Positions 1 through 64,000 of a DNA stretch of 64,000 nt are shown in pieces (position 1 is the first letter of the stretch; every line of letters begins with the position of its first letter). The stretch is from Heterodontus francisci (Eukaryota), in NCBI RefSeq assembly GCF_036365525.1, contig NC_090378.1, positions 123,737,593 to 123,801,592 on the forward strand, given 5' to 3'. A program made the translations under genes and the position numbers. Below the pieces are notes generated by a model. The model saw nothing but the letters and a program-made list of their open reading frames with translations, had not been told where the DNA came from and did no database searches.

Positions 1-460
1 GGCTTTTGACAAGGCACATCCCACATGGCAGACTGGTTAAAAAAAATAAAATCCTATGTGATCCAGGGAAATGCAGCAAGGTGGATACCAAATTGGCACA
101 GTGGCAGGAAACAAAGGGTAATTGTTGACGGGTGTTTTAGGTACTGAGGGCTGTTTCCAGTGACGTTCCGCAGGGCTCAGTACTGGGTGCCCTGCTTTTT
201 GTGGTATATATTAATAATTTGAACGTCAAGACAGGGGCCATAATCAAGAAGTTCGCAGACGACACAAAGATTTGCCATGTGGCAGATAGAGAGGAGGATA
301 GACTCAAAAGGAGTCTGGATATACACCTCAAGTGCAGTAATCTGCAGGGCTACGGATCAAATGTTGGAAGGTGGGATTAGAATAGGTGGATTGTTTTCCG
401 GCTGGCACAAACACGATGGGCCAATTAGCCTCTTTCTGTGCCTTAAACTTCTATGATTTT
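1..460 (+). mobile_element. CR1-type LINE fragment (RT region plus 3' UTR), degenerate
   Basis: Remnants of AFDK..PH, VPQGSVLG and KFADDTK RT motifs, then a CR1-like 3' tail ending TTCTATGATT. Confidence 0.8.
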
Positions 461-479
461 ACGTGTGCATCAGACGCAC

Positions 480-1330
480 ACCAATGGCATAAGCAAGGTG
501 GTCAGTGGATAGCCCTGATGGCCCAGCAGCCACCCTCTGGTTTGACATGGTGGCTCAGCAGTTTGGCACAGAATAAAGACATCTTAACTGCTGCCAGGAT
601 ACCAGCTATTTACCAACATGATCTACTGAGCATGGTTGCATCCCAACTGCACAGAGAGTGGAACCCTTGTGATTGTGGTTCATCTCTGCATTTAGACGCG
701 ACACTCACAAAGCAACGTGTGTGCAATCAATGGCACCTGCACCATAGGGATCCCAGCTATCCTGGTGAAGCTACGTGCATGCTTCGCTGCTTCTCTCTGG
801 TCGGAGACAATGTAATGTACTCCCCTCTCCTGATATAAAGAGTGTCCATCACCTCACTCCTGCAGCAACCAACAGCCAAACTGGGAGATGTTAAGAAATG
901 TTGCCTGCTTCAGTCTGAAAGGATCCCCCCACAAAGAAATTCAAGGCCAAGGTCACCATCAAAACCACTAACAGCACCATTCTTGTCCTGCTCTGAGGTT
1001 GCAGGTCTGGTTGCAAGAGGTGGCAGACTTCCGTGAGCACCTCCTTTGTAAAGTAGAGACATCACACACACTGATCCTGGCTTAGGTTGAAGTAAGAGAA
1101 ATGCTTCCAGAAGACCCTAGGTTGATAAGGCCTCCTACTGAGAGCCCTTCTTCCCCCTCCTCCTCTTCCCTCTTGCAGTAGCTTGTCCTCCTCCATGTTG
1201 CCTCTGCTCATTCTCCCAGTCATGTTGCAGACCAAGGAGGATGGAAACTTACTGAACCCATGACCAGGAGCCAGTGGCCTGATCAGAACCCTTGAAGTCA
1301 GAACCAAGACCTTCACCACGTGCAACACCA
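480..1330 (-). mobile_element. Harbinger/PIF transposase (HARBI1-like) pseudogene
   Basis: Minus-strand frameshifted translation: RRPYQPRVF..LSQDQCV*CLYFTKEVLTEVCHLLQ..ALNFFVGGSFQ..AIDCTHVAL..KGFHSL..YPGS..GWLLGHQGYPL, typical of the HARBI1 DDE family. Confidence 0.85.
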
Positions 1331-3137
1331 GTCCCTGTCGACTTCACCAACTTTAAATGGCAGTAAAAACTCACCTCTACAAACTCAGACAGAGCCAATA
1401 GAAATCAGTCAGTAATTAACCTGAGCATAGTCGACAATCACTTTAAACAGAGTTGATGGGAGATTCCTTCCTGCTGCTAAACACATATTCAGCTGTGTGT
1501 TTAAGACAGGGCATTCCGCCAAGCAGCGAGGTTGGAAATGGCAGCACTGGTGTCAAATCAGCATCACACACTGACTGACCTCATGATCTGCCTACTCTAC
1601 ATACTTGTGGTGCATGCTCCTAATGTACACACTACTGCCCTCATCAAAATGGTTTCTGGAAGAGGCTGTACCAGAGGTAAGCATGGGTAGTGGTCACTTG
1701 TTTGGTCCCAAAACAGACCCTGTAGTGCGAAAACTGGAGGCACTATGGAACCAAATTTGTGGCCAGTGTGAGCTAGGAGCACATGGATGAGGAGGACAGT
1801 ACAATAAGCAACAGGAATAAACAGCCTGTACAAAATACTGGAGCTGTTCTGTGAAACTTGCAGAATAAATCATTATTTTCTGTCACATCAAGCAGGAACC
1901 TATAACCTATGCACAAGTTGCCAAGTGCCATCTATTAGCAGCGATGAGCTTTCATTTTAGTTTATAAATATGGAGAGTTTTGAGATGGGTCACTCTTTGA
2001 AAATAAACTCAGATGAATGTTTAAACAGGTTTGCAACTTGTTTCCCTCCCTGACATTTTCCCATTGCTTGACAACTGTTACTACATCTTCTTGATGTTCC
2101 AATATAATCCAGGTCAGATAGGTCTTTATAGAATAGAGGATTCAGAGGAGCAGTGCTTGTCATGACATTTCACTGGAGTGGAAGTGAAGTTGTGCATTAT
2201 CTATAGAATAAAGGTCTTACTGTAGAGGTGATGAGCGTCAAAAATTGAGAGTCAATATTGTAAATGACATAAGAGCTGTAAGTAAATTCTACTGAGAGCC
2301 TTGTGATAGAGACTATGTTATCATTTCCTACACATAACACATCCCTTCTAGAACTTTCAAGCCCCGAGTTTAACCGGAGGGACAGCCAGGAATCTCCTCA
2401 CTCCGGGCCCGATGATTTTATCACCGGATTAGTATTTGGCAGAGGTTCTGCTCCTCCGGGCCCACAAAGATTCCAGTGAAAACTTCAATCAAAATACTTG
2501 CCATGGCCTTTTCTGTCCACTCTGCTGACTCTCATTCGATCTGACTGTGGACTTTGAGCCCTCACTGACCTCCTGATATTCTGAATGAATATTGTGCCCA
2601 GTTGCTCAGCCTAAACGACTGACACTGAACACGTCTGCGGCTCCGGCTCTGGGAAGCCTCCCTCTCAGTCACGTGGTCGGGCCCTTGAAGTGACCGTTAG
2701 TGGCCGGTCACGTGGGAACATTTAAACCGGCTGAGCACTGAAGCAAAGCGCTGGGCAGCTGTAAAATCAAATAGTGTCTGACAAAATAAACCTTACAGCT
2801 ACCCTGCCTTCATTAAAAAGGCTGTTTGACTTTCCTGATCGATATTTGAGGAGGAAAAGAGGCTGGAAAGACACTTTTGTCATGATGATGTTGCAGGCTT
2901 GTGGCACAGTGCTGATGTGATCTACCTCAGAGTGTTAAAATAAAGCTCAGCCAACACTTTATCGGATGAAGACATTTAATTTCTCTTGTTCCATTTTAAA
3001 GGCACATTTTCTTGCATCAATTGCCTTGGTGAATGAGAATTCTGAAAATATTTGGAAGTCATCTAAAATATGGATGTAAAGATTTAAAGGAGGGAACAAG
3101 CATTGAGTGAGATGGCTGTGCAAAGCAGACGACTCAG

Positions 3138-3248
3138 TTGGGATTATCCAGTGTCCTCCACTCCACATCGTGGTCGGCTCGCTGAACATTCTTTAACCAT
3201 TCCCACAGTATCTCTGTTGTGTTATCAACGTTGTGGTCCATGTCAAGC
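3138..3248 (-). pseudogene. COLGALT2: Isolated COLGALT2-like (procollagen galactosyltransferase) exon with mutated splice donor
   Basis: Acceptor tctttccacag, then a 111-nt phase-2/phase-2 exon [36 protein letters not shown] resembling COLGALT2 [36 protein letters not shown] (recalled). The donor position reads CTGAGT instead of GTGAGT. Confidence 0.8.
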
Positions 3249-3884
3249 CTGTGGAAAGATACAGATAAAATCATCATTGGATAAGTAAAGTCAACCGGAG
3301 TCTGCAGCCACACCCGACCTCACAGACAAAATGAAAAGAAGCTGAGCCAGTTGCTGCTGACTGCACTGCTTCAAAGGTCAGAAAGCTGGATGGGTTGGGG
3401 TGTTGGAGATCCAGATCATTGCTGAGTAGATTTGAGAGGAGAAAAAGCTTGCAATATGGTCTGATCTTCTAAAAGTAAAAGAAAAGTGCTCTCTTCATAA
3501 TCTTAACACCGTTTTCGTCTTTGAGTCTTCAGAAATCTCACCGCTGCCAACATGTTGCATGTTCCTTGAACCTCTGTGTCTGTATAGACTGTACACAAAG
3601 ACTGTCACTCAAGATGAGATCAGTAATGCAGTATTGTGGGTTCTTTGTTAATTACTGAGAGAGCAGCAATTACATTGAGATAGTAACTGTACACGTGTAT
3701 CATCAAGACTGACCAACACTCAATCACATGTTGTGTTACATTATAACTCTTACATAACTAACATGATCTTGTAGCCACACATCTGAATGGTGTACACACA
3801 CAACAGTTACCTGACAATCACACATGAATGATTCATTGTCGAAAATAAGTACAAAGAAATATTTAAAAAGAAAATGTTTTGATT

Positions 3885-5715
3885 TTGTTCATGGGATGTG
3901 GATGTCGCTGGCTGGCCAGCATTTATTGCCCATCACTAATTGCCTCGAGAAGGTGATGGTGAGCTGCCTTCTTGAACTGCTGCAGCCCATGTGGAGTAGG
4001 TGCACCCCCAGTGCTGTTAGAACAAAGAACAGTACAGCACAGGAACAGGCCATTCGGCCCTCCAAGCCTGCGCCAATCTTGATGCCTGCCGAAACTAACA
4101 CCTTCTGCACTTCCGGGGTCCGTATCCCTCTATTCCCATCCGATTCATGTATTTGTCAAGATGCCTCTTAAACGTCTCTCTGGTACCTGCTTCCACCACC
4201 TCCCCCGGCAACAAGTTCCATGCACTCACCACCCTCTGTGTAAAGAACTTGCCTCGCACATCCCCTCTAAACTTTGCTCCTCTCACCTTAAACCTATGTC
4301 CCCTAGTAACTGACTCCTCCAACCTGGGAAAAAGATTCTGACTATCCACTCTGTCCATGCCGCTTATAACTTTGTCAACCTCTATCATGTCGCCCCTCCA
4401 CCTCCGTCGTTCCAGTGAAAACAATCTGAGTTTATCCAACCTCTCCTCATAGCTAATGCCCTCCAGACCAGGCAACATCCTGGTAAACCTCTTCTGTACC
4501 CTCTCCAAAGCCTCCACGTCCTTCTGGTAGTGTGGCGACCAGAATTGCACGCAATATTCTAAGTGTGGCCTAACTAAAGTTCTGTACAGCTGCAGCATGA
4601 CTTGCCGATTTTTATATTCTGTGCCCCGACGGATGAAGGCAAGCATGCCGTATGCCTTCTTGACTATCTAATCCACCTGCGTTGCCACTTTCAGTGACCT
4701 GTGGACCTGAACGCCCAGATCTCTCTGCCTGTCATTACTCCTAAGGGTTCTACAAATTAATGTATACTTCCCACCTGCATTAGACCTTCCAAAATGCATT
4801 ACCTCACATTTGTCCAAATTCAACACCATCTGCCATTTCTCCGCCCAAGTCTCCAACCGATCTATATCCTGCTGTATCCTCTGACAATCCTCATCACTGT
4901 CCGCAACTCCACCAACCTTTGTGTCGTCTGCAAACTTACTAATCAGACCAGCTACATTTTCCTCCAAATCATTTATATATACTGCAAACAGCAAAGGTCC
5001 CAGCACTGATCCCTGCGGAACACCACTAGTCACATCCCTCCATTCAGAAAAGCACCCTTCCACTGCTACCCTCTGTCTTCCATGACTGAGCCAGTTCTGT
5101 ATCCATCTTGCCAGCTGCCCTCTGATCCCATGTGACTTCACCTTTTGTATCAGTCAGCCATGAGGGACCTTGTCAAAGGCTTTACTGAAGACCATATAGA
5201 TAACATCCACTGCCCTTCCTTCATCAATCATCTTTGTCACTTCCTCAAAAAACTCAATCAAATTAGTGAGGCACGACCTCCCCTTCACAAAACCATGCTG
5301 CCTCTCGCTCATAAGTCCATTTGTTTCCAAATGGGAGTCAAACCTGTCCCGAAGGCAGGGAGTTGCAGGACTTTGACCCAGCAACAGTCAAAAACGATAT
5401 AGTTCCAAGTCAGGATGGTGTGTGGCTTGGAGGGGAACTTGCAGGTGGTGGTGTTCCCTTGCATCTGCTCCCCTTGTCTTTCTCGGTGGAAGAGGTCGCA
5501 GGTTTGGAAGGTGCTGTCTAAGTAGCCTTAGTGCATTGCTGCAGTCCATCTTGTAGATGGTACACACTGCTGTATTTTATTGAAGTTTTCAGTGCATTGG
5601 TGGTGCAGGGAGGGAATGTTAGTGTATGGGGTGCCAACCTAGTGGGCTGCTTTGTCCTGGATGGTGTCGAGCTTCTTGAGTGCTGTTGCAGCTGCACCCA
5701 TCCAGGCAAGTAGAC
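3885..5715 (-). mobile_element. 3' part of LINE (same family as 52198-55455), split by a younger CR1 insertion
   Basis: 3885-4020 and 5351-5715 match the reverse complement of the RT end/tail at ~54960-55445 and join across the insert (gtgctgttag|gaaggcagggagtt). Confidence 0.8.
4018..5350 (-). mobile_element. CR1 LINE, 5'-truncated (RT C-terminal half plus 3' UTR)
   Basis: ORFs with QHGFVKGRSCLTNL, AFDKVPH, GVPQGSVLGP, FADDTK, LYRTLVRPHLEYCVQFWSP; microsatellite-like 3' tail. Confidence 0.92.
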
Positions 5716-5999
5716 AGACATTGGAGGGTGAATGGGCGGGAGGTGGAGAGACAGAGGATTTGGACGATTTGGTGAGGGTGGGTGGAGGTGCGTGGGTAAG
5801 GTGCGTTTGGTAAAAAGTGTCATCGTGATGTTGCAGCCATCATGAGGTGTGGGGCATGCTTGATGCACCAGCTGATCTTTTCCTACCTCTTAATTTATAT
5901 GGTTGCGTCCTATCAAATCCTTTTAAAATTTTATATCCTCAATCACATCACCCCTCAATCTCCTACACTTGAGAAGTTACAATCCATTTTTCATTTGCT

Positions 6000-7664
6000 C
6001 TGAGCTTGAGGAGCTCTCAGACAACAGGGAATAAACCTTGCTAGCTTTTCCTGTTAACTGGCCCTGTAGCAGGAGAGTCCAAGTTCCTTCAGACCACTTT
6101 AACTAATCTACAAACTTCTCAAAGGATATGAAGAAGACTTCAGTATCATCTTCTTCAAATCTGAGTACTGACCAGGAATACTTTAAGAAGTCAAAGCTTG
6201 TCTCTGAACTAGGATCATTTGAATTATCAGCATCTTCTCCACTATGTAAAGATGATTTTCCCCTAGCCAATTCAATCTGTCTCATTTCACGATCTTTTTG
6301 TGCTTGTAGTTCCTTCTCAAATTTTTCTCTCTGGAAAGCATTCTCTCTATTTCTCCTCTCATTCCTCATTTGTCACCTGAAATTCTAACTCAAGCCTCTG
6401 CTCTTCCAGGTGAATTTTTGCTGAGGTAACCTGGTCTGTTTCAGGTTCTCGATCTTCTGCCTGTTCCAGTTCTGGGATGAGGGAGAAATGCTCAGCCAGC
6501 ACTTTTAGCACCTCGGGTCTTTTTGCCCTTTCCCTCACACGAAGTTCCACCTGGTCAGCTACTGCTCTGAACTGTTTGATGTTTAAGGTAGCTCACTTAT
6601 GCCAAGTTAAATCATCCTGTTCTTCAAATTATTTCACTTAAAGCCAGCCATTCTATTTTTTACTGTTAATATACGCGAAGCCTGCTACTGTAATCCTTTT
6701 TATTGAAAGAAACAATTTCAGCGATTATACTTTTCCCTCTTTCTTCCAATTTATTCTTTTAAGTTCAGATTCAGCTAATTTAAGTCCAGTTGGTTTGGAT
6801 CGTGGATGCAGTTCCCAATTCTTTTACAGACAGAATTGAGAGAGAACTGAAACCCCTGTTTTTTTCCCTTTACTGCCCAGAATCAGTGTGTTTTTGAAAA
6901 GGAAGATTTGTGTGTTTCTGAACTCCTGAGTGTATAGCCAATTTGAATAAGCAGCAGCACGCTTTTCGTCAGTTTAAATAAAGAGGATTATTTTTATTCA
7001 CATGTTCACCCTGAAAGTCTGACACGAGGTCACTCACCACACACACACTCAAGAAAGAAAGGCATTAAAGAGGATAGTGCACTTTTACAAATTACAAGCA
7101 AAGGAACAGTTTGTAATTCACCTGATTTGTCTTGTCTTGGGGAAAAGGCATGCATTGTGGGCCCAGTGAAGAAGGTGTTTTTACTGCTGAAATGTAATGA
7201 GGTGAATTCGATAGCCGATGTTGTACATCGAAGTCGTTGCAGGATTCTCTCAGAGATGGATTTTCAGCAAGTCATGAAGATAGTTGCTTGTACTCTCATA
7301 ACTTGGAGGTTGGTTTTCTGTACTGGTGGATTTGAAAAGAAACAGTCTTGGAGACCTTACAGATATTACAGTTTCCTGTTCTTTTAAGGCACGTTCGTAC
7401 TGCCTGGTCTGTTTGCTACTTCTTTCCTGAAGATTGTATTATAAAGATCTTTACAAGGAGACCAATATAGCTGCCCCACCATGTGACTTCTCACAGCTCC
7501 TTTGCCAAATATGGTGGGGGTCTAGTTTTATTAGCTCCATTTTGGTTTATTGTTGTAAGATATTCATCCTGAGAAGGGTTAAGGAAATCAGTTTCTTTGT
7601 CCTCGGAGAAAACCATTCAATTCAAGAATGTCTCCTGATGGTTTCAGGATCAACGTTGGTGACA
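6000..7664 (-). mobile_element. Truncated Gypsy (Gmr1-like) element: LTR ~6822-7664, degenerate PBS, gag remnant
   Basis: gag remnant LRFEEDDTEVFFISFEKF..TWTLLLQGQLTGKA is homologous to the gag at 19444; degenerate tRNA-Pro-like PBS at ~6797-6820; LTR-like end ..GTGACA at 7664. Confidence 0.65.
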
Positions 7665-7779
7665 CCTCTTCATGAGTTTTTGAATACACAGATCAGGCCA
7701 GCAGGGAGGTGGGGAGAGGAGCAGAGAGGAGTGGAGAGGAACAGAGAGGTGGGGAGAGGAGCAGAGAGGAGTGGAGTGT

Positions 7780-9523
7780 GAAGAAGCGATCTTCTGGAAT
7801 GCCTTCAGTGCTGAACTTACTCCGTAGGGCATTCTGCAGTACTGAAACACACATTCATGAGTAACAAAAGCTGTAAGTTATCGGCTTTGTTCTGCTCGAG
7901 GTATCTGAAGATAACTCCCTTGCATATCAAGCTTTGTGAGGATTGTGGAGGTATGAAATGATGCTGACAGTTCTTGAATTGTAGGAAGTGGTTACTTTTC
8001 TGGTATGATAGCTTTATTGACCGTCTTAAGGTCAATGAATAGTCTAATTTTGCCATTTTTTCTTTGTTGAATGACTGGATTTGATATCCACAGCAATGAA
8101 TCGATTTAGTCAATGATGTCATCTGTTCCTAGTCGTTTCAGCTCCTGTGACACTTCAGCATGGATTGCAAACGGCAACTGCCTCAAATGTTGTGAAACTG
8201 GTTGATTGAATGTGTCAATGCAAGGAACATGACAGTACCCCTTGATCTTCCCAAATCCAGTAAATAAGGAAGGATACTGGTGTGTATAATCTGCATCGTC
8301 AATCCTGTTAATGTGTGCTGCAGCGGACCTTTAAGCTTGAATCCAAGCCTATTGAAAAGGTTTACCCCATAAGGTTTCGGCCTTTGGCTACATAGAAAAT
8401 GAACCTGTCTAAGGTGATATTTTTACAGCGTACTGAAACTGTGATCATTTCCAAAACTGAAATGATAGTGTAGTCATAAGCTTGAAGTGTGTCTGTTGCA
8501 GGAGTGAGAGAGAATTGCAAAAAATACTGATTCGAGAGTTTGTCACTCAAAATAAGATACTTTCACGCCAACATCAATAAGAAATGACAAAGGGATGGCT
8601 GCGATCTCGACTGAGCTCTCCTTAAAATGACCTGGTGCTTTACTTTTTGTGATGGTATATACATGTTATACCTCACTCTCAGGAAGAGACTCCCCCCATG
8701 TGTCGAACTGATGGCGTCTTTTTCTTTGACGACCTGCAAATCTTTGCAAAATGGTTCCACTTTAAACATGAATTACACTTTTTCCCTCGAGTGGGACATG
8801 GTCTTGTGACTTGATGAGCATTTCCACAATATGGGCACAGTTTTGAAGGTAACTGACCTTGATGGGACACCTTTGATGAGGTTGTTAAAGTCTCTTTGTC
8901 CTTAACCCCTGCACTGAAACTGGTTGGAGAAGCTGTGTCTGCAACCCTGAGTCTCAGGATGCATGTTTGTGTAACCTCTTTGAATCTAACATGGCAGATT
9001 TGATTTGGACTGCCAAGGTTGTGGTGTTTTCCAAGCTTAAATCATCATCCTCCATGAGGAGGCATTCCCTAATTCATGGAATTGAAGACTTTTCAATTAA
9101 TTGGTCACAAATTAGTTCATTACTTAGTGTGCCAAATTTACATGTAGATGCCTATTGCTGCAATGCTGCCCGTAGTGTTTAATGGACTCACCATGTCTCT
9201 GCGATCTCTGGTGGAATGTATCTGGCTCTATCATCACACTTTTCTTTGGCCCGCAGTATTTTTCAAGAGCACTTACTGCTGTATCAAACGTAGACGTATC
9301 TTCTGTGAGCTGCTTGAATATGCGCTGTCTTTCTGCTCACAATGTACAGGATCGCTTTCTTGTGAATCGCTGCTACATCTTGGCTGTCAATCCGCAAGGC
9401 AAGCAAGTAGGTCTTGAATCCCGAAATCCACCACTTGCAGGACATGGGAGGATTTCCTGGCTTTGAAAGAAATGGTTCTAAAGCTGATAAAGTGAAACAT
9501 TGCTCAACCAGCCTCGTAGCCAC
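7780..9523 (-). mobile_element. Ty3/Gypsy gag-pol remnant (Zn knuckles, protease, RT N-terminus)
   Basis: PFLSKPGNPP gag start, CPYCGNAH..CP..GKKCNSCLKWNHFAKIC knuckles, protease-like LIDVG, RT pieces IRLFIDLKTVNK, TAFVTHECVFQYCRMPYG; many frameshifts. Confidence 0.85.
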
Positions 9524-11639
9524 TTCTTAATGGTTGAAAATTAGAGGGAGCGAGAGAGAGAGATGGAGCTAGAGTATGGCAGAAAGAATACAATGTTACA
9601 AATACTAAGCAAAATCAATTCATTCAGTTACTTACTAATTATTCCTAGTTTTTAAAATATTTTCCTTCCAATCTTATTTGAGGGAAAGTCACTCATTTGG
9701 ATTTGTTAGCGTGGGAAGATTGTTTCAAACTTTAAAAAAAAACTCTTGTTATGCGCAGGTGAGGAGGGGTCGAATGGCTCTCCTCTTGTCCCTCTCCTTG
9801 CTTGATGGCAACAGGGTTTTTCTTTTAAGCAGTAGGTGTGCCTCCCAATTCAATGAGTGTTTAACCCTTTTAGGTGCTATGATCATAAAAGAACCAATCG
9901 GACAGGTTTTCTTGAGTTTAAACAAGAAAGAGTCAGTTTATTATACTTCAAATCAAAACCCGATCTAAGTAAAATAATAAACTATGCTCCAACTTTCACA
10001 CACATACACACACATGCATGCACACACACACACGAATAGGCTGCAGACTGAAGAAAAATAGATTGGTTGGATTAGAGTCCAGACAAATAAAAGAATAAAG
10101 GGCTCAATTTTATCAGCCCCTCAATGCCGCAGGTTGCGGCACACGGACTGGCAAAGTTCTGCAGGGTGAGGCCTGCCTTGACGCATGACGTCGAGAAAGG
10201 ATGTCGCATCTTCATAGCAGTGGGGGGACCTCAGTGCGACCCTCCCTCCGTAAACAGTGTACGCACTGCGTTTGTTTGTGTTTGTGAAGGAGCAATGGCA
10301 CTCCAGTCACCCTGTCCGTGGGCAGGGTGCCAGAAAGGGTAGGGAGCATTAAGCTTATATGGATGGTGGGGGCAATCAATGCAGCTGGAAGATCTTGATG
10401 TGGTCAAGCTGTACCACTCTGAGTGTTGGCCAAGCTGGGCAATGCCATGCCATGCCACATAGTTGATCCATGAAAGCACCTGATGTACCCGTCAACACCA
10501 ATCCCTGCCCTGGAAATAGGAATGGCTCATCCTACATTGTGTGATCCTCTGCTCTTGCGTATCCGTTTGCACCAGAGGCAAAATCAACAGGCAGGTGCGA
10601 TCCATGTAGAGGCCCCCGGTCGTGAGCAGCAACCCCCAAGGGGAGCTCGCCTTTACGATTGCCGTGCATCTACAGGCCCTGCATGACATGCCATCAGATG
10701 TCAGAGTACTAGTGTCAGAGGAGTTTGTGTGTGTAGAGAAGGTGGTGACATGTCTCTGTGCCCTGATCAAGGATGATCTGCAGCCCATGGGCTTTGGTGG
10801 AAATCCCATGTCATTGTTCCTCATCATGGCAGCGGTTCTCAAGCTTGACGCCTTTGCAGCTTTTCAGGGGCCTACCAGAGACCTTTGTGGGGTCACACAG
10901 TCAGCAGTGCACCGCTGCATCAGGGAGGTCACCAATGCCCTGCACCGGAGGGCCAGTGAGTATGTCCACTTCAGGACAGACTCTCACAGCTAGGCCCAGA
11001 GGGTCACCGGTTTCGCCACCATTGCCAGATAACCAAAGGTTTTAGGGTTTAGAGATTGCAGCCATGTGGCCATCAGGCCTCCTGCCAGGCTACCACCTGC
11101 AGATGTCATCATTAAAGGAATCGTCTCAATCTGGGTGAAGCTGGTAAGTGATCACCGGAGATGCTTCATGAAAACCTGTGCCTGCTTCACAGACAGCTGC
11201 CATGACACCTGAGACCTGTGCCATTCCCAGCTGCCGCCTCTGTTCACTGAACTGGCTCAAATGGAGGGGTGGCTTCTTGGAGATAAGGGCTATCCCTTGT
11301 AGACATGGCTCCTGACACCAGTGAGAGACCCCAAAACTGCTGCAGAGGAGAGATACAACGCCAGTCACTGAGCTAAAAGAGCTGCCATTGAGCAGGAGAT
11401 TGGCATGCTGAAAGAGCTTTTCCAATGCCTGTACGGATAGGGAGATGCCCTGCACAACTACACACCCAATAGGGGCCAGGTCTGGCATGATGAGGAGAGA
11501 CATCAACAGCATTCCTCCTTGGACTATGAGGACACTGAGGACCGACAACATCATTAATAAGTGAGAATGTTGACTAAAAACCTCAACCTACCCCTAGTGT
11601 GAATTAAAAAGTGTAAAGAACATCTTAAAACTATGTACT

Positions 11640-14262
11640 ATGGGGCCTAATGCCCCTCCAGATCCTTCTTCACTTCCCTCTGACCCCACCCCTTCTGATC
11701 TGACCCCTTGCCGTGCATTCACTATACTCTCTGACCTCCCTCTCTCTGATGCTGAACGTTCTGTACTCAGCAAGGACTCAGTTTTATCCCCTTACGCCCC
11801 CACTGCAATGACATTCGCACTGGGCATGACATTGCACTCGTCTTCTGTCGCCTCTGCCTCTGGGCTCACTTCTTTGACCAGGAATCCTTACCCCGATCAG
11901 TAGACCCATTCATCTGCCTCCAGCATTCTCCCTCTACCGGGACCCCTCCGCGGCCTCTTACCCGCTCTTGATCTTTTCTTTGAAAACTGTCAGTGAGACA
12001 TTGGTCACCTCAATTTCTCTGCCCCTCTCACTCACTCTAACCTGTCCCCCTCTGAACCTGAGGCACTCCGTTCTCTCAGGTCTAACCCTGACATGGTCAT
12101 CAAACATGCAGACAAGGGTGGTGCTGCTGTTGTGTGGCATACCGACCTCTGCCTTGCAGAGGCTCAGCGCTAACTCTCAGACACTTCTTTATACCTCCCT
12201 CTGGACCATGACCCCACCACCGAACATCAAGCTACTGTCCACAGGACTGTCACTGACCTCATCTCCTCTGGAGATCTTCCCTCTACAGCATCTAACCTCA
12301 AAGCACCACAACCCCGGACAGGCTGCTTCTACCTCCTTCCCAAAATCCACAAACAGGACTGTACCGGCAGACCCATTGTGTCAGCCTGCTCCTGCCCCAC
12401 TGAACTTATTTCTTCCTATCTTGACTATCTTTTCTCCGCTGGTCCAGTCTCTTCCCACCTACATCCGTGACTCTTCTGATGCCCCACCTCATTTTGACAA
12501 TTTCCAGTTTCCTGGCCCCAACCGGCTCCTCTTCACTATGGACGTCCAATCTCTCTACACCTCCATCCCCCACCAGGACGGTTTGAGGGGTCTCCGCTTC
12601 TTCCTGAACACAGGCCCAACCAGTCCCCATCCTCCTCCGCCTGGCTGAACTTGTTCTCACATTGAACAACTTCTCCTTCAACTCCACTCACTTCCTTCAA
12701 ATAAAAGGTGTTGCTATGGGTACCGCATGGGTCCTAGTTATGCCTGTCTTTTTATGGGATATGTCGAACATTCCTTGTTCCAGTCCTACTCAGGTCCCCT
12801 CCCCCACCTCTTTTTCTGGTATATTGATGACTGTATCGGTGCTGTTTCCTGCCCCCGCCCCAAACTGGGAAACTTTATCAACTTTGCTTCTAATTTCCAC
12901 CCTTCTCTCACCTTTACATGGTCCATCTCCGACGTTTCCCTTCCCTTCCTTGACTTCTCTATCTCTATTTCTGGGGATAGGCTGTTCACTAATATCCACA
13001 GCTACCTTGACTACACTTCTTCACTCCCCGCCTCCTGTCAGGACTCCATTCCATTCTCCCAGTTTCTCTGTCTCCGACGCATATGCTCTGATGATGCTTC
13101 TGATATGTCTTCCTTTTTCTTCAACCAAGGATTCCCCCCCACTGCGGTTGACAGGGCCCTCAACCGTGTCCGCCCCATTTCCCGCACCTCTACCCTTACA
13201 CCTTCCCCTCCCTCCCAGAACCGCGACAGGGTTCCCCTTGTTCTCACTTTCCACCCCATCACCCTCCATATCCGAAGGATCATCCTCTGCCATTTCTGCC
13301 ACCTCCAGCATGATGCCACTACCAAAGGCATCTTCCCCTGTCAGCATTCCAACGGTATTGTTTCCTCCGTGACACCCTGGTCCACTCCTCCATTACCCCC
13401 AACACCTCATCCCCTTCCCACGGCACCTCCCTTGCAATCGCAGGAGGTGCAATACCTGCCCATCTCCTCTCTCCTCACTATCCAAGGCCCCAAACCCTCC
13501 TTTCACGTGAAGCAGCGATTTACTTGTACTTCTTTCAATGTAGTATTCGCTGCTCACAGTGTGGTCTTCTCCACATCAGAGAGACCGAAAGCAGACTGGG
13601 TGACCGTTTTGCGGAACACCTCCGCTCCGTCCGCAAGCAGGACCCCGAGCTTCTTGTTGCTTGCCAATTCAACACTCCCCCCTGCTCTCATGCTCACATC
13701 TCTGTCCTGGGATGCTGCAGTGTTCCAGTGAACATCAACGCAAGCTCGAGGAACAGCATCTCATTTAATGATTAGGCACACAACAGCATGCCGGCCTGAA
13801 AATTGAGTTCAATAATTTCGGTGCGTGACAGGCCCCCCATTTTACTTTTATTTTTAGTTATTTTTTCTTTTTCTTTTTTAAATATTTTTTTTGATTTCAT
13901 TTTGTTTTATTTCATCTCAGTTCAGTTTGCTTACCCACCGTTTTTTTTCTTGTTGGTACTTGTGGCTGTTCAATTTTCAGTCCGTTAACATCCTATCTGT
14001 ACTAATGCTTTGTCTTTCAACACACCATTAACATATAGTTTGCCTTTGCTCCACGACCTTCTGGTCAGCTATTCTGTGACATTGTCCTATCTACACCTTC
14101 TCCTTTGTTATATCTTGCCCCACCTCTTGCTTATAACCTTTCACATTTCTAATATTTGCCAGTTCTGAAGAAGGGTCACTGACCTGAAACGTTAACTCTG
14201 CTTCTCTCTCCACAGATGCTGCCTGACGTGCTGGGTTTCTCCAGCACTTTCTGCTTTGCTGC
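11640..14262 (+). mobile_element. Penelope-like element (RT plus GIY-YIG endonuclease), frameshifted
   Basis: FYLLPKIHK, TMDVQSLYTSIP, GVAMGT..MGPSYA, YIDD RT motifs; IRCSQCGLLHIRETESRLGDRFAEHL GIY-YIG remnant. Confidence 0.9.
14161..14197 (+). ncRNA. Minimal type I hammerhead ribozyme motif in the Penelope terminal repeat
   Basis: AGTT-CTGAAGA-A-GGGTC act GACCT-GAAA-CGTT-AACT: conserved core, stem II hairpin, palindromic AACGTT stem III, stem I AGTT/AACT. Confidence 0.65.
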
Positions 14263-15106
14263 CAGATTGACAGCAGCCCCAGTCTTCAACAGAGAGCTAA
14301 GTATTTGTTGGACAACTGTCAGGAAGCAGGTGCAGGGGCGCTTTAAATAGGGGACGGCTCATCGCAGTGATGCTAATGGGCCCCTGTGTGAAATATCACG
14401 GGGCTTTGGCAGTCGCAGCTGAATGCGGGCACCCCACAGAGTTCAAGGTCTCTGTCTGCAGCAATGATAAACTTGGGTGTTTTGCAGCCCCAGGCAGGGT
14501 TTGAATTTACAGCGCTGCCTGGAGAGAGACAGACAGACAGACCCACTACTTGCATCTGCACTGGTCAAAAGCAGGTGCTTGTCTCCCGTAGTGAAAAGAA
14601 ACTGCCAATTTTTACACAGATGGAAAGACTGTCATGTCATGGCTGTCCAATGTTTTCTCTCTTTTGTAATTTAGTTAGATCATGTCTGGATTCCAATCTC
14701 TCAAGGCCCCACTGTTTCAGTGTTTACCCTTTGAAGTTAGTCTCCAACAGTGTTAATGTTCCAAGATGGCTTTGAATGTCTTGTTAATGGAGGTAAGGCA
14801 GAGCTCATTCAAAATTCGCAAGCCATTGTTCTGGTGGGAAATTAATCAGATATTCGTCTCTGCCTTGATACACTGGTATGTGAGATATTTCAATGCAAAT
14901 TGTGGTGGCCATTTTAGCTGCTTTCTTTTTCAAGTTTAATTCAGGTTTCCAACCAATGGATTAAAAAAATCATTCGGCGTAGCACATGTTTATAACACTC
15001 TCCAGTTTGGTTAAAGCTTATTCAAATCATTCAACTCACAGCAACCTCGGAACACCAACTTTGAAACTGATCAAGCTAGTGGTGATAGAGATAAATAGAT
15101 ACACAT

Positions 15107-15198
15107 AGAAGGGTCACTGACCCGAAACGTTAACTCTCCTCTTTCCACAGATGCTGCCAGACCTGCTGAGTGGTTCCAGCATTTCTTGTTTTTATTAC
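15107..15198 (+). mobile_element. Short Penelope terminal-repeat fragment (5'-truncated hammerhead copy)
   Basis: AGAAGGGTCACTGACCCGAAACGTTAACTCT..CACAGATGCTGCC matches 14169-14255. Confidence 0.75.
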
Positions 15199-16740
15199 AC
15201 ATAGAATTTGGGAAGGAGAGAAGACTGGGATACAAGGAAAACTGAGGAAATACCATAGGCAACAGCAAAAAAATCCAGACATTTCAGCATGGGATGGGGG
15301 CAGACAATATAAAATAGGGAATGTGGAAGTGGCCACACAAGAAGTTGTAAATCAAATTGTTCAGACCACCACTTAGGTGAATAGCTTTTTGCCTCTTACA
15401 CTGAAATGGAGGATGGTGGGGGCGGGGAGGGCGGTGGGGGGTTGGAGGTGTGGGCTGATGTTGGAAGTCATACTGACCAGAACAAATAGTCTGTGGATAT
15501 GCCTAGTGTCATTTTCCAGCTGATGATCAATAATAAAATAATAAAAAAATTCGTACTGGGGAAAACTGGGACAAATCAGGAGGAAAAACAAAGACCTTGC
15601 ATATGAGGAATGCAAACCAGCGACTAGACTATTGAAGTGTATGTGGTTTTGTTACTCTGTTTTGATCAGCTGTTGTAAAAACATGGTAACACTGCTGTTA
15701 CCCAGTCACTGACCTTGGTTTCGAGGATACGGCTATCAATAAAGGTCAGATGGTCTCATTCAAGTAGGTGAGCTCTCAATGCACGAAACATGCAGATGGC
15801 AGTAATTATGGGCAGTGAAGTAACATTATTTATATATGAAGTACACACATCATACCAGAAGTTTGCTTCTATTTCAAAATAAAATCACGAAACATTTATG
15901 CACTGAAATTTATTTTAGTAACTTTTTAAAACAAATTACATAATATAAAAGGAATATGGAAAATATTTACAAAAATGTACACTTAGAAAATTTCACAAAT
16001 AACTCAGATGATTTCCTTTAATATCTGTGTCTACTGTTGTTGGCATAGCCCAGATTCTGAACCTTTTTATAGTGAGTGGCTTTCTGTAATTGTGTCTGAT
16101 TAGTAAATCCTTTACAGGGCACCAAGTGATAGATAGGAGGAGGAAAGAAAATACATTGGCCTCCCAAAACCAGGGTAATGAGCTCCATAAAGACCCTCCT
16201 CATCACAGCACATAGATTCAGATTGGGAAAGGACACTGGAACAGTGTGTGTGGAAGACACTAGAAATGTTAAAGTGCTTCAACACTTGCTTTCTCTGCTG
16301 GTTAATTTACACATAGTGCAAAACTGAATTTGATAGGGTCTCATATACTGTTAAGACATTCTTGGCATTTTTGCTACTTTGAAGGGATTTTGTTTTGGAT
16401 AAATCTATTGAGTGAACATACAGAATCAATGCTATCCTACACCTGTGAAGTGATTGCACTAAAATGAAGAGGTCAATGAATTAGTGTCTGATTAGGATCT
16501 TGAACATCAAGGCCCCTGCACTTTCACTCACAAAGGGTATTGCTTATTCTTTTAACAGATCACTGTAGGCAAGCCCACACTAGATAATGGCAGTTTCAAG
16601 TAATTGAACACAAATAAGGATAAATGAGGGACAAAAATAAGTGTAAAAGTATTCATATCTCAGGGATCTGGTCCCCCCTCTGCATCCTTTGAAGATTTCT
16701 TTCCCTAAAAAGGCTAACATTTACAAATATATATATACAT

Positions 16741-19700
16741 TGTCATGCAGGCCCCCACCAGCCAAGAATGAGGCACATTAATTTCACCACATGCACGTTA
16801 AACTTCAAATTGTTGCTGGGAAAAGAGGGCCTATTACAAGAAATTTCCAGGCCCCTAGCCTGGAAAATACATTTTTGCGAACTAGCAGACAGTGTTGGCA
16901 CAAAGGAACCAGTCCCTGCTCCCGACACACAGAAGACATGGTCAGACTACTTTAGTCAGATGACTATAATAAATAATTATAATATAGCATCTGCAGTATT
17001 GTGCTTTTATTTTAGTCACCTGACTAACTGGCTGTTGCAGGTTTTGAACGCGCCACAGTGAATTTGAAGACAGAAAGCTACTGGCTCCTGGATTGAGAAC
17101 ATCTCTCTCCTGTCTGCTCTCATTTCATTCTTCCCAGCTTTGGAATCCATTGAAGACACAAGAACCCCAAGAGAGAGAAATGTCTCCAACAGTGAGCAAT
17201 GTTTAAGAAGAATACTAAGCCCCAATGAAAAGCAAGAATTACCTGCAAGAAAGAACTACCTACAAAAGGACTCGACAGTGAGCTCGAAGCACAGTAACAA
17301 GAAACTGTTCAGAGATTGCCTCAAAGTTCTCCACTTGATTTTTCTTCTGCTCTTTCTGTCTCTATTTGCATGTGCCCATCGCGTATGCATGCGAGCTAAA
17401 GGATTATCATTTTTAATCCAAGACTTTATTTGCCACGATGAAAACCCCAGTTGGGGGGAAATGGCTGTGAAAAGAACAGTGTTTAAAACACAATTACCAG
17501 AGGACAGGCTGTTGGTCTCACATCAGAAAGGACAAGCTTTTCAAATGCTAAACCAAAACCCACTCCACCCAACAGAGACATTGCCTTCTGCTCTCAACCA
17601 GCCACCCACATCATCACTGGCTCCAAGGTGCCTAAGGAGACAATGAAATCCACTGGTTTTATATATAATCAAGTCAATCGGACAACAGAACCCATCGGAA
17701 GCAGTTCACACCTTGTATAGTACTCAACTAGATGACGAAGACCAACAGTTCCCATTGTCCGTCCTCCCCACTCCCCCACCGAAACCAGCCAGATGAAAAT
17801 ACCACATATTCAAACAAAGCTTTCTCACCAGGGACATGACAAGATCAGTCAGAAAAAAGGGAACATTCCGATTTTGGTGGAAAAAGCAAGACCGCTGAAA
17901 CAGTAGAAGTGAAGCAGCCTGAGGAAGGAGAGGATTGAACAGTTGATGTCAAATGGACAGCAGCCACACAGCTCTACAGGACAGAAGATCAGAGCACGCT
18001 GCTCCCTCTATAACCAGGACCAAAGGAAGTTGCATGCCCTAAGGAATGGTTACAGCCCCAAGGACTTTGATCGCAGAAGACACGACCCGGCATTCAAAGT
18101 CAGCAGGGTGAGCAGCCTGCAGAATACTCAACTCACAGTCATGTGGAGAGTTACCTCTGCATGTCCCGACCAAACCTTAGAAAAGGGGGTTAGTGTAGTG
18201 TTGGGAGTTAACCGACTGTGAGTTAGGGAACGTAATCGATTTGTTGTTAGTCATATAGGAACATTAGCATGGGTTTTGCCACACTGAGATTCGCAGTACA
18301 TATTGAACATACTTTCATTATTCGAAATCTGAAACCTGCATCGATTGCATTATTCATCATCCTTCAGTGTGATTCATGAAGGTAAGCCCAGACCTTCGAC
18401 CGTAAATCAGTGGGTTCGGTTGTGACCAGCAAGGCTAAATGAACCTCACACAATCGGAAACACTCTGCAGAGCGTGGGGCATGATGTGTATCCGTAGGCG
18501 TTAACCGAATTACCATTTAAATTTTAATAAATTTGACTTTTCTTCTTTAAACCTAAAAAAGCCAGTTTGTGCTCATTTCTTTGCCTTATATTTGGAAAGT
18601 GGTGAACAAGGATTCACCAAAGGGGGAGCTCAAAACACGGCATGTTTAAAAGTAAAGCCTGTTACAGGAAGACCAGGTGAAGGCTGAAGCGGATCCCCAG
18701 ACACCTTTCTCACCTGGTCATAATAGAAATTTGGGTGCCTGTGTCCGTAACTTTACCCATAGACAAACAAGAGAAATTGGAAATGGGAAACCTAATTGTT
18801 CACAATCAAAAAGAGCAAGTTTTCAATACAGGTTTTCTCCTGGTCGTGTGTGATTGAATACTAACATGTCTGCAACTGAAGCTAGCAGCTCTCCAAGCCA
18901 GGGTGAAGTAACTTGGGATAACTTAAAAGCACTGTCTATGGAGGTGTTGAGGAACACGGCTGAGCAGTGTGGGATCACAGTACTAGGAAGTCTGAACTCC
19001 GAAGGCTAGTGGCCAACTATTGTCTCCTTGAATCTGAAGAAGCAGAAACAGGGTCAGAAGCAGAATTCGACAGGGTATTGTTCGCAAAGGTACAATTGGA
19101 ACAGCGGAAACTTGGCTTTGAGGAAAGAGAGTGGGAGAAAGAGAGAGCCTTCCAAAGGAATGTGAAGAGAAAGAGAGAGCCTTCCAAAAAAGAATGGGAA
19201 AAGAAAGAGAGAGCCTTCCAGAAAGGAATGAGAAGTGAATGAAAGGCAAAAGAGAGAGAAAGACAGGAGAAGGAACAAGAGAGAGAGGAGCGAGAGAGAG
19301 AAAGAATATTCCAGAAAGAATCCGAAGAAAGAGAGCTGAAGCGGCTTGAGTTAACTCAGGGGTGACAGAGTAACCTCAGTGCAAGCATGGCCAATATGGA
19401 GGAGCATAATTCAGACTGGGCAAAAAATTGCTAAAACTTACTGATGCCAAAATTCAATGATGAAGATGTGGAGGCCTTTTTTGTGTCTTTTGAGAAACTG
19501 GCAAGGCAGCTGAAACGGCCAGCTGAGACCTGGTCTCTTTTACTTCAAAGCAAGCAAACTGGAAAAGCCCATGAGGTTCATTCCTTGTTGCTAGATAAGA
19601 GTTCAGCAAATTATGAACTGACCAAAAAGGCTATCCTTGGGGCATATGAACCCTCAGGAAGCAAGCTAATCAAACCTACCTGGAGTTTAAAAGAAGTAAG

Positions 19701-22700
19701 CAGCTGGCTTTTGACCAGTGGCTGAGGGCTCTTAAAATACCGCAAAGCTATGTGAATCTCAGGGAAGTAGTTCTGTTGGAGGAATTAAAAATCTCTCTCC
19801 CACTCTCAATAAAGACCCATATAATGGAGCAGTGCGTCCAGAGAGGCTGGCAAGAGGCCATTCTGGCTGATGAGTTTGCTTTAATTTATCGGTCGGTTTC
19901 CCAGGGGAAAACCTTTCCTAATCACTCCCACAAATCCGAAAAGGACAAAGGGTGGGAAGGTGATCTCCACCCAGGCAATCCTGGGAGAGAAAGGAAAGCA
20001 GGACACACAGGGGGCCCTCCAGACAAAAAGGAAGGTGCAGTGAGCAAGAGTGAGACCCGAAGACCTGTGTGCTTCCATTGTAATAAAGCAGGGCATTTAA
20101 AAGCTGACTGCTGGAAACTAAAGGGAAAATCGATAGGGTTAATCAGGGCACACCTGCTCAGTAAAGACGGGGACCTGGTGCAAAACACAGAACAAGCTGT
20201 GGCTTTAACTGCAGCAAGAATGCAACCCAGGAAGCTTACTACAGCCAGTGCTGGAAAAGCTGATAGGATTCCTGAAGGCTATCAGGGTTTTGTGTTTGAA
20301 GGGAAATTAACCCCATACCCCTCGAGTGAGGCCAGCAAGCCCAGAGTAATTCTCAGGGACACAGGACTCACTAGATCCCTTTTACTGGGAAAAGGCCTGA
20401 CCTTTCCCCCAGGGAGTGCAGTGAATACCAAAATGGTGGTGAATGGTGTTGGAGGGCAGTGTATACATGTACCTGATTACCGGGTGCACCTGGAGTGCAA
20501 CGTTGTTTCGAGATCAGTGACCGTAGGGATTGTCCCTAGTTTGTCTGTGGACAAGATTGACCTGTTCCGTGGTAATGATCTGGCGAGGGTGAAGGTGGTA
20601 GCCCCAACCCCCCCACCAAGTAGTGAAAGAAAGACCACAGGAGGTCAGAAAGACAGGGCAGTGGCAGGAGATGGTCTCCTGCAGTTTCCCTGAATGTGTA
20701 GTGGATCGGGCCATGATCAAACCAGCTCCCCCAGAAATTACTGCATTTGCACTGCAGGCAGATGACCATGAGGTCTGCCTGTCCGAGACATTCTTTGGAA
20801 AGTTAGAAGACCCAGGGAATGAATTAAATGGATTATCCCTAGCTGTGGCTCAGCAAGCCGACCCAGTATTGCGAGAGTTAGCATGGGCTGTCTAGTCTGA
20901 AAGAGAAGCAGAGTGAGTCCCTAATTGCAACTATTTAAAGAATGAGGTACTGATGAGGAAATGGAGTTCTCCTCACAGACCTGAGAGCAAGGAGAGGGCA
21001 TTAGTTCACCAATTAGTGGTTCCGCAGAGGTACCGGTTGGAAATATTAAGAAGGGCCTACAAGGCCACAGTGGCTGTACATGTCAGTATACGAAAGACCA
21101 AAGCCCGCATAAGACAGCAGTTTGACTGGCCAAAACTGCACTAAGATATGGCGGAGTACTGGAGGAGTTGCTACATATGGCAGATTGAGGGGAAACCCCG
21201 ACCTACGATGAAACATGCATCCCTATGTCCTGTACTGGTGTTAGGCAGACCCTCCATCTGAAGGCTGGTGCACTGTAAGGGACCTCGACCAAGAACAAAA
21301 AGGGACAGGCAGGTGCAAGGCTGGCAAAAGTTCAGAAAAAGTAGGGGAAAAAGTGTCCAAGAGGGCAGGTTAAAGGAAGCCCGAGAGAAAGTCCTGAAGA
21401 AAATCCCTACTGTCTGGTCAGCCAACCCCGAAAAGTGTGAAAAGTTGGACCCCACATCCTCCTACGTAAATGCAGACTCTAGAAGCAGCCCACCAGAATT
21501 GATAACATCATTTACAGGAACCTGCAGCGATAAAGAGAGACCTCTAGGGGAGGCACAGAAACCATGAGGGTGATGCCTCACCTAGCCAAAGTGCCACAGG
21601 AGAATACGGTCAAGTCTGCACAACTACCTACAGGTATGAGTGTCTCAGAGAACAAAGGGCAGATTAACAAAGAATTTTCCCTTACAGTCAGAGAAAAAGG
21701 GAACCAAACATCCCCTGAAGTAATTGGGCATTGGGCAAACTGAAGAAAAGCTTCCCCAAAGAACCACCTGGTTGCTGGGATGCCAAAAAGGGGAAATTAA
21801 AGCAGCACCCAGAAAAGACAATTTTATTAAGCTTTAAGATTTATGAATGCATGAAAATGAATGAGCGAAATACATGGTTTTCTTTCTCTCACACCTTTTA
21901 ATGAAATGTCTTTTTTTCAAATCGCATTTCATTCCCCAGGGTCTGAAGGTGTTGTGCAGGCCCCCACCAGCCAAGAATGAGGCACATAAATTTTGCCACA
22001 TGGACATTAAACTTCAAATTGTTGCTGGGAAGAAAAGAGGGTCTATTACAAGGAATTGCCAGGCCCCTAGCCGGAAAGACATTTTTGCACACTAGCAGAC
22101 AATGTTGGAATAAAGGAACCAGTCCCTCCTCCCAGTACATAGAAGACATGATCAGACCACTTTAGTCATATGACGAACTGGCTGTTGCAGGTTTTGAACT
22201 CGCCACAGAGAATCTGAAGACAGAAAGCTGCTGGCTCCTGGATTGGGAACATCTCTATCTTGTCTCCTCTCATCTCATTCTCCCCAGCTTTGGAATCCAT
22301 TGTAGACAATGGAACCCTAAAAGAGAGAAATGTCTCCTACAGGGAACAAGGTTTAAGAAGAATACTGGGCCCCAACGAAAAGCAAGAATTACCTCCAGCA
22401 AGAACTGCCTACAAAAGGACTCGACAGTGAGTTCGAAGCACAGTAACAAGAAACTGTTCAGAGATTGCCTCAGACCTCTTCACTTTATCTTTCTTCTGCT
22501 CTTTTCTGTCTCTATTTGCATGTGCATATCAGGTATGCGTGCTCGCGTGGGGCGCGGCGTGTATCCGTAGGCGTTAACTGGATTAGAGTTCAAATTTAAG
22601 TTTTAATAAATTTCACTTCTCTTTAAACCTAAGAATGCCTGTTTGTGCTCATTTCTTTGTCTTATAATTGGAAAGCGGTGAACAAGGATTCACCAAGAGG

Positions 22701-22799
22701 GAGCTCAAAACACAGTGTGTTTCAAATTAAATCCTGCTGCAGTAGTCCAGGTGAAGGTTGAAAAGGAGCCCTCGACACCTTTCTCGCTTAGTCATAACA
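16741..22799 (+). mobile_element. Two-LTR Gmr1-like Gypsy retrotransposon with internal deletion (no RT/RNase H)
   Basis: LTRs 16741-18725 and 21950-22799 are homologous; degenerate tRNA-Pro PBS after 18725; gag PKFNDEDVEAFFVSFEKLA, CFHCNKAGHLKADC knuckle, protease LRDTG, then directly the integrase Zn-binding region LVVPQRYRLEIL..H..FDWPKL..C. Confidence 0.9.
17397..18469. mobile_element. 1073-bp insertion (probable solo LTR) inside the 5' LTR
   Basis: Absent from the 3' LTR; flanked by GAGC direct repeats (17393-17396, 18470-18473); ends in CA. Confidence 0.65.
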
Positions 22800-23047
22800 A
22801 TGTATACAAAATAACAGTAAAATATAAAGCTGAACATGAATTCAAAATAATTGCAACATAATGGCAATCATAAACTTTTTCCTAATTTCTTGCAGTTGTC
22901 CTTTGTTGAAGATAAGTCTGATTCTGTGCCTGCAGAAGAGATTGAAGAACTGGAAAAATAAGAGAAGGCAGGAAAGGTCTGCTAAAGATCTCAAGGGCTA
23001 TCCCACGACTGATTGGTAGATCACACCTGCATAAAACGTTTGTCTCC

Positions 23048-23229
23048 TCACAGTGTAATCCTGCTTAGTGTGTGCGTCAAGGTTCCCTCTTTGGGTGCTC
23101 TGGGTAGTGTCGAGCACGATTGCGTTTGCAGCCAAGCCAGTTCGTCTGTGTTTGGAATTCTCAGGAGAAGGTCAAGGTTTGCAGGGTACCAAGCACGGAA
23201 CACATTGTCCTTCTCTGATATCACCAACT
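23048..23229 (-). CDS. Orphan gene model, terminal coding exon 4
   Basis: Acceptor ctcctgcttttcag; phase 1; (E)LVISEKDNVFRAWYPANLDLLLRIPNTDELAWLQTQSCSTLPRAPKEGTLTHTLSRITL*. Confidence 0.55.
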
Positions 23230-23454
23230 CTGAAAAGCAGGAGAAATGTACATTGGTATTTACACATACATTTTTATAGTGTTGATTGGATTAAGCATAC
23301 AACTATAATCTAGATGTAGAATTATGAATGGCTGAGAGTAATAGGATTAGAATTTGTTGCAAGGATTCAGAATGTATCACAAACTCACAAGAGAAAAGTT
23401 TGTAGGTTTCCACCATTATTGCATAGGCCCAATAACTGAAAAGAAAAACATTTT

Positions 23455-23700
23455 AAAATCCATTCTCAGGATATGAGTATTGCTGGCACAACCAGAATTT
23501 ATTCCCTGTCCTTAGTTACCCCCCGAGAAGATCAGTACTGGCTGCCTTTTTCGTCACAGTTTGATAGAATTAGGTGGCTTGCTAAGCCTCTTCAGAGGGC
23601 AGTTAAGGGTCGACCATGCATGGGCCAGGCCAGGTAAGGATATCAGGTTTCCTTTCTTAAAGAACATGAATGAACAATTGGGTTTTTACTCTGGTCCAAC
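23455..23700 (-). mobile_element. DeuSINE (SacSINE1-like) fragment: Deu domain joined to the LINE tail
   Basis: Reverse complement resembles 52350-52500 followed closely by the tail seen at 55350-55445. Confidence 0.6.
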
Positions 23701-23734
23701 AGTTAAACAGCTATTGAGTTACCACTGCAAAACA

Positions 23735-23925
23735 TTGACAAACGTCATTCTTCCTTCATTGTTGGGTCTGAATCTTGGAATTCCCTACCTAATAAAAATG
23801 GGGAAACACCATCATCAAAAAAACAGCAGCGGCTCAATGATAGGGCCTGTCCCACCACCTTGTCAGGGCAATGAGGGATGAACAATAAATGACAGCTTTA
23901 CCAGTGATGCTTGTATCCAGAGAAT
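23735..23925 (+). mobile_element. LINE 3' tail fragment (family of 52198-55455)
   Basis: Similar to 55260-55445 (ttccttcattgttgggtc..cagggcaatgagggatgaacaataaatg). Confidence 0.6.
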
Positions 23926-24630
23926 TTTTTAAAACTCTGACTGGAATATCATTCCACAGGCACTGGGAATCCTCACCTAATGAGGCCTTCTGCTTGGTGG
24001 AATCTGGACAGTGGGAGTTGACAGGATTTTTAATCATGAGAGAATCACAGCCATGAAGGCTGATCCTGTCTTCAACTTTTTTCTGGTATCCACTTTTCAC
24101 CAGAAAAGGTGGTGGGGAGGGTGTTACTGATTAGCACATTCGGTGCTGAGGACCCCATTGAATCTTCCTGCTTCATCGTCAAGGTGCTCTGCAGCCAACT
24201 GAAAAAAGATGGTTCTTGATTTCAGTAAAATAAAATGTTTAATGCATTGTTGAATAATCAATTTGAATTACAATGAAGAAACCAGAATAATGCTGATAAA
24301 TTCTGAATTATTTTTAGTTAAATCCACAATCAACTCCAGATTTTTACCCATGACACAATATAGCTTTTCGAGGGATTAGCCGACATGAGTTACTAAACTG
24401 GAGGAGGCTTTATGCTTTCATTAGGTGCTGACAAATAGCTTGTTACTGAGTAATGTGAAGCTAAATGACTCCAAGTTGGATCCTGCTGAGTGCAGTTGGG
24501 TTAGTTCAATTATAAGAATCTGGATTTTCCCAGCTTTTTGTGAAATCAGAAGAAAATATAAATCTGCTGGCAGAGGTTTATGTATCTTTTGGGATAGATT
24601 TATCAAATTGAGACAATTTTCACCCCTCAC

Positions 24631-24709
24631 CTTGATCTTGTGAAATGGTCTGTGTGAACTGAGAATTCTCTGGAGGTTCTGTTTCCAGGGTCTGCTTGGA
24701 TGAGGCTCT
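24631..24709 (-). CDS. Orphan gene model, coding exon 3 (79 nt)
   Basis: Acceptor ttattttgcag, donor AAG|gtgagg; phase 0 to 1; RASSKQTLETEPPENSQFTQTISQDQ. Confidence 0.55.
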
Positions 24710-24869
24710 CTGCAAAATAACAGGTGTCCTATCTTAGTCAGTAACATGAAGAAATAGAAAATTAATTACATTTCATGAATATATTTTATAAAAAGTGCAA
24801 AACCTTTCCAAAAGGCAAGGTTCGCAAGTGTTCTGTCTCAGCAACCTCTTCTCAAAGTATGTGAGACGA

Positions 24870-25135
24870 GGCTTCAATATCATCATCTTCAAATTTGGAT
24901 ACTAACCAGGAATAGTGTAAGAAATCACAGCTTGTCTCTGGACTAGGATCATTTGAATTACAAGTGGCTTCTCCACTACGTAAAGACAATTTTTCCCTCA
25001 CCAATTCTATCTGTCTGATTTCACTGTCTTTTTGTGCTTGTAATTCCTTCTCAAACTTTTCCCTCTGGAAAGTACTCTCTCTCTCCCTCTCCTCTCATTC
25101 CTCCTTTCTCACCTGAAATTCTAACTCAAAGCTGT
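24870..25135 (-). mobile_element. Gypsy gag fragment (same family as ~6140-6392)
   Basis: Direct nucleotide similarity (ggatcatttgaatta..caattc.atctgtct.atttcac..ccttctcaaa..cacctgaaattctaactcaa). Confidence 0.75.
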
Positions 25136-26067
25136 GGTTGTTCTCCTTTCAGCAGAGAAGGTGATGTGAAGATTTGATACAGGTTGTAAAGGCTGATTAG
25201 ATCAGTAATAAGATGAAAATTCTGACCATTCGTTGCCTTTATACACCCACTCTGCTGTATTAAAAATTCCCATTTCATATCTTGCAATGGACTGATTCCA
25301 TGTTTTCAATCAAAGAGGCTTGAAATAATCTTTCCCAACATAAAATATACGAGTGGATCATTAAGTTATATGGCCAGCGTGTTACCCATGTGACCAATAA
25401 TGTTTAGATTCGAATAGTCATTTTTGAATCAGTCACATGGTGACAATTCTATTTTGGACTGTACCTTTCACCACTCCTATTTTTCATTTGCTCTCTTCCC
25501 ATCTTTGAAACTTCACGTGAGCCAAGGCCAAGGAAGAAAAACTGTTCAAGGACTCTGCTATTATTACTCAATTAAATAACAGGAGGTGCCAGAGGTGCCT
25601 GTGGTTAGCTACACACTCATTGTAGAACCCAGCGTTCAATCTGTACCTGCTTGGGACATTGTTGCAATCAAGTACAAGGATGGGGAGAAATCAGAAATTA
25701 ATAGATTTCAGCTCATTCCCTGAATAAGGGTATGAGTGTGCCACACCTTGGTGTGGCCTGTACATTTAATGAGTAATGTCAGCAAAACTCAAACAGTGCG
25801 ACAGCATTCCAAAAGAAAGTTGAAATGATGGCCAAAATACTCAAGAGACAGAAAAGATATCAACAATGTGGAAATTAGACATTGCGAATTAGCACTAATA
25901 GCAGCCACACCGCCATCTTCAATATGACGAGATGGCAACAAATGGTCTGAGGTAATTTTTTTCTTAAATACAAGAGGAACTTTTTTTAATGTCTGTGAAT
26001 ATATTGACAGAAGCAACAGCCATTAAGCAGCATGAACATGACTAATAGAAACAATCCATGTACTTAC

Positions 26068-26391
26068 CAAAGTGCTTTGGTACAGATCGTCATCCTCTTG
26101 CCTGATTCCGATGTTATCGTGGCCATTCTTCTGCCTGCACCCAGGAAATGCCACTTTTGAAATGCAGGCAGTCACTGAGGCCGAACACTTGCGAGCCCAA
26201 TTGCCGGAAGTTGTTCTTACAGAACACTTCTGAATCCAACTGCAGACGGCTGCGAAGATGGAACGCCTGGGAACCTTGGGAGTGTGGGACGATGATGATG
26301 CTGATGACGACACACTACTAAGCGAGGATGATACTCTCGTGGAGACAGTGTCCACAGGGCGAATGGGTGAATGAGACGATACTTCAGATGA
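26068..26391 (-). CDS. Orphan gene model, coding exon 2 (324 nt, Ser-rich then Cys/Trp segment)
   Basis: Acceptor tttctgcag, donor TTG|gtaagt; open phase 0-0; SSEVSSHSPIRPVDTV..RRSIFAAVCSWIQKC..EDDDLYQSTL; CpG-retaining relative to flanks. Confidence 0.6.
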
Positions 26392-27799
26392 CTGCAGAAA
26401 TTTGTTTTTGATAAAGTGTGTCAATGATTATATCTCAGAAAGTTCCCTCTTCCCAGTTACATCTATTGTGCCATGAAACTCCCTGGCACTTACCACACCC
26501 CACCCCGCAAAAAAAATCAAGGCATTGTGGATACAACAGCTTGGTCTTGAGAAGGGGAAGTAATGCATGATTCCATGATAGTTAAACTGTGAAATCTTTC
26601 CATTGGTTTTCCTCCCTCGCTCAGCCAAAGTCTGCTCCGAAGAATGATGCCGCCATCTCACATCCACTGGTTGATAAGCCAACATTGACAGTTCATCATT
26701 TAGCACGTTTGTAAATTACCCAGTTAGATTGTTAGCACATGGCATGCACAAATTCATCACGGCCATTACATTTGAATACTTCTGCTAGTGTTTTAACTCT
26801 AAGTTATCAAATAATCCCTTTGCTTTTCAGTTGAACACTCAGTATTTGAACACTCCTATATCTATGCAGATATTTACTTGCCTGCCTCACCCAGTTACTC
26901 ATTGTAACTTTGCAGCATCCACCTATATAGGATGAAGTTAAAACATATCCTGTGGTGCTGCTAGGCTTGAACAAGTCAAGAAAGAGTATGAGTGCAAAAA
27001 AGTATTGGTGAGCTTGCCTGAATGAGAAAGCCAGCCAGCGCACATACAGGCAAGAGCTCGAGAGACAGAAAGAGACAGCAAGAACTAGAAATAGAGAGAG
27101 TTAGAAGTAAGGAAATTAGGAGTCAAATCACTCAGTTCATTCTAATGCAGCTCTTACCAGGTGAGTGCAGAATATTGGTAATGAAGAAGCAATAAAGGCA
27201 CTGAAGAGGGGGTGTATAAGGACCAAAAGAGGAGAATCCATAAATAGGGAGGGTATTTTAAAGCAGAAATAGGACCCTAAAGATGCAGAACAGATATAAT
27301 AATGGTTAACTGAACTGCTAAAAGACTGAATTGCTGAAATTTCCAGGGAACAGGTGAGAGACACTTTCTACTAAAATCAATGATACCAGCTTACTGATAA
27401 ACTTCCAGGAAACACCACCCTTCTGTAGAGAAGATGCTGAATAGCAACTAAAGGTCAACTATAGAAAAAACAAAGCCTGCATTCAAGAGGGAATCTGGTG
27501 TGCATGCAGGGAGGTGTATTACGTTGTTGCGATTTGGACAGCAGTTTACTAGATTTGATCCCAAAATACCGTTTTTGATGGACTATGCACTTTAAGCTGC
27601 TACAGTCACAGCCCAGGTGCTAACTTTATGGTCAACCATGAAGTCATTAATAACCTTTAAAGAATTAAAATTAAAGATTTTGGTTATTAGTGTGACAATA
27701 TGTTTTAACACGCAAAGCTTCCTTCGAACATATTTAAAGGATATAAAATATTACACAAAACAAGCCAAGCTTGTATTTCACATAAATCAAATCACTGAC

Positions 27800-27808
27800 C
27801 GAGTCCAT
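27800..27808 (-). CDS. Orphan gene model, first coding bases (MDS) within exon 27800-27932
   Basis: Kozak-like AACATGG with an upstream in-frame TGA; donor TCG|gtcagt; exon acceptor attctttcag adjoining 27932. Confidence 0.45.
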
Positions 27809-28098
27809 GTTCTCCCCGAGCTCCCGATCCGAGGGGATTTCGGCTGGTCACTGCTCTTGCTTGGAGTGCTGTCTGCGACATCTGTCCCGTGAAATAGCCG
27901 ACATGAGGGAAAGGGATTCATCAGCAAAAACACTGAAAGAATACTAAAGTTGCTACGCTGTACAGAAAGAGTTTACTGCTGATTCAGGTAGCACTTGGTA
28001 GTTGGTCACTCAACAATGGCCCGATATAATGAATAGTTTTTGCAATTTATTAGAATCACCTGCTCGATTCCATCCTGGGCCTGTAATGCAACTTATTG

Positions 28099-28200
28099 AA
28101 ATAAAAACAGAAAATGCTGAAAATACTCAGGAAGTCTGGCAGCATCTCTGGAGAGAGAAACTGAGTTAGTGTTTCATGTCTGTGATCTTTCATTAGATCC
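28099..28200 (-). mobile_element. Degenerate Penelope terminal-repeat/hammerhead fragment
   Basis: Reverse complement ctaatgaaagatcacagacatgaaacactaactcagtttctctctccagagatgctgcc resembles 14165-14260. Confidence 0.65.
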
Positions 28201-28485
28201 CATTTATATTTTGATCACAAAGAATTACATTTGAAAAAGGTTCTGTCAGAGGTAGTAACCCTAATAATAACTTTATTTATCTCGCTTTTATCAACATCAT
28301 AAAATTGTCCAAGATGCATCACAGGAGTGTCAGGCCATAAATTTTGTCAGCCGGTCACATGAAGATAAGGTATATTTTTCTGTTAACAGCATTTTTGAAT
28401 CTGGCAATGCTTTTGTATAGAACTGTCTGCATTAAGGCAGTAAAGTTTCAATGTACAGGTATTTGATTTCTGTGCCTGATTGAAG

Positions 28486-28939
28486 TAAAGACCTGCTCAG
28501 GTTAGGGAAAAAGAACCCAACCCAAACCAGACGGAACCACAGTGGACCCGAGCCCGACCCGGCCCGAGTCCCTCCGATTTTGCCCCAAGCCCGACCCGAG
28601 CCCGACTCGACTATCCCTTTACTTACCTTCCGACTCGGAACGTCCAGGAAGCTGCAGCATGTGTGTGATGGCATCATAGAGACGTCACTCACTAACTGCA
28701 CACACTCAGTTTCGCTGCTTGACGTCCCGGACTCCCAGCTCAGGTAAGTTTTATTTAATTTTAATACTGACCAGCAGAGCAATAACCATCTGTGTCCGGC
28801 CTGACCCGGACCCGGACCCAAACCCGAACCCGGCCCGACCTGAGCCCGAAAGCCGGACCTGGAAGAGGGGCCCAACCCGACCTGAACCCAACACATGTCG
28901 TCGGGTCCCGTCGGGTCCCGGTCGGGTCACAGGCCTTTA
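28486..28939. mobile_element. hAT-type MITE (454 bp)
   Basis: TIRs TAAAGACCTG / CAGGCCTTTA; 8-bp TSD GATTGAAG / CATTGAAG; many subterminal CCCGA/TCGGG repeats. Confidence 0.8.
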
Positions 28940-31900
28940 CATTGAAGTCCAAATCATTGATATATCCTGCAAAAAGCAAGGGACCTGGTACTGAACCCTG
29001 CAGAACCCATTTGGAAACAGTCTTCCAGTCACAAAAACACCCATCAACCATTATCCTTTGTTTCCTGCCTCTGAGCCAATTTTGAATCCATCTTGTCACT
29101 TTGCCTTGGTCCCCTGGGCTTTTTCTTTCATGACCAGTCTGTCATCTGGGACTTTATCATAAACCTAGGTATAATCCATATAGACTACATCAAATGCACG
29201 ACCCTCATCGACCCTCCTTGTTTCCTCTTCAAAAAATTCAATCACGTTAGTCAGACACAACCTTCCCTTAACAAATCCATGCTGAATATCTTTGACTAAT
29301 CCATGTATGACTCAATGAAGGTTTATCCTGTCCCTCAGAGCTTTTTCCAATATTTTTCCCACCACTGGAGGTAGGCTGACTGGCCTGTAATTACTCGGTC
29401 TATTCCTTTCTCCCGTTTTAAACAATGGTACAATGTGAACTGTCCTCCAGTCCTCTGGCACCACACCTGTAGACAGAGAATATTGGAAAATGATGGTCAG
29501 AGCCTCTGCTGTTTCTTCTCTTGCTTCATTTAACAGCCAAGGATGCATTTCATCTGGGCCTGGTGATTTAACCACTTTCAAACATGTTAAATCCCTTAAT
29601 ATCTCATCTCATTATATTAGTTTTATCTAACATTGCACACTCCTCCTCCCTGATTGCAATTTCTGTATCATCCCTCTCTTTAGTGAAAACAAATGCGAAT
29701 CCTCCTCCTTCATCCACAGGTTACCCTGGTGGACCCAAATAGGCTCTACTCTTTCTTTCATTATAATCCTGCCTTTCTGTATTTATAAAACAACCTTTAG
29801 TTTTCTTGATTTTATTTGACTTGCCAATTTTTTTCATGCCCTCTCTTTGCTTTCCTAATTTCCTTTTTAATTTCACCCCTACACTTTTTATACTCCTCTC
29901 GATTTTCTGCCTTGGTATCTGTCATTAATCTTCCTGTTTTACTTTATCCTCTCCTTTCAGCCCCTTGACATCCACAAGACTCTGGATTTGTTAGTCCCAC
30001 CCTTTTTCTTTAAGGGAACATATTTCTTTAAGGGCGGCACAGTGGCGCAGTGGTTAGCACCGCAGCCTCACAGCTCCAGGGACCTGGGTTCGATTCTGGG
30101 TACTGCCTGTGCGGAGTTTGCAAGTTCTCCCTGTGTCAGCGTGGGTTTCCTCCGGGTGCTCCGGTTTCCTCCCACATGCCAAAGACTTGCAGGTTGATAG
30201 GTTAATTGGCCATTATAAATTGCCCCTAGTATAGGTAGGTGGTAGGGAAATATATAGGGACAGGTGGGGATGTGGTAGGAATATGGGATTAGTGTAGGAT
30301 TAGTATAAATGGGTGGTTGATGGTCGGCACAGACTTGGTGGGCCGAAGGGCCTGTTTCAGTGCTGTATCTCTCTCTAAACTAAACTTGCTCTGAACCCTC
30401 ACTATCTCTTCCTTGAATGCCTCCCACTGATCCAGCACTGATTTACTTTCAAGTAACTGTTTCCAACCCCATTTAGCTAAATCACATTTCAGCTTAGTAA
30501 AATTAGCTTTCCCCAGTTGAGAACTTTTATTCCTGGTCTGTCTTTGTCCTTTTCCATAACTATTCTAAATCAAACTGAATTATGATCACTTCCATCAAAG
30601 TGCGCCCCGTCCGATCCCCCTTCCACCTGCCCAGCTTCATTCCCTAAAATTTTGTCCAGTCTCACAATCCCTCTTTTTGGACTTGATACATACTGGATAA
30701 CAATGTTCTCCTCAATGCATTTGAAGAATTCTGTGACCACTGAGTCTTTCACATAAACTCTACCCCAGTTAATATTGGGGCAGTTGAAATCCCCCACTGT
30801 TTCATTGTTTTTGCAGTTCTGAAATTTGTCCACATATTTGCTCTTCTCTCTCCTTCTAACAGTTTCAGGGTCTATAGCACACTCCCAGTAGTGTGATTGC
30901 CCCTGTTTTGTTCTTCAGTTCAACCCATATGGCAACATTTGTTTATCCTTCTACCATATCTTCTCTCCTCACAGCTATAATTGTTTCTTTAATCAATATT
31001 GCAACTCACCCCCTCCTGAGATATCCCCATCTCTGTCTCGTCTGAAAACCCTGTAACTAGAAATGTTGAGCTGCCATTCCTGCCCTTCTTTCAGCCATGT
31101 CTCAGTAATCGCTATAATATCATGCTGCCATGTGTCAATCTGTGCTGTCAGCTCATCTGCCTTATTTCCTCAACTTGTATTGAAGGATATATTATTTAGC
31201 TCTGTCAAACTCCCTTGTTTATTTTCTAACCTTCGTTTTCTCTGCCTTCCAAAGACGCTGACTAATTTACTGCCTTCCATTTCGAACTTTTCTTCTCTCT
31301 CTTCTGAATCTACTCTCAGGTTCCCATCCCTGTGCTCAGCTAGTTTAAACTCTCCCCAACAGCACGAGTAAAACTCACTGCGAGGATATTGGTCCCGGCC
31401 CTGTTGATTTGCAAACAGTCCGTCTTGTACAGGTCCCACCTCCTCCAGAAGCAGTCCCAAAGCCTCAGGAATCTAAAGCCCTCCCTCCTGCATAATCTCT
31501 CCAGCTCTATGTATTCATCAGTTCTATCTTCCTATTTCTGTAATCACTAATACGTGGCACTGGGAGTAATCTGGAGATTAATACTTTTGAGGTTCTGCTT
31601 TTCAATCTCCCTCCAAGCTGCCTAAATTCTGCTTCAGAACCTCATCCCTCCTTCTGCCTCTGTCATTGGTGCCAATATGGACCACGACCTCTGGCTGTTC
31701 ACTCTCCCCCATCAGAATGTCCTGCAGTCGCTCAGTGATATCCTTGTCCCTGGCACCAGGGAGGCAACATACCATCATGGAGCCACCTCTGCAGTCACAG
31801 AAGTGCCTGTCTATTCTCCTCACTATCGAATCCCCTCCCACTATTGCTCTTCCACTCTTCTTCCTCCCTCCCTGTACAGCTGAGTCACCCATGGTGCTGT

Positions 31901-32300
31901 GGACTTGGCTCTGCCTGCACTCCCCAGTGGAACCATCACTCTGACCAGTATTCAGAACTGAATACCAGTTGGAGAGTGAGATGCACTCGTGGGATCACTG
32001 TCCTGCATGCCTGGTCCTCCTTGTTCTTCTGGCCCTCACCCATTCCCCCTCTGCCAGCACATTTTTAAACTGTAGGGTGACCACCTCCAGAAAGCTCTCA
32101 TCCTCGTGGATGCATAGTGACTCCAGTCAGTGCTCAAACTCCGAAACCCAGAGCTCGAGCTGCTGTAACCGGTGACACTTCCTGTACATGTGGTCATCCA
32201 GGTCATGAGAAGTGTCCAGGATTTCCCACATGACACAGGATGTGTATTCCACAGGGCTGAGGTTCCCTGCCATGTTTTACTTTCTAGACTATTATCTAGA
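28940..32300 (-). mobile_element. CR1 LINE, 5' portion (ORF1 esterase, APE endonuclease, partial RT), decayed
   Basis: ORF1 SGNH motifs GDSIVR, CLPGA, VHIGTND; ORF2 VGDFNCPNINW, SDHN, KSPGPD, PEDWR, NYRPVSL, QGSVPGP. Confidence 0.88.
30032..30385 (+). mobile_element. tRNA-derived V-SINE (shark HE1-like)
   Basis: A-box TGGCGCAGTGG, B-box GGTTCGATTC, V-domain GTGGGTTTCCTCCGGGTGCTCCGGTTTCCTCCCAC, CR1-like tail ending (CTAAA)2; inserted in the CR1. Confidence 0.9.
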
Positions 32301-32942
32301 AACACTTAGAGCTGGTCTCGCTGTCTCCCGCTCCATCACTCAGACTGCTCCGTGTTTTGTCAAAGATCAGAATAGAATCTCTTCAGTCATTGCACTGAAT
32401 TCCCTCAATCCCCAATTCTCCGAGTTAGGTATCTGTTGAAGCAGTACTCCATCAAGCTGGACTTGGTGCTGGGCTGCTGAGTGAGCCTGCAAGCCCCTTT
32501 GAGCACTGGCATCCACAGCCATGATGGCAGCAGTCAGAGCCTGTGTGGCAGCAAGCTCAGATTACAATACCTCAGTCTGAGCTTCCACTGGAGCACTCAG
32601 ACATTGGGGTGGCCTCTACTTGTACTGCAATTCACTCATCCATGTCTCTGATACTCTGGAAATGTTAATCTGCTCACTTGTGTTTATATTATTCAAATCA
32701 TCAGAGGAATTTGTAACAGCAATATAATCATGGAGCTTCAGAGGGCAATATAACCATTGTAACAGGATGATTTGAAGGGATAGAGAGGAATAAAGAGCCT
32801 TTGCTGGCTCCATGTGGTTATTCTGATATCACTTTTATGTATCTATGATGTCCTCTGATTCAGTGGCAGTATGAACGGAATGTAGATGTAGATAAAGTAG
32901 AATTAGGATAAGACTTGTGAGTGAAACACTGCATGTTGTATT

Positions 32943-35900
32943 CATACTGGATTGTGAAGTGTGATGTTCCTGAGTACACAGACTGGATTGTGAAGTGTTA
33001 TGTACCTGAGTACACAGACTGGATTGTGAAGTGTGATGTACCTGAGTACACAGACTGGACTGTGAAGTGTGATGTATCTGAGTACACAGACTGGATTGTG
33101 AAGTGTGATGTACCTGAGTACACAGACTGGATTGTGAAGTGTGATGTACCTGAGTACACAGACTGGATTGTGAAGTGTGATGTACCTGAGTACACAGACC
33201 GGATTGAGAAGTGTGATGTTCCTGAGTATACAGACTGGATTGTGAAGTGTGATGTACCTGAGTACACAGACTGGATTGTGAAGTGTTATGTACCTGAGTA
33301 CACAGACTGGATTGTGAAGTGTGATGTCCCTGAGTATACAGACTGGATTGTGAAGTGTGATGTACCTGAGTACACAGACTGGATTGTGAAGTGTGATGTA
33401 CCTGAGTACACAGACTGGATTGTGAAGTGTGATGTACCTGAGTACACAGACTGGATTGTGAAGTGTGATGTCCCTGAGTATACAGACTGGATTGTGAAGT
33501 GTTATGTACCTGAGTACACAGACTGGATTGTGAAGTGTGATGTCCCTGAGTACACAGACTGGATTGTGAAGTGTGATGTACCTGAGTACACAGACTGGAT
33601 TGTGAAGTGTGATGTCCCTGAGTATACAGACTGGATTGTGAAGTGTGATGTACCTGAGTACACAGACCGGATTGAGAAGTGTGATGTTCCTGAGTATACA
33701 GACTGGATTGTGAAGTGTGATGTACCTGAGTACACAGACTGGATTGTGAAGTGTTATGTACCTGAGTACACAGACTGGATTGTGAAGTGTGATGTCCCTG
33801 AGTATACAGACTGGATTGTGAAGTGTGATGTACCTGAGTACACAGACTGGATTGTGAAGTGTGATGTACCTGAGTACACAGACTGGATTGTGAAGTGTGA
33901 TGTACCTGAGTACACAGACTGGATTGTGAAGTGTGATGTCCCTGAGTACACAGACTGGATTGTGAAGTGTGATGTACCTGAGTACACAGACTGGATTGTG
34001 AAGTGTGATGTCCCTGAGTACACAGACTGGATTGTGAAGTGTGATGTACCTGAGTACACAGACTGGATTGTGAAGTGTTATGTACCTGAGTACACAGACT
34101 GGATTGTGAAGTGTGATGTCCCTGAGTATACAGACTGGATTGTGAAGTGTGATGTACCTGAGTACACAGACTGGATTGTGAAGTGTTATGTACCTGAGTA
34201 CACAGACTGGATTGTGAAGTGTGATGTCCCTGAGTATACAGACTGGATTGTGAAGTGTGATGTACCTGAGTACACAGACTGGATTGTGAAGTGTGATGTA
34301 CCTGAGTACACAGACTGGATTGTGAAGTGTGATGTACCTGAGTACACAGACTGGATTGTGAAGTGTGATGTCCCTGAGTATACAGACTGGATTGTGAAGT
34401 GTTATGTACCTGAGTACACAGACTGGATTGTGAAGTGTGATGTCCCTGAGTACACAGACTGGATTGTGAAGTGTGATGTACCTGAGTACACAGACTGGAT
34501 TGTGAAGTGTGATGTCCCTGAGTATACAGACTGGATTGTGAAGTGTGATGTACCTGAGTACACAGACCGGATTGAGAAGTGTGATGTTCCTGAGTATACA
34601 GACTGGATTGTGAAGTGTGATGTACCTGAGTACACAGACTGGATTGTGAAGTGTTATGTACCTGAGTACACAGACTGGATTGTGAAGTGTGATGTCCCTG
34701 AGTATACAGACTGGATTGTGAAGTGTGATGTACCTGAGTACACAGACTGGATTGTGAAGTGTGATGTACCTGAGTACACAGACTGGATTGTGAAGTGTGA
34801 TGTACCTGAGTACACAGACTGGATTGTGAAGTGTGATGTCCCTGAGTACACAGACTGGATTGTGAAGTGTGATGTACCTGAGTACACAGACTGGATTGTG
34901 AAGTGTGATGTCCCTGAGTACACAGACTGGATTGTGAAGTGTGATGTACCTGAGTACACAGACTGGATTGTGAAGTGTTATGTACCTGAGTACACAGACT
35001 GGATTGTGAAGTGTGATGTCCCTGAGTATACAGACTGGATTGTGAAGTGTGATGTACCTGAGTACACAGACTGGATTGTGAAGTGTGATGTACCTGAGTA
35101 CACAGACTGGATTGTGAAGTGTGATGTCCCTGAGTATACAGACTGGATTGTGAAGTGTGATGTACCTGAGTACACAGACTGGATTGTGAAGTGTTATGTA
35201 CCTGAGTACACAGACTGGATTGTGAAGTGTGATGTACCTGAGTACACAGACTGGACTGTGAAGTGTGATGTATCTGAGTACACAGACTGGATTGTGAAGT
35301 GTGATGTACCTGAGTATACAGACTGGATTGTGAAGTGTGATGTACCTGAGTACACAGACTGGACTGTGAAGTGTGATGTACCTGAGTACACAGACTGGAC
35401 TGTGAAGTGTGATGTATCTGAGTACACAGACTGGATTGTGAAGTGTGATGTACCTGAGTACACAGACTGGATTGTGAAGTGTGATGTACCTGAGTACACA
35501 GACTGGATTATGAAGTGTGATGTATCTGAGTACACAGACTGGACTGTGAAGTGTGATGTATCGGAGTACACAGACTGGATTGTGAAGTGTGATGTACCTG
35601 AGTACACAGACTGGACTGTGAAGTGTGATGTATCTGAGTACACAGACTGGATTGTGAAGTGTGATGTACCTGAGTACACAGACTGGATTGTGAAGTGTTA
35701 TGTACCTGAGTACACAGACTGGATTGTGAAGTGTGATGTACCTGAGTACACAGACTGGACTGTGAAGTGTGATGTATCTGAGTACACAGACTGGATTGTG
35801 AAGTGTGATGTACCTGAGTACACAGACTGGATTGTGAAGTGTGATGTACCTGAGTACACAGACTGGATTATGAAGTGTGATGTATCTGAGTACACAGACT

Positions 35901-38900
35901 GGATTGTGAAGTGTGATGTATCTGAGTACACAGACTGGATTGTGAAGTGTGATGTACCTGAGTACACAGACTGGATTGTGAAGTGTGATGTATCTGAGTA
36001 CACAGACTGGATTGTGAAGTGTGATGTATCTGAGTACACAGACTGGATTGTGAAGTGTTATGTACCTGAGTACACATACTGGATTGTGAAGTGTGATGTT
36101 CCTGAGTACACCGACTGGATTGTGAAGTGTGATGTACCTGAGTACACAGACTGGATTGTGAAGTGTGATGTACCTGAGTACACAGACTGGATTGTGAAGT
36201 GTGATGTATCTGAGTACACAGACTGGATTGTGAAGTGTGATGTACCTGAGTACACAGACTGGATTGTGAAGTGTGATGTCCCTGAGTACACAGACTGGAT
36301 TGTGAAGTGTGATGTATCTGAGTACACAGACTGGATTGTGAAGTGTGATGTTCCTGAGTACACAGACTGGATTGTGAAGTGTGATGTACCTGAGTACACC
36401 GACTGGATTGTGAAGTGTGATGTATCTGAGTACACAGACTGGATTGTGACGTGTGATGTACCTGAGTACACAGACTGGATTGTGAAGTGTGATGTATCTG
36501 AGTACACAGACTGGATTGTGAAGTGTGATGTATCTGAGTACACAGACTGGATTGTGAAGTGTGATGTACCTGAGTACACAGACTCGACTGTGAAGTTTGA
36601 TGTACCTGAGTACACAGACTGGATTGTGAAATGTGATGTACCTGAGTACACAGACTGGATTGTGAAGTGTGATGTCCCTGAGTATGCAGACCGGATTGTG
36701 AATTGTGATGTTCCTGAGTACACAGACTGGATTGTGAAGTGTGATGTCCCTGAGTACACAGAATGGATTGTGAAGTGTGATGTCCCTGAGTACACAGACT
36801 GGATTGTGAAGTGTGATGTACCTGAGTACACAGACTGGATTGTGAAGTGTGATGTACCTGAGTACACAGACTGGATTGTGAAGTGTGATGTCCCTGAGTA
36901 TGCAGACCGGATTGTGAATTGTGATGTTCCTGAGTACACAGACTGGATTGTGAAGTGTGATGTCCCTGAGTACGCAGACTGGATTGTGAAGTGTGATGTC
37001 CCTGAGTACACAGACTGGATTGTGAAGTGTGATGTCCCTGAGTATGCAGACCGGATTGTGAATTGTGATGTTCCTGAGTACACAGACTGGATTGTGAAGT
37101 GTGATGTCCCTGAGTACACAGACTGGATTGTGAAGTGTGATGTACCTGAGTACACAGACTGGATTGTGAAGTGTGATGTCCCTGAGTATGCAGACCGGAT
37201 TGTGAATTGTGATGTTCCTGAGTACACAGACTGGATTGTGAAGTGTGATGTCCCTGAGTACACAGACTGGATTGTGAAGTGTGATGTCCCTGAGTACACA
37301 GACTGGATTGTGAAGTGTGATGTCCCTGAGTACACAGACTGGATTGTGAAGTGTGATGTACCTGAGTAAACAGACTGGACTGTGAAGTGTGATGTACCTG
37401 AGTAAACAGACTGGATTATGAAGTGTGATCTACTTGAGGACACAGACTGGATTGTGAAGTGTGATGTACCTGAGTACACAGACTGGACTGTGACGTGTGA
37501 TGTACCTGAGTACACAGACTGGACTGTGAAGTGTGATGTACCTGAGTACACAGACTGGATTGTGAACTGTGATGTTCCTGAGCACACAGACTGGATTGTG
37601 AAGTGTGATGTATCTGAGTACACAGACTGGATTGTGAAGTGTGATGTTCCTGAGTACACAGACTGGATTGTGAAGTGTGATGTATCTGAGTACACAGACT
37701 GGATTGTGAAGTGTGATGTACCTGAGTACACAGACTGGATTGTGAAGTGTGATGTACCTGAGTACACAGACTGGATTGTGAAGTGTGATGTACCTGAGTA
37801 CACAGACTGGATTGTGAAGTGTGATGTCCCTGAGTATACAGACTGGATTGTGAAGTGTTATGTACCTGAGTACACAGACTGGATTGTGAAGTGTGATGTC
37901 CCTGAGTACACAGACTGGATTGTGAAGTGTGATGTACCTGAGTACACAGACTGGATTGTGAAGTGTGATGTCCCTGAGTATACAGACTGGATTGTGAAGT
38001 GTGATGTACCTGAGTACACAGACCGGATTGAGAAGTGTGATGTTCCTGAGTATACAGACTGGATTGTGAAGTGTGATGTACCTGAGTACACAGACTGGAT
38101 TGTGAAGTGTTATGTACCTGAGGACACAGACTGGATTGTGAAGTGTGATGTACCTGAGTACACAGACCGGATTGAGAAGTGTGATGTTCCTGAGTATACA
38201 GACTGGATTGTGAAGTGTGATGTACCTGAGTACACAGACTGGATTGTGAAGTGTTATGTACCTGAGTACACAGACTGGATTGTGAAGTGTGATGTCCCTG
38301 AGTATACAGACTGGATTGTGAAGTGTGATGTACCTGAGTACACAGACTGGATTGTGAAGTGTGATGTACCTGAGTACACAGACTGGATTGTGAAGTGTGA
38401 TGTACCTGAGTACACAGACTGGATTGTGAAGTGTGATGTCCCTGAGTATACAGACTGGATTGTGAAGTGTTATGTACCTGAGTACACAGACTGGATTGTG
38501 AAGTGTGATGTCCCTGAGTACACAGACTGGATTGTGAAGTGTGATGTACCTGAGTACACAGACTGGATTGTGAAGTGTGATGTCCCTGAGTATACGGACT
38601 GGATTGTGAAGTGTGATGTACCTGAGTACACAGACCGGATTGAGAAGTGTGATGTTCCTGAGTATACAGACTGGATTGTGAAGTGTGATGTACCTGAGTA
38701 CACAGACTGGATTGTGAAGTGTTATGTACCTGAGTACACAGACTGGATTGTGAAGTGTGATGTCCCTGAGTGTACAGACTGGATTGTGAAGTGTGATGTA
38801 CCTGAGTACACAGACTGGATTGTGAAGTGTGATGTACCTGAGTACACAGACTGGATTGTGAAGTGTGATGTACCTGAGTACACAGACTGGATTGTGAAGT

Positions 38901-41900
38901 GTGATGTCCCTGAGTACACAGACTGGATTGTGAAGTGTGATGTACCTGAGTACACAGACTGGATTGTGAAGTGTGATGTCCCTGAGTACACAGACTGGAT
39001 TGTGAAGTGTGATGTACCTGAGTACACAGACTGGATTGTGAAGTGTTATGTACCTGAGTACACAGACTGGATTGTGAAGTGTGATGTCCCTGAGTATACA
39101 GACTGGATTGTGAAGTGTGATGTACCTGAGTACACAGACTGGATTGTGAAGTGTGATGTACCTGAGTACACAGACTGGATTGTGAAGTGTGATGTCCCTG
39201 AGTATACAGACTGGATTGTGAAGTGTGATGTACCTGAGTACACAGACTGGATTGTGAAGTGTTATGTACCTGAGTACACAGACTGGATTGTGAAGTGTGA
39301 TGTACCTGAGTACACAGACTGGACTGTGAAGTGTGATGTATCTGAGTACACAGACTGGATTGTGAAGTGTGATGTACCTGAGTATACAGACTGGATTGTG
39401 AAGTGTGATGTACCTGAGTACACAGACTGGACTGTGAAGTGTGATGTACCTGAGTACACAGACTGGACTGTGAAGTGTGATGTATCTGAGTACACAGACT
39501 GGATTGTGAAGTGTGATGTGCCTGAGTACACAGACTGGATTGTGAAGTGTGATGTACCTGAGTACACAGACTGGATTATGAAGTGTGATGTATCTGAGTA
39601 CACAGACTGGACTGTGAAGTGTGATGTATCTGAGTACACAGACTGGATTGTGAAGTGTGATGTACCTGAGTACACAGACTGGACTGTGAAGTGTGATGTA
39701 TCTGAGTACACAGACTGGATTGTGAAGTGTGATGTACCTGAGTACACAGACTGGATTGTGAAGTGTTATGTACCTGAGTACACAGACTGGATTGTGAAGT
39801 GTGATGTACCTGAGTACACAGACTGGACTGTGAAGTGTGATGTATCTGAGTACACAGACTGGATTGTGAAGTGTGATGTACCTGAGTACACAGACTGGAT
39901 TGTGAAGTGTGATGTACCTGAGTACACAGACTGGATTATGAAGTGTGATGAATCTGAGTACACAGACTGGATTGTGAAGTGTGATGTATCTGAGTACACA
40001 GACTGGATTGTGAAGTGTGATGTACCTGAGTACACAGACTGGATTGTGAAGTGTGATGTATCTGAGTACACAGACTGGATTGTGAAGTGTGATGTATCTG
40101 AGTACACAGACTGGATTGTGAAGTGTTATGTACCTGAGTACACATACTGGATTGTGAAGTGTGATGTTCCTGAGTACACAGACTGGATTGTGAAGTGTGA
40201 TGTACCTGAGTACACAGACTGGATTGTGAAGTGTGATGTCCCTGAGTATACAGACTGGATTGTGAAGTGTTATGTACCTGAGTACACAGACTGGATTGTG
40301 AAGTGTGATGTCCCTGAGTACACAGACTGGATTGTGAAGTGTGATGTACCTGAGTACACAGACTGGATTGTGAAGTGTGATGTCCCTGAGTATACAGACT
40401 GGATTGTGAAGTGTGATGTACCTGAGTACACAGACCGGATTGAGAAGTGTGATGTTCCTGAGTATACAGACTGGATTGTGAAGTGTGATGTACCTGAGTA
40501 CACAGACTGGATTGTGAAGTGTTATGTACCTGAGTACACAGACTGGATTGTGAAGTGTGATGTCCCTGAGTATACAGACTGGATTGTGAAGTGTGATGTA
40601 CCTGAGTACACAGACTGGATTGTGAAGTGTGATGTACCTGAGTACACAGACTGGATTGTGAAGTGTGATGTACCTGAGTACACAGACTGGATTGTGAAGT
40701 GTGATGTCCCTGAGTACACAGACTGGATTGTGAAGTGTGATGTACCTGAGTACACAGACTGGATTGTGAAGTGTGATGTCCCTGAGTACACAGACTGGAT
40801 TGTGAAGTGTGATGTACCTGAGTACACAGACTGGATTGTGAAGTGTTATGTACCTGAGTACACAGACTGGATTGTGAAGTGTGATGTCCCTGAGTATACA
40901 GACTGGATTGTGAAGTGTGATGTACCTGAGTACACAGACTGGATTGTGAAGTGTGATGTACCTGAGTACACAGACTGGATTGTGAAGTGTGATGTCCCTG
41001 AGTATACAGACTGGATTGTGAAGTGTGATGTACCTGAGTACACAGACTGGATTGTGAAGTGTTATGTACCTGAGTACACAGACTGGATTGTGAAGTGTGA
41101 TGTACCTGAGTACACAGACTGGACTGTGAAGTGTGATGTATCTGAGTACACAGACTGGATTGTGAAGTGTGATGTACCTGAGTATACAGACTGGATTGTG
41201 AAGTGTGATGTACCTGAGTACACAGACTGGACTGTGAAGTGTGATGTACCTGAGTACACAGACTGGACTGTGAAGTGTGATGTATCTGAGTACACAGACT
41301 GGATTGTGAAGTGTGATGTACCTGAGTACACAGACTGGATTGTGAAGTGTGATGTACCTGAGTACACAGACTGGATTATGAAGTGTGATGTATCTGAGTA
41401 CACAGACTGGACTGTGAAGTGTGATGTATCGGAGTACACAGACTGGATTGTGAAGTGTGATGTACCTGAGTACACAGACTGGACTGTGAAGTGTGATGTA
41501 TCTGAGTACACAGACTGGATTGTGAAGTGTGATGTACCTGAGTACACAGACTGGATTGTGAAGTGTTATGTACCTGAGTACACAGACTGGATTGTGAAGT
41601 GTGATGTACCTGAGTACACAGACTGGACTGTGAAGTGTGATGTATCTGAGTACACAGACTGGATTGTGAAGTGTGATGTACCTGAGTACACAGACTGGAT
41701 TGTGAAGTGTGATGTACCTGAGTACACAGACTGGATTATGAAGTGTGATGTATCTGAGTACACAGACTGGATTGTGAAGTGTGATGTATCTGAGTACACA
41801 GACTGGATTGTGAAGTGTGATGTACCTGAGTACACAGACTGGATTGTGAAGTGTGATGTATCTGAGTACACAGACTGGATTGTGAAGTGTGATGTATCTG

Positions 41901-44900
41901 AGTACACAGACTGGATTGTGAAGTGTTATGTACCTGAGTACACATACTGGATTGTGAAGTGTGATGTTCCTGAGTACACCGACTGGATTGTGAAGTGTGA
42001 TGTACCTGAGTACACAGACTGGATTGTGAAGTGTGATGTACCTGAGTACACAGACTGGATTGTGAAGTGTGATGTATCTGAGTACACAGACTGGATTGTG
42101 AAGTGTGATGTACCTGAGTACACAGACTGGATTGTGAAGTGTGATGTCCCTGAGTACACAGACTGGATTGTGAAGTGTGATGTATCTGAGTACACAGACT
42201 GGATTGTGAAGTGTGATGTTCCTGAGTACACAGACTGGATTGTGAAGTGTGATGTACCTGAGTACACCGACTGGATTGTGAAGTGTGATGTATCTGAGTA
42301 CACAGACTGGATTGTGAAGTGTGATGTACCTGAGTACACAGACTGGATTGTGAAGTGTGATGTATCTGAGTACACAGACTGGATTGTGAAGTGTGATGTA
42401 TCTGAGTACACAGACTGGATTGTGAAGTGTGATGTACCTGAGTACACAGACTCGACTGTGAAGTTTGATGTACCTGAGTACACAGACTGGATTGTGAAAT
42501 GTGATGTACCTGAGTACACAGACTGGATTGTGAAGTGTGATGTCCCTGAGTATGCAGACCGGATTGTGAATTGTGATGTTCCTGAGTACACAGACTGGAT
42601 TGTGAAGTGTGATGTCCCTGAGTACACAGAATGGATTGTGAAGTGTGATGTCCCTGAGTACACAGACTGGATTGTGAAGTGTGATGTACCTGAGTACACA
42701 GACTGGATTGTGAAGTGTGATGTACCTGAGTACACAGACTGGATTGTGAAGTGTGATGTCCCTGAGTATGCAGACCGGATTGTGAATTGTGATGTTCCTG
42801 AGTACACAGACTGGATTGTGAAGTGTGATGTCCCTGAGTACGCAGACTGGATTGTGAAGTGTGATGTCCCTGAGTACACAGACTGGATTGTGAAGTGTGA
42901 TGTCCCTGAGTATGCAGACCGGATTGTGAATTGTGATGTTCCTGAGTACACAGACTGGATTGTGAAGTGTGATGTCCCTGAGTACACAGACTGGATTGTG
43001 AAGTGTGATGTACCTGAGTACACAGACTGGATTGTGAAGTGTGATGTCCCTGAGTATGCAGACCGGATTGTGAATTGTGATGTTCCTGAGTACACAGACT
43101 GGATTGTGAAGTGTGATGTCCCTGAGTACACAGACTGGATTGTGAAGTGTGATGTCCCTGAGTACACAGACTGGATTGTGAAGTGTGATGTCCCTGAGTA
43201 CACAGACTGGATTGTGAAGTGTGATGTACCTGAGTAAACAGACTGGACTGTGAAGTGTGATGTACCTGAGTAAACAGACTGGATTATGAAGTGTGATCTA
43301 CTTGAGGACACAGACTGGATTGTGAAGTGTGATGTACCTGAGTACACAGACTGGACTGTGACGTGTGATGTACCTGAGTACACAGACTGGACTGTGAAGT
43401 GTGATGTACCTGAGTACACAGACTGGATTGTGAACTGTGATGTTCCTGAGCACACAGACTGGATTGTGAAGTGTGATGTATCTGAGTACACAGACTGGAT
43501 TGTGAAGTGTGATGTTCCTGAGTACACAGACTGGATTGTGAAGTGTGATGTATCTGAGTACACAGACTGGATTGTGAAGTGTGATGTACCTGAGTACACA
43601 GACTGGATTGTGAAGTGTGATGTACCTGAGTACACAGACTGGATTGTGAAGTGTGATGTACCTGAGTACACAGACTGGATTGTGAAGTGTGATGTCCCTG
43701 AGTATACAGACTGGATTGTGAAGTGTTATGTACCTGAGTACACAGACTGGATTGTGAAGTGTGATGTCCCTGAGTACACAGACTGGATTGTGAAGTGTGA
43801 TGTACCTGAGTACACAGACTGGATTGTGAAGTGTGATGTCCCTGAGTATACAGACTGGATTGTGAAGTGTGATGTACCTGAGTACACAGACCGGATTGAG
43901 AAGTGTGATGTTCCTGAGTATACAGACTGGATTGTGAAGTGTGATGTACCTGAGTACACAGACTGGATTGTGAAGTGTTATGTACCTGAGGACACAGACT
44001 GGATTGTGAAGTGTGATGTACCTGAGTACACAGACCGGATTGAGAAGTGTGATGTTCCTGAGTATACAGACTGGATTGTGAAGTGTGATGTACCTGAGTA
44101 CACAGACTGGATTGTGAAGTGTTATGTACCTGAGTACACAGACTGGATTGTGAAGTGTGATGTCCCTGAGTATACAGACTGGATTGTGAAGTGTGATGTA
44201 CCTGAGTACACAGACTGGATTGTGAAGTGTGATGTACCTGAGTACACAGACTGGATTGTGAAGTGTGATGTACCTGAGTACACAGACTGGATTGTGAAGT
44301 GTGATGTCCCTGAGTATACAGACTGGATTGTGAAGTGTTATGTACCTGAGTACACAGACTGGATTGTGAAGTGTGATGTCCCTGAGTACACAGACTGGAT
44401 TGTGAAGTGTGATGTACCTGAGTACACAGACTGGATTGTGAAGTGTGATGTCCCTGAGTATACGGACTGGATTGTGAAGTGTGATGTACCTGAGTACACA
44501 GACCGGATTGAGAAGTGTGATGTTCCTGAGTATACAGACTGGATTGTGAAGTGTGATGTACCTGAGTACACAGACTGGATTGTGAAGTGTTATGTACCTG
44601 AGTACACAGACTGGATTGTGAAGTGTGATGTCCCTGAGTGTACAGACTGGATTGTGAAGTGTGATGTACCTGAGTACACAGACTGGATTGTGAAGTGTGA
44701 TGTACCTGAGTACACAGACTGGATTGTGAAGTGTGATGTACCTGAGTACACAGACTGGATTGTGAAGTGTGATGTCCCTGAGTACACAGACTGGATTGTG
44801 AAGTGTGATGTACCTGAGTACACAGACTGGATTGTGAAGTGTGATGTCCCTGAGTACACAGACTGGATTGTGAAGTGTGATGTACCTGAGTACACAGACT

Positions 44901-47900
44901 GGATTGTGAAGTGTTATGTACCTGAGTACACAGACTGGATTGTGAAGTGTGATGTCCCTGAGTATACAGACTGGATTGTGAAGTGTGATGTACCTGAGTA
45001 CACAGACTGGATTGTGAAGTGTGATGTACCTGAGTACACAGACTGGATTGTGAAGTGTGATGTCCCTGAGTATACAGACTGGATTGTGAAGTGTGATGTA
45101 CCTGAGTACACAGACTGGATTGTGAAGTGTTATGTACCTGAGTACACAGACTGGATTGTGAAGTGTGATGTACCTGAGTACACAGACTGGACTGTGAAGT
45201 GTGATGTATCTGAGTACACAGACTGGATTGTGAAGTGTGATGTACCTGAGTATACAGACTGGATTGTGAAGTGTGATGTACCTGAGTACACAGACTGGAC
45301 TGTGAAGTGTGATGTACCTGAGTACACAGACTGGACTGTGAAGTGTGATGTATCTGAGTACACAGACTGGATTGTGAAGTGTGATGTGCCTGAGTACACA
45401 GACTGGATTGTGAAGTGTGATGTACCTGAGTACACAGACTGGATTATGAAGTGTGATGTATCTGAGTACACAGACTGGACTGTGAAGTGTGATGTATCTG
45501 AGTACACAGACTGGATTGTGAAGTGTGATGTACCTGAGTACACAGACTGGACTGTGAAGTGTGATGTATCTGAGTACACAGACTGGATTGTGAAGTGTGA
45601 TGTACCTGAGTACACAGACTGGATTGTGAAGTGTTATGTACCTGAGTACACAGACTGGATTGTGAAGTGTGATGTACCTGAGTACACAGACTGGACTGTG
45701 AAGTGTGATGTATCTGAGTACACAGACTGGATTGTGAAGTGTGATGTACCTGAGTACACAGACTGGATTGTGAAGTGTGATGTACCTGAGTACACAGACT
45801 GGATTATGAAGTGTGATGAATCTGAGTACACAGACTGGATTGTGAAGTGTGATGTATCTGAGTACACAGACTGGATTGTGAAGTGTGATGTACCTGAGTA
45901 CACAGACTGGATTGTGAAGTGTGATGTATCTGAGTACACAGACTGGATTGTGAAGTGTGATGTATCTGAGTACACAGACTGGATTGTGAAGTGTTATGTA
46001 CCTGAGTACACATACTGGATTGTGAAGTGTGATGTTCCTGAGTACACCGACTGGATTGTGAAGTGTGATGTACCTGAGTACACAGACTGGATTGTGAAGT
46101 GTGATGTACCTGAGTACACAGACTGGATTGTGAAGTGTGATGTATCTGAGTACACAGACTGGATTGTGAAGTGTGATGTACCTGAGTACACAGACTGGAT
46201 TGTGAAGTGTGATGTCCCTGAGTACACAGACTGGATTGTGAAGTGTGATGTATCTGAGTACACAGACTGGATTGTGAAGTATGATGTTCCTGAGTACACA
46301 GACTGGATTGTGAAGTGTGATGTACCTGAGTACACCGACTGGATTGTGAAGTGTGATGTATCTGAGTACACAGACTGGATTGTGAAGTGTGATGTACCTG
46401 AGTACACAGACTGGATTGTGAAGTGTGATGTATCTGAGTACACAGACTGGATTGTGAAGTGTGATGTATCTGAGTACACAGACTGGATTGTGAAGTGTGA
46501 TGTACCTGAGTACACAGACTCGACTGTGAAGTTTGATGTACCTGAGTACACAGACTGGATTGTGAAATGTGATGTACCTGAGTACACAGACTGGATTGTG
46601 AAGTGTGATGTCCCTGAGTATGCAGACCGGATTGTGAATTGTGATGTTCCTGAGTACACAGACTGGATTGTGAAGTGTGATGTCCCTGAGTACACAGACT
46701 GGATTGTGAAGTGTGATGTCCCTGAGTACACAGACTGGATTGTGAAGTGTGATGTACCTGAGTACACAGACTGGATTGTGAAGTGTGATGTACCTGAGTA
46801 CACAGACTGGATTGTGAAGTGTGATGTCCCTGAGTATGCAGACCGGATTGTGAATTGTGATGTTCCTGAGTACACAGACTGGATTGTGAAGTGTGATGTC
46901 CCTGAGTACACAGACTGGATTGTGAAGTGTGATGTCCCTGAGTACACAGACTGGATTGTGAAGTGTGATGTCCCTGAGTATGCAGACCGGATTGTGAATT
47001 GTGATGTTCCTGAGTACACAGACTGGATTGTGAAGTGTGATGTCCCTGAGTACACAGACTGGATTGTGAAGTGTGATGTACCTGAGTACACAGACTGGAT
47101 TGTGAAGTGTGATGTCCCTGAGTATGCAGACCGGATTGTGAATTGTGATGTTCCTGAGTACACAGACTGGATTGTGAAGTGTGATGTCCCTGAGTACACA
47201 GACTTTATTGTGAAGTGTGATGTCCCTGAGTACACAGACTGGATTGTGAAGTGTGATGTCCCTGAGTACACAGACTGGATTGTGAAGTGTGATGTACCTG
47301 AGTAAACAGACTGGACTGTGAAGTGTGATGTACCTGAGTAAACAGACTGGATTATGAAGTGTGATCTACTTGAGGACACAGACTGGATTGTGAAGTGTGA
47401 TGTACCTGAGTACACAGACTGGACTGTGACGTGTGATGTACCTGAGTACACAGACTGGACTGTGAAGTGTGATGTACCTGAGTACACAGACTGGATTGTG
47501 AAGTGTGATGTTCCTGAGCACACAGACTGGATTGTGAAGTGTGATGTATCTGAGTACACAGACTGGATTGTGAAGTGTGATGTTCCTGAGTACACAGACT
47601 GGATTGTGAAGTGTGATGTATCTGAGTACACAGACTGGATTGTGAAGTGTGATGTATCTGAGTACACAGACTGGATTGTGAAGTGTGATGTACCTGAGTA
47701 CACAGACTGGATTGTGAAGTGTGATCTACTTGAGTACACAGACTGGATTGTGAAGTGTGATGTATCTGAGTACACAGACTGGATTGTGAAGTGTGATGTA
47801 TCTGAGTACACAGAATGGATTGTGAAGTGTGATCTACTTGAGTACACAGACTGGATTGTGAAGTGTGATGTATCTGAGTACACAGACTGGATTGTGAAGT

Positions 47901-48640
47901 GTGATGTTCCTGAGTACACAGACTGGATTGTGAAGTGTGATGTATCTGAGTATAGAGACTGGATTGTGAAGTGTGATGTATCTGAGTACACAGAATGGAT
48001 TGTGAAGTGTGATGTATCTGAGTATAGAGACTGGATTGTGAAGTGTGATGTATCTGAGTACACAGACTGGATTGTGAAGTGTGATGTACCTGAGTACACA
48101 GACTGGATTGTGAAGGGTGATGTATCTGAGTACACAGACTGGATTGTGAAGTGTGATGTATCTGAGTACACAGAATGGATTGTGAAGTGTGATCTACTTG
48201 AGTACACAGACTGGATTGTGAAGTGTGATGTATCTGAGTACACAGACTGGATTGTGAAGTGTGATGTTCCTGAGTACACAGACTGGATTGTGAAGTGTGA
48301 TGTTCCTGAGTACACAGACTGGATTGTGAAGTGTGATGTATCTGAGTACACAGACTGGATTGTGAAGTGTGATGTTCCTGAGTACACAGACTGGATTGTG
48401 AAGTGTGATGTATCTGAGTACACAGACTGGATTGTGAAGTGTGATGTATCTGAGTACACAGACTGGATTGTGAAGTGTGATGTTCCTGAGTACACAGACT
48501 GGACTGTGAAGTGTGATCTACTTGAGTAAACAGACTGGATTGTGAAGTGTGATGTATCTGAGTACACAGACTGGACTGTGAAGTGTGATCTACTTGAGTA
48601 CACAGACTGAACTGTGAAGTGTGATGTACCTGAAAACACA
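32943..48640. repeat. 36-bp minisatellite, ~436 units, with higher-order repeats
   Basis: Unit GACTGGATTGTGAAGTGTGATGTACCTGAGTACACA in head-to-tail tandem without spacers; variant patterns recur at 900, 1800, 4068 and 5868 bp. Confidence 0.99.
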
Positions 48641-48649
48641 GGCTGGAGA

Positions 48650-48880
48650 GCAGAGAGAGGGCTCCCAAGTTTCCCGATGTGACACTGGAGACATTAATAG
48701 AGGAGGTACAAAGGAGGAGAGAATCAATGTTTGCACAAGGAGCCAGGAGGCCCTCAAAGCAAAACTCTCAGAAGAGAATGGGAGCGATGACCAGGGAGGT
48801 CAATTCCTGGAGTCTGGACCTGAGGACCTGACAGCAGTGTCGCGAGAAGTTCAGTGACCTCACAGGGTGGTCAAGGTCAG
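48650..48880 (+). mobile_element. Harbinger ORF2 Myb/SANT-like DNA-binding domain remnant
   Basis: RERAPKFPDVTLETLIEEVQRRRE..REVNS..RT*QQCREKFSDLT followed by a donor-like AAG|gtcagt. Confidence 0.7.
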
Positions 48881-49702
48881 TGAATGTATCTTCACAGGAC
48901 ATCTCCCACCAAGCACAGCACCAACCTCTCCTCCTGCTCATTGTACCACACCCCCATCACTCACCCAGTAACAATCCCGAGCACTCAGGATTCACTCCTG
49001 ACAGTCAAATACTCCACCTCACCCTCACACACCCACCAATGCATCCTAACCGCAACCCCCACCCCCTGAAGAACCATGGTATCTCTGCTCCTACCCACCT
49101 CCACTGTTCATGCCTCTGTCATCCTTGAAGCCCCTCCCTCCCCTGGCATTCTGTTTGGCATCATTAAAACTGCAGCAATATTATTCAGTTCAGATTTCCT
49201 TTAAAAGGGACAGCCTGCCTTTAAGAAGAGCAGCCTGTCTGCAAAACATGGTTTGTGAACAACACAACTGGGACCCTCTGAGGAACACAGAGGCTGTCAT
49301 CAGCATCTGTAAACAATTTCTGCTCATCTTGTTCACATCTTGTTAACTTAATTCTGCTTATTGTTAAAACATGAAATCAACATCTCAACATTGTCCAACT
49401 TTAGCACAGCCTGTCTGCATATATTACTCAACAGGATATATCTTTACTGACAAGGAGACCTTTTAAAATATAATAATGACACATTTCTGATAATCATATT
49501 CATAAAGTTTTTATTCTCCCTTTCATTAGTTCTATGCTCATTGACACAATGCTGTGGTTTCTACTTTGCCAAATGTAGAAGCCATTTGTAATGTTTTTGG
49601 TGCTGTTCAAATTTATTTCATCAAACTTACACTTAAAATATGCAGACATTATTCTGAATGGTATTAAATGTAACAAACTCAGGTCTGACTCCCAGCAGCT
49701 CA

Positions 49703-50325
49703 AATAGAGGGAGGGATGGAGCTCAGACAGAGGGAGGGATGGAGCTCAGACACAGGGAGGGATGAAGCTCAGATAGAGGGAGGGATGGAGCTCAGACAGA
49801 GGGAGGGATGGAGCTCAGACAGAGGGAGGCATGGAGCTCAGATAGAGGGAGGGATGGAGCTCAGATAGATGGAGGGATGGAGATCAGATAGAGGGAGGGA
49901 TGGAGCTCAGACAGAGGGAGGGATGGAGCTCAGTCACAGGGAGGGATGAAGCTCAGATAGAGGGAGGGATGGAGCTCAGACAGAGGGAGGGATGGAGCTC
50001 AGACAGAGGGAGGGATGGAGCTCAGATAGAGGGAGGGATGGAGCTCAGATAGATGGAGGGATGGAGATCAGACAGAGGGAGGATTGGAGCTCGGATGGAG
50101 GGAGGGATGGAGCTCAGATAGAGGGAGGGATGGAGCTCAGACAGAGGGAGGGATGGAGCTCAGACACAGGGAGGGATGAAGCTCAGATAGAGGGAGGGAT
50201 GGAGCTCAGACAGAGGGAGGGATGGAGCTCAGATAGAGGGAGGGATGGAGCTCAGATAGAGGGAGGGATGGAGATCAGATAGAGGGAGGGATGGAGCTCA
50301 GATGGAGGGAGGGATGGAGCTCAGG
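49703..50325. repeat. 23-bp G-rich minisatellite (~27 units)
   Basis: Unit AGAGGGAGGGATGGAGCTCAGA(C/T). Confidence 0.95.
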
Positions 50326-50454
50326 GAGGTGTGTATCTGAGAGGAAAGAGGATGTCCCTCCACCAATCCATGCAGCTCCCTGCTCCCCCATCCTGACGAC
50401 AGTCTCCACTATTACAGTTTGATGGTTTTCACCTTGTACGTTTTACTGATGTGA

Positions 50455-51358
50455 TGGATGAATGGAGCCTTGGCAGGAGACGGCACTGGATGGACGGAGC
50501 CCTGGCTGGAGCCTGCACTGGATGAATGGAGCCCTGGCTGGAGACTGCACTGGATGAATGGAGCCCTGGCTGGAGACTGCACTGGATGAATGGAGCCCTG
50601 GCTAGAGACTGCACTGGATGAATGGAGCCCTGGCTGGAGACGGCACTGGATGAATGGAGCCCTGGCTGGAGACTGCAGTGGATGAATGGAGCCCTGGCTG
50701 CAGACTGCAGTGGATGAATGGAGCCTTGGCTGGAGACTGCACTGGATGAATGGAACCCTGGCTGGAGACTGCACTGGATGAATGGAGCCTTGGCTGGAGA
50801 CTGCACTGGATGAATGGAGCCCTGGCCTGGAGACTGCACTGGATGAATGGAGCCCTGACTGGAGACTGCACTGGATGAATGGAGCCCTGGCTGGAGACTG
50901 CACTGGATGAATGGAGCCCTGGCTGGAGACTGCATTGAATGAATGGAGGCCTGGCTGGAGACTGCATTGGATGAATGGAGGCCTGGCTGGAGACTGCACT
51001 GGATGAATGGAGCCCTGGCTGGAGACTGCATTGGATGAGTGGAGCCCTGACTGGAGACTGCACTGGATGAATGGAGCCCTGGCTGGAGACTGCATTGGAT
51101 GAATGGAGGCCTGGCTGGAGACTGCACTGGATGAATGGAGCCCTGGCTGGAGACTGCATTGGATGAATGGAGCCCTGGCTGGAGACTGCACTGGATGAAT
51201 GGAGCCCTGGCTGGAGACTGCACTGGATGAATGGAGCCCTGGCTGAAGAATGCACTGGATGAATGGAGCCTTGGTTGGAGACTGCACTGGATGAACGGAG
51301 CCCTGGCTGGAGACTGCACTGGATGAATGGAGCCCTGGCTGGAGACTGCACTGGATGG
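50455..51358. repeat. 32-bp minisatellite (~28 units)
   Basis: Unit TGGATGAATGGAGCCCTGGCTGGAGACTGCAC. Confidence 0.95.
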
Positions 51359-51582
51359 ATTAAAGGAAAATGTACATTTTAAATACAGCAACTCAGAGAC
51401 CAGTCAGGGAGGGCGGGACAGTAACCAGTTCATGTTGACCAAGAGCCCGAGTGGTGAGTTTCTGGTTAGAAACTGGACCTTCTGCAGCTTATCCTGGGTA
51501 ACAGCTCAATCATTAAATAATGACCAGTTAAAACAGAGGAAACCCATTTATTATTAACACACACTGACACAATTATAATCAC

Positions 51583-52192
51583 ATCAGAAATAGGAGCAGG
51601 GGAGGCCATTCGGCCCTTCGAATCTACTCCACCATTCAATATGATCATGGCTGGTCTTCTCACTCAATTCCACCTTCCCGTACTATCCCCTATTCCTTAA
51701 TTTCTGTTGTAACCAAAAATGTATGGACCCCTGTCTTCAATATACTCAAGGACTGAGCATCCACAGCTCTCTGGGATACAGAATTCCAAAGATTCCAAAG
51801 ATTCACAACGTCTTGAGTGAAGAAATTTCTCCTTATCTCAGTCTGAAATGGCCGACCCCTTATTCTGAGACTGTGACCCCTAGTTCTAGATTCCCCAGCC
51901 AGGGGAAAACATCCTCCCAGTATCTACCCTGTCGATCACATTACAAATTGTATATCTTTCAATCAGATCTCCTCTCATTCTTCTACATTTCAGGGAATAA
52001 TGTCCCAGTCTACTCAATCTCTCCTCATAGGACAATGCCCTCATCCCAGGAATCAGTCTGGTGAATCTTTGCTGCACTCCTTCCAAGGCCAGTATATCCT
52101 GCCTTAGGTAAAGAGACCAAAACTGTCCACAGTTCACCAGGTGTAGTCTCAGCAAGGTCCGATCGAACTGCAATAAGACTTCTTCATTCTTA
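51583..52192 (-). mobile_element. CR1 LINE 3' fragment
   Basis: LLQFDRTLLRLHLVNCGQFWS..LEGVQQRFTRLIPG..RGDLIE plus CR1 3' UTR. Confidence 0.85.
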
Positions 52193-52197
52193 CATGT

Positions 52198-55100
52198 GGG
52201 GAGGTGGTGGTGTAGTGGTATTGTCACTGGACGAGCGACCCAGGGTATTACTCTGGGGAGATGGGTTCAAATCCCATCAGTGCAGAAGGTGAAACTTGCA
52301 TTCAGTTAATAAATCTGGAATTAATGATGGCTATGAAACCATTACCGATTGTTGTAAAAGCCCATCTGGTTCTCTAATGCCCTTTAGGGAAGGAAATCTG
52401 CCATCCATACTTGGTCTGGCCTATATGTGATTCCAGTCCCAATGCGTTTTATACTTAATGCCTTCTGAGATGGCCTAGCAAGCCACTCAGTTGTATCTAG
52501 TTGCTACAAAGTCAATAAGGAATGAAACTGGACGGACCACACATCATTGACCTGGGCACCAGAAATGACAACGACAAATCCAGTCCTGTCAACCCTGCAA
52601 AGCCCTCCTTCCTAACACCTAGGGATTGTGCCAAAATTGGGAGAGCTGTCCCACAGACTAGTCAAGCAACAGCCTGACATAGATATACTCACGTAATCAT
52701 ACCTTGCAGACAATGCCCCAGATACTGCCATCACCATCCCCATCCCCGCCTATGTCCTGTCCCACCGGCAGGACAGAACCAGCAGAGGGGACAGCACAGT
52801 GGTATACAGTTGGGAGGGTGTCCTCAACTGTGACTCCAGACCCCATGAAGTCTCATGACATCAGGTTAAACATGGGCAAAGAAACCTCCTGCTGATTAAC
52901 ACCTACTGCCCCCCTCAGCTGATGAAGCAGTACTCCTCCATGTTGAACAGCACTTGGAGGAAACACTGAAGCTGGCAAGGGCACAGAATATACTCTGGGT
53001 GGGAGTCTTCAATGTCCATCACCAAGAGTAGCTCGGTAGCACCACTACTGACTGAGCTGGCCAAGTCCTAAATGACATAGCTGCAAGACTGTCTGCAGTA
53101 GGTGGTGAGTGAACCAATAATAGGGTAAAACATACTTGACCTCATCCTCACCAAGCTGCCTGCCACAGATGCTTCTGTCCATGACAGTATTGGTCGGAGT
53201 GACCACCGCACAATCAATGTGGAGACGAAGTCCCGTCTTCGTATTGAAGATACCCTCCATCATGTTGTGTAGCACTAGCACCGTGCTAAATGGGATAAAT
53301 TTTGAACAGATCTAGCAACTCAAAACTGGGCATCCATGAGGCACTATGGGCCATCAGCAGCAGCAGAATTGTACTCAATCACAATCTGTAACCTCATGGC
53401 CTGGCATATCCCCCACTCTATCATTACCATCAAGCCGGGGGATCAACCCTGGTTCAATGAAGAGTGCAGGAGGGCATGCCAGGAGAAGCACCAGGCATAC
53501 CTCAAAATGAGGTGCCAACCCGGTGAAGCTACAACACAGGACTACTTGCCTGCCAAACTGCGTAAGCAGCATGCGATAGACAGAGCTGAGCAATCCCATA
53601 ACCAACGGATCAGATCTAAGCTCTGCAGTCCTGCCACATCCAGTCGTGAATGGTGGTGGACAATTGAACAACTAACTGGAAGAGGAGGCTCCACAAATAT
53701 CCCCAACCTCAATGATGGGGGAGCCCAGCACATCAGTGCAAAAGATAAGGCTGAACCATTTGCAACAATCTTCAGCCAAAAGTCCTGAGTAGATGATCCA
53801 TCTCAGCCTCCTCCTGAAGTCCCCAACATCACAGATGCCAGACTGCAGCCAATGCGATTCACTCCGCGTGATATCAAGATACAACTGAAGGCACTGGATA
53901 CTGCAAAAGCTATGGGCCCTGATAACATTCCAACAACAATACTGAAGGCCTGTGCTCCAGAACTTGTTGCGCCCATAGCCAAGCTGTTCCAGTTCAGGTA
54001 CAACACTGGCATCTACCCTGCAATGTGGAAAATTGCCCAGGTATGTCCTATACACAAAAAGCTGGACAAATCCAACCCGGCCAATTACCGCCCCATCAGC
54101 CGACTCGCAATCATCGGTAAAGTGATGGAAGGTGTCATCAACAGTGCCATCAAGCGGCACCTGCTTAGCAATAACCGGCTCAGTGATGCTCAGTTTGGGT
54201 CCCGCTAGGGCCACTCAGCTCCTGACCTCATTACAGCCTTGGTTCAAACATGGACAAAAGAGCTGAACTAAAGAGGTGAGGTGAGAGTGACTGCCCTTGA
54301 CATCAAGGCAGCATTTGACAGAGTATGGCATCAAAGAGCCCGAGCAAAACTGAGGTCAATGGGAATCAGGGGGAAACCCTCCACTGGCTGGAGTCATACC
54401 TAGCACAAAGGAAGATGGTTGTGGTTGTTGGAGATCAATCATCTGAGCTCCAGGACAACACTGCAGGAGTTCTGTAGGGTAGTGTCCTGGGTCCAACCAT
54501 CTTCAGCTGCTTCATCAATGAGCTTCCTTCAATTATAAGGTCAGAAGTGGGGATGTTCGCTGATGATTGCACAATGTTCAGCACCATTTGTGACTCCTCA
54601 GATACTGAAGCAGTCCGTGTAGAAATGCAGCAAGACCTGGACAATATCCAGGCTTGGGCTAATAAGTGGCAAGTAACATTCGCGCCACACAAGTGCCAGG
54701 CACTGACCATCTCCAACAAGTAAGAATCTAAATATTTTCCCTTGACATTCAATGGCATTACAATCGCGGAATGCTCCACTATCAATATCCTGGGGGTTAC
54801 CATTGACCAGAAACTGAACTGAAGTAGCCATATAAATACCGTGGCTACAAGAGCAAGTCAGAGGCTAGGAATCCTGTGGCGAGTAACTCACCTCCTGACT
54901 CCCCAAAGCCTGTCCACCATCTACAAGGCACAAGTCAGGAGTGTGATGGAATACTCTCCACTTGCCTGGATGGGTACAGCTCCAACAACACTCAAGAAGC
55001 TCGATACCATCCAGGACAAAGCAGCCTGCTTGATTGGCACCCCATCCACAAACATTCACTCCCTCCACAAGAGACCTACAATGGCAGCAGTGTGTACCAT

Positions 55101-55455
55101 CTACAAGATGCACTGCAGTAAGACACCAAGCCTCCTTAGGCAACACCTTCCAAACCTGTGACATCTACCACCTAGATGGACAAGGGCAGCAGATGCATGG
55201 GAACACGACCACCTGCAAGTTCCCCTCCAAGTCACACACCATCCTGACTTGGAACGATATTCCCATTTCTTCACTGTCGTTGGGTCAAAATCCTGGAACT
55301 CCCTTCTTAACAGCACTGTGGGTATACCTACCCCAAATGGACTGCAGCGGTTCAAGAAGGCAGCTCACCATCACCTTCTCAAGGGCAATTAGGGATGGAC
55401 AATAAATGCTGGCCTAGCCAGTGATGCCCACATCCCATGAATGAATAAGAAAAAG
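52198..55455 (+). mobile_element. ~3.26-kb composite element: tRNA/Deu-SINE head fused to a single APE-RT LINE ORF (decayed, no ORF1)
   Basis: A-box 52208-52218, B-box 52264-52274, Deu-like domain, then APE (LVKQQPDI, SDH) and RT (KAMGPDNIP, NYRPIS, LDIKAAFDRVWH, FADD, YKAQVRSVMEY); tail CATGAATGAATAAGAAAAA; CATGT direct repeat on both sides. Confidence 0.88.
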
Positions 55456-55839
55456 CATGTACAGGAGCTGACACAGAGTCTCTGTCTATCTCTCTCTCTG
55501 TCTCTCTCTCCATCTCACTCTCTCTTTCTATCTATCTCTCTCAATCTCTGTCCCATCCTCTACCTCTGATGGTGTTCTATGGGTGTGAGTGTTTAATATA
55601 AGGTGGTGTTTGTCAGTATATTTTCTCTACTGTATGGTTTATGAACATGGTGAGAGGGGATAAGGGGTCTGTTCTTTGATGTGAGGCAGTGATGTCTGTC
55701 CCAGTGACTCAGACTGTGATGCTGTTGTTTTCTGTGACTGACACTATGATATCGATTGTAATTTCACTCAGTGTGACAGGAGGTTACATGGCTTGATCAG
55801 TGGTGAGGGCGGAGCAGACTGAACAAGGAGCTGTAATCA

Positions 55840-55930
55840 TCAGTCACTGCCGAACACCTTCACACACACCGCACAGTCCGGAAACTTCTTCACTAAATAT
55901 TCTTTCAGCTCCTTAATTACAGCCCTGGAC
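55840..55930 (-). other. Putative isolated terminal coding exon of an unidentified gene
   Basis: Strong acceptor ctttctctttttcctttttcag; phase-2 frame SRAVIKELKEYLVKKFPDCAVCVKVFGSD followed by TGA TGA. Confidence 0.35.
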
Positions 55931-56184
55931 CTGAAAAAGGAAAAAGAGAAAGACATCTTTTAGAGAGGGTCCTGGACACAGTGTAGACTGTGCATTACCC
56001 ACTAATGACACTACGTCCATATTTAACTCATTGTTTAAACTCCAGCACACCTCCTGTTCCAATCCACATGTTTCAGCCAAAAAGCAGTATAATTCTACAG
56101 CACAGGAGGAGGCCGTTCAGCCCTCGTCTCTCTGACGGCTGTTTGCTCGAGTAATTCACGACTAACATCTCAGTTTAACATCTG

Positions 56185-57640
56185 TTTTGGGGAAGTTATT
56201 TGAATCTGTTATTAGGGACAGAATGACTGACAAATATAAACTGATCAGAGAGAGTCAGCACGGATTTAAAAAGGGTGAAACATGTTTAACTAACTGAGTT
56301 GTATTTTTTGAAGCGGTCACTAATGTGGTCGATAAGGGAATGTCTATGGATGTTATTTATATGGATTTCCAGAAGGCATTTGAGAAGGTTCCACACAAGA
56401 GACTGTTCGCAAAATGGAAGCATATGGAATGTGAGGAAATGTTTTGACATGGGTAAGGAATTGGTTAGGAGGTAGGAGACAGAGAGTAGGGATAATGTGT
56501 ATTTACTCCAATTAGCAAGATGTGAATCGTGGTGTCCCCAGGGATCTGTGCTGGAGCCTCAACTTTTCACTATATTGATCAATGACTTGGATGAAGGAAT
56601 AGAGACATCTATCCAAGATTGTTGATGACACGAAGTTCAGCAGCTTGGAGGAGGTTCCAGAGATAGGGAGGGATTTGATAACAAGGATGAGAATTTTAAA
56701 ACTGAGCCATTGCCGAACCAGGAGACAATGTTGTCCAATGAGCATCGAGGTGATGGGGGAACTTACTGCGAGTTCGAACGCAGGCAGCAGAGTTTTAGAT
56801 GAGATCAAGTTTACAGTGGGTAGAATGTGTGAGACCTGTCAGGAGAGCATTGGAATACTCAAGTCTAGAGGTAATAAATGCATGGATGAGGGTTTCAGCA
56901 GTGGATGAGCTGAGGTGTGGTAGAAACTGGTAATGTTAGCAATGTGGAAATAGGTGGTTTTAGTGATGATGTGGTTTATGTGGTCAGTAACACATCTCAG
57001 CATCAACTACAATGCCATGGCTGTGAACTGCCTGGTTCAGTCTCAGACAGTCCCTGGGAGAGGGATGGAATCAGTGGCTCGGGAATGGAGTTTGTGACGG
57101 GGACCGAAGACAATGGCAGATGGAGTTCAATGTGGACAGTGTGAGGTCATCCAGTTTGGACCTGAGAAAGATAAATCAGAGTAATTTCTAAATGGTGAGA
57201 AGCTGAGAACTGTGGAGGAACAGAGAGATTTAAGGGTCCAAGTACAAAAAGTACTAAAATCTAGTGACAGGTACAAAACATATTGAATAAGGCTAATGGA
57301 ATGTTGGTCTTTCTATCAAGGGGACTGGAATACAAAGGGGTTTTACTCCAGTTGAATAAAGCTCTGGTTTAACTGCATCTGGAGTAACTGTGTTCAGTTC
57401 TGGGCCCCGCACCTCAGGAAGGAGAGATGGGCCTTGGAGGGGGTGCAGCACCGATTCACCAGAATGATACCGGGACTGAAAGGGTTAAATTATCAGGACA
57501 GATTGTATAGACTAGGCTTGTATTCCCTTGAGTTCAGAGAATTTAGGGGTGATCTCATTGAGGTATTTAAGCTGAATAAAGGATTAAAATGATTCAGAGA
57601 GATCAAGAGAAACTGTTTCCTCTGGTGGGGGAGTCAAGAG
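56185..57640 (+). mobile_element. CR1 RT fragment interrupted by a minus-strand L2-like fragment (~56645-57115)
   Basis: ESQHGFKKG, YMDFQKAFEKVPH, GVPQGS, DDTK, resuming with WQMEFNVD..VQFWAPHLRK; the insert has L2-type 3' sequence. Confidence 0.75.
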
Positions 57641-58364
57641 AATTCAGAGAATTCACTAAACAATCAGCTTTGATCTTCCCAATGTGTTTCCCAGTGAGAC
57701 TGGGTCCTCAGTGCTGACTGCTCTCAGCTGCTGTTATTTTCACTGATTGGACGGTTATTATTAGAGACTCAGACCACAGCAGAAATCCCCAATGTAAAAA
57801 ATAACTGCAAAGACTGTCAGTTCGGAAGATTGAAACTGAACCAACAGAGGAAGTGAAAGAAGGAGCTTGGAGCAGCTGGACATTTGTTAATGACACGGGA
57901 GAAAACTGTGAACCGCACACACTATCTAGAATTTTACAGCACAGAAGGAGGCCATTCAGCCCATCGTGCCTGTGAGCTACCCAATTAGTCCCACTGCCCC
58001 TCTCTGGCCCAAAAACCCAGCAAATCTTTCCTTTTCAGGTATATCTCCAATTCCCTTATCGAGACCTGGGCCCACAGTACGAGACTGTCCCTAACCTGGG
58101 CTCGAAATTGGCATCTCATTCATTCATTGGAAGACAAAATGCCTGGTGTGGGAAATGGAGCTCAGGACTCCGAACATTCCCTCTCCCCTTCTGAGCGACA
58201 CTTCATGCTGGGGTGACAGTTCCATGGGCCCCGAAAGCACATTCCTACCTCACCCACTTCCCCATTCTGTGTCTATAAGCCTGGACCCTGTCAACAGGAT
58301 ATTTGACTACAGGGACCATCACCACTGTATCCAATTCTGTCCCCACCCGAAATCCACACCCAAC

Positions 58365-59000
58365 TTGAATTTATATAGCGCCTATAATATACAAAACGTC
58401 ACAAGATGCTTCACAGAGCTGCAGTATGAGGAACGGAGGAGGTGGTGAGGGGTCTTTAGGAAGAGTGATCAAAGGCTTGGGTGAAAGGATAGAGTTTGAT
58501 GGAGCAGAGAGAGACCTGGTGAGGGAGAGGGATTAATGGCGGGAGTTCAGAGAGCAGGGCCGAGGCATCTGAAGACCCTGCTGTCAATGGTGGGATGAAG
58601 GAAGCAGCAATGGGCAGGAAAGCAGTGTCAGAAGATGGAAGAGTGAGAGAGGGAATGTGGGTCTGCAGCAGGAGGCAAAGGTAGGGAGGAGTGAGGCCAT
58701 GGAGGAAAACAGAGGTCGGTAAGGTCAGGGGTAGTAGGTCATTGAGGTCAGGGGTATTGGTGGAAAGGCACTTGGTGTGGGTACTGACCACTGCATTTCA
58801 GACAAGTCGGGGTTTATGGAGCATGGATGAAGGAAGCCGGCAGAGGACATGGGAATAATCAAGTTAGGAGGCGAGACAAGCAGGGATAAGGGTTTGTGTG
58901 GTCAAGGGGCTGATGTAGTGTAGAGACGGGCAATGTTGTGGAGATGGAAAAAAGAGGCTGACATGATGGATAGGATGTGGGGTTTGAAGCTCAACCACTG
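58365..59000 (-). mobile_element. L2-like LINE 3' fragment, degenerate
   Basis: aacttgaatttatatagcgcct..acaaaacgtcacaagatgcttcacag tail typical of L2-family ends; LHGLTPPYLCLLLQ..LPSSD remnant. Confidence 0.55.
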
Positions 59001-59910
59001 GAGGCCCAGTGGAATGAAGGCCCATGTTTACTGGTCCCTATTGGAGGTCCAGTGGGAAGGAGGCCCATGTTTACTGGTCCCATTTGGAGGTCCAGTGGGA
59101 AGGAGGCCCATGTTTACTGGTCCCTATTGGAGGTCCAGTGGGAAGGAGGTCCATGTTTACTGGGCCTATTGGAGGTCCAGTGGGAAGGAGGCCTATGTTT
59201 ACTGGTCCCTACTGGAGGGCCAGTGGGAAGGAGGCCCATGTTTACTGATCCCTACTGGAGGCCCAGTGGGATGGAGGCCAATGTTTGCTGGTCCCTATTG
59301 GATGCCCAGTGGGAAGGAGACCCATGTTTACTGGTCCCTATTGGATGCCCAGTGGGAAGGAGGCCCATGTTTACTGGTCCCTATTGGATGCCCAGTGGGA
59401 AGGAGGCCCATGTTTACTGGTCCCTATTGGATGCCCAGTGGGAAGGAGGCCATGTTTACTGGTCCCTATTGGATGCCCAGTGGGAAGGAGGCCCATGTTT
59501 ACTGGTCCCTATTGGAGGACCCAGTGGGAAGGAGGCCCATGTTTACTGGTCCCTATTGGAGGCCCAGTGGGATGGAGGCCCATGTTTGCTGGTCCCTATT
59601 GGATGCCCAGTGGGAAGGAGGCCCATGTTTACTGGTCCCTATTGGATGCCAGTGGGAAGGAGGCCCATGTTTACTGGTCCCTATTGGATGCCCAGTGGGA
59701 AGGAGGCCCATGTTTACTGGTCCCTATTGGAGGCCCAGTGGGATGGAGGCCCATGTTTGCTGGTCCCTATTGGATGCCCAGTGGGAAGGAGGCCCATGTT
59801 TACTGGTCCCTATTGGATGCCCAGTGGGAAGGAGGCCCATGTTTACTGGTCCCTATTGGAGGTCCAGTGGGAAGGAGGCCCATGTTTACTGGTCCCTATT
59901 GGAGGACCAA
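59000..59910. repeat. 43-bp minisatellite (~21 units)
   Basis: Unit CCAGTGGGAAGGAGGCCCATGTTTACTGGTCCCTATTGGATGC. Confidence 0.95.
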
Positions 59911-60529
59911 TGGAACATGGACACTATGGTTGATGTGGAGGACAGCTCCTTCATGTTGTAAATGTTTGATTGTCCGCCCCTCATCCCAGAAAAACTCCAA
60001 TCACCTGGAGCCTGACCATGGAAGGGGATGGAGAGGGGAAGGGATTTGAACATGTTATGAGCTGACAGGATGGGGCAGTGGGTCAGACTCTGTCCTGTCC
60101 CTCCAGCTCACACTGATGGGGTGAGGATCTCCTCTCTCTGCTGGGCCTTCATGAAATGAGCTTTCTGTCCAAACCAGTCCCATTGAGAATAGGCCAACAG
60201 CACAGAACTGTCCTAAATTTGACAATAATCTGCCAGTCTTACTGAGAGAGGTCAAAGCATGGTCACTGTGGGGAATGGGGCCTTACTCCAGGAGAAGGCA
60301 TGTTTCTGGTGTCAAGGGTTAACATCCATTGGTGGGGCAGAGCAGAGGGAGTTTTACCCTTCATGTAACTGTGCTCCACCTGGGAGACTGTGGGAAAGAG
60401 AGAGTGAGGTGGAGGCTGTGAGACAGAGAGAGATAGAGAGGGAGACATTTAACTGCTGCACCAGGCCTCAAAGTGTTCCAGTCTCCAGTAATAACTGCTG
60501 TTATAGAGATCAGTTACAGAATTACAGAA

Positions 60530-61045
60530 CAATGGAGGGTGGGAGAGAGATGAGTAGGCAGAGGAACAAGGACAGAGAGATAGAGAGATAGGGAGGGAGA
60601 GAGACAGAGACAGGGAGACAGGGAGAGGAGGAGAGAGCAAAATAGGGAGAGTGAGATTGGAAGAACAAGATGGGGAGACAGGCAAAGAGTGAGGGAGAGA
60701 GAGATGAGTAGGCAGAAAGACAAAGACACAGACAGAGAGAGATACAGACAGAGAATGAGGGAGAGAGAGCGGACAGAGAGCAGGCAGAGAGACAAAGAGT
60801 GAGAGGTAGGGATGGGGAGAAGCAGAAAAAGAGAGAAAGAGATATGGAGAGAGAGACAAGGAGAATGAGGGAAGGGGAGTGAGAAAGATTTCAGGAGGGT
60901 GGGGGAGAGAGACAGTGAGTGAGAGGGAGAGGGCAAAAGAGGGAAAGGGATTGAGATAGAAGGAGAGAAAGAGGCAGAGAGAGAGGGGGTGTGAAATAGA
61001 AGGAGGGAGGCAGTGAGGGAAACAGAAAGAGAGAAGAGGAAGTGA
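60530..61045. repeat. Polypurine (GA-rich) low-complexity tract
   Basis: Strongly purine-biased on + for ~500 bp directly upstream of the V promoter. Confidence 0.85.
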
Positions 61046-61132
61046 GAGTTGCTGACGTGCCTTTCTCTGGGTGATACCATTTACATACTGAGAAACAGGC
61101 AGTCAGACTCTCACAGGCTGCAGCTTTATAAA
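61036..61132 (+). promoter_or_regulatory. Ig light-chain V promoter
   Basis: Ets/PU.1-like GAGGAAGTG 61036-61044, CRE half-site TGACGT 61053-61058, octamer variant ATTTACAT 61079-61086, TATAAA 61127-61132. Confidence 0.7.
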
Positions 61133-61192
61133 GCAGAGCCCAGTGAAGGGAGAGTTTATCAGTAACCAGGCACAGAGACAGGAGCAGGCACC

Positions 61193-61241
61193 ATGATTTC
61201 ACCCATCCAGCTGATCTGGCCTCTGGCATTCTGCGTCGCAG
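61193..61241 (+). CDS. IGKV: Ig kappa-type light chain leader exon (L-part1)
   Basis: GCACCATG; MISPIQLIWPLAFCVA-G; phase-1 donor G|gtac. Confidence 0.93.
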
Positions 61242-61427
61242 GTACAAATCTCTCTCCTTCCACGTTTAATATTTTCCTGCTGTTTATTTCAGTCCAATTC
61301 TACTGACTTGTGATTGGAGGGAAAAGGCTGAAACATGAGGAGCGGTCACTGTCTCTAATAATGTCTCATTTTACAGGGTCTTTCTGTGACAGTTCTTACT
61401 TCACTCTGTTTCTCTATTACCCCTCAG

Positions 61428-61725
61428 GTATCAGTGGAGACACCATCATGACCCAGTCTCCACCGGCACTGTCAGTGACACTGGGACAGACCGCAACGAT
61501 CACCTGTACGGCCAGCCAGTCCGTAGGCAAATATGTAGCTTGGTATCAGCAGCGAGACGGTCAGAAACCCACTCTCCTGATCTATTATGCAACAACTCGA
61601 TACACAGGAACATCCGAACGATTCACCGGCAGTCAACAGAACACCAAATTCACTCTGACAATCAGTAATGTACAGAATGAGGATGTTGCAGATTATTACT
61701 GTCAGCAAACTTACAGCAGCCCCTA
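61428..61725 (+). CDS. IGKV: Ig kappa-type (shark NS4/type III) light chain V exon, germline unrearranged, intact frame
   Basis: Acceptor ccctcag; [78 protein letters not shown] with both canonical Cys and Trp. Confidence 0.96.
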
Positions 61726-61753
61726 CACAGTGAGACAGAGCCGCACAAAAACC
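61726..61753 (+). promoter_or_regulatory. V(D)J recombination signal sequence, 12-bp spacer
   Basis: CACAGTG - AGACAGAGCCGC (12) - ACAAAAACC; consensus heptamer and nonamer. Confidence 0.98.
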
Positions 61754-61758
61754 TCAAT

Positions 61759-64000
61759 ACACACAGTCCCACCTCCTGCACTGACACGTCCCACAGTTAT
61801 ATATAATATATAATAATGGACACACAGACCCACCTCCTGTACTGACACATCCCACAGTTATATATAATATATAATAATGAACACACAGACCCACCTCCTG
61901 TCCTGACACATCCCACAGTTATATATAATATATAATAATGGACACACAGTCCCACCTCCTGCACTGACACATCCCACAGTTATATATAATATATAATAAT
62001 GGACACACAGTCCCACCTCCTGCACTGACACGTCCCACAGTTATATATAATATATAATAATGGACACACAGTCCCAACCCCTGTACTGACACGTCCCACA
62101 GTTATATATAATATATAATAATGGATACACAGTCCCAACCCCTGCACTGACACGTCCCACAGATATATATAATATATAATAACGGACACACAGTCCCAAC
62201 CCCTGCACTGACACGTCCCACAGTTATATATAATATATAATAATGGACACACAGTCCCACCTCCTGTACTGACGCATCCCACAGTTATATATAATATATA
62301 ATAATGAACACACAGACCCACCTCCTGTACTGACACATCCCACAGTTATAAATAATATATAATAATGGACACACAGTCCCACCTCCTGCACTGACACGTC
62401 CCACAGTTATATATAATATATAATAATGGACACACAGTCCCACCTCCCGCACTGACACATCCCACAGTTATAGATAATATATAATAATGGACACACAGTC
62501 CCACCTCCTGTGCTGACACATCCCACAGTTATATATAATATATAATAATGGACACACAGTCCCACCTCCTGTACTGACACATCCCACAATAATATATAAT
62601 ATATAATAATGGACACACAGTCTCACCTCCTGTACTGACACATCCCACAGTTATATATAATATATAATAATGGACACACAGTCCCACCTCCTGTACTGAC
62701 ACATCCCACAGTTATATATAATATATAATAATGGACACACAGTCCCAACCCCTGCACTGACACGTCCCACAGTTATATATAATATATAATAATGAACACA
62801 CAGTCCCAACCCCTGCACTGACACGTCCCACAGTTATATATAATATATAATAATGAACACACAGTCCCAACCCCTGCACTGTCATGTCCCACAGTTATAT
62901 ATAATATATAATAATGGACACACAGACCCACCTCCTGTACTGACACATCCCACAGTTATATATAATATATAATAATGAACACACAGACCCACCTCCTGTC
63001 CTGACACATCCCACAGTTATATATAATATATAATAATGGACACACAGTCCCACCTCCTGCACTGACACATCCCACAGTTATATATAATATATAATAATGG
63101 ACACACAGTCCCAACCCCTGCACTGACACGTCCCACAGTTATATATAATATATAATAATGAACACACAGTCCCAACCCCTGCACTGACACGTCCCACAGT
63201 TATATATAATATATAATAATGAACACACAGTCCCAACCCCTGCACTGTCATGTCCCACAGTTATATATAATATATAATAATGGACACACAGTCCCACCTC
63301 CTGTACTGACAGATCCCACAGTTATATATAATATATAATAATGGACACACAGTCCCAACCCCTGCACTGACACGTCCCACAGTTATATATAATATATAAT
63401 AATGAACACACAGTCCCAACCCCTGCACTGACACTTCCCACAGTTATATATAATATATAATAATGAACACACAGTCCCAACCCCTGCACTGACACTTCCC
63501 ACAGTTATATATAATATATAATAATGAACACACAGTCTCAACCCCTGCACTGACACGTCCCACAGTTATATATAATATATAATAATGAACACATAGTCCC
63601 AACCCCTGCACTGACACGTCCCACAGTTATATATAATATATAATGATGGATACACAGTCCCAACCCCTGCACTGACACGTCCCACAGTTATATATAATAT
63701 ATAATAACGGACACACAGTCCCAACCCCTGCACTGACACGTCCCACAGTTATATATAATATATAATAATGGACACACAGTCCCACCTCCTGTACTGACGC
63801 ATCCCACAGTTATATATAATATATAATAATGAACACACAGACCCACCTCCTGTACTGACACATCCCACAGTTATAAATAATATATAATAATGGACACACA
63901 GTCCCACCTCCTGCACTGACACGTCCCACAGTTATATATAATATATAATAATGGACACACAGTCCCACCTCCTGTACTGACACATCCCACAGTTATATAT
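61759..64000. repeat. 61-bp minisatellite (~37 units, runs off window end)
   Basis: Unit ACACACAGTCCCACCTCCTGCACTGACACGTCCCACAGTTATATATAATATATAATAATGG. Confidence 0.98.

What the first reader, a model, noticed from the sequence alone, without database searches (positions are those of the whole stretch)
23048..27932. Hidden 4-exon orphan gene (197 aa) on the minus strand
Four segments with canonical splice sites chain in compatible phases (27808-27800, 26391-26068, 24709-24631, 23229-23048; 9+324+79+182 = 594 nt). They give MDSSSEVSSHSPIRPVDTVSTRVSSSLSSVSSSASSSSHTPKVPRRSIFAAVCSWIQKCSVRTTSGNWARKCSASVTACISKVAFPGCRQKNGHDNIGIRQEDDDLYQSTLRASSKQTLETEPPENSQFTQTISQDQELVISEKDNVFRAWYPANLDLLLRIPNTDELAWLQTQSCSTLPRAPKEGTLTHTLSRITL*. 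The N-terminus is Ser-rich and likely disordered, followed by an amphipathic Cys/Trp segment (possible membrane association or palmitoylation; inference). I recognise no family. The start exon has its own acceptor, implying an upstream non-coding exon. Caveat: exon 3 is open in all three frames, so phase agreement is only moderate evidence.
Basis: partly seen in the sequence, partly recalled or inferred. Interest (0 to 1): 0.7.

Follow-up and report, generated by a model that had tools for sequence, protein, structure and literature searches.

The report
Amplified RGL1 tails among shark antibody genes
The supposed orphan gene is the last four exons of a duplicated, beheaded copy of the Ras-pathway gene RGL1, spliced in RNA-like data but likely a non-working by-product of a fast-evolving RGL1 family that has multiplied among this shark's antibody kappa genes.

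Summary
The four exons, splice sites and 197-aa frame are real, and all three junctions appear in RNA-like contigs. It is not an orphan. An identical protein is in RefSeq as RGL1-like. It aligns to residues 723-906 of this genome's intact RGL1 (40%, E 2e-35, same stop) with collinear introns. It is RGL1's Ser-rich linker plus a decayed Ras-association domain: 12 residues spanning strand 2 and helix 1 are gone, Pfam RA is absent, and AlphaFold gives no RA fold where the parent control does. The window holds one of 9 tail-only copies, each head-to-head with a kappa V; 11 sister copies keep the GEF exons tested. The open frame was likely inherited from those sisters. Here an upstream out-of-frame ATG predicts decay of the message. 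One thing is unexplained: GEF exons differ from the parent at 50 of 126 four-fold silent sites against 13.6% in introns, with a sharp exon boundary.

The parts
28484..28484 (-). 5' breakpoint of the tail-only (class B) copy: homology to parent RGL1 and to the GEF-bearing class A copies ends here
27919..27921 (-). upstream ATG of intronic origin; in frame in 21 of 23 C8 copies (the 235-aa RefSeq form), out of frame in the window and L016, opening a 98-aa frame that stops 149 nt before the exon 2/3 junction
27800..27898 (-). 5' half of the RGL1 exon for residues 659-721.
26392..27799 (-). intron 1, with a deletion of about 1.07 kb against the parent at 27790 that removed the rest of the exon and its donor; spanned unspliced by contigs of other class B copies; alternative acceptor at 26667/26666 is out of frame
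26068..26391 (-). RGL1 exon for residues 723-807: Ser-rich linker and first strands of the RA domain, ancestral splice sites kept
24710..24745 (-). first 36 nt of RGL1's 115-nt exon, now intron: ancestral acceptor lost, in-frame stop in the window; its loss deletes residues 808-819 of the RA domain
24631..24709 (-). last 79 nt of that exon behind a new in-frame acceptor
23048..23229 (-). last RGL1 exon (residues 847-906) with the native stop
22800..23047 (-). remnant of RGL1 3' UTR; parent homology resumes at 16735 beyond an insertion of about 6 kb
61439..61723 (+).

Best explanation
The four exons are the last exons of a 5'-truncated genomic duplicate of RGL1, spliced in RNA-like contigs, and likely a non-working by-product of an amplified GEF-bearing RGL1 family. 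Shown: RGL1 (C8:98.4 Mb) was duplicated with its introns, and derived copies now lie through the kappa array at 117-124 Mb. Class A copies kept the REM and CDC25 exons in frame while the Ras-association tail decayed through in-frame changes. Class B, which includes the window, broke at 28484, lost all GEF exons and sits head-to-head with a kappa V. Inferred: selection on the full-length class A message kept the tail's frame open, and class A likely encodes a Ral exchange factor no longer switched by Ras. Class B inherited that frame recently and is transcribed from an upstream repeat or kappa-locus promoter. In this copy the out-of-frame upstream ATG is predicted to send most message to decay, and any protein would be disordered and unlikely to bind Ras.
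For: Identity: PDB search hits only RGL1/RalGDS RA domains, 8 of 8 matches, best 1EF5 E 8e-7; 40% over 211 columns to RGL1 residues 723-906 with the same end; introns collinear at about 80%. Lineage: class A groups with own-species RGL1 (89/90), parent branch 0.004 against about 0.5 substitutions per site. Class A: 405 GEF codons, no stops, dN 0.145, dS 0.61; all 10 exon indels in locus A1 are multiples of 3, against 21-25% in introns; crude chance of no frameshift 2e-7 for GEF, 0.002 for tail. Tail: dN about equal to dS (0.245 and 0.231, 208 codons); RA residues 808-819 lost; no Pfam RA in P0007 or the class A models, present in the parent; AlphaFold mean pLDDT 38.5 with no RA fold, parent RA about 78-90 with the same 36 rows. 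Class B is young: 1.4-2.7% intron distance to the class A and B copies compared. Window copy: frameshift and dead ancestral acceptor. Contigs with class B alleles span intron 1 and run on past 28090; intron-retaining RNA gives 24 residues.
Against: All 9 class B tails are stop-free. Contigs specific to the window or its twin are spliced. A second tail-only lineage (C44 type) gained its own first exon and appears spliced in the second organism. Tail amino-acid changes ran at 2-5 times the intron rate on some stem branches, which plain decay does not predict. Contigs cannot give start, strand or level, so the long leader is not shown for this copy. Class A enzyme activity is untested and one exon (residues 518-547) is missing from it.
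Confidence: 0.6

Rival explanations
1. Tail-only copies make a working small protein, a decoy or adaptor derived from RGL1's C-terminus that has evolved a new partner.
For: 9 of 9 class B tails open; two splice-site shifts kept frame; an independent tail-only lineage with a new first exon, 8 of 9 complete C44-type tails without an internal stop; N changes 0.07-0.08 against intron 0.013 on the stem of the dispersed copies, p 3e-9; junctions in two organisms.
Against: No RA fold or Pfam match; no sign of constraint on the class B branch (N 4, S 3 changes, too few to tell); silent sites are accelerated about as much as replacement sites on the older branches; 7 of 9 complete C44-type copies are frameshifted near the end; after dispersal exons change at the intron rate.
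Confidence: 0.24
2. The family is in a genetic conflict: amplified GEF copies and tail-only RNAs silence or escape one another or the parent, and selection favours mismatches in the coding exons themselves.
For: Four-fold sites 50 of 126 different against 13.6% of 15,218 intron sites, p 4e-13, transversion-rich, 32 of 104 outside CpG, no gradient in flanking intron; copies sit in a mirror-symmetric multi-megabase array.
Against: 3' UTR pieces are not accelerated (26 of 207 and 20 of 200 mismatches); tail four-fold sites against the parent match introns (10 of 67); the lineage that changed could not be told (22:16 and 17:16); no small-RNA, tissue or transmission data; intron homogenisation by gene conversion is not excluded.
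Confidence: 0.12
3. It is a new orphan gene for a membrane-associated protein.
For: No Pfam family; among 1.84 billion representatives only two convincing relatives, both from this species.
Against: Homology to RGL1 at protein, exon and intron level; the Cys/Trp segment is a triplicated RGL1 unit.
Confidence: 0.01

Closest known systems
RGL1 (RalGDS-like 1), same-genome gene P0023; RA structures 1EF5, 7SCW/7SCX
   Same: Same last four exons, intron positions, Ser-rich linker, RA-derived sequence and stop codon.
   Different: No REM or CDC25 exons in the window copy; RA lacks residues 808-819 and three residues at strand 1, has a 26-residue insert before it, and is not predicted to fold.
RefSeq models XP_067894085.1/87.1/88.1 (197 aa) and XP_067894065.1 (235 aa), named RGL1-like
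   Same: P0007 has the same 197 residues as the finding.
   Different: The name hides that these are GEF-less fragments; the database gives no account of the amplification.
RGL4/Rgr and RalGPS1/2, RalGEFs not listed as direct Ras effectors (PMC10220265, passage read; PMC3141262, passages read, calls RGL4 a lineage-restricted duplicate)
   Same: Class A sisters would be a lineage-specific RalGEF duplicate uncoupled from Ras (inferred).
   Different: Independent origin from RGL1 in a shark, 11 near-identical copies, decayed RA still attached in frame. That RGL4 lacks an RA domain is recalled and implied by PMC10576006's list of four RA-bearing RalGEFs.
Transcribed unprocessed pseudogenes in segmental duplications (textbook class, recalled)
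   Same: Introns kept, 5' truncation, broken splice sites, frameshift, intron retention.
   Different: Frame still open and ending at the native stop; exon-limited excess of silent change in the family.

Membership tests
Orphan gene | No homolog outside the lineage | tested here: not met
   RGL1 of sharks and mammals align along the whole protein.
RGL1 descent | Collinear exons and introns with RGL1 and same stop | tested here: met
RalGDS-family RalGEF | REM domain (PF00618) | tested here: not met
   Absent from P0007 and from the window; present in class A models.
RalGDS-family RalGEF | CDC25 exchange domain (PF00617) | tested here: not met
   No GEF exon in the 36 kb of window upstream and none of the genome-wide hits lies in the window; present in class A.
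RalGDS-family RalGEF | RA domain (PF00788) at curated score | tested here: not met
   No hit at E up to 1 for P0007 or class A P0019; parent 48.6 bits.
RA domain | Ubiquitin-like fold | tested here: not met
   Prediction only: pLDDT 38.5, no fold; parent control folds.
RA domain | Intact strand 1, strand 2 and helix 1, which contact Ras switch I (PMC10576006, passages) | tested here: not met
   Parent strand 2 is 802-809 and helix 1 is 814-824; the copy lacks 808-819 and the segment shrinks from 39 to 24 residues, basic residues 5 to 3.
RA domain | Binds Ras-GTP | not testable with these tools
   Needs a binding assay.
Transcribed unprocessed pseudogene | Genomic duplicate with disablements | tested here: met
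   5' truncation, dead acceptors, 1-nt deletion.
Transcribed unprocessed pseudogene | Neutral evolution of the frame | tested here: inconclusive
   Class B branch has 4 N and 3 S changes, intron rate 0.010; frame open in 9 of 9.
Transcribed unprocessed pseudogene | No protein made | not testable with these tools
   Needs ribosome profiling or proteomics.

The most novel reading that the evidence does not exclude
The horn-shark kappa locus carries a palindromic amplicon of Ras-uncoupled Ral exchange factors and tail-only RNAs locked in an arms race, in which coding exons are driven to diverge three times faster than introns even at silent sites, as a selfish germline element and its suppressors would.
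Probability: 0.12. Interest if true: 0.8.

Novelty: new variant of a known kind. Interest (0 to 1): 0.42.

Why it matters
The finding itself is an ordinary kind of thing, a truncated duplicate that RefSeq already models. Its family matters more. A gene counted as single-copy in the human, mouse, rat and zebrafish table of PMC3141262 (passage read) has here at least 23 tail copies in the kappa array, with 11 copies of the GEF exon searched and an RA domain that appears lost. That is a natural test of what a Ral exchange factor does without Ras control. The exon-limited excess of silent change fits neither CpG decay nor the gradient expected of simple conversion, and could point to selection on RNA sequence. 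None of nine paper searches listed a description of this shark family; the library lacks most subscription journals.

Tried and rejected
No run on record as RNA was listed; the four laid runs are guessed RNA, so strand, start and level are not shown, and contig depth was not used to rank copies. No joint at the 27932 acceptor was listed, but hid 172 joints and hid 13 loose ends, so its use is not excluded. Polarising the silent excess with two ohnologs failed (22:16 and 17:16); a three-way test put it on the branch between the parent and the A+C ancestor without telling the side. CpG decay was rejected as the sole cause. Intron homogenisation by conversion predicted a gradient near exons that is absent, but is not excluded. 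Capture by one mobile element was considered for the dispersed copies: five or six share upstream sequence for up to about 1 kb beyond 27725, no element ends were identified, not pursued. Weak hits P0003-P0005 are repeats and were dropped. Pfam 'X' at E 6.4 is noise. No complex prediction was run, as no shark Ras protein was in hand. Two parent exon ends were set by longest match and may be a few letters long. Only 2 of 11 GEF-bearing loci were examined exon by exon. No supplements were opened.
Full report
Observation. The four segments exist at the stated places with GT-AG ends and give the 197-residue frame. Contigs of four public runs, guessed to be RNA and from two samples, join exon 3 to exon 4 in 4 of 4 runs, exon 2 to exon 3 in 3 of 4, and exon 1 to exon 2 in 2 of 4 with a matching loose end in a third. 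One exon 3/4 loose end in X1 carries two alleles found together only in the window and its twin L016 among 23 copies. In X2 the depth sums imply that the exon 1/2 contig lacks the extra G that only those two copies lack.

Identity. Exon 2 found two convincing relatives among 1.84 billion representatives. Their clusters are RefSeq proteins of this species, and one member has the same 197 residues and is named RGL1-like. Longer relatives carry RasGEF_N and RasGEF domains in front of the same sequence. A PDB search returned 8 sequences, all RA domains of RGL1 or RalGDS. The protein aligns to residues 723-906 of the intact RGL1 of the same genome at 40% identity, E 2e-35, and ends at the same stop. 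That gene lies at C8:98.4 Mb, and window 23022-28484 follows its last exons and introns at about 80% identity. This is a genomic duplicate, not a retrocopy and not an orphan.

Anatomy. Base-level alignment explains each oddity. Exon 1 is the front half of a 193-nt RGL1 exon; a deletion of about 1.07 kb removed the rest and a cryptic donor took over in frame. Exon 3 is the last 79 nt of a 115-nt exon whose acceptor was lost, which deletes residues 808-819. In the parent model these cover the end of strand 2 and the first half of helix 1, elements that contact Ras in the Rgl2 complex (PMC10576006, passages read). The Cys/Trp segment is a 39-nt unit present three times. Pfam RA is found in the parent and not in the copy. 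AlphaFold gives the copy pLDDT 38.5 and no RA fold, while the parent's RA reaches about 78-90 with the same rows; the rest of that control model is poor (mean 47.7).

Family. Exon 2 has 43 matches among 82 candidates, 23 of them on C8 at 117.1-124.4 Mb. Fourteen have a GEF exon upstream, 11 of these also an earlier GEF exon, and 3 are broken. Nine, including the window, break at 28484 and lie head-to-head 21-35 kb from one of 28 kappa V exons. The other matches lie mostly on other contigs at about 92% identity and lack exon 1. A protein tree places class A beside this species' RGL1 (89/90), with the parent nearly unchanged (15 rows, GEF region only). Searches with P0007 and P0020 showed derived copies only in this species (one search lists the best 120 of 2,008).

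Selection. In two class A loci examined exon by exon, 13 of 14 tested exons are present without stops and all indels keep frame; the exon for residues 518-547 is missing, also in frame. Introns have 13-17 indels per kb, 21-25% in frame, so the frame was kept by selection (crude probabilities 2e-7 for GEF and 0.002 for tail; no-stop probabilities 0.0025 and 0.02-0.08). The GEF has dN/dS 0.24, the tail about 1.1. Class B differs by 1-3% from its relatives, so its open frame says little about its own function. In the window an upstream ATG is out of frame through a 1-nt deletion (2 of 23 copies) and opens a 98-residue frame that stops 149 nt before the next junction, which by the textbook rule predicts decay. 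The main contig alleles match L020-L022 at 13 of 13 sites, and those contigs span intron 1 and continue upstream past 28090, with further pieces to 30997.

Mechanism. Shown: duplication, amplification, RA decay in frame, truncation, splicing. Inferred: class A is a Ral exchange factor cut loose from Ras; the tail stayed open because it ends the class A message; class B is a passenger of kappa-cluster duplication, transcribed from upstream repeats or the divergent V promoter. I put 0.6 on a non-working by-product, 0.24 on a working small protein and 0.12 on a conflict system.

Unexplained. GEF exons differ from the parent at 50 of 126 four-fold sites, 32 of them transversions, against 13.6% of 15,218 intron sites (p 4e-13). 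Flanking intron shows 10-15% at every distance. Outside CpG it is 32 of 104. Tail four-fold sites (10 of 67) and 3' UTR pieces are not raised against the parent, yet tail branches show both silent and replacement change at 2-3 times the intron rate. If introns are the neutral yardstick, GEF dN is about neutral and the dN/dS of 0.24 overstates constraint. The side on which the changes fell could not be told.

What is known. RefSeq already models the protein. Nine paper searches listed no account of this family; I read passages of PMC10576006, PMC3141262 and PMC10220265 and only listings of the rest. Verdict: a real, spliced, already annotated RGL1 fragment; a new variant of a known kind, of moderate interest for the family around it.

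Noticed in passing
G000:C8:117.0-124.6 Mb: The kappa/RGL1 array is mirror-symmetric: all 15 minus-strand V exons lie left of 120.7 Mb and all 13 plus-strand ones right of 121.0 Mb; three copy pairs share the midpoint 121.172 Mb with 0-1 differences in about 5 kb. A multi-megabase palindrome or a doubled assembly; copy numbers may be inflated.
   Followed up: partly
L028/L076-L082 and L034/L086-L090 (class A): Near-complete RGL1 duplicates with open REM and CDC25 exons, one exon lost in frame, decayed RA, and a threefold excess of silent change limited to coding exons. RefSeq models patch the missing region with unrelated sequence.
   Followed up: partly
L066/L096-L101 and L067/L102-L106 (class C): A third RGL1-derived family, 11 copies by one GEF exon at 76-77% to class A; in two loci several exons, including residues 588-845, were not found and one has a frameshift.
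   Followed up: partly
L056-L061, L083-L085 (parent RGL1): The parent gene has five tandem copies of a short exon between REM halves (residues about 128-273); RGL1 proteins of Mustelus, Cetorhinus and Scyliorhinus are also unusually long (1,014-1,235 aa).
   Followed up: no
L062, L055, L063 (C8:98.0 Mb): An older partial RGL1 copy near the parent with one of the two 39-nt insertions and one stop, an intermediate stage.
   Followed up: partly
L038-L047, L052 (C44, C49, C23 and small contigs): Tail-only copies that gained a new first exon at the window-27601 boundary; RefSeq calls most of them uncharacterized.
   Followed up: partly
window 16737-22799: An insertion of about 6 kb with repeated ends splits the RGL1 3' UTR and is shared with dispersed copies; LTR-element-like by recall, not library-tested. 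Some RefSeq models splice into it.
   Followed up: no
window 28484-32400: GC-rich repeat with a strong donor at 28627, then CR1-like LINE fragments on the gene's strand (label recalled from translations); candidate source of transcription.
   Followed up: no
window 32946-48647: 15.7-kb satellite of a 36-nt unit (reported as period 72/108) with stop-free frames up to 1,943 codons; it accounts for the longer distance to the V in this copy.
   Followed up: no
window 61759-64000: 61-nt satellite starting just after the V recombination signal, as in earlier notes of this scan.
   Followed up: no
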